DNA from: Somniosus microcephalus
Lineage: Eukaryota
Length of the DNA stretch: 64,000 bases
Assembly (NCBI GenBank): GCA_052327205.1
Contig: CM126218.1
Span: 43,834,001 to 43,898,000 of the forward strand
Reading direction: 5' to 3'
How positions within the stretch are numbered: position 1 is the stretch's first letter; every line of letters starts with the position of its first letter. Shown here piece by piece: positions 1-64,000 of the stretch. The notes beneath the pieces are model-generated. The model saw only the letters and a program-made list of their open reading frames with translations, was not told the origin of the DNA and did no database searches. The position numbers and the translations under genes are program-made.

Positions 1-903
1 TTTGCAGATGTCCTTCAATGCTCTTTGTGTGACAGTACTTGAGAACCTGTCTGGCTATTTCTTTAATAATGTAATGAGCAGCTTTGAAAGACAACGTTGA
101 CCAGAAGTAATAGGAAACATCAGCAGAAGGCAATTTTGAAAAACAGATCAAGTATTGGTTCCCTGCACCAAAAAAATGAGCACACTGCAAACTAATCCAC
201 CCTTTGAGATACAAATGAAGAACATTGGATACAAATAATTTTCCTAGAGGAGTTCTCAAACAAAACTATAGATATTGGGAACACCTTGTGATTGAAATAA
301 TTTCACAGTAACTTCGGTTGTGTTGAGGTTTCTGTGATGCACAACTTTGTCACATACTCACTCAGGACGTTCAAAAACTGACTCTGCTGCAGTGTTTATA
401 ACCTGTCAATCACATACTGAAGTTCCATTATACTTGTATCACAACTCAAGTATAATAACCATTGAACTGCAGTCTTTTCCTGAAATGTTAGTTTGACTAT
501 TTTTACATTTATTTCTGCAACATTCTGTGTTCTTTTGGCAGGATTCATCTTCAGAAGTTCATACATTTACTGTCTCAGCCCCCTATGATTACAAATGTTA
601 ATTGCTGGGCAGTAACTCATTTCCTCTGGTGTTTAACCGGGCATGGGGAATGAGTGAATACAGCACATGTATTAAGTTCACATTACCTTTATGAAAACCT
701 TTACACCGTTTCTGGCTCGCTTGAATGGCACTGCACCTCTGAGCTGACTCCTTCCTTACAGTATTTATTAGCACATTTATGGATTATAATTTTTCTTCAA
801 ATCAAGCAAATACACAAGTTGAAAATGATAATTGGCTGTTATTTTCCACAGTCAAACCTGTGCACATACAAAATAAGAAGCAAACGCATGCACATAGGTG
901 CAG

Positions 904-1250
904 CAACAACAACTTGTATTTTTTTAGCACCTATAATGTAGGAAACACCCCAAGGTGCTTCACAGAGGCGTAATCCGACAAAAATGGGCGCTGAGCCGAG
1001 GAAGGAGATATTAAGAGCGGTGTCAAAAAAAGGTGGTCAAAGAGGTGGGTTTTAATGAGGGCCTTAAGGGAAAAGAGGGAGGTGGAGAGACAAAAGAGTT
1101 TAGGGATGAAATCCAAAAGATGAGGCCGGGGTGGCTGAAGGCACGACTGCCAATGGTGGGGCAAAGTGTGGGGTGGGGGAAGGGGGAGGGGGAGCCAGAA
1201 AAGGCCTGAGTAAGATGTAGGGCTTGGAAATTTATATTTAGGATTTTCCA
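904..1250 (-). mobile_element. L2-type LINE 3' fragment
   Basis: Reverse complement ends in an L2-like tail (tgtgaagcaccttgggg...gtgctaaaaaaatacaagttgttgttg); homologous to the copies at 41292 and 45712. Confidence 0.7.
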
Positions 1251-1520
1251 TGGTAGAAGTAAAGATCCATCAGAAAACACAGTATGTGAATTATAATTAC
1301 AAAGAATATAAAGTTAATAATCACTGTAAAAGAGCAGCTTCATTGATAAATGCATAAGCACAACTGTTTGATAATTGGTACATTTCTCAATTAATTTAAA
1401 AATACAGAGTGACTGCTGCCAACGACCAGGAGCTGTGCAGAAGCGTTCTGCGCATAAATCTGGTTTAAGTATTAATGTAAAATGTTGTAGCTTTGTTATC
1501 GCTGCTGTTTCTGTTTTGTT

Positions 1521-4500
1521 ATCCCCGTGCCCGTATGTCCCGAAGGCTCGCACTGTTCCCGGTCAATGTTCCCAGTGTCCGTGTGTCCCGAAGGCTCGCC
1601 CTGTTCCCAGTCAGTGTTCCCAGTGCCCGTGTGTCCCAAAGGCTCGCTCTGTTCCCGGTCAGTGTTCCCAGTGCCCGTGTGTCCCGAAGGCTCGCTCTGT
1701 TCCCGGTCAGTGTCCACAGTGTCCATGTGTCCCGAAGGCTTGCTCTGTTCCCGGTCAGTGTCCATGTGTCCAGAAGGCTCGCTCTGTTCCCGGTCAGTGT
1801 GCCCAGTGTCCGTGTGTCCCGAAGGCTCGCTCTGTTCCCGGTCAATGTCACCAATGCCCGTGTGTCCCGAAGGCTCGCTCTGTTCCCGGTCAGTGTTCCC
1901 AGTGCCCATGTGTCCCGAAGGCTCGCTCTGTTCTCGGTCAGTGTTCCCAGTGGCCGTGAGTCCCGAAGGCTCGCTCTGTTCCCGGTCAATGTCCCCAGTG
2001 CCCGTGTGTCCCAAAGGCTCGCTCTGTTCCCGGTCAGTGTCCCCAATGTCCGTGTGTCTCGAAGGCTCGCGCTGTTCCCGGGCAATGTTCCCAGTGCCCG
2101 TGTGTCCCGAAGACTCGCTCCCTTCCCGGTCAGTGTTCCCACTGCCCATGTGTCCCGAAGGCTCGCTCTGTTCCCAGTCAGTGTTCACAGTGTCCGTGTG
2201 TCCCGAAGACTCGCTCCCTTCCCGGTCAGTGTTCCCAGTGTCTGTGTGTCCCGAAGGCTCGCTCTGTTCCCAGTCAGTGTTCCCAGTGCCCGTGTGTCCC
2301 GAAGGCTCGCTCTGTTCCCGGTCAGTGTCCCCAGTGCCCGTGTGTCCCGAAGGCTCGCTCTGTTCCCAGTCAGTGTTCCCAGTGCCCGTGTGTCCCGAAG
2401 GCTCGCTCTGTTCCCGGTCAGTGTCCCCAGTGCCCGTGTGTCTCGAAGGCTCGCTCTGTTCCCGGTCAGTGTTCCCAGTGTCCGTGTGTCCCGAAGACTC
2501 GCTGCCTTCCCGGTCAGTGTTCCCAGTGTCCGTGTGTCCCGAAGGCTCGCTCTGTTCCCAGTCAGTGTTCCCAGTGCCCGTGTGTCCCGAAGGCTCGCTC
2601 TGTTCCCAGTCAGTGTTCCCAGTGCCCGTGTGTGCCAAAGGCTCGCCCTATTCCTGGTCAGTGTTCCCAGTGTCCATGTGTCCCGTAGGCTCGCCCTGTT
2701 CCCGGTCAGTGTCCCCAGTGTCCATGTGTCCCGAAGGCTCGCTCTGTTCCCGGTCAGTGTCCCCAGTGCCCGTGTGTCCCGAAGGCGCGCTCTGTTCCCG
2801 GTCAGTGTTCCCAGTGCCCGTGTGTCCCGAAGGCTCGCTCTGTTCCCGGTCAGTGTTCCCAGTGTCCATGTGTCCCGAAGGCTCGCCCTGTTCCCGGTCA
2901 GTGTCCCCAGTGTCCGTGTGTCCCGAAGGCTCGCCCTGTTCCCGGTCAGTGTTCCCAGTGTCCATGTGTCCCGAAGACTCGCCTGTTCCCAGTCAGTGTT
3001 CCCAGTGTCCGTGTGTCCCGAAGGCTCGCTCTGTTCCCAGTCAGTGTTCCCAGTGTCCGTGTGTCCCGAAGGCTCGCTCTGTTCCCGGTCAGTGTTCCCA
3101 GTGCCCGTGTGTCCCGAAGGCTCGCCCTGTTCCCGGTCAGTGTTCCCAGTGTCCATGTGTCCCGAAGGATCGCCCTGTTCCCGGTCAGTGTCCCCAGTGT
3201 CCGTGTGTCCCGAAGGCTCGCCCTGTTCCCGATCAGTGATCCCAGTGTCCATGTGTCCCGAAGGCTCGCCCTGTTCCCAGTCAGTGTTCCCAGTGCCCTT
3301 GTGTCCCGAAGGCTCGCTCTGTTCCAGCTCAGTGTCCCCAGTGTCCGTGTGTCCAGAAGGCACACTCTGTTCCCGGTCAGTGTTCCCAGTGTCCATGTGT
3401 CCCGAAGGCTAGCCCTGTTCCCGGTCAGTGTCCCCAGTGTCCGTGTGTCCCGAAGGCATGCTCTGTTCCCGGTCAGTGTTCCCAGTGTCCGTGTGTCCCG
3501 AAGGCTCGCTCTGTTCCCGGTCAGTGTCCCCAGTGCCCGTGTGTCCCGAAGGCTCGCTCTGTTCCCGGTCAGTGTTCCCAGTGTCCATGTGTCCTGAAGG
3601 CTCGCTCTGTTCCCGGTCAGTGTCCCCAGTGCCCGTGTGTCCCGAAGGCTCGCTCTGTTCCCGGTGAGTGTCCGTGTGTCCCGAAGGCTCGCCCTGTTCC
3701 CAGTCAGTGTCCCCAGTGTCCGTGTGTCCCGAAGGCTCGCTCTGTTCCTTGACAATGTCCCCAGTGCCCATGTGTCCCGAAGGCTCGCTCTGTTCCCGGT
3801 CAGTGTTCCCAGTGCCCGTGTGTCCCGAAGGCTCGCTCTGTTCCCGGTCAGTGTCCATAGTGTCCATGTGTCCCGAAGGCTCGCTCTGTTCCCGGTCAGT
3901 GTTCCCAGTGTCCATGTGTCCTGAAGGCTCGCTCTGTTCCCGGTCAGTGGCACCAGTGCCCGTGTGTCCCGAAGGCTCGCTCTGTTCCTGGTCAGTGTCC
4001 CCAGTGCCCGTGTGTCCCGAAGGCTCGCTCTGTTCCCGGTCAGTGTTCCCAGTGTCCGTGTGTCCTGAAGGCTCGCTCTGTTCCCGGTCAGTGTCCCCAG
4101 TGCCTGTGTGTCCCGAAGGCTCGCTCTGTTCCCGGTCAGTGTCCCCAGTGTCCGTGTGTCCCGAAGGCTCGCTCTGTTCCTGGACAATGTCCCCAGTGCC
4201 CGTGTGTCCCAAAGGCTCGCTCTGTTCCCGGTCAGTGTTCCCAGTGCCTGTGTCTCCTGAAGGCTCGCTCTGTTCCTGGTCAATTTCCCCAGTGCCCGTG
4301 TGTCCCGAAGGCTCGCTCTGTTCCCGGTCAGTGTTCCCAGTGCCTGTGTCTCCTGAAGGCTCGCTCTGTTCCCGATCAATGTCGATGCCGTTTCCCCAGT
4401 GCCTGTGTGTCCCGAAGGCTCGCTCTGTTCCCGGTCAATGTTCCCAGTGCCCATGTGTCCCGAAGGCTCGCTCTGTTCCTGGTCCATGTTCCCAGTGCCT

Positions 4501-4614
4501 GTGTCTCCTGAAGGCTCGCTCTGTTCCCGATCAATGTCGATGCTGTTTCCCCAGTGCCCGTGTGTCCTGAAGGCTCACTCTGTTCCTGGTCAATTTCCCC
4601 AGTGCCCATGTGTA
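1521..4614. repeat. 48-bp minisatellite, about 64 units (tgcccgtgtgtcccgaaggctcgctctgttcccggtcagtgttcccag)
   Basis: Direct tandem periodicity; ORFs in all frames show 16-aa repeats; variant higher-order block at about 4200-4610. Confidence 0.97.
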
Positions 4615-4889
4615 CTGAAGCGAACAACCAAAAAAACCATAGACTGCGCATGCAGAACTGCTTTAACTTCATTGGCAGCAGTCGCTACTTAAAAATAATT
4701 TCTATTTTAATTATAGATTTGAATTTTATGACCGGTCAATACACACAAAAACACAAAAAATTGTTTTCTCAATGATAGTATTCTTTACCTTGACAAGCTG
4801 ATTATGTTTGGATCACCTGAACTTCAGATTTTACAGTCCTGAAAAATCTTTACAAGTGCACAAGGTTACTGAGGAAAGCATCCTTGGGA

Positions 4890-4990
4890 TGCCAGGGAAA
4901 CAGATGCCTTTGGCAGATGTCCACCTAAGCTGCCAGGGAAACAGATGTCACAGACAGATGTACAGCTAGATTGCCTCAGAAACAGATGCC
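4890..4990. repeat. Degenerate 41-bp triplication with five CAGATG E-boxes
   Basis: tgccagggaaacagatg-like units at 4890, 4931, 4972; CAGATG at 4901, 4914, 4942, 4955, 4983. Confidence 0.6.
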
Positions 4991-6811
4991 TCAGCACATA
5001 GTCACTGCAGCGCCATGGAAATAAAGATCCTATGGACAAACACCTCTCCAGGCCCTTGGAGGGATGGAAATGTTGGAATGGGTGGCAACCAGAATTCCAT
5101 GGAAATCAAATGAATTTGACAAAAACATAGTTTCATAAAGGACAGCAGTCATTTAAAAAAATTGTACGGCTCCATTATAGCCAGGTTGAAAGATGCTAAT
5201 ACATGAACATTTGGCATGAAGCTGATGAAATGGTACCATGCAAAATGTCATAGCATATATATTGTGGAAGGAATCAAACCTTACCCATACAAACCATGCC
5301 AGAATAAATTCAATTTGGTTCCATTTCAATTGATTCACATGTGGTGCTCATCTTTAGTAAAAAGCTTACCAAGTACTGCAATCAAACTGCATGTTCGGTA
5401 AATAACCTGAGAATACCGTTGTCCTTTACACTGAACAACCACAATAGTTTATCTTGCAGGCTCCTTGTAAGAGGAGCCAGAATTAAAATAAGAGGAATAG
5501 CTCTAGTGATACCAATTTATAATTATCCTTATTAAATGGTATTTTAGACACCATTAATTCAAAAGTGGTTCTTGTTCCAGAACACAGAGGTTGCATTTGG
5601 AAATTTTAGTTTAGTATCAACATTTCTTTTAATTTTATTTTAGAACATTCTCGTATGAACAGCTGCTTTGGCAGAGTATTATGTTTGCTTCGGGTGAACT
5701 GGGCTGATATGAAGGATTGGGCTGGAAATCATGATCCATTATTGAACAAGATTTGCTGAACGCAACGATCATCTTTCACCCAAACCAACGAGTTGAGATG
5801 TTCAGCACTTCGAGTCCAACAGGCTGTAAGGACATGTGCACAAAATGCAGTTCTTACTATATAACAGCAATAAAGAGCCCCGAAGAACAGCATAGTAATC
5901 TTACAAATTGTGCTGTTCTTCGTGGCAATTCATTTCTGAACAGAACACAATGGAAGGCATTCTGAAAAATAAGATCATCTATTAACAAGCGTGATAGAGA
6001 AAGATGAGAAGTGGCAAGAAGTTTCAAGGTAGCAGCTAATCATTGGGCTGTAATAATAATGAGTTCTTATTAATCCAGATCGCTTGAACCAGATAATCGT
6101 CTGCTTCGCAGTTGAGTGTAAAATATGGTTCTGCAAATGATAAGTCACACTTTAACTGAACTTTAACCTTAAATCATCAAAGCATCAAGCCATCTGTTAT
6201 GCAATCTCTCGCCTGTATTAATTGAAGAATTCCAATGTGCAGCCATGCCACATTCTGCAGTCTATTTCAATCTCTTACAACAGTCTGAATCCTGTGTCCT
6301 GTGGTAGGTGATTAAGGCTTGACATTAAAATCTGTTGGCAGTCGATGTGCTGCCAACAGCTTACACATGATGTAACGATTAAAGGTACACGCAAAACAGG
6401 CAGGAGCAGCATGGATGTCAGGACCTCCCTGATGTATGTGACACGCAGCCTTGGTTTGCTCTGTATATCATTGAAGATTATGTTATCACCAATCCACAGT
6501 TCTGAAGTTATGAACTTGTAAGCAAACCAGACTGGAAGTGAGAAAAATGTTTTAATGTAACACATTAATTTTTTTGTAATGTTAAAAATAAAGTAGCCAG
6601 GTAACCAATGGCAACAATCAGGGAGCCTTGTGTTAAAATAATAAAATAGGTATTAACACAGCAGTAATTTCAACAATAACATTTAAAGGACTCTGCTCTA
6701 ACACCTTCAATTGATCATTGACTGCCATTAATTTTGTATTAAAGCAGAAAATTCTTAACTATTAACTGAAAAGGTAGATTTCATTTTTAACTCGAGGTAT
6801 CCACCTAATAT

Positions 6812-8284
6812 TGAAGGGATAATTACTAGTCCTAGCCCTTTTCGGGCTACCCCGGATCAGGCATATTCCCCAAACGTTCGCCTTCAACTGAAGTTAGAGA
6901 TAGCCGAATCCTATACGATGCTTAATTGGGTCTAAAGGTCCAGAATATCTCTCCCTAAAGGAAAGGAATGACTTGAAGATGTTACTGTCCTCCAGATAGC
7001 ACTTTTAATAAGTTTAACTAGACTGTAACCTTCCGGATATTATGAGGGTCCGGAATAGCCCCCAGAATCTGCAACTCCTCACCAAAGATTGTACAGAGAT
7101 TGAGTTTGTGAGTTTGATACAGAAGTACTCTGTGAGACAATTCTAAAAATATATAGATTTATTAAAGAACCGACATGTAGTTAACAGCTGGTGAATTCAG
7201 TCGCAACATTAACAGTTCAAAATACAACTAGCTTACAATTCTTATTCTCAGAGATCCTTATTCTCAAATCTTAACTTCGTTACATTTTTTACATTTCTAC
7301 TTCTTTCTAATCCAGGATATCCACCAAAATCAAATAAACGTACCTTTTTGATCCCCGAGACTCAAAGAGTTAAAAACTTACAGAGCCTGCCTCTGAAGTT
7401 GAGAATCATTTTGTCCCTCTCAGCGACTTCTGACTTTCTATTTGAAAGTTCTATTTTTTATACCCTTTTGTAATGGTATATCCTTTGAAGTTTTCTGCTG
7501 ATGTAAGCTAATTATCTCTAGTCATTTCTCTGTTGACTTCTTTCTATTCTTACTGTCAATTCAGCTGTTAGCTTGCAGAATTCTGTCTGTTGTGTAGGTA
7601 TTCAAAAGTTATCATAATAAGCAGTTATAACATATGTATCTATTTGATGCCATTTTAACAAAGGACTTCTATTCAATTCTTTAATCACCTTAGCTGGTTG
7701 GAAGCAGACTTTGCATCTCCTATGTGTTCCAAGTTCAATACAAAAACCATGTGATTACTTGGTGCATCTATTGATATCATATCTACAAAGTCTTCTGTTT
7801 GTATATTTTACAACATGTAAATTGAAAACACTTCAACCGAGTGCACTATTGTCCCCCTAGCTACCTCAATGGTTATATTACAGACGTTGTGTCTCCTTAT
7901 TTCATTTGATGTGATATTTATGAAGGCATATGGTTCTTTAATGTTCTGAGTTTCTGTGTCCCAAAGTGTTGTTTTATGACACCTTAACATTATACCATTA
8001 TGCTCTTTCATGTGCCTGTTTATAAAGTGTTTGTTTAAAACAATTTAACTGTGTTCTTCCCAAAGCACAGACTCTCTGGAAGCTCCAACCTACTGGTTCA
8101 ATAGGGCCATTGTTTCATTGTCAACAACCCATTCCCATTTCAAAAGCTTGTATGGTGTTTACAGCTTTGTGTTAGCAACTCATCTTATCTCAGAAGCCTG
8201 TATTCTGTTTACAGCCTGTGTCATTGAGGCTTTTAGATTTTTAAACCCAGTTTTCATGTTTTAATAAAGTCAAAATTCCGTTCA
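6812..8284 (-). mobile_element. Candidate long solo LTR (ERV-like)
   Basis: On the minus strand: TG start (TGAACGGAAT), TATAAAAA near 7460, donor AAG|GTACGT near 7340, AATAAA near 7160, CA end; ends are weakly inverted (TGAA.GGA); no TSD found. Confidence 0.4.
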
Positions 8285-8744
8285 TAGGATGGTGTATCTT
8301 TCTGAATAGGTATGGCTCATTCCTTTACAATATTACTCAGTATTATGTGTCATATTATCAAAATGAGTTGGAAATGAAGCATTTACTGAACAATGAATAA
8401 AAAAGATGTGGTTTATGCTTTTTAAAAAACAATATTTCTTTCACTATCTTAACTTTCAGTATGTTATAGAATAACCTTATTTAACTTGATATTGCAAAAC
8501 CGTTTACCATATTTATATTCAGAGACACAGTAATGCAATTGGCAATAATTTGAAATCATTATCAATTACATCTCACACTACAAATGAATACTCTTAGATT
8601 TAATACAACTAAGGTAAACATTAAAGTACAATGTACGCTTTCTAAAGTCCAGCATGGCAGTTTCAGGAGTTATGACTGCCCGTATGAACCCTAATACAGT
8701 GACATTACCACTTAATGAGATTGAGAATACTTAGCATAACACAA

Positions 8745-9000
8745 GAAATCAGGGACATGCTGTTTGAACTCTGCTTTTTCACCTCTCCTCTGGGGCCGAG
8801 GTTCAAACATAGTCAGGCAGAAAGTATAAGAGACTCCCCTCTTTAGCAGTTAAGGGTCGACAGCACAATGGCTTTGGGAAATCTCTCATAATTCAGTTCC
8901 CAGTTACATATACATCCATAATAAATGCCCTGGAAATAAGCACAGAACTGGCAGGTGTTTGGAATTTAAGAAAACCTACATGTTAATGGCACCAATTTGT
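8745..9000 (+). mobile_element. Old tRNA-derived SINE remnant (LF-SINE-like)
   Basis: B-box-like ggttcaaac near 8800 followed by degenerate SINE-like body; recognised by pattern only. Confidence 0.3.
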
Positions 9001-9344
9001 TTCTTCCACTCTCACTGTAAAGTATAAATGAACACCTCATGATACTGATAGATTTAAGCCAACTATGAATAAAATTAGTAGAACCAAGTCATGTTAACAA
9101 CCGCAATTGAAATCCAGCTGGTTTCTAGCCCCTTGTACAGGTACTGGATTAGAATTTAACACTGTACTGCTTGGCCTAGAAATTCAGTTGCGTGCGCCAG
9201 CCGTTAGCGCCTTAAGAGGAGTAGACTTCGAGCGCTAGGCACTTAGCGGCCGGGCGCAGCGCGATCTGCGCCTGCGCCCAACTTCAGTAGACATTTAGCG
9301 CCGGCGCAAAGTGTTTGCGCGCGCTCAGCTGCGCGCGCAGCTTA

Positions 9345-9511
9345 TGACGTCATTTCGTCGTGCAACGCCCTTTGTGCACCCCAAACCGGAACTTCAGTCA
9401 CGCCCGCCCAATGTGGGCGTGGCGGTGCTAAGAACTGTGAAGTGGAACGCAGCAGAGGCCCTGCGGGCCTCGGGGAGCGCTAATTAAAGGGCACTTACAC
9501 TGAACTATAAA
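9345..9511 (+). promoter_or_regulatory. Putative transposase promoter
   Basis: CRE TGACGTCA at 9345-9352, CCAAT near 9408, TATAAA near 9506, upstream of ATG 9673. Confidence 0.5.
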
Positions 9512-9672
9512 GGCCAGCCATTTTGCTGCAATGACTTTTGTGCAACGGATTTCTGGACAGAGACCAAGGAAGAGACCTTACTGATTTGGCCCAACATAGG
9601 AGAGGTATTTTTGGCTTCTGGCCAGAGCTTGGCAATTTGCCTCATTGTGATTTCATTGTTTGCCAGTGTATT

Positions 9673-10818
9673 ATGGGGGCTGCATTGGGTGCCAACCCTC
9701 AGTTCCAGCATTATGTGCGAAGGGCTCGCAGACGCTGTGTGAGAGGGGCAGCCATGCCTAGACGCAGAGGGGGCATCAGGCGTCGGCAACGTAGGCCTTA
9801 CCCACTCAGGGAATACCGCCAGCAGGTGTCCTATCTCACCATGACTGCCGCGCAGTGTGTTAAGAGGCTGCGCTTCAGAAGGGAGGTGGTTGCAGAGATC
9901 TGCCAGCTGCTTCACAGAGATCTGCGTCCACAGCTGATGTGCAGGACGTCTCTGTCGGTGGAAGTGAAGGTCACGGTGGCTCTGAACTTTTATGCAAGTG
10001 GCTCCTTCCAAGCCGCTGCTGGGGACATAGCTAACATATCCCAGTTCGCCGTGCATCGCTGCATCCGGCAGGTCACCGATGCCCTTTTCACAAGGAGACA
10101 CCAATTCATCTCCTTCCCCATGACCCTGGAGAGGCAGGAGCAGCGTGCAGTCGGATTTGCGAGGATCGCGGACTTCCCCATGGTGCAGGGTGCCATTGAC
10201 TGCACGCATGTGGCTTTGCGGGCACCTATCGACAATGCCGAGGATTACCGCAACCGGAAGGGCTACCATTCCCTCAATGTACAGCTGGTGTGTGACAACA
10301 GGCAGCGCATCCTAGCTGTCAATGCCCGCTTTCCAGGCAGCAGCCACGATGCATTTATCCTGCGCCAGACTACTGTGGCTGACATGTTCCAGGCACAGCC
10401 TCCCCCAAGAGGATGGCTTATCGGGGACAAAGGCTATCCTTTGTGTACATGGCTCATGACCCCGCTCCGCGCGCCCAGGACCCCTGCTGAGGAGGCATAC
10501 AACGAAAGCCATCAAGCCACAAGGAACATCATAGAGCAAACGATTGGCGTCCTCAAGCAACGGTTCCGCTGCCTGGACTGCTCCGGCGGATCTCTGCAGT
10601 ATTCGCCGGATAGAGTCTCCCAGTTCGTCGTCGTTTGCTGCATGCTGCACAACCTGGCTATCCGCAGGACTCAGGCACTGCCACCTCACGTTGGACCACC
10701 ACCTCAGGAGGAGGAGCAGGAGGACCATGAGGAGGAGGAGGAGGAGGAGTACCAGCCCAGGAGGGAGCCACAAGGTCCAAGGGCCGTCCGTCGGCGGCTT
10801 ATTGAACGACACTTCTAG
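9673..10818 (+). CDS. Harbinger DDE transposase (HARBI1-like), intact, 381 aa from the first ATG
   Basis: Motifs GAIDCTHV, NRKGYHSLNVQLVCD, FPGSSHDAFIL, LIGDKGYP, RNIIEQTIGVLKQRFRCL, CCMLHN; the track start at 9538 is a TTG. Confidence 0.93.
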   Translation: MGAALGANPQFQHYVRRARRRCVRGAAMPRRRGGIRRRQRRPYPLREYRQQVSYLTMTAAQCVKRLRFRREVVAEICQLLHRDLRPQLMCRTSLSVEVKVTVALNFYASGSFQAAAGDIANISQFAVHRCIRQVTDALFTRRHQFISFPMTLERQEQRAVGFARIADFPMVQGAIDCTHVALRAPIDNAEDYRNRKGYHSLNVQLVCDNRQRILAVNARFPGSSHDAFILRQTTVADMFQAQPPPRGWLIGDKGYPLCTWLMTPLRAPRTPAEEAYNESHQATRNIIEQTIGVLKQRFRCLDCSGGSLQYSPDRVSQFVVVCCMLHNLAIRRTQALPPHVGPPPQEEEQEDHEEEEEEEYQPRREPQGPRAVRRRLIERHF

Positions 10819-10931
10819 GCCTCCTGTCAGGGAATGGCTTGTGGCAATGAAGGGACATGAATGCAGCCGCTCCGCAAGCCCTCAGCCGGTTAACGCAACA
10901 ACCACTTCAAACATCAAACATGGACAAGCTG

Positions 10932-10951
10932 AATAAAGAAAAAGCTTTATT
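10932..10951. terminator. Back-to-back poly(A) signals for the two convergent Harbinger genes
   Basis: AATAAA (+) at 10932-10937 and TTTATT (AATAAA on -) at 10946-10951. Confidence 0.65.
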
Positions 10952-11376
10952 GAACAAACTCAGGGCCCTTCCCACATGAAACCCAAAAACAGACAACACC
11001 CCCAAAAAACAGTCAAACACATGACTCACTCCCACAACCTGGGGAGGGATAACAAAACTTTTCCATCCAAATGGCCTTCATCCTCGGCCTTACCAAAACA
11101 ACCACCCCCATAGACAACACAACCACCCCCATATAAAAAAACATTTGGCAACACCCTCTACTTTGTGTGCCAAGAGGGCGAGTCCTTGTCCAGCCTTTTC
11201 CGGCCCCGGCCGACCTGCTGCTCCGCCTCAACCTGGGCCCTGTGGGTGCTGCAAGGCTGGGGGAAGGCTCCTGAGGGGCACATGGCGTGACGGCAGATGC
11301 CCTTGGGGGTCGGCCTAGATGAGCTCTGGCCCTCGAGGAGCCGGCTGCTGACTGCTGCAGCTGTGGCTGGGCAGCA

Positions 11377-12314
11377 TCAGTCTCTCCAGCAGCTCGTGGC
11401 AGCTTCACTGGGGGAGTGGCAGTGGCGGCTGCAGCAATGGGGGCAAGCTGGCTGATGCCAGGCGCTCGCTGCTCGCCTGAGACACTGGCACTCGGCCGGG
11501 CTGGCACTGCAGCATGCGCAGCAATCTGCTGAAGGCCAGACCACTGTGCCCTGGTGATGCCTGGCTGACACAGCGAATGTGGCAGCAGTGAGTGCCCGTA
11601 CTGCCCTGGTCTGTGCCCGCATCAGACCAGCCAGTGACTGCACGGCACCACTGATCAACTGGCCACTCGCTGCCTGTGCTGCCCTGAAGTCGTCCCGACT
11701 CGCGTCCTGTGCTGCCCTGAATTCGGCCCGACTCGCGTCCTGTGCTGCCCCGAATTGCTCGAAACCCCTGGCCTGTGCTGCCCCGAGTTGCTCGAAACCC
11801 CTGGCCTGTGAGGCCCCGAAATCGGACACACTATGAGCCAGGGACTCGATGGCCTCAGGCAACCATGCCACAACCCCCATGAACTCGGTGTGCCGGCGAT
11901 CCGAGTCCGCGGACATTTGATCGAGGAGGCGCACCTCCTGGGCGAGGACCGTCTCCGGACTGGAGGCTGGACTCTCCCTCTGGGGAGAAGGCCGCCGAGC
12001 TGCCCGACCCTTCCCACGTGGCTGGACGCCACTGGGCCCAGCAACTACACTCCCCTGCAACACTTCCCCCCTCTGGGGAGAAGGCCGCCGAGCTGGCCGA
12101 CCCTTCCTGCGTTGCTGGACACCACTGGGCACAGGAGCTACACCCCCCTCCGACACTTCCCCCTGGCTCTCCTCCAGGGAAGACGTGTCCCCTCCATTGC
12201 CATCCCCTGGCGCGGATGAGGGTTCCCCCGATGGGCCGCCTTCCTCTTGCTCCTCCTCGTCCTCCTCTTCCGAGGGACTGTCACTGGCAGCTTCAGGGAC
12301 CTCCTCCTCACCAG
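11377..12314 (-). CDS. Harbinger Myb/SANT protein, exon 3 (acidic tract, repeats, coiled coil; probable frameshift near 11520)
   Basis: Acceptor cctgctttcag is phase-compatible and runs into ORF 11377-12156; low-complexity tail appears to continue in ORF 11013-11507. Confidence 0.72.
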
Positions 12315-12473
12315 CTGAAAGCAGGAAGGCACAAGAGTAGCTTTAGAGTGAGGACAGGGCGTCAGCGAGGGAGGCATGAGTGGTGACATTCAGCGCATTG
12401 GTCAGACAGTGGCAAAGGATGTAGATCTGAAGTGCAAGGGGAACGAGAGAGGTCCAAAAGGTGATGTCCTTAC

Positions 12474-12636
12474 CATTGGGGCCCAGCACAGGGTCGGCAT
12501 CTCCAGATGCAACGGGGCCAATCAGCCGGCCACCCATGAATCGACCCACGCGCTCCTCCAGGTCACTGAGCTGCTGGAACTGGGGACGGCCTCCCCCGGT
12601 ATCAGTCCGGCTCCTCAGATTCTGGGCCAGCTTGGC
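12474..12636 (-). CDS. Harbinger Myb/SANT protein, exon 2
   Basis: Acceptor tctcttgcag, in frame AKLAQN...TGGGRP...LSDLEERV, donor GTAAGG, phase 1. Confidence 0.82.
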
Positions 12637-12664
12637 CTGCAAGAGAAAGGACGGCCTCTAAGTA

Positions 12665-12887
12665 CAGTGTGGTGCCCTGTTGTTGTGTGCACTGCCTCCC
12701 ATGGTCGAATAGCTTGGCCAGTGTGGTGCCCTGTTGTTGTATGCACTGCCTCCCATGGTCGAATAGCTTGGCCAGTGTGGTGCCCTGTTGCTGTATGCAC
12801 TGCCTCCCATGGTCGAATAGCTTGGCCAGTGTGGTGCCCTGCTGCTGTATGCACTGCCTCCCATGGTCGAATAGCTTGGCCAGTGTG
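12665..12887. repeat. 54-bp tandem repeat x4 in intron 1 of the Myb gene
   Basis: cagtgtggtgccctgttgttgtgtgcactgcctcccatggtcgaatagcttggc repeated four times. Confidence 0.93.
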
Positions 12888-13029
12888 TAAAGTGCAGAAA
12901 GTGCAATTGATGTTCATGCCAGTGCCATAGCTGCTGGATGAGGGCTGGCCATTAGGGCTTTGAGGTCCCTTTGCCCATAATGTGAGGTGCACATGCAAGG
13001 ATGAGGAGGACACTGGAAAGGGTACTCAC

Positions 13030-13266
13030 CCTAACAATCCGAGTGAGGTCGTTAAACTTTTTCCGGCATTGGACACCAGTCCTGGGGACATCGCAGGTGG
13101 CTGTGACCCTCTGGGCGACATCCCTCCAGGCTTTCCTGTACACCCTGGTGGCAGGCTTCTTGCCACTGTCCGGGAACAAGATATGGCGTCTCCTCTCCAA
13201 AGCCCTAACCAGCACCTTTAAGTCATGGGCAGAGAAGCGCTGCGCTCGCTCACGGGCCCTCTGCAT
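13030..13266 (-). CDS. Harbinger Myb/SANT-like DNA-binding protein, exon 1
   Basis: RFSAHDLKVLV...AWRDVAQRV...RTGVQCRKKFNDL (MSANTD/NAIF1-type trihelix); donor GTGAGT, phase 0. Confidence 0.88.
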
Positions 13267-14163
13267 CCTTCCTGGCGCTATTTCTCTCCAGCAGCAGTGT
13301 TTAGGCCTAGCTGGAGGGCTGCAGTATCCAGGGCGTGGCAGCAGACCAAGTCGACCCTTCCCCCTTTAAGAGCTGGCCGGCGCCAGGGTGTCTGCTGTCA
13401 ATCAAGAAATGACCGCACCTGCGCTGCGCCCGGCCTCGGCGGTATCACTCTGCACCGCCGGCTTAGCGCCTAAAGATAGCCGTGCATCGCCAGTTTTAGC
13501 GCTCGAGCAAACTCCTTGGCCAAAGCTACTGAATATCGGCGAAGTGGCCTCCACTTTGCGCCGGGTGCAAACTTTAGCGGCCGCCCGACTTTACCGCCCC
13601 AAAAGTGGCTATACTGAATTTCTAGGCCAAGATGCCATGCAAACACTGCAGTCGTTCAGATACAGTTTCGATCAGTTGTTCACACGACTTTAGATTTGCT
13701 CTTTCAATGTGGTATCATGCAGGTCACTCTGATGGAGCACAGGGTACTCTTCTGTCATTAGAAATGGCAATAACAATCACTTCATCTGAGTAAAAACTCT
13801 TAAAGAGAATTCATTGCAGTGAAATTGGCAGCTATTTCTACTGACTCCCGAAACAAACGTTTGTCAAGCATTTTTTTCATAAAGAGAAAATTCCTTGAAT
13901 ATTTCAGCCAAACATTTTAGGTCTGGGTAGGTATCAGTATAATCTTTAAAGCTGTGTTATTATCTTATTGGGATGGAGAAATGTTGCACTATTTTAAAAC
14001 CTTGGAATTACTAACTTGGTGATGATGCGAGCAGTAATGTCCAAGGGAGCAGTGAAGTGTGAATTATTTGCAATTGTTCAAGTAATAATTTTAATGTGCT
14101 TGAAATGTACTCTCCTCAGCAAACCCCATTATTTTGAGGATCAGTATAGATTTATATCCTTAT

Positions 14164-14295
14164 AAAAAGCAAAATACTGCTGATGCTGGAAATCTGAAAT
14201 AAAAACAGAAAATGCTGGAACTACTCAGCAGGTCAGACCGCATCTGTGGAGAGAGAAAGAGCGTTAATATTTCAGGTCGATGACCTTTCATCAGA
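14164..14295 (-). mobile_element. Penelope pLTR fragment with degenerate hammerhead core
   Basis: Reverse complement matches 18830-18958 (ctgatga-aaggtcatcgacct-gaaat...cacagatg...ccagcat). Confidence 0.8.
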
Positions 14296-14841
14296 TTAGA
14301 ATAGATTTATATTCTACTGTTTTCTGGGAGTTTCTAAGTTAGACACTTGTTTTACAAACAGGGAAAACTGACTTGTAAATTGTAAATTCATGACAAAGGT
14401 CCGTTAGCCAGCATATGCAATGTTAATTTCCACCTTGCAAGTCTTGTATTCAGTGACATTCCTCCTATGACCAGCATATAGTTTAATACCAACATACAAA
14501 ATTGACAGGCAGGAAAAGACCAGCTAGTCCAGCAAGCCTGCTCCACATGCATGATGGCTGGAGCATCGTAACTAGACACTTCTTACCCCCCACCCCGCAG
14601 CCATGTAATCTCCTGGGAGAGGCAATAAACAGAGACAAACCCAGGGCCAATAAGTGAAAAAGTAATAATTCTATTAAAAATAGTTTACTCCATTTTTTTT
14701 ATTATTTGGAGAACACCTAAAAGCATCAGAAAGAGAAATGTTAACATTTAACACTAGAAACAACTTTTAAGTAAGGAAGTATTTTGCTTATGAGTTTTGA
14801 TGCCATAACATTCCCCTTGCTCTTTCGCACAGCATTGTCTC

Positions 14842-15482
14842 AGTACAAAGAAGGTTCACTCGGTTAATCCCGGGGATGAGGGGATGGACATATGAGGAGA
14901 GGTTGAGTAGATTGGGACTCTACTCATTGGAGTTCAGAAGAATGAGAGGTGATCTTATTGAAACATATAAGATTGTGAAGGGGTTGGATCGGGTGGATGC
15001 GGGGAAGATGTTCCCGATGATGGGTGAAACTAGAACTAGGGGGCATAGTCTTAGAATAAGGGGCTGCTCTTTCAAAACTGAGATGAGGAGGAACTACTTC
15101 ACTCAGAGGGTGGTAGGTCCATGGAATATGCTGCCCCAAAAAGCTGTAGAAGCTACATCATTACATAAATTTAAAACAGAAATAGACAGTTTCCTAGAAG
15201 TAAAGGGAATTAAGGGTTACGGGGAGCGGGCAGGAATTTGGACATGAGTCTAGGTTCGGATCGGTCATGGCCCTGTGGGTAGCGGAGCGGGCCCAGGGGC
15301 TGTGTAGCCTGATCCTGCTCCTATTTCGTGTGTCTAATTCTGTTAGATTCAGGAGATGGTTCTGTGATAGTAGGTTTGAGGTTAGGATCAGATCAGCCAT
15401 GATCTTATTGAATGGCGGAGCAGGCTCGAGGGGCCGATTGACCTACTCCTGCTCCTATTTCTTATGTTCTTATGTTCTTATG
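14842..15482 (+). mobile_element. CR1 LINE 3' end followed by a second CR1/HE1-type tail
   Basis: YEERLSRLGLYSLEFRRMRGDLIETYK...NYFTQRVV; tail gatcagccatgatc...(ttcttatg)n. Confidence 0.9.
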
Positions 15483-15646
15483 TAATGCTTTTGGTGGTCA
15501 GCTCCCAGCTAGGATCTGCTGAGTTATACAGTAGAACATAATGGAATTGCAGATAATTAAGAGTCCCCAAATTGTGGTCCTGTATATTATATATGATCCA
15601 ATAATACCTTAGCCATGACAATAAGGACCAATATAATACAAATAAT

Positions 15647-16414
15647 GGCCCAGTAATTCGGGTCCCAACGCGCGAGTACGGACGGGGTACTCACGCGTGG
15701 GCCCGATGGAATTGCCGGTTTTCAGCGCATGCGCAGCGCATGCGCGGAAAACCGGCATTTCCTTTCCTCTGAGCCAAGGGGTTCAGAGGTCGAACGCGTG
15801 CGCACAGGAGTCTGCGCGTGCGTGCTGAAATTCCTTTATTTTTAAAGGTTTGCCCATGCGTGAAGGCCTCAACTTTTTACGAACGAAAAAAGCAGACATA
15901 AGGACTTAGTTTTCAAAGGTAAGTGGTCTAATAATTAAAGTTAGAAATGTTTTTCCACAGGTTTATTATTTTTAAAGACTTTACAGTAAGGTAAGTGTAT
16001 TTTTAGACCCGATTGCTTAAAAAAAAATTTTTTTCAGAAATTTGAATAATTGTTTAAAATAGTTTTTTACAGTTATTAATAGTGCATTTAATTAGTAGGA
16101 TGTTTTTTTAACTTTTATTTGAAGTTTAAGTACTGTTTTGGGCGCCCGGAGTTTTCATAAGTTTGACAGTTCTTACTATTAAACTCATGAATGAACTTTT
16201 GCAACCTCTGATTGGTTGCCCGGTGCTCACGTGATCGCAGCCGGCTCATCGAACTAACTACGCCGCTGGATCACGCAAGCACAGCACGCCGGGAGCTGAA
16301 CCGGGCCACAGAGAGGAAATCCACGCAGGGCCAGGCTTCAACTGTCGGCGCGCTATGTAAGTGTAGGTCGGGGGCTTGCACCTGCGGGAAGCCCCCGACA
16401 CCAATTTCTGGGCC
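15647..16414. mobile_element. Harbinger-type MITE
   Basis: Ends GGCCCAGTAATT / AATTTCTGGGCC, 3-bp TSD AAT, GC-rich arms around an AT-rich core; inverted homolog of 44657-45403. Confidence 0.85.
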
Positions 16415-16989
16415 AATATATGTTGAATGTAATATTTTTTGGCCTGTGAGGTCGAGTTATATCAACCAAGAGGAGATTCATGTTAGCGGGCTGTACAATG
16501 AGGCTAATGTCCCATACAAGGCTTTGTCCCATAAAAATTATGAATTATGACTTTTGAATTCATTTATAATTTCACTAGAAACATAGCAGAAGAAATCCTC
16601 CTACATTTCTTTTACACAATGTAGCTACACATATTTTGATTTTAGGCGATAGCGTAAGAGATCTGCCGCCCGTTATACATCTCTCCTGTTTTTCATTCCC
16701 AGTGGGTGACTGATCCCATATCTTCCATTTTACACTATCGACCAAAGTCAAAATTCCCCTTGGTGATGAGAGGAAATAACCACACTGATAATAGAGGCTC
16801 CAACTATAATCCACATAATATTGTTGAAAGCCAACATAAATGAATGATAAGGAAAAGGTTATTTGTAATATAAGGAAAGAACATTCCTACTCTGTCACAA
16901 GCTGCTCTAAGCAGTGCAGTTCTGTGCTAGGACTGGAACTGAATAATGCTTGGCAAGATCTATAAGCATTACAAGCATTGGCAAGATCT

Positions 16990-18571
16990 ACAGCCCGCTT
17001 CTACCTCCTTCCCAAGACAGTCCGCTTCTACTTTCTTCCCAAGATCCACAAACAGGACTGCCCTGGTAGATTCATCGTTTCAGCCTGTACTTGCCCTACG
17101 GAACTGATTTCTTCCTATCTCGACTCTATTTTTTCTCCCTTTGTCCTGTCTCTTCCCACCTCCATCTGCAACTCTTCCGATGCCCGCCGTCACTTCAACA
17201 GTTTCTAGATTCCTGGCCCCAACCGTCTCCTTTTCACTATGGATGTCCAATCCCTCTACACCTCCATCCCCCACCAGGATGGCCTGAGGGCGTTCCACTT
17301 CTTCATTGAACAGAGGCCCAACCGATCCCCGTCCACCAGCCCCTCCTCCGCCTGGCTGAACTTGTTCTCACATTGAACAACTTCTCCTTTGACTCCACTC
17401 ACTTCCTCCAAATTAAAGGTGTTGCTATGGGAACCCGCATGGGTCCTAGCTATGCCTGCCTTTTCATGGGATATGTGGAACATTCTTTGTTCCAGTCCTA
17501 CTCAGGTCCCCTCCATCACCTCTTTTTCCAGTATATTGATGACTGTATCGGTGCTGTTTCCTGCACTCGCCCTGAACTAGAAAATTTCATTCACTTTGCT
17601 TCCAATTTCCACCCTTCCCTCACCTTCACATGGTTCATCTCTGACTCTTCCCTTCCCTTCCTTGACTTCTCTGTCTCCATCTCTGGGGATAGGCTATTGA
17701 CAAACATTCACTATAAGCCCACTGACTCTCACAGCTACCTGGACTACACTTCCTCCCACCCCGCCTCTTGTAAGGACTCTATTCCATTCTCCCAGTTTCT
17801 CCGTCTCCGTCGCATCTGCTCTGACGATGCCACCTTCCATACTAGTACTTCCGATATGTCTTCCTTTTCCCTCAACTGAGGATTCCCCTCTACCATGGCT
17901 GACATGGCCCGTGACCATATCCGTTCTATTTCTCACACTTCTGCTCTCACCCCTGCCCCTCCCTCCCGGAACCACAATAGAGTTCCCCTTGTCCTCATCT
18001 TTCACCCCACCAGCCTCCACATTCAACGGATCTTCCTCCGTCATTTCTGCCACCTCCAGTGTGATCCCACCACCAAACACATCTTCCTCTCACCTCCCCT
18101 TTCAGTGACACCCTGGTCCACTCCTCTATCACCCCCAACACCCCTTCGCCCAGCACTTTCCCGTGCAAGCGCAGGAGATGCAACACCTGCCCTTTTACCT
18201 CTTCCCTTCCCACTGTCCAGGGCCCCAAACACTCCTTCCAGGTGAAACAGAGACTTACTTGTACTTCTTGCAATTTAGTATACTGTATTCACTGCTCACG
18301 ATGCGGTCTCCTCTACATTGGGGAGACCAAACGCAGATTGGGTGACCGCTTTGCAGAACACCTCCGTTCAGTCCATAAGGGTGATCCCGAGCTTCCAGTG
18401 GCCTGTCACTTTAATTCTCCGCTCCTCTCCCACTCTGATCTCTCCATCCTCGGCCTCGTACATTGTTCCAACAAAGCTCAACGTAAGCTCGAGGAACAGC
18501 ACCTCATCTTTCGATTAGGCACTTTACAGCCTTCTGGACTCAACATCGAGTTCAACAATTTCAGACCATAA
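16990..18571 (+). pseudogene. Penelope RT plus GIY-YIG endonuclease, disrupted
   Basis: FYFLPKIHK, QIKGVAMGTRMGPSYA, YIDD, LPFLD, YKPTD; NLVYCIHC..CGLLYIGETKRRLGDRFAEH; stops and frameshifts. Confidence 0.9.
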
Positions 18572-18825
18572 CCTCCACCCCTATTTTTGTTCACATGGCA
18601 GCTGTCGATCATTCTGCCATTTACAATTCATCTAGACTCATCATTTGTTGCTTAACTTGTCCCATTACCATCTCCTTTGGCCTTGCACCATCATCCCTTT
18701 TGTCTCTTAATCTCTCCCGCCTTCCATCCGATCACAGACCTTCCCTTTTGTTCTTTCCTCTCCCTCCCCCTCCTCTTCCTGCCTCTACACTTGCTTAAAA
18801 ACCTGTTACATCTCCAACTTTATCC

Positions 18826-18862
18826 AGTTCTGATGAAGGGTCATTGACCTGAAACGTTAACT
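18826..18862 (+). ncRNA. Minimal type I hammerhead ribozyme (Penelope pLTR)
   Basis: agtt-CTGATGA-ag-ggtc/att/gacc-t-GAAA-cg-TT-aact: stem I agtt/aact, core boxes, palindromic helix III AACGTT. Confidence 0.8.
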
Positions 18863-19071
18863 CTGTTTCTCTCTCCACAGATGCTGCCTGACCTGCTGAG
18901 TATTTCCACCATTTTCTGTTTTTACTTCAGTTTTCCAGCATCCGCAGTATGTTGCTTTTCTATAAGCATTAGTTTTGCTGTAGGTGTATAATAAAGATTG
19001 CTGATGACACCAAGCTGTGTTAGCTGGTGGTAAATACAAGAGAGAATGATAGCATTTGAAACGATATAGAA

Positions 19072-19165
19072 TAGAAACATAGAAACATAGAAGATAGGAA
19101 CAGGAGTAGGCCATTCGGCCCCTCGAGCCTGCTCCGCCATTCAATGAGATCATGGCTGATCATCC
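19072..19165 (-). mobile_element. CR1/HE1-SINE-type 3' tail
   Basis: (atagaaac)n followed by the reverse complement of the gatcagccatgatctcattgaatggcggagcagg tail. Confidence 0.82.
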
Positions 19166-19189
19166 AAACTAAGGGGGCACCCATTTCAA

Positions 19190-19463
19190 TCGGAAATGCT
19201 TAGGAATTTCTTCTCTCAGAGGGTCGTGAATCTTTGGAATTCTGTGCCCCAGAGAGCTGTGGAGGCTGAGTCATTGAATATATTTAAGGTGGAGATTGAC
19301 AGATTTTTGAAAGGTAAGAGAGTCAAGGGTTATGGAGAGCAGGCAGGGAAGTGGAGTTGAGGCCAAGAACAAATCAGCCATGATCTTATTGAATGGCAGA
19401 GCAGGCTCGAGGGGCCAAATGTCCTACTTCTGCTCCTACGTCTTATGTTCTTATGTTCTTATG
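19190..19463 (+). mobile_element. CR1 3' end
   Basis: ttcttctctcagagggtcgtgaatctttggaatt... ending in (ttcttatg)n. Confidence 0.85.
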
Positions 19464-19724
19464 TAAAGATATATGTAATGACTCCTTGCTTTATTGACTT
19501 ATTAATGCACAAGTGTTTCTCAGCACTAGATTCTAAGGGACATGATCATAATTTTACAAGTACAAGTAAAAATGAGGCAAAATATCTACAAGTAGCTGGT
19601 GAACTGTATTGAAGACCATAAAGGCTTTTAGGATACTGTAGGCTAGAAATTTCTGTAAGTGGGCAAATGCTTAACAATTGTTAAATTATATTCTTTTGTT
19701 CACTATTTTGATTCCCAAAGAAAA

Positions 19725-19866
19725 AAAAAGAAAGGCTTACATTTATATAGCGCCTTTCACGGCCACCAAAGCACTTTACAGCCAATGAAGTACCTTTTGA
19801 AGTGTAGTCGCTATTGTAATGTAGGGAACACAGCAGCCAATTTGATAATGACCAGATAATCTGTTT
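19725..19866 (-). mobile_element. DeuSINE (SacSINE-like) 3' fragment
   Basis: Homologous to 35466-35640; L2-type tail. Confidence 0.75.
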
Positions 19867-20280
19867 TAAAGAAATGTTATGTGAAAACATTAAACATTTG
19901 TCTACTAACATCACCAACAGTAATTTCTAATTTAATGTTTCTTCTTCAGACAGTCTTTGTGGATCTGCAAAAAACAATTCATAGCCACAATGTCTGAAAT
20001 GCTCTTTTTATATAAAATTTTTTGAGTGTGTTGTTGTGGCTGTAAACATAAGAGTTGAGGAAATCAGCTACCATTGTGTACTCTGAGTGAGATCCCCCAG
20101 CTCATGTTATATTATAATTTGTGTGTTCTGGGCTCATGCTCATTGTGAACTATTTTGAGACGTATCCCACTTTGACAGACTGAAGTGACTGTCATCCCAT
20201 CAATCCGGGTTGGTTTCAAACCCAAGTTGCAGAAATAGAGATGGTGGTGCTGCAACCGATTGTACTCCTGATGTTCCTTT

Positions 20281-20933
20281 CATAGAATCATAAAATCCTA
20301 GAATGATACAGCACAGAAGGAGGTCATTCAGCCCATCGTGTCTGTGCCTGTTCTTTGGTAGAGCGATCCAATTAATCCCACTCCCCTGCTCTTTCCCCAT
20401 AGCCCTGTAATTTTTCCCCCTTCAAGTATTTATCGAATTCTATTTTGAATGTTACGATTCAATTTGCTCCCACCACCCCTTCAGGCAGTGCATTCCAGAT
20501 CACAATAACTCACTGTGTAAAAAAAAGTTTCCTTATGTCGCCTCTGGTTCCTTTGCCAATCATCTTAAATCTGTGTCCTCTGGTTACCGACCCTCTGCCA
20601 CTAGAAACAATTTCTCCTTATTTACTCTATCAAAACCCTACATGGTTTTGAACACCTCCATCAAATCTCCTCTTAACCTTCTCTGCTCTAAGGAGAACAA
20701 TCCCAGCTTCTCCAGTCTATCCACGTAACTGAAGTCCCTCATCCCTGGTACCATTCTATTAAATCTCTTCTGCATCCTCTCCAAGGCCTTGACATACTTC
20801 CTAGTGTGGTGCTCAGAATTTAACACAATACTCCAGCTGAGGCCTAGCCAGTGTTTTATAAAGGTTTAGCATCATTTCCTTGCTTTTGTCCTCTATTCTC
20901 TGTTAATAAAGCCAAGGATCCCATATGCTTTTT
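20281..20933 (-). mobile_element. CR1 3' end
   Basis: ALERMQKRFNRMVPGMRDFSYVDRLEKLGLFSLEQRRLRGDL; (catagaat)-type tail at the left end. Confidence 0.88.
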
Positions 20934-21658
20934 TCCAGGAATTTTTCAGAAAATCACCATTTTGATTTTTTTGCAGCTAATGGTTTGTTGGAACACTTTT
21001 CCATAATATTAATGTAAAGATATTCCATGACAAATTATTATTCACATGCTATTCACTAAACCCAGTTAACCTAAAAATGTTTCTAAATCAAATGTCACAT
21101 TACTGTATTTACAAAAAGTATAAATACCAAAATATAGTTTCCATTAAATTCTGCTTGGACAAACTGTATCCCTGTTAACCAGACCAGCATCTACATTTCT
21201 ACCGATCTTAAAAAATTATAGGCCTAGAAATTCAAACTTCTAGCGCCGGCCGGTTTTGAAGAAAAATGACGCGGAACGCGGGGGCTGCCATATTGGGCAG
21301 GTCGGCAGCGCTGCCGTTGCCTGCACTTGCCGCAAGTATTTTAATTGCTAGGAATGTGACATCAATTGGCGTGCAACGCCGAGTTGACGCACGCTCATCG
21401 ATTTTGGACATCGCCGCTTCTCTTACCGCCCTCTCCAAAGCACGCCAGTGCGTTTAGCCATTGACAGTGTGTAGAGCCGGGAGAAAGCGGCGGTGAGCTA
21501 TAAACCATACAGTGAACAGCTGCTGAGATAACTGGTAACTATGAAGAGCTCAGACTATGTAATTGGAGTGAAAACTGCTTCCAGTGAGAGGCATCAAATC
21601 TCCCCCCATGTCAATTAAACATTACAGGAGGTAAATACTTTTAAAAATAAACTATACT

Positions 21659-22857
21659 GCAGTCGGGAGAGCAGGAGGCCAGTAACTGGTGAGTTTAAAA
21701 GCTCACCTTTCGGGGGCTTTTTCTTTCACAGCTGGGGCAGTCGGGAGAGCAGGAGGCCAGTAACTGGTGAATTTAAAAGCTCACCTTTCGCGGGCTTTTT
21801 CTTTCACAGCTGGTGCAGTCGGGAGAGCAGGAGGCCAGTAACTGGTGAGTTTAAAAGCTCACCTTTCGGGGGCTTTTTCTTTCACAGCTGGGGCAGTCGG
21901 GAGAGCAGGAGGCCAGTAACTGGTGAGTTTAAAAGCTCACCTTTCGGGGGCTTTTTCTTTCACAGCTGGTGCAGTCGGGAGAGCAGGAGGCCAGTAACTG
22001 GTGAGTTTAAAAGCTCACCTTTCGGGGGCTTTTTCTTTCACAGCTGGTGCAGTCGGGAGAGCAGGAGGCCAGTAACTGGTGAGTTTAAAAGCTCACCTTT
22101 CGCGGGCTTTTTCTTTCACAGCTGGGGCAGTCGGGAGAGCAGGAGGCCAGTAACTGGTGAGTTTAAAAGCTCACCTTTCGCGGGCTTTTTCTTTCACAGC
22201 TGGGGCAGTCGGGAGAGCAGGAGGCCAGTAACTGGTGAGTTTAAAAGCTCACCTTTCGCGGGCTTTTTCTTTCACAGCTGGTGCAGTCGGGAGAGCAGGA
22301 GGCCAGTAACTGGTGAGTTTAAAAGCTCACCTTTCGGGGGCTTTTTCTTTCACAGCTGGTGCAGTCGGGAGAGCAGGAGGCCAGTAACTGGTGAGTTTAA
22401 AAGCTCACCTTTCGGGGGCTTTTTCTTTCACAGCTGGTGCAGTCGGGAGAGCAGGAGGCCAGTAACTGGTGAGTTTAAAAGCTCACCTTTCGGGGGCTTT
22501 TTCTTTCACAGCTGGGGCAGTCGGGAGAGCAGGAGGCCAGTAACTGGTGAGTTTAAAAGCTCACCTTTCGCGGGCTTTTTCTTTCACAGCTGGGGCAGTC
22601 GGGAGAGCAGGAGGCCAGTAACTGGTGAGTTTAAAAGCTCACCTTTCGCGGGCTTTTTCTTTCACAGCTGGGGCAGTCGGGAGAGCAGGAGGCCAGTAAC
22701 TGGTGAGTTTAAAAGCTCACCTTTCGCGGGCTTTTTCTTTCACAGCTGGGGCAGTCGGGAGAGCAGGAGGCCAGTAACTGGTGAGTTTAAAAGCTCACCT
22801 TTCGCGGGCTTTTTCTTTCACAGCTGGTGCAGTCGGGAGAGCAGGAGGCCAGTAACT
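21659..22857 (+). repeat. 78-bp tandem monomers x15 plus a partial unit (CR1 5' end)
   Basis: gcagtcgggagagcaggaggccagtaactggtgagtttaaaagctcacctttcg(g/c)gggctttttctttcacagctgg(g/t); period exactly 78. Confidence 0.97.
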
Positions 22858-23154
22858 CTTATATAGGTGGAGCTGTTGCTAAACCCGAAACACTACAGTG
22901 TAGTGTCTCCCACCCTTCCACCTCCTCTAACCTTTTAGGGGTTAGGGGAAGTTGAAAAGGTAGGTTCAATTTATTTTATTTCAGGAGCCTAACCTAGGTG
23001 GAAAAGGTTCCAGGACAGGAGGCGGCAGTGAAAATACAACACCAGAAAACAGGTAGGTGACTGGTTGGTGAGTACTTTCACAAACTTATTCTAAGTAGAA
23101 TTCAATAATTAAGCTAAATCGTAGTAAATAAAAGGGTATTGTAAGGGTTAAGTC

Positions 23155-24093
23155 ATGGAAGGGCAGCTCGGACCCGTGTCATGCTCCTCCTGTGCCATGT
23201 GGGAAATCAGGGACACTGTCCCTGACAACTATGTGTGCAGGAAGTGTGTCCAGCTGCAGCTCCTAGCGGACCGCATGGCGGCGCTGGAGCTGCGAATGGA
23301 CTCACTCTGGAGCATACGCGATGCTGAGGATGTTGTGGATAGCACATTCAGTGAGTTGGTCACACCGCAGGTAAAGGCTAGCTCAGACAGTAAATGGGTG
23401 ACCAAAAGGCAGGGTAAAGGCAGGAAGGTAGTGCAGGAGTCACCTGCAGTCATCTCCCTCCAAAACAGGTTTACCGTTTTGGGTACTGTTGGGGGAGATG
23501 ACTTATCAGGGGAAGGCACCAGCAGCCAGGTTCAGGGCACCATGACTGGCTCTGCTGCACAGAAGGGCGGGAAAAAGAGGGATAGGGCTATAGTGATAGG
23601 GGATTCAATTGTAAGGGGGATAGATAGGAGTTTCTGTGGCCGAGACCGAGACTCCAAGATGGTATGTTGCCTCCCTGGTGCAAGGGTCAAGGATGTCTCG
23701 GAGCGGGTGCAGAGCATTCTGAAGGGGGAGGGGGATCAGCCAGTTGTCGTGGTACATGTAGGTACCAACGATGTAGGTAAAAAGAGGGAGGAGGTCCTAC
23801 AAGCTGAATTTAGGGAGTTAGGAGCTAAATTGAAAAGTAGGACCTCAAAGGTAGTAATCTCTGGATTGCTACCAGTGCCACGAGCTAATAAGTTTAGAGA
23901 GAGTAAGATAGATAAGCTAAATACGTGGCTTGAGCAGTGGTGCAAGGGAGAGGGATTTAAATTCTTGAGGCATTGGAACCAGTTCTTGGGGAGGAGTGAC
24001 CTGTACCAAGGGGATGGTCTACACCTGAACTGTGAGGGAGCCGATGTCCTCGGGGTAATATTTTCTAGGGCGGTTCGGGAGGATTTAAACTAA
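23155..24093 (+). CDS. CR1 ORF1: zinc finger/leucine zipper plus SGNH esterase
   Basis: CSSC..CRKC then heptads; GDSIVR, CLPGARV, HVGTND, DGLHL blocks. Confidence 0.93.
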   Translation: MEGQLGPVSCSSCAMWEIRDTVPDNYVCRKCVQLQLLADRMAALELRMDSLWSIRDAEDVVDSTFSELVTPQVKASSDSKWVTKRQGKGRKVVQESPAVISLQNRFTVLGTVGGDDLSGEGTSSQVQGTMTGSAAQKGGKKRDRAIVIGDSIVRGIDRSFCGRDRDSKMVCCLPGARVKDVSERVQSILKGEGDQPVVVVHVGTNDVGKKREEVLQAEFRELGAKLKSRTSKVVISGLLPVPRANKFRESKIDKLNTWLEQWCKGEGFKFLRHWNQFLGRSDLYQGDGLHLNCEGADVLGVIFSRAVREDLN

Positions 24094-24140
24094 TTTGGCA
24101 GGGGGATGGGAACCTAGGTAGTGGAAAAGAGGGAAGTCAT

Positions 24141-27050
24141 ATGAAGTCAGAAATAGATGGTAGAAAGGTGAGAAGCAATAAGCAAAGGAGAGAAACACAA
24201 AGGGCCAAACTAATTCATAATGAGAGTGTGAAAAAAGCAAGCCTGAAGGCTTTGTATCTTAATGCTAGAAGCATTAGGAACAAGGTGGATGAATTAGTTG
24301 TGGAAATAGAGGTAAACAAGTATGATTTGATTGGGATTACAGAAACGTGGCTGCAGGGTGGGCAAGGCTGGGAACTTAACATCCAGGGATATACAATATT
24401 TAGGAAGGATCGGCAAAAAGGTAGGGGAGGTGGGGTAGCATTGCTGGTAAAGGAGGGGATTAATGCAATGGAAAGGAAGGATATTAACTCAGATGAAACG
24501 GAATCTGTATGGGTAGAAATGAGAAATAGCAAGGGGAGGAAAACGTTAGTGGGTGTGATATATAGGCCTCCAAATAGTAATATGGAGGTGAGGGAAGGCA
24601 TAAAAAGGGAAATTAGAGAAGCGTGCGATAAGAGCACAGCTGTCATCATGGGTGACTTTAATTTACATATTGATTGGACTACCCAAATTAGTAAAAATTC
24701 TGAGGAGGAGGAATTCCTGGAATGTTTTCGGGACGGTTATCTGGACCAATATGTCGAGGAGCCGACTCGAGATCAGGCCATTTTAGACTGGGTATTGTGC
24801 AATGAGAAGGGACTTATCAGCAATCTTCTTGTACGAGGCCCCTTGGGTCAGAGCGATCATAATATGATCGAGCTCTCAGTCGAGATGGAGAGTGAGGAAA
24901 TTGAATCCGAGACTAAGGTCCAGAACTTAAATAAAGGGAATTACGAGGGTATGAGACGGGAATTGGGTAAGGTTGATTGGGTGGTGTTTCTGGGGGGATT
25001 GACAGTGGATAGACAATGGCAAGCATTCAAAGATAGAATGGAAGAATTCCAGAACATGTTTATACCGGTTTGGCATAAAAATAAACCTAAAAAGGTGACT
25101 CAACCGTGGATAACGAGGGAAATTAGGGACAGCATAAAATCAAAAAAAAGGGCATATCAACTGGCAAAAAAAAGCACCAGACCGGAAGCTTGGGGGCAGT
25201 ACAGGATACAGCAAAAGAGGACAAAGGGATTAATCAGGAAGGGGAAAATAGAATACGAAAGTAAACTTGCAGCAAACATAAAGACAGACTGCAAAAGCTT
25301 TTATCGGTATATCAGGAGGAAAAGACTGGTAAAATCCCAAGTCGGTCCCTTGCAGTCCGATTCGGGAGAATATATAATGGAGGATAAGGAAATGGCAGAC
25401 CAATTAAACTCATACTTTGGTTCTGTATTCACAAAGGAGGACACAAATAACCTCCCAGGAATATCGGCAAACATAGGGACTAATGAGAGGGAGGAGCTGA
25501 CAGAAATTAGTATCTCTAGGGATATGGCGTTGGGTAAGTTGAGGGGACTGAAGGCCGACAAATCCCCGGGGCCTGATAAACTACATCCTAGGGTACTTAA
25601 GGAGGTGGCCCTGGAGATAGCAGATGCTCTAAGGATCATCTTCCGGAACTCCATTGACTCGGGAACAGTACCCGTGGATTGGAGGGTAGCTAATGTTACC
25701 CCAATATTTAAAAAGGGGGGTAGAGAGAAAGCAGGGAATTATAGACCAGTAAGCCTTACATCGGTTGTGGGCAAAATGCTAGAGTCCATTATTAAGGATA
25801 AAATAGCGGAGCACTTGACAAATGGGGAAAAGATCGGACAGAGTCAACATGGATTTACAAAGGGTAAATCGTGTTTGACTAATCTGCTGGAATTTTTTGA
25901 GGAAGTAACTGGTAAAATAGATGGGGGAGAGCCAGTGGATGTGGTGTACCTTGACTTCCAGAAAGCCTTCGATAAGGTTCCACACAAAAGATTATCATGC
26001 AAAATTAAGGCTCATGGGATTGGGGGCAAAGTATTAACGTGGATAGAGAACTGGCTGGCGGATAGAAAACAGAGAGTTGGAATAAACGGCTCGTTTTCGG
26101 AGTGGCAGGCAGTGACCAGCGGGGTGCCGCAAGGATCTGTCCTGGGACCCCAGCTGTTCACAATATATATAAATGATCTGGATCAGGGAATTGGATGCAA
26201 TATTTCCAAATTCGCTGACGACACTAAACTAGGAGGAGGGGTGGGCTCTGATGAGGATGTCAGGAGGCTACAGTGCGATTTGGACAGGTTGGGGGAATGG
26301 GCGGATACGTGGCAGATGCACTATAATGTGGATAAATGCGAGGTTATCCACTTTGGGGGTAAAAACAGGAGGGTAGATTATTATCTAAATGGCAATAGAT
26401 TGGGAGATGGGGAAGTGCAGAGGGACCTGGGTGTTCTTGTGCACCAGTCACTGAAGGAGAGCATGCAGGTGCAACAGGCGATTAAGAAGGCAAATGGTAT
26501 GTTGGCCTTCATATCAAGGGGGTTCGAGTATAGGAATAGGGATACCTTACTACAGCTGTACAAGGTGCTGGTGAGACCGCATCTGGAGTATTGTGTACAG
26601 TTTTGGTCGCCCCATCTGCGGAAGGATGTTCTTGCCATGGAAAGAGTGCAACGGCGATTCACCAGGCTGATACCTGGAATGGCGGGAATGACCTACAAAG
26701 AGAGATTAAATAGTTTGGGCTTGTACTCACTGGAGTTTAGAAGATTGAGAGGGGATCTCATCGAAACATATAAAATTATGGCAGGCCTGGACAGGCTGAA
26801 TTCAGAGAGAATGTTTCCAATGGCCGGGGAGCACAGAACCAGGGGCCACAGTCTAAAAATAGCGGGCAAATCATTTAAAACAGAGATGAGGAAGAATTTC
26901 TTCACTCAAAGAGTGGTGAGCCTGTGGAATTCCCTGCCACAGAGGGCTGTGAAGGCTAATTCAATAAATATTTTCAAGAGAGAATTGGATATATTTCTGA
27001 AGGCTAAGGGGATTAAGGGTTACGGAGAAAAGGCGGGGACGGGGTACTGA
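24141..27050 (+). CDS. CR1 ORF2: AP endonuclease plus reverse transcriptase, uninterrupted 969 aa
   Basis: YLNARS, ITETW, YRPP, MGDFN, SDH; KSPGPD, NYRPVSL, YLDFQKAFD, GVPQGSVLGP, FADD. Confidence 0.97.
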   Translation: MKSEIDGRKVRSNKQRRETQRAKLIHNESVKKASLKALYLNARSIRNKVDELVVEIEVNKYDLIGITETWLQGGQGWELNIQGYTIFRKDRQKGRGGGVALLVKEGINAMERKDINSDETESVWVEMRNSKGRKTLVGVIYRPPNSNMEVREGIKREIREACDKSTAVIMGDFNLHIDWTTQISKNSEEEEFLECFRDGYLDQYVEEPTRDQAILDWVLCNEKGLISNLLVRGPLGQSDHNMIELSVEMESEEIESETKVQNLNKGNYEGMRRELGKVDWVVFLGGLTVDRQWQAFKDRMEEFQNMFIPVWHKNKPKKVTQPWITREIRDSIKSKKRAYQLAKKSTRPEAWGQYRIQQKRTKGLIRKGKIEYESKLAANIKTDCKSFYRYIRRKRLVKSQVGPLQSDSGEYIMEDKEMADQLNSYFGSVFTKEDTNNLPGISANIGTNEREELTEISISRDMALGKLRGLKADKSPGPDKLHPRVLKEVALEIADALRIIFRNSIDSGTVPVDWRVANVTPIFKKGGREKAGNYRPVSLTSVVGKMLESIIKDKIAEHLTNGEKIGQSQHGFTKGKSCLTNLLEFFEEVTGKIDGGEPVDVVYLDFQKAFDKVPHKRLSCKIKAHGIGGKVLTWIENWLADRKQRVGINGSFSEWQAVTSGVPQGSVLGPQLFTIYINDLDQGIGCNISKFADDTKLGGGVGSDEDVRRLQCDLDRLGEWADTWQMHYNVDKCEVIHFGGKNRRVDYYLNGNRLGDGEVQRDLGVLVHQSLKESMQVQQAIKKANGMLAFISRGFEYRNRDTLLQLYKVLVRPHLEYCVQFWSPHLRKDVLAMERVQRRFTRLIPGMAGMTYKERLNSLGLYSLEFRRLRGDLIETYKIMAGLDRLNSERMFPMAGEHRTRGHSLKIAGKSFKTEMRKNFFTQRVVSLWNSLPQRAVKANSINIFKRELDIFLKAKGIKGYGEKAGTGY

Positions 27051-28324
27051 ACTGGTAAGATCAGCTATGATCTCAGACGAAGATCAGCCATGATCTCATT
27101 GAATGGCGGAGCAGGCTCGAAGGGCCGAATGGCCTACTCCTGTTCCTATCTCTATGTTTCTATGTTTACTACTGTTGTAAGAATCTCAGGAAAAAAAATT
27201 AAAGCTGCATTTCCTTAAATTTTATAAATTGGGTATTCGATAAAATAATATGCAAAGTTTTGAAGTCTGTTTTTAAAAGTCCAAGAATTAAGAAAGATTT
27301 AACACCATATTCTCATCAAGAGTTCTTCAAAAGCCTGTTGCTATTAAAAAGTTAAGTAAACTCTCTTCTGCACAATTTACACCTGTAAACTCGTGACCAA
27401 GAGTTCATGTTTCCCTTTTCTAAAAATGTATTTCAATTGATTTCTTATGCAATGGTTTAATGACATCTATGTCACAGTCTTTCACTGTTAATAGGTGATT
27501 GCCTGAGAATGCAGCACCAAACCTTTACTCGCGACCTTCGGCCTCCTGCTGATTTTACCGCCGGAAAGAGTACATTGCACGGGAGCTTCTGCGCTGCGCT
27601 CATTTAAATCAGCAGGCAGCACCAAAACATCGATGCTGCCTGCGCTCTTTTTGCAGGCGGCCGCTAACCTTGGCCCGCGATGACACTTGTTCGGGCTTAA
27701 TCGAATTTCTAGGCCTCTATCTTTGTTTTCATTTCCATTAAAAAATAACCCTGGCCGCCACATAAAAATCAGACTACCTTTACAGTTAGTCGTCTCAATT
27801 GGCATGGCTACAGACACACCAAACAATGACAGACTTCTGTATCTTGGCAAATAAAAAGAAGCAATAGCATCTTACAGTATCATGAAATCCTATTTTATTG
27901 CTCAGTGTCCACTTCCGCCATCTGCTGCTGCTACACCAGTCTTCCCAAGTCTTGATTGTAAATTTGGTACTTTGTTAAGGGGGGGAGTTATTTAATAAAA
28001 GTGTCTAGAGTTTGAATTAATGCTTCTCATTGGGCTTTATCATTGAAAACATATGTTGACAATGATTTTATTGATTAATAAATGCGATTAAGTATGTAGG
28101 AAATGTTCTGAGTTCACCAAAAATCCCTACAAATCTTGTGAGCATCTACCAGTTTCCACTGACCCTGCTCATTTACAAGCAACACACATATTTCTTTTTT
28201 TTTTACATAAAATGATCTTGAAATAGATCAATATTTTTTTACATTGTAGTTTATTCATATGCTGCCCCTATCCCAAAGATCCACGTCTACTGACTGCATC
28301 ACTGCAAAGTAGATGAGGCCTATA

Positions 28325-28453
28325 TGCCCTGGAGTTTAGAAGAATGAGAGGTGATCTCATTGAAACATATAACATTCTTAATGGGCTTGATAGGGTGGAT
28401 GCTAGGAGGATGTTTCTCCTGGCTGGAGAGTCTAGAACCAGGGGTCACAGTCT
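28325..28453 (+). mobile_element. CR1 ORF2 C-terminal fragment
   Basis: ctggagtttagaagaatgagaggtgatctcattgaaacatat...ggtcacagtctc. Confidence 0.8.
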
Positions 28454-28726
28454 CCCTGCATCCACCCAGTCAAGCCCTTTAAGAATTTTGTACTAATGAA
28501 ATCACCTCTCATTCTTCTAAACTATCGGGAATATAGGCCTAGTCTACTCAATCACTCCTCATAGGACAATCCCCTCATTTCAGGATTCAGTCTAGTGAAT
28601 CTTCGTTGCACTCCCTCTAAGGCAAGTACATCCTTCCATAGTGTGGAGATGCCGGTGTTGGACTGGGGTGGACAAATGTAAGAAGTCACACGACACCAGG
28701 TTATAGTCCAACAGTTTTATTTGAAA

Positions 28727-28763
28727 TCACAAGCTTTCGGAGCGCTGCTCCTTCGTCAGGTGA
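28727..28763 (-). ncRNA. Minimal hammerhead ribozyme (left arm)
   Basis: Reverse complement: tcac-CTGACGA-a-ggagc/agc/gctcc-GAAA-gc-TT-gtga. Confidence 0.82.
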
Positions 28764-29321
28764 AGTGGAGAGATGCATAAAGACACAGCTTATATAGTCA
28801 GAGAATAATGCCAGATGATTACAGGTAATCTTTCTAACTGCCATTTATCACACCTCGGCAGAGAGATAATCACAGCAATCAAAGGTGTGAATGGTGTCCA
28901 AACAGGTCAGTCAGGAAAACATTACATCAAAGAACAATGAGGTGGAGTCACAAGGGGTCAAATGTTGCAGATGCTGGGGTCTGTATGAAAAACAAAAAAC
29001 AGACAAAAAAACATTTTTTTGCTGGAAATCACAGATGCGGCCGGACCTGCTGTGATTTCCAGCAAAAAAAATGTTTTTTTGTCTGTTTTTTGTTTTTCAT
29101 ACAGACCCCAGCATCTGCAACATTTGACCCCTTGTGACCCCACCTCATTGTTCTTTGATGTAATGTTTTCCTGACTGACCTGTTTGGACACCATTCACAC
29201 CTTTGATTGCTGTGATTATCTCTCTGCCGAGGTCTGATAAATGGCAGTTAGAAAGATTACCTGTAATCATCTGGCATTATTCTCTGACTATATAAGTTGT
29301 GTCTTTATGCATCTCTCCACT

Positions 29322-29358
29322 TCACCTGATGAAGGAGCAGTGCTCCGAAAGCTTGTGA
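29322..29358 (+). ncRNA. Minimal hammerhead ribozyme (right arm)
   Basis: tcac-CTGATGA-a-ggagc/agt/gctcc-GAAA-gc-TT-gtga; palindromic helix III AAGCTT. Confidence 0.82.
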
Positions 29359-30652
29359 TTTCAAATAAAACTGTTGGACTATAACCTGGTGTCGTGTGAC
29401 TTCTTACATTTATCCTTCCATAGGTAAGGTGACCAAAACTGTACACAGTATTCCAGGTGTGGTCTCACCAAGGACCTATATAATTGTAGTAAGACTTCTT
29501 AACTCTTATACTCCAATCCTCTTGTAATAAGGGCCAACATACCATTTGCTTTCCTAATTGCTTGCTGTACCTGCATGTTAACTTTCTGTGATTCGTGTAC
29601 AAGGACACCCAGGTCTCACTGAACACCAACATTTCCCAGTCTCTCACCATTTAAAAAATCATTCTGCTTTTCTATTTTTCCTACCAAAATGGATACCTTC
29701 ACACTTCTCCACATTATATTCCATCTGCCATGTTCTTGCCCACTCACTTAAGCTGTCTATACCCCTTTGCAGCCTCGTTGCATATAAGGGAAGATCTGGA
29801 ACAAGAGGCATTTGCTACAAAGCACAGTACTGCAAAAAGCTACCACTGCACCGTCCCCTCCATTCAGGACCAAAATAAAATGGTAATCAGAAGCAACTTG
29901 AGATTTTGTAAGAGCTGTCCATCAATCACAGGAACCACGATGAGCATGCTTGCACTAAAAAGCATGTTTTACACAAATACATTGATCGGTTCTCAATTAA
30001 GTTAAAAAAAAACATTGATAACTCACTCAAGAGTCCACAACTCAAAGGACTAGTACAATGACATTGTGAAACCCAACAGAACAGTGAAGTGTTCCTCCCC
30101 AATTGATTATGTAAACTCTGAATCAATTAAAAACTCTTCTGCTTGTCACCAACAAAAAAAACACAAGCATTAAAATTAAAAACCTTAGTGGCACTTGAAT
30201 CATTCGGCCACTATTGCTGTTGAAAAGTCAATGGCATAGATTTCTAATGGAATGTATGAATATAATGCAATCATGTAATTTGCATCAGAAGACATGGTTG
30301 CACTGCTCACGGAAGATGTATAATGACACATGTGTCTTTGCCTCCCTGAATCAACAATGATCCCACTTTAGGGCTACAAATGTTCAAAAAGCACAACTAA
30401 TGATGTAGGCAAATTGTTTGTGATCTTCGGGAATCTTCTTTGAAAACAGTGATGAAAAAGGACTTTTCACTTATGTTAGTAATTGATAGAAATTATGTTA
30501 ATCTATCAGATTTTAAATGGAGCCGGGAAGGTGAGGACTGAGCAAACTTCATCTTGGACCCCCAGGAAATTGTCATATTCTTTCCTCTGATTTGGGAAGC
30601 CTCGCAAATGTTTAACAGTTGACTTTCCCCGCCCCCCCCCAGTAAAATCATA

Positions 30653-32410
30653 GGCCGCGATTTTACTTACCTCGGTGGGTCTGTGGCGGGCGATGTCAGT
30701 GGCGGGTCACGGCCCTGCTGCTGGCTCCATCCCGCTCTGTGAAATGACTTTCCGTTGATAGGGCTTGTTAAGCCCGCCCAGCACGTTTCCCAGGCCAATT
30801 AGAGGAAGCGGGTCTGGTGATGTCATTCATGACGCGTCATCAGCCGGTTTCCTTAAAGGGACCACATCCAAATTTATCTTGACATTTGTGCTTTTAGTGT
30901 TCTACAGCATTTAGGTGTTGCAAACACTGACAATGACTGCACAGAGGTACAGGGCTGCCCCCAGGCTCTCCCATAATTCCCTCCATATGCTTATGGAGGG
31001 TGTCACAGCACGCAGGGAGGTCCTCTTCCCTTCCCATGGGTGGAAGAGACCTCCCCAGGAAACCTAAACAACTTGGTTGCACATTGCAGAGGAGGGCACA
31101 GGCAGGGATGTGGTCAGGAGGACCTGGGTGCAGTGGCGCAAATGTTTCAATGATCTCAGTAGATCATGAAACGTTAGTACAAAGCCACACTCAACCTCAT
31201 CCTGCTGTGCCTCTCATCACATCACCATCACTCTGCCTTCCCTACCCTATTCCTGCACATCTTTACTCACACCAACTTACCTTGCACCTCCACCCATCCT
31301 CTCTATCTACATTATCACTTCCCCATCTCACTAGCCACTCCTCACACTCGCCCTCATCTGGGTGCAATCATACCTACTAACAACACACAAGGGTAACCAC
31401 TTGGGAGTTTTATCCAATGTTTATATAAAGTTTCTATTAATGTGCTGTCAAACATTGAAATCTTAATTTTCAACACTTTCTGGTCTTGGACAGATTTGTG
31501 TGCACCTTTGGAAGTGGCTTAGTGAGTTGCAGTGAATGGTGAGTCATAACGGTACCCCCCACAATGGTGGTGAGTGTGAAAGGAATGGCTTGGGCATTGC
31601 AGGGATGCTTTATGGTGTTGGTGTGGGGTGGTGCCAACCTGGCGCATCATGTGGCAGCCAGGTGTACAGCATCAAGTGAAGTAAATCTGGCCATGGTGAC
31701 TCCACCCCTGGCCTCCCGGGCAGCAATGTGCTCGGGTGCTGATGCCCTCTGTCCTGTGCAGCATCAGGTGATTGCGGAGAAGGTTGGTGTTGTTCTTGGT
31801 GCTGCTGGTATGCCTGGTGCTGCCAGTGTTGGGGCTGATCGTGGTCGGATTCTGAGGACCAAGGTGAGAGAGTATAAAGGGCACCCATGTTGATGGAATA
31901 GATGGCAGTTGAAGTAGAGATGACCGAAGCATTCTGTCAATGGTGAGAGAGTTCTTCCAATGCGGTGATACTGGATAGAGAGTGGAAAGTGGAAAGCCTG
32001 CAGAATCTGTGCTGGAAATGGACTGAGAAACAGCTTGTGGCTGAGGAAAGTGATGAGCTTTTACTGTACATTTGAAGCTGTCAAGTAATCAGCTGGAGCA
32101 ATGGCCACTAAACTCCCGCCACAGGTTGACAGTTGTGGTTCCCATAGCCATGAAGTTAAAGTGAAAATGTAAGTTAAAAAAGCCTGTTAATGATATGTCA
32201 ACTAGATGTTAATGAGGTTAATTGGATCCCCACCGCTGCCTGTCGAGGCTGCTCAGCGCTGACAGACCCAACCATTGGGAAAGGCACGTTGTGGCGGGTT
32301 GACAGCGGGGTCCCAACCCGCTGTGAAAAAACCCACTTTCCCAACCAACAAGTTCCCAATCCCGCCCGCTGACCTCTTACCCCCCCCCCCCCCAAAAAAA
32401 AATTCCGGCC
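30653..32410. mobile_element. Non-autonomous Harbinger deletion derivative
   Basis: Ends GGCCGCGATTTT / AAAATTCCGGCC, TSD ATA; decayed Myb/SANT exon at about 30930-31170 (+); homologous to 51045-52532. Confidence 0.85.
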
Positions 32411-32521
32411 ATAATTCTTTCAAAGTTTTTCTGTCATTTTATTCAACTTTTAGAGCAATTTACAGAAGCTGGAACTTATAAAACACAGAACCAGCAGTAA
32501 ACATTGTTCAAAAATGTTTAT

Positions 32522-32878
32522 ATTCCCTTGCATTTAGAAGGTTGAGGGGTGATACAATTGAAGTGTTTAAAATGCAAAATACAGAGAAGCTGATTTCTCT
32601 GATGGAGGAATCCAGAAAAAAAGGGCATAATCTCAAAGTTAGAGCTCGGCCATTTAGGAATGATACCTGGAAGCAGCTTTTCCCACAAAGGGTGGTGGAC
32701 ATCTGCAACTCACTCCCCCAAAATTATCAAGACTGGGATTGATAAACCTTTGTTAGACAAGGGTATCAAGGGATATGGACCAAAGGTGGGTAAGTGGAGT
32801 TGAGATACAGATCCACCATGATCTAATTGAATGGTGGAACGGACTCGAGGAGCAGAATGGCCTACTGCAGTTCCTACG
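32522..32878 (+). mobile_element. Old CR1 3' end
   Basis: RGDTIEVFK...KGHNLK...FPQRVVDICNSLP and CR1 tail. Confidence 0.8.
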
Positions 32879-34478
32879 GTCAGTGATTTCATGACTGCAA
32901 ATTAATGGTAGCATGTGTTTAAAAGATGTATCGACACTGCTTTCAGATGGCAATTAGTGAGTGGGACATTTTTTAAAGGTTTTTTGACACACTTGTTATT
33001 TGGACTCTGAGAAGGTGCTGTCTCCCTTGACAAATAGATTGGAATGTTTTCTGATCATTAGCTTAGTCCACCACATCATTTTGTCAAGGCTTTGTGACAT
33101 TTAGTGTGATCTGGACCATTATTAATTGTTCTCAACTTTCATTTTTTTGATCTTCTCACAGCATCGATCAAGTTCCAGCATTCCTCTGCACAGTGCAAAT
33201 GATTATTTCTTGGCAAAGTGTGCGTGCTGCCATGGTCCAAACCGTCCTGTGCCCTCTGTGATTGCCGATACGGTTTTGGAGCCAAGGAATTGTGTCTTTG
33301 CATATGATCAGTTGGCTGACAGGTACAAGCAGCTCAGTATCGGAAGAGTGGTCATCTTTGTGTTTTTGCTTTGGTTTCCATTTTTCCCTTTTACCTCCAG
33401 CCAACGTATGATATCACATTCATTAATTCAGTTCAAGTGTTTATTCCTTGAGGCTGTAAACTGCAATAATTTCAAGTAACATCTGCTGGAGTGTTATTAA
33501 CTGAAAGCTGGTGATATGTTAAGGTGCTGCGGTGCTGTCAAAATGTGCAGCGTTGTCTGCTGCTCACCAAGTGTCTTAGACGTATGATCGCCCTAATACT
33601 TCAATTGTTTTTCCGGAGTTTAGGTTATGCTATTTTAGAGGGTATTGGTTTCTGTTTCGCACACTGAAATAATCCCTGGCATCAACTTCAATTCAAGTCG
33701 TCTGGTACGGGAGTAGTTCATTTTATATCATGGGTTTAATGGTAGGAACCTGTTTCTGTCTTCTACAATGCATGCCACCAACCAAAAAGATGTTACTGAA
33801 TAAATAATAATAGTTAACAAAGGTTTAGAGCCGTAGAAGTGTTCAGCTGAACTCCCTGGTTCACGTGCATCACTCGATATGGTTAAGGAAGACAAATGAG
33901 GTTGTTTGTTTACTGAAGAGCAGCCATGGCATTAACAAACAGTATATTGCTCTCCCCTCTGCATACAACAGCGGAGTAAACTTTAACTCGATTAAAACAA
34001 CTGTAATCAGACAAACACTGGATTTCATATATGCCAATATCTTCAGCTGCTAATATTTAACAAATTCTGCATCGTTTGTGCATTCTGTTACAGCGCTTCA
34101 CATTATTATCTCTGATATAGGAATCTAGGCTAGAAATTATTGTTGGTGCGATTGGTAGAAGAATTGTTGCTTTGTCTATTATTTTAGCAGAATCATTAAC
34201 CTATTTAAATAATGTACAGACATGTTTTTCTAATATCACAAACAGTAATTTTGAGGTTTTTATGTTTTAATAGCTCTTTTGGTGAGTGCTGCTTTACTCT
34301 TTACAGTACTTCCTTTGCCAACAGTTCTATCTTCTACTTACTACCTATGATGCTAAAAAGAGAGGGGGAAAGGTGATTTCAGAACTGAAACATTCAGAGA
34401 TGGGGATATTAGGTGTAGCTAAGGTTACACCTGAATTTATACCATAGGCTGTATTGTGAGCTGTTAATCATGGCTAGT

Positions 34479-34836
34479 GCATCTACAAGATGCACTGCAG
34501 CAACTCGCCAAGGCTTCTTCGGCAGCACCTCTCAAACTCACGACCTCTACCACCTAGAAGGAAAAGGGCAGCAGGTGCATGGGAAGACCACTGCCTCCAA
34601 GTTCTCCTCCAAGTCACACACCAACCTGACTTGGAAATATATCGCCGTCGCTCCATCGTCGCTGGGTCAAAATCCTGGAACTCCCGACCTAACATCACTG
34701 TGGGAGCACCTTCACCACACGGACTGCAGCAGTTCAAGGCGGCAGCTCACCACCACCTTCTCAAGGGCAATTAGAGATGGACAATAAATGCTGGCCTTGC
34801 CAGCGACACCCACATCCCATGAATGAATAAAAAAAA
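34479..34836 (+). mobile_element. LINE 3' fragment of a second CR1/L2-group family
   Basis: IYKMHCSNSPRLLRQHL...SWNS; same family as 35650-36147, 43530-43640 and 48602-48956. Confidence 0.8.
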
Positions 34837-35308
34837 TCAAACCCTACGAAGATGGCCTGATGGCATCCTTTGGCGGATCCCTTTTCCTCCAAATGTGGGT
34901 GTCTTCCTGAGCACCAGGAGCAGAGTGATAACTCTGTACTCATCCCTTTGAGAACTACAGGATTTGGACTACAGTTTTCTTAATGGCCCTAGCAACATTT
35001 AACTCTCTGGCATTATTACATAGCTGATGGCTTAATAGGGGTAATATTCCCATGGTTAGGGTTGATATGATTGTTGACCATTTTGAAATTCCTGTTTCTT
35101 ACAGTTCTAACATTTACTTGGTAGAACACTGTGCTAACCACACTTTTTATGTTTTTAACTTTTCTAAATTATGCATCAAAAGTAGCACATGAAACTCAGT
35201 TGTATGCATTACAAAGAATAACACAAACGATAATTTATTTCAGTCTTATGACTTATCTTGTAATTTGTTTACATAACAGTGACTGTACTACAAAGGTAAT
35301 CCATTGAT

Positions 35309-35378
35309 CGTAAAGCGCTTTGCAAGATCCTGGGGATGCGAAAGGTGCTTTATAAATGCACGTCCTTTCTTTTTTCTT
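35309..35378 (+). mobile_element. L2/DeuSINE 3' tail remnant
   Basis: gtaaagcgctttg...gaaaggtgctttataaatgca...ctttctttt. Confidence 0.6.
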
Positions 35379-35465
35379 GCTTATATCATCTGAACCCATG
35401 AATGTGTCACACATTCCAGCGCAAGTATTATCCAATGCATCAGAACCATTGACAACATACAATAC

Positions 35466-36431
35466 AGACTCGCATTTCTACAGTGACTTTCACGACCACC
35501 GGATGTCCCAAAGCACCTTACAGCCAATGAAGTACTTTTTGAAGTGTAGTCACTGTTGTAATGTAGGAATCGCAGCAGCCAATTTGCGCACAGCAAGCTC
35601 CCATAAACAGCAATGTGATAATGACCTGATAATCTGTGATGGTTAGTGATTTTTTTTATTCGTTTATGGGATGTGGGCATCGCTGGCAATGCCAGCATTT
35701 ATTGCCCATCCCTAATTGCCCTTGAGAAGGTGGTGGTGAGCCACCTTCTTGAACCGCTGTAGTCCGTGTGGTGAAAGTACTCCCACAGTGCTGTTAGGGA
35801 AGGAGTTCCAGGATTTTGACCAAGCAACGACATACTTCTAAGTCAGGATGGTGTGTGACTTGGAGGGGCTGGCGTTCCCATGCACCCGCTGCCCTTGTCC
35901 TTCTAGGTGGAAGAGGTCGCGGGTTTGGGAGGTGCTGCCGAAGAAGCCTTGGCGAGTTGCTGCAGTGCATCTTGTAGATGGTACACATTGCAGCTACAGT
36001 ACGCCAGTGGTGGAGGGAGTGAATGTTTAAGGTGGTGGATGGGGTGCCAATCAAGCGGGCTGCTTTGTTCTGGATGGTGTCGAGCTTCTTGAGTGTTGTT
36101 GGAGCTGCACTCATCCAGGCAAGTGGAGAGTATTCCATCACATTCCTTACTAGTACATGTTGATTGAGGGATAAATATTGAGGGATAAATAACTCCCCTG
36201 CTCTTCTTCGAAATAGTGCCATGGGATCTTTTACGTCCACCTGAGAGAGCAGACGGGGCCTCGGTTTAAAGTCTCATCCGAAAGACGGCACCTCCGACAG
36301 TGCAGCACTCCCTCAGCACTGCACTGGAGTGTCAGCCTGGATTTTAGTGCTCAAGTGTCTGGAGTGGGACTTGAACCCACAACCTTCTGACTCAGAGGTG
36401 AGAGTGCTACACACTGAGCCACAGCTAACAC
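35466..36431 (-). mobile_element. Full DeuSINE (SacSINE1-like) split by a LINE fragment
   Basis: Reverse complement: tRNA head (tggctcagtg..., ggttcaagtccc), Deu domain (gtgccgtctttcggatgagac...aaaagatcccatggcactatttcgaagaagagcagggg), L2-type tail. Confidence 0.85.
35650..36147 (-). mobile_element. LINE 3' fragment nested in the DeuSINE
   Basis: MEYSPLAWMSAAPTTLKKLDTIQNKAARLIG...IYKMHCSNSPRLL. Confidence 0.85.
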
Positions 36432-36862
36432 TGTACTGGCCGCGCTAGATGTGCTCCTGTCTAGTTATCCAGCAAGTTAAACACTTATTCAAAATAATTC
36501 TTTGTGAAGCCGTTTGCTGTTTGAAGCCTTTACTTGAACAATTTTTTGTGAAACTGTAAACAAAGATAAAGTATGTTTTGTACATAAACTGAGTACTATA
36601 CATTCGATATTACATAAGATATAAACATATTTACAACAGTAGAATAGACTAATTGTATAACTAACTAACATTTGGACTAACTTCTGTAACTATTAAATAT
36701 TAACCTTTTATAAACATAGTGTTATCAAAATACTACTCTGACAACGTTGCTATTATGCTAACAAACAAAGATACTCACAGATATTGCGCTTGGCCTAACA
36801 TATGAAATCAGATTACATTGGATTGTGAAACCCTCATGGAATCCTCCATTACTGCCAGGTTC

Positions 36863-37008
36863 TTCCTGGAATTCTACTTCCTGGGATTCTACTTCCTGGG
36901 TTACACAGGAAGAAAGGTATGAAGGTCAAATGACCTCTCACAGGAAGAAAGGAACAAAGGTCAAATGACCTCACACAGGAAGAAAGGAACAAAGGTCAAA
37001 TGACCTCT
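36863..37008. promoter_or_regulatory. 15-bp x3 and 35-bp x3 repeats carrying STAT-like, ETS-like and nuclear-receptor palindromic motifs
   Basis: TTCCTGGAA at 36863; CAGGAAG and AGGTCAaaTGACCT in each 35-bp unit (36904, 36939, 36974); repeats are certain, function is inferred. Confidence 0.45.
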
Positions 37009-38796
37009 GCTTCATACAAACACACTGCTAACACAATAACCACCACCAGAGTGTGCTACTGCATGTAAAATAGTCCATCGGTCCAGAACAAACACAGCAT
37101 TCGTTTATTGCCTGTGTCTCATGCTGAATAGGATAGAGGTGAGGACTGTTCTGCTTATATACATGGAAGACCTGCAACTGCATAAGGTAGGACAGTGGGA
37201 CAAAGCAGACAGGCTGAGTCTCCAGTGGTGACATATGAACTGAGTGATAAATTTTTCAAAAGGGCTTTACAGTCATGTAGAGTGAAGATCATAGATTACA
37301 GTGGCTAGTCCTGTCTCTGGACGAAGAGAGATAGCACAAAGCTGACCCAGTTTAACAGTCTTATCATTGGGCTGTGCTACATGTGAAAACATAAAATTGA
37401 TATTCGGTACTTTGGGGACGCCCCAGTGAGGATGGATGGAGATATAAAAGAGACTGAAAAGGAAGCAGTCTCCTCCACAACTGAGTTGGGGGAGGATTGT
37501 CTGCAATAATTAAACAAAATCCTTCTGTCAAACTCTCTCCAATCTTCACTTTAATGACAATGATACAATTAAAATGTAGACTAAAGTAACACCTTGCCAG
37601 TTATGTTAACTGTGCTGTGGAAGTGAGTCAGTACCTCAAGATTATCTTATTTCATATTTTATCATGTAATTAATGAAAATACACCTTTCCATCTCCCCAT
37701 GCCTTTTAAAAATGTAATTATTTGCAGTTTTCCACAAGTGGATTTCCATAAGATAATATTTTTGCATGAACGTAAATAATTTTCTGTAAAAGTATTGGAT
37801 TCAGGGATCTGATTTTGTCCACATTTTGATTTATGTTAGATATTCTTCGACGTCAGTGTTGCTACTATGTATAGCTTTAGATTCTAACTGATAACTTGAC
37901 TCTTATTTTCTTCACTTTGTTGGCATTTTATTGTAGATGAGGTTTTATTGTAACCTTTTTTTTGAAGATATAAATGTTGAACAGTTTCGGCTTTTGATCA
38001 GTGAGAAAATCTAACAAGAAGTGACAGTTCTTCAGGAATCGCATCGCCCCTGTGGGAATATGAAAGGCTGCCATGTCGACAATGACACACACAAGCAAGC
38101 CCAAGCCCAAGCTTATATTGATCTGATAGGACTGATCTTGATGATTTGATCTTTCAGCTGAACTGAATGCATTTGAACTTTTTTGTTGCACTTCTGATGA
38201 ATACGGCCACGCATCGCCAAGAGGTCACAGCCAGAATCCAGAGAGTAGAAATAGTACTGACAGTGCACAATGTACAAGGAGAGAGGTGTTAACCCTGAAA
38301 AGGACTCTGAATGCAAGTGAGGATCCTTACCTTAAAATCACCGCTGTTATTTTATGCAGTTGTTTTATTATGTAATGTGAAGTTAGCAATAGTAAAATCT
38401 GTATTCGAAGATATTTGTCAAATATTAGTAGCACTGTCTTTAAAATGATGCCACCTGGTGGATTTATTTCAGTATTACATCTATAAACAAATTGAATGAA
38501 GCTTGTGTTATTGAACAACTCCAGTATTAAGCAAATGTAAACTGAGGTGTTAATTATTTAAGCCAATAATTGTAGTGGATTTATGTTTATCATCATTGAT
38601 GAAATAACATTTTTAATTACACTGATCTGTTATACAATATCACCAAGGTCAAGTGATTGGAAAATTTTGTATTTTAAACCTTACAATTTTACTGGGTACA
38701 ATTCGGGGCCAAATAATTAAAGCATGCTACTGGCATGCTACTGGCCTTATTTAAGTATTAAAATTCAATAGTAATCTTTGGATTTTACAATTTGGG

Positions 38797-39585
38797 AACA
38801 TAGGAACAGGAGTCAACCATTCAGCCTCTTGAGCCTGTTCTACGATTAAGTTTAAAGAAAGCCAAGTTTATGCAACCTGTCCTCGTAATTTAACCCTTTA
38901 AGCTCCTGCATCATTCTTGTGAATCTGCCACTGTATCTCTCCTGAGGTCCGGTATCCAAAACTGAACGCGGTGCTCCAGATGTGGTCTGACCAAGGCCCT
39001 GTACAACTGAAGCAAAACTTCCTTCCTTTTGAAGAATACAGGAATAAAATGGTCGCCTAAGCATCCAGTAGGGAGGGCAGCGTGCTTGCTCACATTCTAC
39101 GCCCAAAGTGCGCTGCCTACCATATTGGTGAAGGCCCCTGTATAGCTGTCTCCCTCCCTTTTTAAATAATGAGGTCACATTTGCAATTTTCTAATCCAAA
39201 GGCACAATTCCTGAATCTAGAGAGCTTTGGAAAATTATGATGAATGCATCTGTATTTTCCTCACCTATTTCTTTTAATACCCTGGGGTGAAAACCATCGG
39301 GCCCTGGAGATTTGTCTATCTTGAGCCCCATTAGTCTCTCCATTACCATTTGTTTAATTATATTAAATCCACTAAGTTCCTCCCCTTGACTTATTATTAG
39401 GTTCCCTTGTAATGCTGGCATTTTGTCCTCTTCCTCCACTATGAAAATAAATACAAGGTGCTCATTTAACAAGTCTGCTGTTTCCTCATTATCTATTATA
39501 GTCTCGCCTGCATCCGTCTTTAATGGGCCCACATTCTCCTTTGCCTCTCTCTTCCTCTCAGTATATTTATAAAAACTTTTGCTTT
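38797..39585 (-). mobile_element. Fragmented CR1 with a small MITE-like piece at about 39040-39140
   Basis: KSPGPDGFHPRVLKE; LLQLYRALVRPHLE; tail at 38797. Confidence 0.8.
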
Positions 39586-39855
39586 ACACAGCCACCTGAA
39601 CCCCAAGAGTGTACTACAGCCTTAAGCATATGTTTTTAGAAAAAAACTTTTCAGAGCCTTCCCAAGGGAGAGTTAGTGACAAAGATGGATTTTCAGTTCC
39701 CACCACTAACTGGTGGCATTATGGCTATTGAGCTTTTATATAAGGCTGTTCATCAACAGAAGGAAAATAAGCTATTTTACAATCGTGCAATGCTAAATTA
39801 AGTGTATACTGTGGCCAACTAATAAGATATAATTTACTAAGATAAAATACACTTT

Positions 39856-40038
39856 GGCCAGAATTTTGTGGGGGGTCAGCGGCCACGGTCCTTTCCCAAT
39901 GTCGGGTCTGTCATTGCTGATAACAAGCCCTATCAACGGAAAATCATTTTAGACAATGGGATGGAGCCAGCAGCAGGGTCGGGACCTGCCACCGATGTTG
40001 CCCGCCCCGGACCCACCGAGGTTAGCAAAATCCTGGCC
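39856..40038. mobile_element. 183-bp Harbinger-type MITE
   Basis: GGCCAGAATTTTG / CAAAATCCTGGCC, TSD TTT. Confidence 0.85.
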
Positions 40039-40961
40039 TTTGTCTCTGAAATCACTATTAGCTTTTGAATGCTTAATGTGCTTGTTTGAAATTCCTCTAC
40101 CCGGTATTTAGCAGACGAATGAGCTCATTTAAAATAAATAGATGAACACCTGCACTAAAATAACAAAGAGAAAGATTTCAGATGAACACATTGAGCATTC
40201 ATGTGTTATTATCCAATGGTCCAGTTTCAGGCCCTCTCTGTTTCACAGAGGTGGCAGATTGCACCTATACAAAGGATACTGATTGGTTACCAGCGAATTA
40301 CAAAATATAATCCCTTCAAGGGTTTCAGCTGATGTCATAAAACAACAGAGGAAAGCTTAAATGTTTTTGCCCATCATCTGAAATATGAAATTGAATCACT
40401 AACTAAATTCACAGACATGTCTGATGTTTGTCATATGTAGTAGATTGTTATTTGTAATCTGAAATATAATTTATTAACATTGATAAAAGCCAAATGTATT
40501 CACTGCCCCTTAATAAAAGGAATGGCAATTAATATAGGAACTCACAGAGTTTAATTTGCAAGTGATCTTACCAGGATATTTTTGACCAATTGAGCAAAGA
40601 GACAGATAAATGACCTTTGTGATCTAAACTCAGCATTCAAGCGGCTGTTATAAACTGCTGCTGCCTCACTTTTGTAGTTTAAGGGTGCATTTACACGGCA
40701 CATTGTGAAGCAGTCTTGGCTTTGCATTGATGCTAAACTTCTAGGAGTTGAATTTCCAAGGGAATTCCCCTGATTATCTGCCTGAACTCCAGCTGAAGAT
40801 CCGCGGAAATCCCAGAGAAACGTGGAAGTTAAAGCCCATGGTGTGTAAAATGGGTGTAAAGGCCCAAACTGAATGCAAAATGAAGCAAACCTGCGATTGC
40901 CAGTGCCAGGAATCTCACTCTGCTTTGCCTGGTCGGATCCTGACTCTGGATTAAAGGTGGA

Positions 40962-41031
40962 TTTGCACTATAACTGTAGCGTAGGTGTGAAACAAAACTG
41001 CTTCATACAAACACTACAGTTATAGTGTAAA
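40962..41031. other. 70-nt imperfect hairpin
   Basis: tttgcactataactgtagcgtaggtgtgaaaca-aaac-tgcttcatacaaacactacagttatagtgtaaa. Confidence 0.75.
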
Positions 41032-41291
41032 GGCATCCTAAGACATTATCTGGGGCCCTTGTTTGGAATACAGTTTTGTAAGCCACTCCTGGGTGTGCTT
41101 AATTTTATATCTTATGACAATTTTCATTTTAGGAGTGACAGACTGAAATTGACAACAGTAGGAATCTACTGTACATTAACAATAGCAGGCAGGTGGGAGT
41201 GAGTACATTTAGTAACAGCTTTTGGATTCAGATAGTAGATAGAGGCCTTAGATTATGTGGAAATGCTTTTATTAAGACACTTGGAACAATA

Positions 41292-41450
41292 CAACAACAA
41301 AAAACTTGCAGCATTTATATAGCACCTTCAGCATAGTAAAACACCCCAAGGTGCTTCACAGGAGCGTAATCAGACAAAAACATTGACACCGAGCCAATAG
41401 GCTTAAAGGAGCATCTTAAAGGAGGAAAGAAAGGTGGAGAGGCGGAATGG
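41292..41450 (-). mobile_element. L2 3' fragment
   Basis: Homologous to 904-1100 and 45712-45900. Confidence 0.75.
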
Positions 41451-41471
41451 GGGCACTTTTCTAATAAACAT

Positions 41472-43370
41472 TTTCCAACTGTTTCTCCCTATCTCTGCTC
41501 GATTAAATCCCTTCATAATTTTGAACACCTCTATTAAATATCCCCTTAACCTTCTCTGCTCTAAGGAGAACAATCCCAGCTTCTCCAGTCTCTCCATTTA
41601 CCTGAAGTCTCTCATCCCTGGTACCATTCTAGTAAATCTGCTCTGGACCCTCTTCAAGGCCTTGACATCCTTCCTAAAGTGTGGTGCCCAGAATTGGACA
41701 CAATACTCCAGCTGAGACCTGACTAGTGATTTATAAAGGTTTAATATAGGTTCTTTGCTTTTGTACTTTATGCCTCTATTTATAAAGCCCGGGGTCCCAG
41801 GTGCTTTTTTAACAGCCTTATCAACTAGTGAAAGAGGAGGTAGTTGAGATACTGGATGGGATAAAAATTGATAAAGAGGAGGTACTAGAAAGGCTGGCTA
41901 TCCTTAAAGTTGATAAGTCACCAGAACCAGATGGGATGCATCCTAGGATGCTGAGGGAAGTAAAGGTGGAAATTGTGGAGGTACTGGCCATAATCTTCCA
42001 ATCCTCCATAGATATGGGGGTGGTTCCAGAGGACTGGAGAATTGCAAATGTTACACCCTTGTTCAAAAAAGAGTGTAAGGATAAACCCAGTAGTTTGACC
42101 TCAGTAGTGGGGAAGCTTTTAGAAACAGTAATCAGTGACAAAATTAACAGTCACTTGGACAAGTGTGAATTAATTAAGGAAAGCCAGCATGGATTTGTTA
42201 AAGGCAAATAATGTTTAACGAACTTGATTGAGTTCTTTGATCAGGGTAATGCAGTTGATGTAGTGTACATGGATTTCCAAAAGGTGTTCAACAAAGAGCC
42301 ACATAATAGGCTTGCCAACAAAGTTGAAGCCCATGGAATAAAAGGGACAGTGGCAGCATGGATAGGAAATTGCCTAAGTGACAGGAAGCAGAGAGTAATG
42401 GTGAACGGTTGTTTTTCAGACTGGAGGAAGGTACACAGTGGTGTTCCCCAGGGGGCGGTACTAGGACCACTGCTTTTCTTGATATATATTAATGACTTGG
42501 ACTTGGGTGTACAGGGCACAATTTCAAAATTTGCAGATGACACAAAACTTGGAAGTATAGTGAACAGTGAGGAGGATAGTGATAGACTTCAAGAAGTCAT
42601 AGACAGGCTGGTGGAATGGGCGGACATGTGGGAGATGAAGTTTAACGCAGAAAAGTGCAAAGTGATACATTTTGGTAGGAAGAATGAGGCGAGGCAATAT
42701 AAACTATAAGGGTGCAAAAAAGATTAACAAGAATGGTTCCAGGGATGAGGGACTTCAGTTACGTGGATAGTCTGGAGAAGCTGGGGTTGTTCTCCTTAGA
42801 GCAGAGAAGGTTGAGAGGACATTTGATAGAAGTGTTCAAAATCATGAGGGGTCTGGACAGAGTAGAGAGAGAGAAACTGTTCCCATTGGCAGAAGTGTCG
42901 ATAACCAGAGGACACAGATTCAAGGTGATTGGCAGAAGATCCAAAGGCGACATGAGGAAAAACTTTTTTCCGCAGCGAGTGTTTAGGATCTGGAATGCAC
43001 TGCCTGAAAGGGTGGTGGAGGCAGATTCAATCGTGGCTTTCAAAAAGGAATTGGATAAGTACCTGAAGGAAATAAAAATACAGGGCTGTGGGGAAAGGGC
43101 GGGGGAGTGGGACTAGCTGAAGTGCTCTTGCAGAGAGCCAGCATGGGCTCGATGGGCTGAATAGTCTCCTTCTATGCTGTAACTATTCTATGTTTCTATG
43201 ATTCTAATGTGTCCTGCCACCTTCCAAGATTTGTGTATGTGAACACCCAGGTCTCTGTGTTGCTGCACCCCTTTCAAAATTGTATCATTTAGTTTATTTT
43301 GCCTTTCCTCATTCTGCCTTCCAAAATGCATCACTTGACACTCTGCATTGAATTTCATCTGTCATGTATC
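41472..43370 (-). mobile_element. CR1 fragment (41472-41826 and 43206-43370) interrupted by an opposite-strand CR1
   Basis: RLEKLGLFSLEQRRLRG on minus; sequence resumes after the insert. Confidence 0.78.
41827..43205 (+). mobile_element. 5'-truncated, internally deleted CR1
   Basis: KSPEPDGMHPR, GVPQGAVLGP, FADD, RRLRGHL, (ttctatg)n tail. Confidence 0.9.
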
Positions 43371-43529
43371 TGTGCTTCAGTCTGAAGTAAATGGATCTTT
43401 GGACTGTGTTTGGAGAGTTTTTTGTGGTTTCTTGATGTTTTCTTTTTAAGAACGTTAAATTGCAAATAATGCAGGGTTTGACCAACATATGCACTAAATT
43501 GCTAGATTGCTAGGACAGTGTCAGTAATG

Positions 43530-43640
43530 AAGCAGTTCAGGAAGTCGGCTCACCACCACCTTCTCAAGGGCAATCAGGAATGGACAATAATTGCTGGCTT
43601 TGCCAGCGACGCCCATATCCCGCGAATGAATTAAAAAAAA
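43530..43640 (+). mobile_element. LINE 3' tail (family of 34479-34836)
   Basis: gctcaccaccaccttctcaagggcaat...gaatgaattaaaaaaaa. Confidence 0.75.
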
Positions 43641-44656
43641 TAATTCACCTGGAGTTTATATTTGAATTTCTTCCATCAATAAACTAACTTATTTTAAAGT
43701 GAAAAAGAATTCAGTACAATATAAACAATATTGAACATCTTTAGCTTAGCCTTTCTCTGTTCATTGCTCTGTGTTACCAGCCGTATGCTGATGGTGCAGA
43801 AATGTTTTGAATTCTCTTTCTTCAGCGATCTTAAAACTATTAATTAACTCAACCATAGCATAATGTCCTTGAATATGTTTGAAATTTATTAATATTTCTC
43901 TGCAGCATTAAATGCAAACTATCTAATTAAATCTTAAACTTAAACACAAGCTCAGTTTGATTACTAAATATAAATCAGTTCCTGTGTTGGGTTAGAAGAT
44001 ATTCCCCTAATTGCTACAATCAACTCAATTAAATTCTATGACCTCTACAGTGTGCATTAATTATACTGCTGTTACATTGTTACTTCCCCCCAATAATATT
44101 GACTAAGATATTAATCTTGGAGAAAGAATAATCCTTATCTGAATATTACTAATTAAATGATATTTCCTGTTCATCTTTATGTATCACCTTTCCCTTCTTC
44201 TTGAGGGCTTTATCCTCCGTAGTACTTTTAATTTAATTGTATTACCTCCACTCTTGCTGATAGTTAACGTACCGGATTATTTCCTTATGTTGTTGCTCAC
44301 TTTCTTCTTCAGGATCGGTTACTTTTGCTCTGTTTTGTCAGGAAGCTGTGAGAACCTGATGGGGAACAGCTTCTTTGCTAACCCAGAGAGACACTAGTTC
44401 ACGGAAGGGCCTTTTCTGGAGGGTCTGTAGAAGCAAAAGATCTACAAGCCGCAAGTCGAATGAGCCACAAGTCAAAGTGGGCACTGACTGTACCATGTGT
44501 GCTTGACTGGGAGCAGTTCCATTCTAATCCAGGATGACACCAACTCCCTGAGGTTCCTTTTCCAGAAGGTGTGGGGCAGCAAAAGAGCTGCTTGGACTTG
44601 GAGAAGAAAGTTAGTTTGGAAAGTGCTTGCTCCGTTGTCATGGTAATAGTACCTGG

Positions 44657-45403
44657 GGGCCAGAAATTCAGGTCGGAGGCTTCCCGTGGGTGCAAGCCTC
44701 CGACCTGCACTTAGCTACCGCGCCGGCCATTGTGCTGTGGGCCCGCGTGGGATTCCGATCCTGGGCCTGCTCCAGCTGCCGGCGCGCAGTGCTTGCGTAT
44801 CCCAGGGGCGCAGTTAGTTCGAAGCGTCGCCTGGGATCACGTGGGCCATGGGGAGCCAATGATAGCAGGGAACCTCTATTCATAGATTTGACAGAAAGAC
44901 CTGTCAAATCTATGAATAGAGATCGGCCCCAAAACATAACTAAAACTTCAAATAAATTTTTTTAAAACATCACATTTCTAAAATAACTATAAATTACATA
45001 AAATAACTATTTTAAACAATAATTTAAATTTTGAAAAAATTAATTACAGTTTTTAATGGGGCTAAAAATAAACTTACCATTCTTTAAAGTATTTAAAAAT
45101 AATAAACCTGTGGAAAAATGTTTTTAATTTTACTTAATTCACCACTTACCTTGTTAAAAGCAGGCCTTGCGACTGCTTTTTAAAAGTATAGCTGCTGGAG
45201 ACTTACCCTCCCGGAGAAACCTGTAAAAAAAATGGAAGTTTCAGGCGTCGCGCTGCCTCTCCGGCGCACGCGTTCGACCTGTGAACCCCTTCCTTCAAGG
45301 GAACGGAAGTTCCGGTTTCCAGCGCATGCGCAGTGCATGCACGAAACCGGCACTTTAGTTGACCCAACGCGTACTCACCCGTGGGGACCCGAATTTCTGG
45401 CTC
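44657..45403. mobile_element. Harbinger-type MITE, inverted homolog of 15647-16414
   Basis: GGGCCAGAAATTC / GAATTTCTGGCTC; internal perfect 21-bp stem at 44874-44921; TSD not intact. Confidence 0.82.
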
Positions 45404-45711
45404 TATTAATAGTGACAGTGAGCTTTATCTCTGCCTGGGCTGTCAGCAATGCAGTACACTGTTAAGAATTCCATAATCCTTCTCACATTGCAATTTTTTT
45501 TTGTGTGAGAAACATTCTGGATTGCATTGGGAATCTCTCATTCCTGGAAAAATGGACAGATTCCTCCACTCCCATAAGTGGTATATTTTGATCATTTGGG
45601 GCAGTACCATTACCACTTCTCACAAACATGTCTAAGTCACACAAAGATTTTCCAATGTCCTGTAGTGATTGCCAGGTTTGTTTTTAAACTCCCTCAACTC
45701 ATCTCACTCAA

Positions 45712-46710
45712 TAACAACAACTTGCATTTATATAGTGCCTTTAACGTAGTAAAATGTCCCAAGGCGCTTCACAGGAGTGTAATCAGACTAATATTGACAC
45801 TGAGCCAAAGAAGGAGACATTAGGACAAGTGACCAAATGCTTGGTCAAAGAGGTATGTTTTAAGCAGCATCTTAAAGGGGGAGAGCGAAGTGGAAGGGCG
45901 ATGAGGTTTGAGGAGGGTATTCTAGAGCTTAGGGCCTAGACGGCTGATGGCGCAGCTGCCAATGGTGGAGCGAAGGAAGTGGGGGATGCACAAGCGGCCA
46001 GAGTTGGAGGAATACCGAGTTCTCGGAGTGTTGTTGGGCCCTGAGGAGGTATGGAGAGAGAGAAGGGCGAGGCCCTGGAGGGATTTGAACACGACGATGA
46101 GAATTTATAATCGAGGGATTTGTGGACCGGGAGCCAATGTGGGTTAGCGAGCACTGGGGTTGATGGGTGAACGGGACTTGGTGCGAGTTCGGACACTGAC
46201 CGGGAGCCAATGTAGGTTAGCGAGCACTGGGGTTGATGGGTGAACGGGACTTGGTGCGAGTTCGGATTCGGGCAGCAGAGTTTTGGATGAGCTCAAGTTT
46301 ATGGAGGGTGGAAGAAGGGAGGCCGGCCAGGAGATCATTGGAATAGTCGAGTCTGAAGGTAACAAAAGTATGTTTCCGAGTGACTTCTATTTATTATCTT
46401 TGTCTTAACTTTCCAACACTTCCAATTCAATAATATCCAATTCAATAAGCAAGCTTTGATGCCATTTTGTTTTTGTTTATCTGTTCAGTGTATTAATGTA
46501 GGATGCATGTTTGCGTTTTGCTAGCTGGTTTACTTGAATGTCTTCCAATGAGTTTCAGCATCAGCAGATGGGCTGAGGCAGGGGGGAGACGGGCGATATT
46601 ACAGAGGTAGAAGTAGGCGATCCTTGTGATGGAGAGGTTTATGGGGTTGGAAGCTCAGCTCGGTCAAATAGGTCGGCGAAGTTGCGAACAGTATGGTATA
46701 GTTTGGTACA
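45712..46710 (-). mobile_element. L2 LINE 3' portion with a 72-bp internal duplication and an interruption at about 46370-46545
   Basis: LDYSN..LAGLP...[12 protein letters not shown]-type C-terminus; direct duplicate at about 46126 and 46198. Confidence 0.82.
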
Positions 46711-48062
46711 GACCCCAGGGACACTTAAAATTACATTGGTCTGTTTATCTAAAAATAATACAGAAACTTTCCTGTTTTAGCATCACAGTCTCTGCTTCTC
46801 ACAGTGAGGTAAGGGGAAATATATTTTTAGTCACAGGAGATCGAAGTCAGATGAACTTTACTTTTTATTCCCCTCTGCTTATTTTCAGTTTCTAATTTCT
46901 TCATCCAATTATCTCTCTGGTTCTTCTTCCCTCCTCTGCTTCATCGGTGCTTGAAGTGTTTGGAGGACTGCTGCGATGAGGGGATAACGTGGTCAATCAG
47001 AACCACCTGATAGCTGGGGCCTGAACTATTTTGTAGCACTTTGGGAAACAGCCAATGAGTGGATGGAAATGCCAGCATAGCTGCCCTGCTAGTCTGTGAC
47101 TGAATGTATGTCTGCAAGGTCACCAATAGGCTAGAGTGCATGCTGTCTATAATCTGCCAACCCCTTCATATTACAGCAGTGACAGCCCCTTATCTTTGCT
47201 TTTTTTTCTATTATCATAAAGAATATGGAAGTACAGGTACAACTTACTTACCTTAGCCTCTGAGACACAAAAACTGTAGCCATCATATCCACAATCTCTT
47301 TTTCTCCAATCATAGTATCTTAGAATAGTTACAGCACAGAAGGAGTAGCTGTACTTTTTAGGGATAACATAATGGTAGTAGAAAAAGTGATGTAGATATC
47401 GGCAAGACAAAAATAGAATCCATATGGATAGAGATAAAAGATAGTGGAAGGGAGGTGGAGGAAGAAATATGCAGACAAAATCGGGAAATGAGTAAAAAAC
47501 ATAGAATAATAATCATGAGGGATTTCAACTACCCAATAATAATTGGACAGAAGAGGTAGGTAAAGGGGATAAGGGAATGGAGTTCCTACAACGTGTACAG
47601 GACTCCTTTCTAACCCAATATGTAAAAAGCCCAACAAGGAAGGATTCACTATTGGATCTAGTAATGGGGAATGAACCAGAGCAGATAAGAGAAGTAAAAG
47701 TAGGGGAACATATAGGCAATAGTGACCATAGTATAATATGCTTTAAGATGATAATTGGGAAGAACATAAGTATGACAAAAGCCAGGTTGGAGAAAAGCTG
47801 GTTTTGAATGGCTGAGAATAGAACTTGGGGGGGGGGGGGGTGGGGGGGGGGAATGGGCAACAATATTGGCAAACAAGGATGTAGAACAGCAATGGGAAAC
47901 ATTTAAAACAGTGTTCAACGGAGTGCAGGAAAAATATATTCCGCTAAAAGGAAAGAACAAACTAAACAATAATGAGACTCCATGGATGAATAAAGCCATA
48001 AGGGAACAATTGAGGGTAAGGAAAGAGGCAAACATTAATACATAGACAGCAGGGGAGTGTGT

Positions 48063-48328
48063 TTGGAGAAAAAGAGATTGTGGATATGATGGCTACAGTT
48101 TTTGGTGTCTCAGAGGCTAAGGAAAGTAAGTTGTACTTCCATATTCTTTATGATAATAGAAAAAGAAAGCAAAGATAAGGGGCTGTCACTGCTGTAATAT
48201 GAAGGGGTTGGCAGATTATAGACAGCATGCACTCTAGCCTATTGGTGACCTTGCAGACATACATTCAGTCACAGACTAGCAGGGCAACTATGCTGGCATT
48301 TCCATCTGCTCATTGGCTGCTTCCCAAA
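48063..48328 (-). repeat. Inverted copy of flanking sequence 47040-47309 inserted in the CR1
   Basis: Reverse-complement match with a few substitutions and small indels. Confidence 0.92.
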
Positions 48329-48601
48329 GAGAGAATATGAAAAGGTTAGGAGAGAAGTCAAAAAACAATTAGGGAGGCAAAGAGGAACTATGAAACTAAA
48401 TTATCAAGGAACATAAAACAAAATAGTAAAATATTTTATAGGCACATCAATAAAAAAGGAAGGTTGGGATGGGAGTAGAGCCATTAAGGGATAGACAGGA
48501 TAATACCACAGGTAACGATAGAGAGATGGCAGAAACATTAAATAATTATCTTGCTTCAGTATTTACCAGGGAGATAGAACAGGTGGACATGACATTAGAT
48601 G

Positions 48602-48956
48602 AAGATGCTCTGCAGCAACTCGCCAAGGCTTCTTCGGCAGCACCTCCCAAACCCGCGACCTCTTCCACCCAGAAGGACAAGGGCAGCAGGCGCATGGGAA
48701 CACCACCACCTCCAAGTTCCCCTCCAAGTCACACACAATCCTGACTTAGAAGTATATCACCGATCCTTCATTGTCGCTGGGTCAAAATCCTGGAACTCCC
48801 TACCTAACAGCACTGTGGGAGTACCATCACCACACAGACTGCAGCGGTTCAAGAAGGCGGCTCACCACCACCTTCTCAAGGGCAACTATGGATGGGCAAT
48901 AAATGCTGGCATTGCCAGCAACGCCCTGATCCCATAAACGAATAAATAAAAAAAAG
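48602..48956 (+). mobile_element. LINE 3' fragment nested in the CR1
   Basis: CSNSPRLLRQHLPNPRPLPPRRTRAAG...SWNSLPNS. Confidence 0.85.
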
Positions 48957-50578
48957 ATTAGTAATGAGATAAGTGCATTTAAAATTGAAAAAGGGGATAT
49001 ATTAAATAAACTAATCAAACTCAAAGAGGATAAATGGTCCGGATGGATTGCATCCATGCATTTGAAAAGAATCTAGTGAAGAGATAGCAGAGGCATTACT
49101 ACGCATATTTAATAATTCATTAGAAAAAGGTGTAATGCCAGAGGACTGGCGGATAGCTAACGTAATACCGATATTTAAGAAGGGGGATAGAACATGTCCA
49201 GCGAATTATAGACCAGTCAGCTTAACATCGGTGGTAGGAAAAATAATGGAATCCTTACTAAAGGAGAAAATAGAAGAACATCTAGAAACCAAAAATATAA
49301 TAATGAATAGTCAGCATGGATTTCAAAAGGGAAAGTCTTGCTTGGCCAACCTCATTGAATTTTTTGAAGAGGTAACAGAGAGAGTAGACAATGGTAATGC
49401 AGTAGATGTAATTTATCTAGCTTTTCAAAAGGCCTTCGATAATGCACCCCATAATAGACTGAGGAACAAGGTCAGAGAATACAGAGTCAGGGGACAAGTA
49501 GCAGAATGGATTGCTGGCTGGCTTCAGGACAGAAAGCAGAGAGATGGGGTAAAAGGTAGCTATTCACAGTGTCAGAAGGTGCTGGGACTACTGCTGTTCA
49601 CAATTTTCATTAACAATTTAGACTTTGGAATCAAAAACACAATTTCTAAATTTGTGGATGATACCAAATTGGGGGGATAGTCAATACTGAGGAGGACTGC
49701 AACGAATTACAGGAGGACATTAATAAACTAGCAGAATGGGCATATAATGGGCAAATTAAGTTCAACACAGATAAATGTGAGGTATTACATTTTGGTAGTA
49801 AGAATAGGGAGGTCACTTATCACTTGGAGGGTGCGTGTCTGGGTGCGGTAGAGGAACAAAGGGATCTGGGAGTACAAATACATAAATCACTAAAAGTTGT
49901 GACACAGGTTAGCAAGGCCATAAAAAAAGCAAACCAAGCACTAGGGTTTATTTCTAGAGGGATAGAATTGAAAAGTAGTGAAGTTATGCTAAACCTGTAT
50001 CGAACCTTGGTTAGACCACACTTAGAGTACTGTGTACAGTTCTGGTCGCCATATTATAAAAAGGATATAGAGGCACTGGAGAGGGTGCAAGAAAGATTTA
50101 CAAGGATGATACCAGAAATGCGAGGGTATACATATCAGGAAAGGATGAACAGGTTGGGTCTCTTTACTCTTGAAAAAGAAGGCTGAGGGGTAACCTAATA
50201 GAGGACTTTAAAATCATGAAAGGTTTTGATAGAGTGGATACAGAGAGAATGTTTCCACTTGTGGGGAAGAGCAAAACTAGAGGCCATCAATATAAGATAA
50301 TCACCAAGAAATCCAATAGGGAATTCGGAAGAAACATCTTTACCCAGAGTGGTGAGAATGTGGAACTCGCTACCACAGGGACTGGTTGAAGCCAATAGTA
50401 TAGATGCATTTAAGGGGAGGCTAGACAAGCATATGAGGGAGAAGGGAATAGAGAGTTATGCTGATAGGTTTAGATGAGGAAAGATGGGAAGAGGCTCGAG
50501 TGAAGCATAAACACTGGCATGGACCAGTTGGGCCGAATGGCCTGTTTCTGTGCCGCATATCCTATGTAATCCTATGTA

Positions 50579-51043
50579 AGGAGGCCATTCGGCCCATCGA
50601 GCCCGTGCCAGCTCTCTGCAAGAGCAATTCAGCTAGTCCCACTCCCCCGCCCTTTACTCGTAGCCCTGCAATTTTTTTTCTTCAGGTACTTATCCAATTC
50701 CCTTTTGAAAATCATGATTGAATCTGCCTCCATCCCCCTTTCAGGCAATGCATTCCAGATCATTACCACTCGCTGCAGAAAATAGTTTTTCCTCATGTCA
50801 GCTTTGGTTCTTCTGTCAATCACCTTAAATCTGTGTCCTCTGGTTCTCGACCCTTTCGTCAATGAGAACAGTTTCTCTCTATCTACTCTGTCTAGACTCC
50901 TCATGATTTTGAACACCTCTATTAAATCTCCTCTCAACCTTCTCTGCTCTAAGAAGAACAACCCCAGCTTATCCAGCCCATCCACGTAACTGAAGTCCCT
51001 CATCCCTGAAACCATTCTTGTAAATCTTTTCTGCACCCTCTCT
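50579..51043 (-). mobile_element. CR1 3' end, tail-to-tail with the previous CR1
   Basis: ERVQKRFTRMV...RRLRGDLIEVFK...WNALPE. Confidence 0.88.
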
Positions 51044-51044
51044 G

Positions 51045-52532
51045 AGATGCTGCAAACACTGACAAGCATTGCATGAAGATGCAGGGCTGCATCCAGGTTC
51101 TCCCATGACTCACTCCATATGCTTATGGAGGAAGTCAAAGCACGCAGGGAGGTTCTCTTCTCTTCCAATGGGTGGAAGAGACCTCCCCAGGAGATCAACA
51201 CAGCCTGGTTGCACATTGCACAGATGGACACAAGCAGGGATGTTGTAAGGAGGACCAGACTGCAGTGGTGCAAACCTTTCAATGATCTCAGTAGATCACG
51301 AAACGTTACTGCAAAGCCACACTCAACCACATTCTGCTGTGCCACTCATCACATCCCCATCACTCTGCCTTCCCTACCCTACTCCTGTACATCCTTACAC
51401 CAACTTACCTTGCACCTCCACCCATCCCTCTCTATCTACATCATCACTTCCCCATCTCACTAGCCACTCCTGATCCTAGTCCAATTCTACCAACTAACAA
51501 CACACAAGGGTAGCCATTTGTGTGTTTTAGCCAATGTTCATGTAAAGTTTCTGTTAATGTGCTGTCAAACATTGAAATCTTTATTTTCAACACTTTGCGT
51601 TCTTGGACAGATTTGTGTGAATCTTTGGAAGTGGCTTAGTGAGTTGCAGTGAATGGTGAGACATAACAGTACCCCCGCAATGGTGATGAGTGTGAAAGGA
51701 ATGGCTTGGGCATTGTAGGGATGCTTTATGTTGTTGGTGTGGGGTGGTGCCAACCTGGCGCATCATGTGACAGCCAGGGTGTACAGCATCAAGTGAAGTA
51801 AATGTGGCCATGGTGAGGCCATCCCTGGCCTCCTGGGCAGCAATGTGGTCGGGTGCTGATGTCCTCTGTCCTGTGCAGCATCAGTTGATTGTGGAGAAGG
51901 TTAGTGTTCTTGTTGGTGCTGCTGGTGTTGGGGCTGATCATGGTGGGATTCTGAGGACCAAGGTGAGATAGTTTTAGGGGCACCGATGCTGATGGAATAG
52001 ATGGCAGGTGAGGTTGAGATGACAGAAGCAATCTGTCAATGGTGAGAAAGCGTGTCCCAATGAGGTGACACGGGATAGAGAGTTTACTCCAAACACTTGC
52101 AACCTGCATAAAGCTCAATCTGTCTTCCAAATGCAGTAAGCAACAGCTTCTGAATTTGGAAAGTGAGCAGCTGTGAGATGGGAGCTTTTATAGCACATTT
52201 GCAGCTGTCAAGTAATGAGGTGATTCCATGGTCATACAACTCCCGACCTGCTTACCTGACGTAATCCCCGAGCAGCGTGGACCCCATGGGCAACCTCGTA
52301 AAATGGTAAGGTGAGCTCAAAATACTTCTTAATGGGCTGTTAACAAGGTCCTAATGATCTGAATTGCCTCCCCCGCCGTTGCGTGTTGGGTCTGTTCAGC
52401 GCTGACAGACCTGACATCTGGGAAAGGCACATGGTGGTGGGTTGACAGCGGGGTACCGACCTGCTGTCAAAAAAACATTTTTCTCACCTGGCCCGCTGAC
52501 CACCCACCCCCCGCCCTCGCAAAATTTCCCCC
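51045..52532. mobile_element. Non-autonomous Harbinger derivative, left end lost
   Basis: Myb/SANT remnant REVLF..AWLHIA..RTRLQWCKPFNDL; colinear with 30915-32400; right end caaaatttccccc. Confidence 0.82.
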
Positions 52533-52990
52533 AACGTTTCAGGTCGATGAACTTTTGTCCGAACTGGAAAAGGTTAGAAATGCAACAGGTTTTAAGTAAG
52601 TACAGAGGCAGGGAAAGGCAGGAGAGGCGGAAAGAGCAAAAGGGAAGCTCTGTGATAGGATGGAAGGCTGGAGAGATTAAATGACAAATGGGATGGCAGC
52701 TGTTGATGATGATTCTAATATTCTGCTGTTGCCATTTACACTTCTCCTAGACCCATCTTTTATCTCTTTACTTGTCCCATTACCATCTCCTTTTGCCTTG
52801 CACCGTCTCCTTTTGTCATTTAATTAAATCTGAAATCTGCCTTCCACCCTATCACAGAGCTTCCCTTTTGTTCTTTCCTCCCTTCCTCTGTTTCTCTCTC
52901 TGCAGATGCTGCCTGACCTGCTGAGTGTTTTCCAGTATTTTCTGTTTTTATTTTGGAATCCCAGCATCTGCAGTATTTTGCTTTTGTATC
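52533..52990. mobile_element. Penelope pLTR fragments in both orientations
   Basis: 52533-52690 matches the reverse complement, and 52693-52990 the forward strand, of 18590-18958; hammerhead degenerate or deleted. Confidence 0.78.
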
Positions 52991-53685
52991 AATGTAATTT
53001 AAGACTAGCTTTGGGTTGCTGTATTCTTAAAGGAGATCTTTTGACTTTCTAGGGCGAAAGACAATACATAAAACTGTCTTGAGATAGCTTTCAGTTTTGT
53101 GTGGAGGTAGCCAGCTAGTTTTCTGGGCGTTACTGTTTGATCAAAAACTATTGAGTTCAAGTTTGTTTGACAAGTTCAACATATCTTTGAAATGTTAAAT
53201 TTATGCGAACTTGTGGCTTATGCTAGACATTTGGAATGATTTTCTTTTAGCCTGATATCCTGAGCAGATACCACGATTTGAGTGGTAAAAAATAATGAAT
53301 GTTCTGATTGTCAAACCATTGAGAAGAAGCTCTTTGATCTTCAGAAAAAAGCTGCCATTTGGAGGCCCACAAGAATTTAATGAGAAGTACATTGTTTCCC
53401 TGTATCTTCAGTTGTTTCCAGCACAGATGTTCCATGGAGCTCTCATCCCAGTCAGTTCAAAAATTATTGGAATGGATTGCTAAAGATTCAACATACTTTA
53501 TTGTTTTGAAATCATTTAAATGGTAAGTCAGTATTGCACGGTTAGTTTCTTGCTGTATGTTTTCTGCCTTGGTGTATTTAACCTTTAATTTTCACCTGAT
53601 GCAAAGGTCTGACATGGTTTTTGAATGCCTTTCAGAGAATATGATGGGTAGCCCACACAGTCTCCCACATATAATACAGCTTAAA

Positions 53686-54046
53686 GGCTCCTGTTATTCT
53701 CATGGCTCCTGTTACTCCCCTGGCTCCTGTTATTCCCCTGTCTCCTGTTACTCCCCTGGCCCCTGTTATTCCCCTGTCTCCTGTTACTCCCCTGGCTCCT
53801 GTTATTCCCCTGTCTCCTGTTACTCCCCTGGCTCCTGTTATTCCTCTGTCTCCTGTTATTCCCCTGGCTCCTGTTACTCCCATGACTCCTGTTACTCCCC
53901 TGTCTCCTGTTATTCCCCTGTCTCCTGTTACTCCCCTGGCTCCTGTTATTCCCCTGTCTCCTGTTACTCCCCTGGCTCCTGTTATTCCCCTGTCTCCTGT
54001 TACTCCCCTGGCATCTGTCACTCAGCTGGCTCCTGCTATTCCAGTG
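53686..54046. repeat. 18-bp satellite, left block (gctcctgttactcccctg)
   Basis: Tandem periodicity; continues after the Gypsy insertion. Confidence 0.95.
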
Positions 54047-54260
54047 TGTAGTGTATGTACCTTTAAGGGGAGAACTACTTTTTACAGCTCCTGTATACTG
54101 TAGTACCGGCAGTGACCACACCTGTATATAAACCCTGAGTAGGGATCTGTACTGTTAGTTTTTGGGTTACTCTCATCCAATAAACACCTGTTGATTGTTC
54201 CTCTGCAGTCTCTGTCGATTTATTGAAGGACACCATACATCAAGATTCACGGATTTAACA
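54047..54260 (+). repeat. 5' LTR
   Basis: TGTAGTG...TTAACA, TATATAAA, AATAAA; 5 differences from the 3' LTR. Confidence 0.96.
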
Positions 54261-54551
54261 TTGGCGATGACTGGATTCAAACCTACCTGCAACTCTGCAT
54301 CACCTCCCAGGGATTCGCTCCTGGAGAGCAGTGAAAGGGGAAGGCCGAGTCCAGAAGTGCGGGTGTCGACCATCCAGAGAGGACATGAGCATCGCAGAGG
54401 AGGCTGTGGAGAGCTGGGCTTGGTTCTCCAGTCGCGACGATCCAGCGCAGCGGGCTGGAAGCAGGTACGGCGCAGACCCTTCCCGGACGGCGGCGGCTCG
54501 AGCCGACCGACGGCACAGAAAAAAGCCGAGCAACGTCGACGGGATAAAAGA

Positions 54552-54730
54552 GGGGGTAAAGCGCACAGGGCGCAGCCGGGGTTGAAGACCGAGCGGCGTC
54601 AACGAGAGAGGGTAAAGCGCACAGGGCGCAGCCGGGGTTGAAGACCGAGCGGCATCGACGGAAAAAAAAAGAGCGAGGGTAAAGCGCACAGGGCGCAGCC
54701 GGGGTTCAGGACCGAGCGGCGTCAACGAGA
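54552..54730 (+). repeat. About 57-68-bp GC-rich repeats x3 in the Gypsy leader
   Basis: gggtaaagcgcacagggcgcagccggggtt occurs three times. Confidence 0.85.
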
Positions 54731-54891
54731 GAGGCACGCAGGAAAACGCGCAGAGCGCGGCCGGTGTTCAAGGGCTGAGCAGCGTCCGCGGGGGAAGAAA
54801 GGAAAGCGCGGGAGACGCCATTTGGGCCGCAGCGGAGAAGAAGGGAGAGTGCGGGAGATGCCATTTTTAGCCAGTCTAACCACACCCAGGG

Positions 54892-57800
54892 ATGACGAAG
54901 AGTGGCAGTGTCACAGCGTTCGACAATGAAGTCGAAGATTGGGCGACATATGTAGAACGCATAGAAGTGCACTGCAAGGCGAATGAAGTGCCAGATGCCA
55001 GGAAAGCACTGGTATTGTTGAATTCCATGGGTGCAAAAACGTATGGCTTACTGCGAAACCTAGTAACCCCAGAGAAGCCAGTGGAAAAGGATTTTGAAAG
55101 CATAGTGGCAATCCTACAGGACCACTTAAACCCCACACCGCTGCTGATAGCAGAAAGATATAAGTTTCACAAAAGGAACCAGCATAAAGACGAAAGTAAT
55201 ACTGAGTATTTAACGGAACTGCGCAAGCTATCGAAACACTGCCAGTTTGGAACGGGACTAGCAGATACTTTAAGGGACAAGTTTGTGTGTGGGCTTCAAA
55301 GTGAAGGGACCCAGAAACGGCTTCTATCAGAAAAGGATCTTACGCTGGACAAGGCTTTCAGCATGGCAGTATCACACGAAGCAGCCGCACGGGGCGCTGC
55401 AGAGATACAACGGAGACCGCAAGAATATGGCACAAATGAAATGTCATATGGAGCAGTGAAGTGTTATCGCTGCGGCAGAACAACACACGACCATAATGAT
55501 TGTTGGTTCAAGGACGAAGTGTGCAGACAGTGTGGAAAAGTAGGACACACAGCAAGAGTCTGCAGGTCTGGAAAGAAAACCAGCAGCAAGAAATCTCCAC
55601 AGGAGAAGTACAAAAAGGTACATAAGGTGACGGAGAGTAGTTCAGACGAACAGAAAAGTGATACAGACTCCGGAAGCAAGGAGCTGAGTTGTCTGAAACT
55701 ACATAATGTAATCAAAATGGAGGATCGCCAAACTATCTGGGTCATGCTCAAGATAGATGGAGTCCAAGTGAAAATGGAATTGGACACAGGATCAGCCCTA
55801 ACAGTCATAAACCGAAGGGACTACAAGCGGCTATTCTCACATATACCCTTGAGAGATACAGAGATTGTCTTGAAGACGTACACGGGGCAAAAAGTCTACC
55901 CCAAAGGAAAAATAAGGGTGAACGTTATATATAACGGCAAGGAAACACCAAAAATGGACCTATATGTATTGCCAGATGGAGGACCACCACTACTAGGACG
56001 TGAATGGATCCGGAAGATACAGCTCGATTGGCATTCCATACAAGCACTGACTGTAGATGCCAAAAAGGATGACAACGTCACACCTGGACGACTGTCAAAA
56101 ATGCTAACTGACGCACAAGAAGCATTCCAGGAGGGACTCGGAACACTAAAAGGTATAACAGCGATGATCAAAATCGAGGAAAATGCAAGCCCAAAGTTTT
56201 TTAAGGCCAGACCGCTGCCTTATGCGATCCGCCCAGCCGTCGAAGCAGAGCTGGAAGGTTTGGAACGTTCTGGAGTACTGTCCAAAGTGGACTGGAGCGA
56301 GTGGGCTACACCCATCGTTCCTGTAATGAAGAGGTCGTTGAGTAATACGCCTGGGGAACCAAAGAAGGTTCGCATCCATGGGGACTTTAAGGTGACAGTG
56401 AACCCAGTCCTTCACACGGTACAATATCCACTTCCGCGGATTGAAGATATTTTCGCCTCACTATCTGGAGGGAAACGCTTCACTAAGATTGATCTGGCCC
56501 AGGCGTACCTGCAAATGGAGGTAGAAGAAGCCTCGAAACAGTACCTCGCGATCAACACTCACAAAGGTCTCTAACAATACAATCGGCTGGTGTTCGGGGT
56601 AGCATCAGCTCCGGCTATTTGGCAAAGGGCAATGGATCAAGTCCTGCAAGGGATTCCAGGGACCCAGTGTTATTTGGACGACATCCTGGTCACGGGCGAA
56701 AATGACAGTGATCACCTCGCCAACCTGGAGCAGGTGCTCACTAGATTGAAGGAATATGGGCTCCGAGCTAATCGCCACAAATGCGAGTTTTTCCAGAAGC
56801 AGATCTCGTATTGTGGCCACGTTATTGATAAAGAGGGGTTACATAAGTCCCCTGAAAAGATTGAGGCAGTAGTCAAGGCTCCAGCACCGGAAAATGTGTC
56901 ACAACTGAGGTCATTCCTCGGGCTGGTGAACTACTACCATAAGTTCTTGCCGAATTTGTCTACAGTACTACACCCACTGAACACCCTACTGCAAACGGGG
57001 GTACCATGGAAGTGGAATGACGAATGTAAACGAGCTTTCCAGATGTGCAAAGAATTGATCACATCAAAAGAGGTGTTGGCTCATTTCAACCCAGCACTAG
57101 CAATTCGGTTGGCGTGTGATGCATCACCCCATGGTATTGGAGCGGTGCTGTCGCACAAATTCCCAGACGGCTTGGAGAGGCCAGTAGCCTTTGCGTCTCG
57201 GTCACTAACCTCAGCCGAATGTAACTACGCCCAGATTGACAGGGAGGCCCTCAGCCTAGTGTGGGGAGTGAAAAAGTTCAACCACTATCTGCACGGGCAG
57301 AAGTTCACCTTGCTGACTGACCACCAACCACTTGTCTCCATCTTTAATCCAAAGAAGGGCGTTCCGGTGATGACTGCGCAACGGCTACAAAGATGGTCCC
57401 TCTTTCTAGGGGCGAACCAATATGAAATCGAGTATAAGGGCACGAAACAGCATCAAAACGCTGATGGGCTATCACGCCTGCCACTGCCTACTGCGGAGGA
57501 AGCGCCAGCAGTGGACCCTGTCGAAATATTTCATTCGACTATAATTGAACACTTGCCAGTAACTAACGCGGATATAGAGAAGGAGACCCGAAATGACCCG
57601 ACACTGTCTCAGGTATATGATTTGACGGTGAAGGGATGGCCAACACATGGCAACTCACTGTTGCCAGCATTCTCATCCAGAAGAGAACAGCTGTCAGTAT
57701 GCCAGGGGATCTTGATGTGTGGATCCCGAGTGGTAATTCCACCCAAGTTAAGGGAGAGAGTGCTCAATGAGCTTCACGAAGGCCATCTGGGAGGGGTGAA

Positions 57801-58839
57801 AATGAAAAGCCTTGCTAGGGCTTATGTGTGGTGGCCGGGGATCGATCAGCAAATCGAGGACCTGACAAAGAGCTGCTCAGGATGCCAGAGGTTCCAAAAT
57901 GCACCACCACATGCCCCTCTTCACCCATGGGAGTGGCCCTCCTCTCCATGGCAACGGGTGCATATTGATTTTGCTGGTCCATTCATGGACTCAATGTTCT
58001 TAATAGCCGTGGATGCGCACTCAAAATGGCCTGAGGTGATCAAAATGTCCTCCACCACCACGGAGAAAATGATTGCAGTCCTACGGACCATATTTGCCAG
58101 GAACGGCTTGCCAGAGCAGATTTGCTCTGATAACGGACCACAGTTTGTGTCCGAAGAGTTTCGGAAATTTATGAGAAGGAATGGGGTAAGGCATTACACG
58201 TCCGCCCCGTAGCATCCAGCCACAAATGGATTGGCTGAGAGGTTCGTACAAACCTTTAAAAAGGCAGTAAGGGCCATGTGCGATGACGACATTCCACTGC
58301 AGCATAAGGTGGACAATTTCCTGTTAGCCTACAGAAATGCGACACATGCAGTTACCAACCAGACCCCGGCCATGATGTTCTTTAACCGAAGGTTGAGATC
58401 TCGTCTGGATTTGCTCAGACCCAATGTACGAAGAAATGTTAAGAATAAGCAATTCCAGCACATCAATGAGAAGCCGACAAGGAGCTTCAATGTAGGGCAA
58501 CCAGTCTTGGCCCGCGACTACCGAACAGAGAAATGGCAACCAGGAACGATATACACACGGCAGGGGCCACTAATGTACACAGTGGATGTTGGGGAGAACA
58601 TTGTGAGACGCCATGTCGACCAGATCCTAGCGTCACAGGAACGAGTCAACCCCATGTCTCGTGTACCTGGTGATGAACCCGACATACCGGTAGCATCTAC
58701 CCCAGAAACAGTAGCATCGGAATCTGATGAACCAACTGACGACAGGGGGGCAGAATTGCCTCCGCACCAAGAGCAAGACACTCAGGAAAGGCGCTATCCA
58801 GAAAGGATCAGGAAGCCGCCCCAAAGACTGAATTTATAA
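54892..58839 (+). pseudogene. Single-frame gag-pol with two premature stops
   Basis: Two CCHC knuckles, protease LDTGS, RT YLDD, RNase H DAS, integrase HHCC and DDE; stops at 56572-56574 and 58210-58212, all three ORFs in one frame. Confidence 0.95.
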
Positions 58840-58926
58840 ATGGACTATTTTCAGTTAATGTTGCATGTTAAAAGTGTTAATTGTTAAATGAATGTTATGG
58901 TACTGTTAATCTAAAAGGGGAGGAAT

Positions 58927-59140
58927 TGTAGTGTATGTACCTTTAAGGGGAGAACTACTTTTTACAGCTCCTGTATACTGTAGTACCAGCAGTGACCACA
59001 CCTGTATATAAACCCTGAGTAGGGATCTGTACTGTTAGTTTTTGGGTGACTCTCATCCAGTAAACACCTGTTGGTTGTTCCTTTGCAGTCTCTGTCGATT
59101 TATTGAAGGACACCATACATCAAGATTCACGGATTTAACA
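58927..59140 (+). repeat. 3' LTR
   Basis: Direct repeat of 54047-54260. Confidence 0.96.
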
Positions 59141-61578
59141 CAGTGGCTCCTGTTATTCCTGTGGCTCCTGTTATTCCCCTGTCTCCTGTTACTCCCCTGG
59201 CTCCAGTTATTCCCCTGGCTCCTGTTGCTCCGGTGGCTCCTGTTACTCCGGTGGCTCCTGTTACTCCCGTGGCTCCTGTTACACCCGTGGCTCCTGTTAC
59301 TCCCATGGCTCCTGTTACTCCAGTGGCTCCTGTTACTCCAGTGGCTCCTGTTACTCCGGTGGCTCCTGTTACTCCGGTGGCTCCTGTTACTCCTGTGGCT
59401 TCTGTTACTCCCCTTGCGCCTGTTACTCCCATGGCTCCCGTTACTCCTCTGGCTCCTGTTACTCCCCTGGCTCCTGTTATTCCCCTGGCTCCTGTTACTC
59501 CCCTGGCTCCTGCTATACCCGTGGCTCCAGTTACTCCCCTGGCTCCAGTTACTCCCCTGGCTCCTGTTACTCCCCTGGCTCCTGTTATACCCGTGGCTCC
59601 TGTTACTCCCCTGGCTCCAGTTACTCCCCTGGTTCCTGTTACTCCCCTGGCTCCAGTTACTCCCCTGGCTCCAGTTACTCCCCTGGCTCCTGTTACTCCC
59701 CTGGCTCCTGTTATACCCGTGGCTCCTGTTACTCCCCTGGCTCCTGTTACTCCCCTGGTTCCTGTTACTCCCCTGGCTCCAGTTACTCCCCTGGCTCCAG
59801 TTACTCCCCTGGCTCCTGTTACTCCCCTGGCTCCTGTTATACCCGTGGCTCCTGTTACTCCCCTGGCTCCAGTTACTCCCCTGGCTCCAGTTACTCCCCT
59901 GGCTCCTGTTATTCCCCTGGCTCCTGTTACTCCCCCGGCTCCTGTTATTCCCATGGCTCCTGTTACTCCCCTGGCACCTGTTACTCCCCTGGCTCCTGTT
60001 ATTCCCATGGCTCCTGTTACTCCCCTGGCTCCTGTTACTCCCATGGCTCATGTTATTCCCATGGCTCCTGTTACTCCTTTGGCTCCTCTTATTCCCCTGT
60101 TTCCTGTTACCCCCGTCGATCTTGTTACTCCCCTGGTTCCTGTTACTCCCCTGGCTCCTGTTATTCTGGTGGCTCCTGTTACTCCCCTGGCTCCTGTTAC
60201 TCCCCTGGCTCCTGTTATTCCCCTGGCTCCTGTTACTCCCCTGGCTCCTGTTACTCCCCTGGCTCCTGTTACTCCCTTGGCTCCTGTTACTCCCCTGGCT
60301 CCAGTTACTCCCCTGGCTCCTGTTATTCCCATGGCTCCTGTTACTCCCCTGGCTCCTTTTACTCCCCTGGCTCCTGTTACTCCCCTGGCTCCTGTTACTC
60401 CCCTGGCTCCTGTTACTCCCATGGCTCATGTTATTCCCATGGCTCCTGTTACTCCTTTGGCTCCTCTTATTCCCCTGATTCCTGTTACTCCCGTCGATCT
60501 TGTTACTCCCCTGGTTCCTGTTACTCCCCTGGCTCCTGTTATTCTGGTGGCTCCTGTCACTCCCCTGGCTCCTGTTATTCCACAGGCTACTGTTACGCCT
60601 CTCATTCCTGATATTCCTCTGGTTCCTGTTACTCCCCTGGCTCCTGTTATTCCCGTGGCTTCTGTTACTCCTTTGGCTCCTGTTATTCCCCTGATTCCTG
60701 TTGCTCCCGTCGATCTTGTTACTCCCCTATTTCCTGTTACTCCCATGGCTACTGTTACTCCCTGGCTTCTGTTACTCCCCTGGCTCCTGTTACTACCCTG
60801 GCTCCTGTTATTCCCATGGCTCCTGTTACTCCTTTGGCTCCTGTTATTCCCCGATTCCTGTTACTCCCGTCGATCTTGTTACTCCCCTATTTCCTGTTAC
60901 TCCCATGGCTCCTGTTACTCCCCTGGCTCCTGTTACTCCCCTGGCTCCTGTTATTCCCATGGCTCCTGTTACTCCTTTGGCTCCTGTTATTCCCCTGATT
61001 CCTGTTACTCCCGTCGATCTTGTTACTCCACTGGTTCCTGTTACTCCCCTGGCTCCTGTTACCCCACTGGCCCCTGTTACTCCCCTGGCTCCTGTTATTC
61101 CCCTGGTTCCTGTTATTCCCCTGGTTCCTGTTAGTCCCCTGGTTCCTGTTGTTCCCGTGGCTCCTGTTATTCCCCTGTTTCCTGTTGTTCCCCTGGTTCA
61201 TGTTTTTCCCCTGGCTCCTGTTACTCCGGTGGCTCCCGTTACGCACCTGGCCCCTATTACTCCCCGGGCTCCCGTTATTCCCCTGGCTCATGTTGCTCCG
61301 GTGGCTCCTATTACTCAGGTGGCTCCTGGTACTCCCCTGGCTCCTGTTACTCCTTTGGCTCCTGTTATTCCCCTGGTTCCTGTTACTCCCGTTGATCTTG
61401 TTACTCCCATGGCTCCTGTTATTCTGGTGGCTCCTGTTACTCCCCTGGCTCCTGTTATTCTACAGGCTACTGTTACACCCCTCATTCCTGTTATTCCTCT
61501 GGTTCCTGTTACTCCCCTGGCTCCTGCTATTCCCCTGGCTCCTGTTACTCCCCTGGCTCCTGTTACTCCTGTGGCTTC
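59141..61578. repeat. 18-bp satellite, main block (about 135 units, with higher-order variants)
   Basis: Tandem gctcctgttactcccctg with the recurring variant ccgtcgatcttgtt. Confidence 0.96.
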
Positions 61579-64000
61579 TGTTGTATCCGTGTGTTAATGG
61601 AGACACGGAATGCAGGAGTTGGTTTACAGGTGTTTATTGAACAAAGTCTGGAGGTGAACTAAAAGATACAAGACACTATACAGGCTTATATAGCCTGAGT
61701 GGCCACTACCGGCATTACAGTACACAGGGGCTCTTAAAGGTACATACACCACAATTCCTCCCCTTTTAGACAACCAGTACATAACATTTTAAGTAATCAT
61801 TAATTAACATGTTTACAAGAACAATAATCTACACATTTGCTGCAGTTAATCAATTATAAGTCTGTCTCTCTGGAGGCTTCTTGACTCGGTCCGGATAACG
61901 CCTCAGTGGTGTAGTAGTTTTCGGTGGTGTAGTAGGTTCTTTTGGCAAGGTTGATTCGGCTTGAATGCCAGTGTCAGGTTCATCTGGTTCCAGTATCACC
62001 GGATCGGAGGTAGATACTATGGGTATCTCTACTTCATCGTTCGGCGTATAGAGTTGTGGTGTAGGTTGTCCCTTTTCGGATGACTCTATGATTTGGTCAG
62101 CATGGCGCCTTATTATGCTTTCTCCAATGTCCACGGTATACATGAGCAGTCCGAGTCGTGTGCAAATAGTTCCAGGCTGCCATTTCTCGGTACGGTAGTC
62201 CCGGGCCAAAACTTGTTGACCTATCTGGAAGGTTCTAGTTGGCCTTTCATTCATGCCTTGAAATTGCCGGTTCTCTACGTCCCTTCTGATGTTTGGCTTG
62301 ATCAAATCCAGCCAGCATCTTAGTCTTCTATTGAAAAACATCATGGCGGGAGTTTGGTTTGTAACCACAGGTGTTGCATTCCTGTATGCAAACAAGAAGT
62401 TATCTACCTTATGTTGTAGATTTATGTCTTCATTACTTATGGCCTTGATGGCCTTCTTGAAGGTCTGGACAAACCTTTCAGCAAATCCATTGGTGGCAGG
62501 ATGGTATGGGGCGGACGTGTAGTGCTTAACCCCATTGTTTTTTTAAGAACTTCCTGAATTCTTCGGACACAAATTGCGGTCCATTATCAGAACAGATCTG
62601 TCCAGGCAGCCTATTCCTGGCAAATATGGTCCTTAATACTGTGATGGTTTTTTCCGTGGTGGTGGAGGACATCTTTATTACCTCCGGCCACTTGGAGTGT
62701 GCATCAACCGCGATTAAGAACATTGAGTCCATAAATGGACTAGCAAAGTCGATGTGTACCCTTTGCCATGGAGATGAGCGCCACTCCCATGGCTGTAGAG
62801 GGGCTTGTGGTGGGGTGTTTTGGACCTTCTGGCATCCTAGACAGCGCTTGGTCATTTCTTCGATGTCTCCATTGATACCTGGCCACCACACAAACGCTCT
62901 GGCTAGGTTCTTCATTTTCACTCCACCCAGATGCCCCTCGTGAAGCTCCTTTAGCACTTTATCCTGGAGTTTGGGTGGAATCACCACTCTGGATCCACAC
63001 ATCAAGGTTCCTCGGCACACTGACAGCTGTTCTCTTCTTTGCGAGAATGCTGGCAACAGTGGTTCGCCATGTGCTGGCCATCCCTTCACCGTTAAATCGT
63101 AGACTCATGAGAGAGTCGGGTCATTTCTCGTTTCCTTTTCAATGGTAGAATTTGTTACTGGTAGACATTCCACTATGGTTGAGTGGAACATCTCCACTGG
63201 GTCCACTGTAGGTGCCTCTTCTACCGTTGGCAACGGTAGGCGCGATAAACCGTCAGCATTCCCATGCTGTTTTGACCTTTTGTATTCTATGTCATATTGG
63301 TGTGCCCCTAGGAAAAGGGACCACCTCTGTAGCCTTTGCGCTGTCATAATGGGAACGCCCTTTTTAGGGTTGAATATGGAGATGAGGGGTTGATGGTCAG
63401 TCAACAAGGGAAATTTTTGTCCGTGTAGGTAATGGTTGAATTTCTTCACTCCCCATACCAGGCTGAGTGCTTCCCTGTTGATCTGGGCATAGTTACGCTC
63501 AGCTGAGTTTAATGAGCGTGACGCAAAAGCTATCGGCCGCTCCGAGCCATCAGGGAATCTATGCGATAATACCGCTCCTACGCCGTAAGGGGATGCATCG
63601 CATGCCAGTCTGATTGGCAGTGATGGGTTGTAATGAGCCAACACTTCCTTGGACATGATCAAGCCTTTGCATTTATGGAAGGCACGTTTACAGTCTTCAC
63701 TCCATTTCCAAATTACTCCCGTTTGTAGCAGTGCGTTAAGAGGGTGCAGAACAGTTGACAAGTTCGGTAAAAATTTATGATAGTAATTTATCAATCCCAG
63801 GAACGACCTTAATTGTGAGACATTTTCAGGTGCTGGGGCTTTTATGACCGCTTCAATTTTTTCAGGTGACTTATGCAACCCTTCTTCGTTAATTATATGG
63901 CCACAATATGATATTTGTTTCTGGAAAAATTCGCACTTGGGGCGATTTGCTCGTAGGCCCCGTTCTCTCAGCCTCGTGAGCACCTGCTCCAAATTGGCAA
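61579..64000 (-). mobile_element. Second, related Gypsy element (3' LTR about 61579-61753, PPT, pol), running off the window
   Basis: Reverse-complement LTR starts tgtggtgtatgtacctttaag after PPT aaaaggggaggaa; pol is colinear with the first element; LTR end ambiguous (61579 or 61592). Confidence 0.93.
61850..64000 (-). pseudogene. Gypsy pol (RT end, RNase H, integrase), disrupted
   Basis: LRSFLGLINYY, LACDASPYG, HEGHLG, HIDF, SDNGPQF; stop at 63105 and frameshift near 62530. Confidence 0.92.

Follow-up and report, generated by a model that had tools for sequence, protein, structure and literature searches.

In mouse L1 elements (Tf, A and Gf; L1spa), tandem 5′ monomers and a tether precede ORF1, and splice donors and acceptors have been predicted within the monomers. 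Such splicing has been credited for 22 genomic copies, and monomer splicing is reported to shorten daughter elements (PMC9022269, citing Belancio 2006). Monomeric 5′UTRs are known in L1 of mouse, rat, horse, elephant, opossum and hyrax. Human L1 SpIREs are alike in that 5′UTR splicing can hand a shortened promoter to daughters, but they involve a single non-repeated promoter and long introns, are dead ends, and contain no repeated exon–intron unit (PMC5860796). Vertebrate CR1-group elements encode an esterase ORF1 and an APE-RT ORF2; 5′ repeating subunits (1–5 units of 100–500 bp) have been noted only for members lacking ORF1, and the text mentions neither promoters nor splicing (PMC13343379). 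CR1 leaders of chicken, turtle and pufferfish contain E-boxes, a noted CR1 promoter feature, and 32-bp direct repeats (PMC2734521). At human promoters, the U1 motif has been classed as a promoter motif that is strand-specific and exerts its effect after initiation; mature RNA increases when a donor lies close behind the start (10.1101/2023.06.27.546584).

A search of mostly open literature, judged mainly from titles and outside Repbase, found no description of exon–intron monomers or conserved donors in CR1 leaders. Functional splice sites were reportedly found by Tamura, Kajikawa and Okada in 2007 in another CR1-group LINE, zebrafish ZfL2-1/ZfL2-2, which differs from the element considered here in belonging to the L2 clade.

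Here we analyze a CR1 element within a 64,000-nt stretch of Somniosus microcephalus DNA (the window), using initiator, telescripting and branch window as general interpretive notions. Whereas mouse L1 belongs to the L1 clade and has ~200-bp monomers with cryptic sites in only some of them, the window CR1 carries a strong, closely spaced, hairpin-hidden site set per unit (donor in 14 of 15), in a design that recurs across sharks and rays. Unlike the described CR1-group elements, it combines 15 units of 78 bp with an ORF1 and a splice-signal architecture. It shares with promoter-proximal U1 sites and telescripting a donor shortly after the start (10.1101/2023.06.27.546584). A preliminary description had presented splicing across units as undescribed for CR1; we found no CR1 account in the portions of the literature consulted, but the kind has already been reported for mouse L1.

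An intact CR1 element headed by a monomer array

The element comprises the following features:

21655..21659, plus strand: candidate target-site duplication, 5′ copy (TACTG), the longest exact word common to both ends (5 bp)
21659..22857, plus strand: monomer array, period 78, 15.4 copies, 98% matches (Tandem Repeats Finder)
21660..21667, plus strand: 5′ end at the putative initiator CAGTCGGG, adjoining the candidate duplication and present again in every unit
23155..24093, plus strand: ORF1, 312 aa, with CxxC-x14-CxxC, a coiled-coil-like stretch and an SGNH esterase
24141..27050, plus strand: ORF2, 969 aa from the first ATG, uninterrupted, with AP endonuclease and reverse transcriptase
27051..27167, plus strand: 3′ UTR, with stem-loops and then two copies of an 8-bp repeat (CTATGTTT) at the end
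27170..27174, plus strand: candidate target-site duplication, 3′ copy, with two extra bases between tail and repeat

Judging from its ORF1 matches and the likeness of its leader and ORF1 to consensus rows labelled CR1, we class the element as an intact CR1-clade LINE; as an intact, young copy, it is a ready substrate for a retrotransposition assay. The array consists of 15 full units and a 29-nt partial unit ending one base short of the donor. Cut in register, the units vary at only three positions, a private donor change in unit 2 and two shared sites. With ORF1 and ORF2 intact, the claim of an intact CR1 headed by 15 near-identical 78-bp monomers is borne out. The array stands at the extreme 5′ end and is joined to ORF1 by a tether, as in mouse L1-type promoters; unlike a mammalian monomeric promoter, it has no CpG-island character (CpG o/e 0.48, equal to background). 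The candidate 5-bp direct repeat encloses array and ORFs and places the 5′ end at a unit's CAGT; it is suggestive rather than firm because two extra bases stand at its 3′ side. The 3′ end, a stem-loop and short tandem tail with no poly(A), resembles other 3′ ends in the window.

The ORF1 domain is SGNH/GDSL (Pfam Lipase_GDSL_2, E 5e-13), and the top named of its 77 homologues come from sharks and rays, at identities of up to 69%, which by itself makes a cartilaginous fish very likely as host. Among the 41 homologues with the Cys motif, its spacer is 16 in 32 and 14 in 5; the window CR1 has 14. By eye, within the first 400 nt of the rows, the closest consensus at the ORF1 start is SquAca_CR1-11. 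ORF2 contains Pfam RVT_1 and Exo_endo_phos, with all checked catalytic motifs present. Nothing array-like was found in the N-terminal extensions of ORF1 homologues, a GTDB scan with the ORF1 alignment passed 3 of 32 candidates (all bacterial SGNH hydrolases at 23–24%), and plasmid tblastn gave no match. A subgenomic ORF2 mRNA was dropped as a candidate: the AG at 24068 scores below 6 bits, and related rows have no tract there. Among the proteins retrieved, P0011, a CR1 ORF1 59% identical to ours, carries the NCBI label of a Pseudomonas aeruginosa SGNH hydrolase, its 4-kb contig being probably fish DNA inside a bacterial assembly, and P0079 is an apparent CRISPR array translated as protein among the cluster representatives.

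No other copies of the monomer were found within the window. The array is open in one frame over 415 codons (21619–22866, plus strand) with no start codon and no related protein; against 1.84 billion cluster representatives, its peptide gave nine matches, all unrelated repeats.

Other mobile and repetitive DNA surrounds the element. A Harbinger-like DNA transposon at 9173–13628 carries terminal inverted repeats of 16 bp, and its DDE_Tnp_4 frame at 9535–10818 is open for 427 aa. The same terminal repeat word recurs at 21221 and 27704–27715, facing inward, 440 and 545 nt from the CR1; the CR1 could be nested within a single non-autonomous element, but no target duplication is shared. A Gypsy-type LTR retrotransposon gag-pol (protease, RT, RNase H, integrase) occupies 54880–58839 in three frames split by stops, flanked by long 18-bp arrays at 53686–54035 and 59144–61582. 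At 1522–4620 lies a 48-bp minisatellite of 64 copies with long open frames, whose best donor and acceptor score 9.6 and 8.2 bits.

The units carry strong splice signals, predicted to be hidden in a hairpin

The signals of unit 1 are arranged as follows:

21688..21707, plus strand: donor/anti-donor hairpin, 8 bp, whose 3′ arm is at once the branch-like motif and the minus-strand donor
21689..21731, plus strand: mini-intron, 43 nt; its donor stands at +29 counted from the initiator A, and its branch-like A, at 21705, is followed by a pyrimidine tract and CAG; recurs every 78 bp to 22823
21729..21734, plus strand: E-box CAGCTG, overlapping the acceptor in 15/15 units
21732..21766, plus strand: exon-like segment, 35 nt, purine-rich (69% purine), recurring every 78 bp

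The donor CTG|GTGAGT had been assigned to every monomer; it is present in 14 of 15, with unit 2 reading GTGAAT. The described lengths of a 43-nt intron and a 35-nt exon without ATG hold, ATG being absent from the whole 1,495-nt leader, and an acceptor does follow the pyrimidine tract in all 15 units. Scored with approximate weight matrices, the unit donor reaches 10.1 of 12.9 bits (14/15 units) and the acceptor, the strongest in the element, 13.0 of 16.1 bits; acceptors of equal score occur three times in 116,800 nt of remaining window. With the array counted as one unit, both site scores were reached in 15 of 20,000 circular dinucleotide shuffles, and both scores plus the branch motif in 2 of 20,000. 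Neither a mini-intron nor a donor-hairpin design was found in 12 other window arrays or at any place in the 116,800 nt; this control used 13 of 26 tandem-repeat rows, leaving out micro-repeats and duplicates.

Pairing of the donor with the branch segment, which would hide the donor, is indeed predicted (8 bp, −9.8 kcal/mol). In the five units scored, folding prediction gives the donor an unpaired probability of at most 0.02; the hairpin is predicted in each of four array folds, and unit folding z-scores range from −2.2 to −3.3. Against a predicted U1 duplex of −9.2 kcal/mol, the competition would be balanced. The minus-strand donor expected from symmetry occurs in 15/15 units. GTRAG has CTYAC as its reverse complement, a word that itself fits the branch consensus. 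The branch motif therefore adds no independent evidence, and hairpin, branch-like word and minus-strand donor amount to a single fact rather than three.

The signals expected of a U2-type intron are all in the unit: a strong donor, a pyrimidine tract, YAG and a branch motif, the last tied to the hairpin, with its branch-like A 27 nt upstream of the exon. U2-type donor-to-branch spacing is lacking within the unit (16 nt) and present across units (94 nt and more). A length of 43 nt does, as had been noted, lie below the usual vertebrate intron minimum, yet 43-nt human introns do get spliced, the known one being atypical and G-rich (PMC4463651). Human introns of 43–56 nt exist, and none of the 22 human ultra-short introns has all three signals strong (PMC4463651), whereas the window unit has all three, together with a 16-nt donor–branch gap and a self-complementary arm. 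For comparison, 27 nt separate donor and branch in the 56-nt intron of HNRNPH1, which does splice (10.1101/784868). The tighter constraint on the window unit is the 16-nt distance rather than the 43-nt length. Splice geometry across units is normal, and all strong acceptors of the window CR1 sit in its leader.

A unique leader separates the array from ORF1

Downstream of the array, 297 nt of the 1,495-nt leader are unique:

22860..22866, plus strand: TATA-like element, directly 3′ of the array
22877..22933, plus strand: tether block of TAAACCC, a variable-loop hairpin (22890–22906) and a C-rich tract, also present in shark CR1 consensus rows
22960..22984, plus strand: second mini-intron-like segment, 25 nt, donor 10.2 bits, acceptor 11.2 bits
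23053..23073, plus strand: two donors as a pair (23053, 23068); the element has no strong acceptor beyond them
23127..23132, plus strand: AATAAA hexamer, 60–75 nt 3′ of the paired donors, the first of seven sense polyA hexamers (two antisense)

The further splice signals that had been placed before ORF1 are all there (donors at 22960, 23053 and 23068, acceptor at 22984). The best acceptor downstream of 23068 scores only 7.5 bits, compared with 11–13 in the leader, and the paired donors therefore have no good partner inside the element. By eye, in the consensus 5′ ends, a TA-rich motif stands at the matching place in SquAca_CR1-7, ScyCan_CR1-11a and RhiTyp_CR1-2a/-7/-8; the tether block is near-identical to that of RhiTyp_CR1-2a; a donor, T-rich tract and AG follow the tether block in ScyCan_CR1-11a/-7a, SquAca_CR1-7 and RhiTyp_CR1-2a; and SquAca_CR1-3/-15a/-15b/-18 carry a near-identical paired-donor motif. 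Across 22860–22933, the arrangement of a TATA-like site ~30 nt upstream of a conserved hairpin and C-rich tract is common to several shark CR1 families. The TATA-like site at 22860 is possibly a second, internal start that would give a short leader beginning with the stem-loop.

A hammerhead assignment for the tether hairpin was dropped, its core being absent, and Rfam returned six matches, all far under their gathering scores (best E 0.88), with no known structured RNA or 5′ ribozyme. Depletion of upstream ATGs in the unique leader (0 against 6.1 expected) was likewise dropped as a signal, the antisense control being equally depleted (0 against 4.4).

The design recurs in shark and ray CR1 families

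Relatives were compared by eye and unaligned, over the first 400 nt of consensus 5′ ends in the supplement of PMC13343379. All 71 CR1 rows of white shark, spiny dogfish and catshark were read; 35 that start inside ORFs or have a leader under ~150 nt were dropped, and 36 kept. Further CR1 rows came from whale shark, sawfish, skate (6), elephant shark (6) and stingray (17).

At least 13 of the 36 shark leaders have tandem 5′ monomers of about 33–300 bp, and 31 of 36 contain a sense G|GTRAGT, against ~0.07 expected per 400 nt, in families that are related rather than independent. These donors are often paired and adjoin CRE- and CCAAT-like words; many of the pairs have no usable acceptor after them, and most leaders have no antisense partner. 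A donor-hairpin module (donor, mostly A-rich loop, CTYAC/TTCAC-type arm) occurs in ten families of four species: CarCar_CR1-14, ScyCan_CR1-6/-11a/-16/-19, RhiTyp_CR1-2a/-7/-8/-11 and PriPec_CR1-4. Its variants include GTGAG/CTCAC, GTAAG/CTTAC and G.U forms (CarCar_CR1-14, RhiTyp_CR1-8, PriPec_CR1-4), and the CTTAC arm persists with imperfect pairing in three families (ScyCan_CR1-11a, RhiTyp_CR1-7 and -11). In six of the ten, a pyrimidine tract and YAG follow 27–67 nt from the donor; in the other four the acceptor is missing and the donor kept. Donor-to-AG spacing in relatives drifts from about 21 to 67 nt. The A of CTYAC lies inside the normal branch window in four of five cases checked (RhiTyp_CR1-2a, -11, ScyCan_CR1-11a and the window CR1, not ScyCan_CR1-6).

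ScyCan_CR1-6 repeats two mini-introns within a 153-bp monomer, RhiTyp_CR1-7 strings together three exon-donor units, and LeuEri_CR1-1 (skate) and PriPec_CR1-10 (sawfish) recognizably share the 3′ pyrimidine tract and CAG block of the window intron. The four whale shark module families include those with the most intact ORF2 copies, for example CR1-8 with 298 of 881; young families also yield the best 5′ consensus. Four white shark types have monomers with no donor in the unit (CarCar_CR1-1, -4, -5, -7a), and the 17 stingray rows contain donors, with no hairpin module seen within the first 400 nt. Over the whole consensus set, all clades pooled, donor words number 127 sense and 90 antisense against 30 in permuted controls, a mild strand bias. 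The CR1 rows of coelacanth, softshell turtle and tuatara are mostly degenerate and uninformative.

Related 5′ designs are also seen in the L2 rows CalMil_L2-1, LatCha_L2-1a/b/c and PelSin_L2-1: coelacanth and turtle L2s repeat a donor-like word, followed in coelacanth by T-rich tracts. The word CAGTCGGG also opens, by eye, the monomers of CalMil_L2-1 from elephant shark.

These likenesses support assigning the array to the element as a family-level trait. It is hardly credible that the array is a local minisatellite whose splice-like words arose by chance and have nothing to do with the biology of the element: the window holds no second copy, the exact 78-mer is absent from the first 400 nt of all consensus rows consulted, the peptide matched only unrelated repeats and a genome scan tests many repeats, but homologous exon–intron units occur in CR1 consensuses of whale shark, catshark, white shark, sawfish and skate, with tethers in CR1s of these five other species, the shuffle and window controls stand against chance, and the candidate target-site duplication encloses the array.

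Promoter units that may recruit U1

Anatomy, non-random signals, family-level recurrence and the absence of splice scars from the array of this copy are established. By analogy with L1, a role of the array as an internal promoter is plausible. Tentatively, and short of calling it probable, we favor a renewable internal promoter whose units recruit U1 and so increase full-length output, with hairpin and spacing blocking most splicing and array collapse as a by-product. Like the monomers of mouse L1, the array would act as a renewable Pol II promoter. Every unit would contribute an initiator, then 28 nt of first-exon-like leader and, at +29, a U1 site. Factors bound to the adjacent pyrimidine tract and AG would help U1 to bind the emerging RNA, which would favor elongation and suppress early cleavage at the polyA hexamers of an A-rich element; the anti-donor arm would then close over the donor. 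With this closure and a branch-like A only 16 nt away, we propose that the unit would rarely splice on itself. Most RNA would remain full length, so that daughter copies inherit the promoter, and low-rate cross-unit splicing would yield promoter-shortened, SpIRE-like copies as a by-product; the main determinants of copy number would be the choice of start site, 5′ truncation and unequal recombination. Promoter activity, U1 binding, an effect on elongation or polyadenylation and a low splicing rate are in each case what we infer.

Across families, the sense donor near the start is constant while acceptor and spacing vary, which fits U1 recruitment as the selected function. In the same direction, the element starts at a unit's CAGT after the candidate target-site duplication, and AATAAA stands just 3′ of the paired donors. 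CREB and NF-Y motifs, which are promoter motifs (10.1101/2023.06.27.546584), both adjoin donors in CR1 relatives. Against U1 recruitment, the hairpin is predicted to leave almost no donor exposed at equilibrium, which means that U1 would have to prevail by kinetics, and the CTTAC arm persists in three families despite imperfect pairing. The acceptor, too, is poorly explained, given a tract and CAG shared with skate and sawfish CR1s and the A of CTYAC in the branch window in 4/5. The weak library-wide strand bias, the four donor-less monomer families and an array that is not a CpG island also count against it. Evasion of HUSH by intron mimicry carries little weight, as splice sites alone and a small intron are unprotective (PMC8770142).

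Alternative roles for the splice signals

Productive 5′UTR splicing, the main alternative, is rather unlikely, though it would account for several features. An early-unit donor would join an acceptor at least one unit further on or the one at 22984 (121, 199 ... 1,296 nt), the spliced RNA serving as mRNA that has lost its hairpin-rich leader and the unspliced RNA, trans-mobilized via its 3′ tail, as template; the hairpin would set the ratio of the two, and daughters with collapsed arrays would be common. With every strong acceptor in the leader, splicing could never cut the ORFs. Scanning would be hampered by fifteen stem-loops, each predicted at ~−30 kcal/mol. In 6/10 hairpin families the donor, a branch-window CTYAC, the tract and YAG occur together, with 34–46-nt purine-rich exons, and some related units (54–67 nt) are long enough, a 56-nt human intron with a 27-nt gap being spliced (10.1101/784868). 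Recognition of the 3′ tail allows such LINEs to mobilize other RNAs (PMC3747384), and we propose that proteins from the spliced RNA could therefore mobilize the unspliced one. L1spa offers a precedent (PMC9022269).

Yet the window CR1 has 0 of 15 junctions spliced, and no exon–exon concatemer was seen by eye in the first 400 nt of the consensus rows consulted. L1 daughters that arise from splicing no longer have promoter activity (PMC5860796), paired donors without an acceptor are the signals found most widely, and a short leader could come from the TATA-like site at 22860 with no splicing at all. The preliminary description had linked splicing to promoter copy number; that splicing determines the number of monomers finds no support in this copy, the window containing no exon–exon junction word. 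The two shared variable sites occur in all four haplotypes and units vary as whole 78-mers, a pattern that indicates DNA-level recombination (unequal exchange) or template switching. The underlying observation holds and is broader than had been recognized; its link between splicing and copy number is unproven in this copy, with a precedent in L1.

A two-RNA, retrovirus-like program in shark and ray CR1s, driven by a tandem exon–intron promoter, we consider unlikely. A hairpin switch would pick between unspliced, promoter-carrying and spliced, translated RNA, tail-dependent trans-mobilization would couple the two, and splicing would trim an array that recombination regrows.

It is distinctly doubtful that the units are DNA-level bidirectional promoter motifs, the inverted repeat forming two opposed U1 or factor sites for sense and antisense transcription and the acceptor arising as a by-product of a T-run beside an E-box, with no RNA hairpin or splicing role. 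The minus-strand donor does score equal to the sense donor, the E-box overlaps the AG in 15/15 units, and strand bias over the whole consensus set is weak; a human L1 donor is kept because it lies inside a RUNX3 site (PMC5860796), and mouse monomers show antisense activity (PMC9022269). Nevertheless, YAG is kept in relatives without an E-box (RhiTyp, PriPec_CR1-4, LeuEri_CR1-1), loop length ranges from 4 to about 25 nt, and sense donors lack an antisense partner in most shark leaders. G.U-type changes occur in three families and in the window CR1, the mirror A.C at +3 in 0/10, numbers too few to be firm.

Improbable, finally, is a promoter and exon trap, in which host read-through transcripts would splice into the acceptors and donors would splice to host exons, borrowing expression. 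With an acceptor, 35 nt and a donor, every unit does form a clearly delimited short exon, and chimeric splicing of zebrafish L2 is said to have been seen by Tamura in 2007. In chicken, a long transcript has its start in a CR1-H leader and loses that leader by splicing (10.64898/2026.03.19.712899). Trapped transcripts, however, would not rebuild the 5′ end, whereas the window CR1 starts exactly at a unit start, and a trap needs neither fifteen copies nor a hiding hairpin.

Implications for CR1 biology

Since LINEs copy their own RNA, they are assumed to lack introns; Pol II output nonetheless depends on splice signals. A CR1 lineage with strong, hairpin-guarded splice signals in an inherited promoter would be one way round that conflict, and the 78-bp unit offers a compact, testable system for whether U1 binding without splicing drives retroelement expression. 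Were the two-RNA program true, the host spliceosome would tune the promoter strength of daughter copies, and a LINE lineage would have kept functional introns since the shark–ray split. CR1-group elements make up 22–34% of elasmobranch genomes (PMC13343379), and their 5′ donors and acceptors could therefore also shape host transcripts.

Follow-up and report, generated by a model that had tools for sequence, protein, structure and literature searches.

All coordinates below refer to the window, the whole 64,000-nt stretch of DNA that was analysed (C17:43834001-43898000 of the 6.45-Gb genome). The window has repeats of shark-like appearance. It contains a near-perfect palindrome with a hammerhead on each strand, confirming what the earlier note had described. 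Local alignment of the two halves pairs the left arm (28670-29034) with the right one (29050-29415, reverse-complemented); its 366 columns contain 6 substitutions and 1 gap. Two of the substitutions (28744 and 28755) lie at CpG, and another (28673/29412) already falls within the right TSD. A spacer of 15 nt (29035-29049) separates the arms and is flanked by CACAG (29030-34) and CTGTG (29050-54). The TSD of 12 bp, ATCCTTCCATAG, occurs at 28630-28641 and again at 29412-29423, enclosing a piece of 770 bp (28642-29411) that went in whole. The left flank (28447-28637) matches the CR1-like ORF2 of the window at 26814-26620 and the right flank (29412-29776) matches it at 26627-26264. Since both flanks are in register on this ORF2 with an overlap of 12 bp, the target was continuous before the insertion, in line with the single insertion proposed earlier. 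About 32 extra nt are present on the left arm only (28642-28673); they correspond to the 'tail' of Penelope-like elements (PLEs), which the earlier note had left unnamed. In the window copy the spacer continues the parent sequence of the tail-less arm. Element and TSD match exactly over 1 and 0 nt, with near-matches past one mismatch.

Table 1. Features of the palindromic insertion and its target, in window coordinates.
Position	Strand	Feature	Basis
28447..29776	-	Host site: old CR1-like LINE fragment, 72-74% to ORF2 24069-27050, split by the insertion	
28630..28641	+	Left TSD, 12 bp, ATCCTTCCATAG	Register against the CR1-like ORF2 copy
28642..28673	-	PLE 'tail', ~32 nt, absent from the other arm; its parental copy stops directly before the ORF start codon	
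28670..29034	-	Tailed arm, from the parent's 3' end (pLTR, Neptune type); ~-397 to -31, counted from the next ATG	
28727..28763	-	Minimal type I hammerhead, core start 28759; predicted cut between 28731/28730, after CUU	Numbering by comparison with PMC4209133
28789..28796	-	TATA-like TATATAAG, outward-pointing; putative promoter	Sequence, mirror of the 29289 site
29030..29034	.	CACAG, 5-nt overlap common to both arms (joining microhomology)	
29030..29411	+	Tail-less arm, parent position ~-417 to -35	
29035..29049	+	15-nt spacer, which in the parent adjoins the tail-less arm sequence without a break	
29289..29296	+	TATA-like TATATAAG, ~30 nt 5' of the hammerhead, outward-pointing; putative promoter	
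29322..29358	+	Minimal type I hammerhead, core start 29326; predicted cut between 29354/29355, after CUU	
29412..29423	+	Right TSD, 12 bp	

Other elements lie elsewhere in the window. A CR1/L2-type LINE occupies 21659-27050, with a GDSL-esterase ORF at 23152-24093 and a 993-aa APE-RT frame at 24069-27050, and is preceded by a 78-bp tandem array of 15.4 copies at 98%. Beside the palindrome lies an inverted pair (28308-28548) matching CR1-like sequence of the window; further inverted pairs are found at 34480-35980, 42709-51039 and 47039-48329, and all of these pairs are 77-95% alike. A DDE_Tnp_4 (Harbinger-type) transposase frame is located at 9535-10818. LTR-retrotransposon pol frames (protease, RT, RNase H, integrase) are located at 54880-58839 and 62081-63998, the second copy being inverted and 74-78% alike.

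Both hammerhead cores (29326, +, CUGAUGA; 28759, -, CUGACGA) are followed by GAAA. Helix I (4 bp, UCAC/GUGA) and helix II (5 bp, GGAGC/GCUCC) are present in the MFE structure of each 47-nt motif, while helix III, read off the sequence, is the palindromic tetramer AGCU and the cut triplet is CUU. Both arms have an extra A after A9 and a G10.1-C11.1 pair, which makes them minimal type I hammerheads as these are described in the accessible part of PMC4209133, so the minimal ribozymes with a palindromic helix III postulated earlier are indeed present. Searching the window with Rfam gave zero matches at the gathering threshold; at E up to 10 there were 34 matches, to generic hairpin families below their cut-offs, and 0 to hammerhead families. 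The predicted cofolding minimum does not contain an AGCU-paired dimer, a result that is neutral as to activity. For the full 770-nt transcripts folding predicts a hairpin of -682 or -670 kcal/mol, depending on the strand, and a helix II probability of 0.0, as would be expected if the ribozyme were sequestered in a read-through hairpin, which is what the earlier note had suggested. For RNA beginning just past the TATA-like box at 29289 the predicted helix II probability is ~0.9. According to these predictions a read-through transcript would bury its ribozyme within a duplex of ~365 bp, and because there is only one sense ribozyme per transcript, such an RNA is without a partner ribozyme in cis. 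For both reasons the window copy is most likely inert, and the hammerheads are passengers carried by the pLTR. Across the family N7 of the core varies between U, C and A, and a young subfamily (L060, L061, L062, L066, L069 and L070, including the intact tandem) has the core CUGAAGA. Minimal hammerhead cores at 18830 (+) and 14294 (-) of the window belong to the ends of a different Penelope family.

The sequence adjoining the arms at other loci identifies them as the 3' end of a Penelope element, and the pLTR origin claimed in the earlier note thereby holds. At locus L070 the element forms a direct tandem repeat with a unit of 3148 nt, the organisation that gives a pLTR, and an intact ORF of 891 aa is located at L070:1925-4600. 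Its RT is recognized by Pfam (RVT_1, E 1.3e-9). By eye, the ORF contains a CX4CxxC linker (CHSNLCKTC), in agreement with the definition of CX2-5CxxC before the GIY-YIG domain, and a GIY-YIG-type motif, VYLIRCRKGCPGAWYIG, which has two Cys inside it and is followed by R, H, E and N; Pfam assigned no family to the last 166 aa of the 891-aa ORF and did not detect the endonuclease. According to the accessible text of PMC8557442, from which this definition is taken, the linker marks the Neptune and Nematis clades. Genome-wide there are 10,957 exact sites of an unfolded 21-mer and 8,239 of a second 17-mer. The parent is an abundant autonomous Penelope of Neptune type, a designation based on the linker motif and the host group, with ~11,000 ends. 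It shows the features of a canonical EN+ PLE: a single ORF with RT and C-terminal GIY-YIG (the latter by eye), tandem arrangement, a tail at one end and a TSD around the unit.

The 3' end of the parent is composite, in a part of the 3' UTR (L070:4606-4660) that continues into window positions 29030-29115. A decayed second hammerhead follows directly past the ORF stop; downstream of it the sequence resembles the end of another Penelope family, with 84% identity to window 14214-14257 over 44 nt. After this captured part comes the intact hammerhead that belongs to the family itself. The CACAG/CTGTG match sits in the captured part, and the two window copies of the other Penelope family have CTGAG at the corresponding site.

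About half of consecutive family copies have the inverted form. In 100 consecutive sites, adjacent pairs within 7 kb were inverted with the tails outward in 14 cases, direct in 2 and inverted with the tails inward in 1. The first 39 sites represent 30 distinct insertions after merging of 7 pairs and 2 apparent segmental duplicates; in a manual count pLTR ends on both sides were found in 14/30, partial inversion in 5/30 and none in 11/30. One tailed and one tail-less end were present in 33/33 two-ended inverted loci, a set that left out loci with an end outside the sequence retrieved and those that were truncated, rearranged or not inverted. The ends of L010 and L090 are ~10 nt short. A TSD was detected in 27 of 34 loci and measured 12-14 bp in 25. 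Irrespective of the target, the tail-less end lies 8-18 nt beyond a fixed anchor; for the tailed end the position relative to the ATG is between -4 and +6 in 26/27. The exact match of element to TSD has a mean length of 1.3 nt at the tailed and 1.8 nt at the tail-less end versus ~0.4 by chance, values somewhat inflated by the choice of the longest TSD. The position of the tail-less end is thus fixed to an interval of ~10 nt and microhomology just fine-tunes it. The earlier note had the right end of the palindrome set by resemblance to the target (tttgtcc/tttatcc), which finds no support, given that the tail-less end falls in the same interval in every copy.

Palindromes of this family range in size from that of the window copy up to ~4.9 kb. 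In 16/33 loci the tail-less arm exceeds the tailed one in length; among unselected loci (without 5 chosen for their junction, 1 tie and 2 complex ones) the tail-less arm is longer in 8 and the tailed arm in 17. A central overlap of at least 2 nt was seen in 19/32 loci and untemplated or locally duplicated letters in 9, as judged from BLAST edges. The largest example, L062 (C1:39444900-39451500), is a near-perfect palindrome whose arms abut without a spacer and whose TSD measures 12 bp. At L061 and L063 central insertions of ~10 nt duplicate adjoining sequence; junction inserts copying neighbouring sequence are a feature of polymerase-theta-type joining. For L031, L035, L038 and L079 (on C1) and for L099 the 5' ends of the arms seem concentrated between parent positions ~-397 and -455, close to the decayed hammerhead, in a small sample chosen for this region; pausing, initiation or cleavage at this place could account for it. 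In some loci the arms differ at subfamily-diagnostic sites (4 in L054, 2 each in L031 and L058), a hint of two non-identical pLTR templates.

The central junction of the window palindrome recurs. Its exact 20-nt sequence is present genome-wide at 7 loci (the window, L002, L003, L004, L005, L007 and L018), and hence is not unique, and a neighbouring junction was found at L006. L002, L003, L005 and L006 each have their own TSD of 12-14 bp, so that the junction recurs with other TSDs, a possibility raised in the earlier note; rearrangement or loss of part of one arm is seen at L004, L007 and L018. The spacer continues the tail-less side in 4 of the 7 junction loci and the other arm in 3 (L004, L018 and L007, the last with a stub second arm). 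Two further 17-mer hits were discarded because they are no palindromes: L098 matched by chance, and L099 consists of a solo tailed arm with the identical truncation point. As controls, three other real junctions were taken, one of which includes a private variant; each occurred once genome-wide, and the CACAG/CTGTG join is therefore a modest hotspot. The last 500 nt of the parent contain 114 5-nt matches of this kind. The earlier note was right that the inversion pivots on a pre-existing inverted match, yet folding of the parent RNA or the cDNA strand gave a pair probability of 0.0, and on this prediction a hairpin role for CACAG/CTGTG was rejected.

We determined the relationship of the junction copies from an alignment of 57 arms, in which both arms were included for 25 loci. 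In the junction-type loci (n=5) the arms diverge by 1.2% within a locus versus 3.1-4.0% between loci (3.1% between tailed arms, 4.0% between tail-less arms and 3.6% across), and there are no alleles specific to either kind of arm. At 16 non-CpG diagnostic columns, arms of the same locus agree in 387/400 cells. It counts against a separate origin at each locus that just 27/50 arms have their partner as the closest arm, mostly since copies of young subfamilies are closer than decayed partners; for the two window arms the partner ranks 5th and 2nd. Placing the junction label on the tree takes 9 changes, the junction arms form one clade in 0/200 bootstrap trees (the bootstrap not having fully settled) and an AU test on the 11 junction arms rejects one clade with p-AU 8e-55. 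The junction loci comprise at least 5 haplotypes, all of which also occur in ordinary long copies. Because the junction loci fall in different subfamilies and a single clade is rejected, these palindromes were built separately from different source elements.

In LINE-1 twin priming cDNA synthesis is primed from a second nick as well, and microhomology links both cDNAs within a TSD; the 5' segment becomes inverted and the 3' end is not duplicated. In the present family, by contrast, the 3' end would be where both primers begin, which would double the sequence into a palindrome. The window element is probably best read as a doubly 5'-truncated, inverted insertion of the Neptune-type element which arose in one event, with both nicks priming and the cDNAs joined at CACAG/CTGTG. 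After a 12-bp staggered cut both nicks would prime reverse transcription of element RNA, one cDNA beginning at the start site of the tail and the other ~33 nt upstream. One short cDNA would end in CACAG and the other in CTGTG; the two would then anneal, followed by fill-in. We infer two separately primed cDNAs and their microhomology-mediated joining from the following considerations. A simple fold-back switch on one cDNA, as favored by the earlier note, fails for a cDNA started at the tail-less end, with which the spacer is continuous, because it cannot template the tail. It also fails for a cDNA started at the tail, because the spacer would then sit on the tailed arm. The tail on the other arm thus calls for a second, separately primed cDNA. 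With two cDNAs both spacer polarities are expected, and both are seen; at single loci the same polarity may also result if recombination of the two arms inverted the spacer afterwards.

Such a flip would rescue a fold-back of a single cDNA, in which reverse transcription from the tail stalls, snaps back on CACAG/CTGTG, goes on with its own cDNA as template and exits ~33 nt early, the spacer being inverted later by arm recombination. We regard this as rather unlikely. That the arms nearly always carry the same subfamily alleles agrees with it, as do the 3 of 7 junction loci with the spacer on the other arm and the roughly twofold excess of longer tailed arms at unselected loci, a result to be expected if some insertions were true fold-backs. 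However, a spacer flip would be required in 4 of the 7 junction loci and, on a kilobase scale, in L016, L029, L067 and L092. The pivot is not a predicted hairpin, the constant interval in which the second arm ends, and which matches a second RT start site, is left unexplained, and the young locus L003, with 0 differences between its arms in 305 columns, has the longer arm on the tail-less side. It is highly improbable that the palindrome is a non-autonomous mini-element transcribed and re-inserted as a unit, a reading the data largely refute. The shared junction at 7 loci, with intact copies of nearly equal length that have their own TSD, and the placement of L001 and L002 in the same subfamily are compatible with it; against it stand the haplotypes common to ordinary long copies, the scattered position of the junction arms on the tree, the lack of arm-specific alleles, the presence of both spacer polarities and the ratio of 7 copies to ~11,000 ends. 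The non-autonomous fold-back family considered in the earlier note consequently dissolves into junction copies from different subfamilies of an autonomous element.

We also considered a hairpin RNA or endo-siRNA source at this locus used by the host, to which we attach hardly any weight. The very stable hairpin in the predicted read-through RNA and the detection of family RNA on both strands fit this idea. A search of sequencing runs listed no RNA run with this sequence; the RNA data consisted of two RNA-seq samples sharing the species label of the best-matching run, of which ~24% and ~31% were read. In these partly read runs, however, depth was zero on the unique flanks (28200-28313 and 29796-29900) and dipped at private variants of the arms, and 96 and 198 reads had unfolded parent sequence at the centre. 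Private variants of this copy lie at 28946, 29234 and 29297. Among the 12 ORFs scanned in the window no host gene was recognised, and much longer family palindromes exist (L062). We make no claim on editing, because the variant letters in RNA are family variants also found in DNA contigs. Finally, the chance that the palindrome is an assembly or chimeric-read fold-back artefact is close to negligible. Of the contig pieces listed from two public data sets, none spans 28200-29900: contigs match the unique flanks without differences and break in the repeat, and none of the 15 contig joints shown of 75 had RNA support. An artefact is nevertheless hard to reconcile with a 12-bp TSD in a continuous target, 7 arm differences, a tail on a single arm and the occurrence of the same junction on five contigs with differing TSDs and subfamily alleles.

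The reading with two primed cDNAs can be compared with published systems, which are cited here from the accessible parts of the respective papers. Inverted pLTRs with a tail and a TSD are known for canonical EN+ Penelope-like elements (Arkhipova et al. 2013, PMC3846280; Craig et al. 2021, PMC8557442). These share with the present family an inverted 5'-truncated copy next to a direct copy, a tail of 30-40 nt at one end, a TSD around the unit and a short central overlap, which is 15 bp in Pen2a_Av. In the window, by contrast, both copies are truncated within the 3' UTR and the ORF is absent. The TSD measures 12-14 bp in the present family versus 8-10 bp in EN+ PLEs of A. vaga, and one central junction is independently reused at 7 loci, in which the family differs from the published EN+ PLEs as far as the accessible text describes them.

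Minimal hammerheads of PLEs have a low activity as dimers in vitro, and in Schistosoma dual minimal hammerheads are located on opposite strands ~100-700 bp apart (PMC4209133, accessible part). The window motifs resemble those of Schistosoma in the core, the extra base between 9 and 10.1, the G10.1-C11.1 pair, the palindromic 15.2-16.2 and the 4-bp helix I. Helix II, however, is 5 bp long in the predicted window ribozymes and 7-8 bp in the Schistosoma families. Non-LTR retrozymes (bioRxiv 10.64898/2026.07.22.740005, available text) are, like the window palindrome, non-coding and PLE pLTR-derived with a type I hammerhead. Retrozymes are head-to-tail tandems with at least 2 ribozymes on a single strand, whereas the window palindrome is inverted, has one ribozyme per strand and forms no self-propagating clade.

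PAc, the PLE protein of Poseidon of Anolis, was modelled as a dimer and nicks and extends both strands in vitro (Frangieh et al. 2024, PMC11167929). Two RT start sites bound the tail, and the hammerhead is not needed for insertion in vitro. PAc belongs to the Penelope/Poseidon clade and has its start sites 111-118 nt into the ORF, whereas the tail of the present family ends at the ATG. Initiation by PAc is described as non-homologous to the target, whereas the genomic ends of the present family show a modest excess of 1-4 nt matches. The accessible part of that account offers no model for inverted products. A literature search with key subscription papers outside its reach found neither a dual-priming model for PLE inversions nor a palindromic non-autonomous PLE.

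In summary, the palindrome is a short example of the usual insertion of a Neptune-type Penelope, a known element class, with no new ribozyme family, and the locus is one among thousands of decaying Penelope insertions. It serves as a caution that identical palindromes may recur without forming a MITE-like or retrozyme-like family. Both the asymmetry between the ends and the arm on which the spacer lies argue for two primed cDNAs and tie the genomic structure to the start sites found in vitro. We lean slightly towards the wider view that Penelope routinely integrates by dual TPRT, in which the two nicks are tied to the tail-including and the tail-less RT starts on the same or sibling RNAs and the products are joined by microhomology. 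If true, this rule would account at once for the tail, for the presence of an inverted copy and for a TSD of 12-14 bp. The origin of this structure is described as undefined in the accessible text of PMC8557442, and the window locus is a clean small example of it. The rule of one tail per insertion and the reuse of the junction provide useful evidence on the mechanism, and the sevenfold independent use of CACAG/CTGTG offers a ready minimal substrate for in vitro work.
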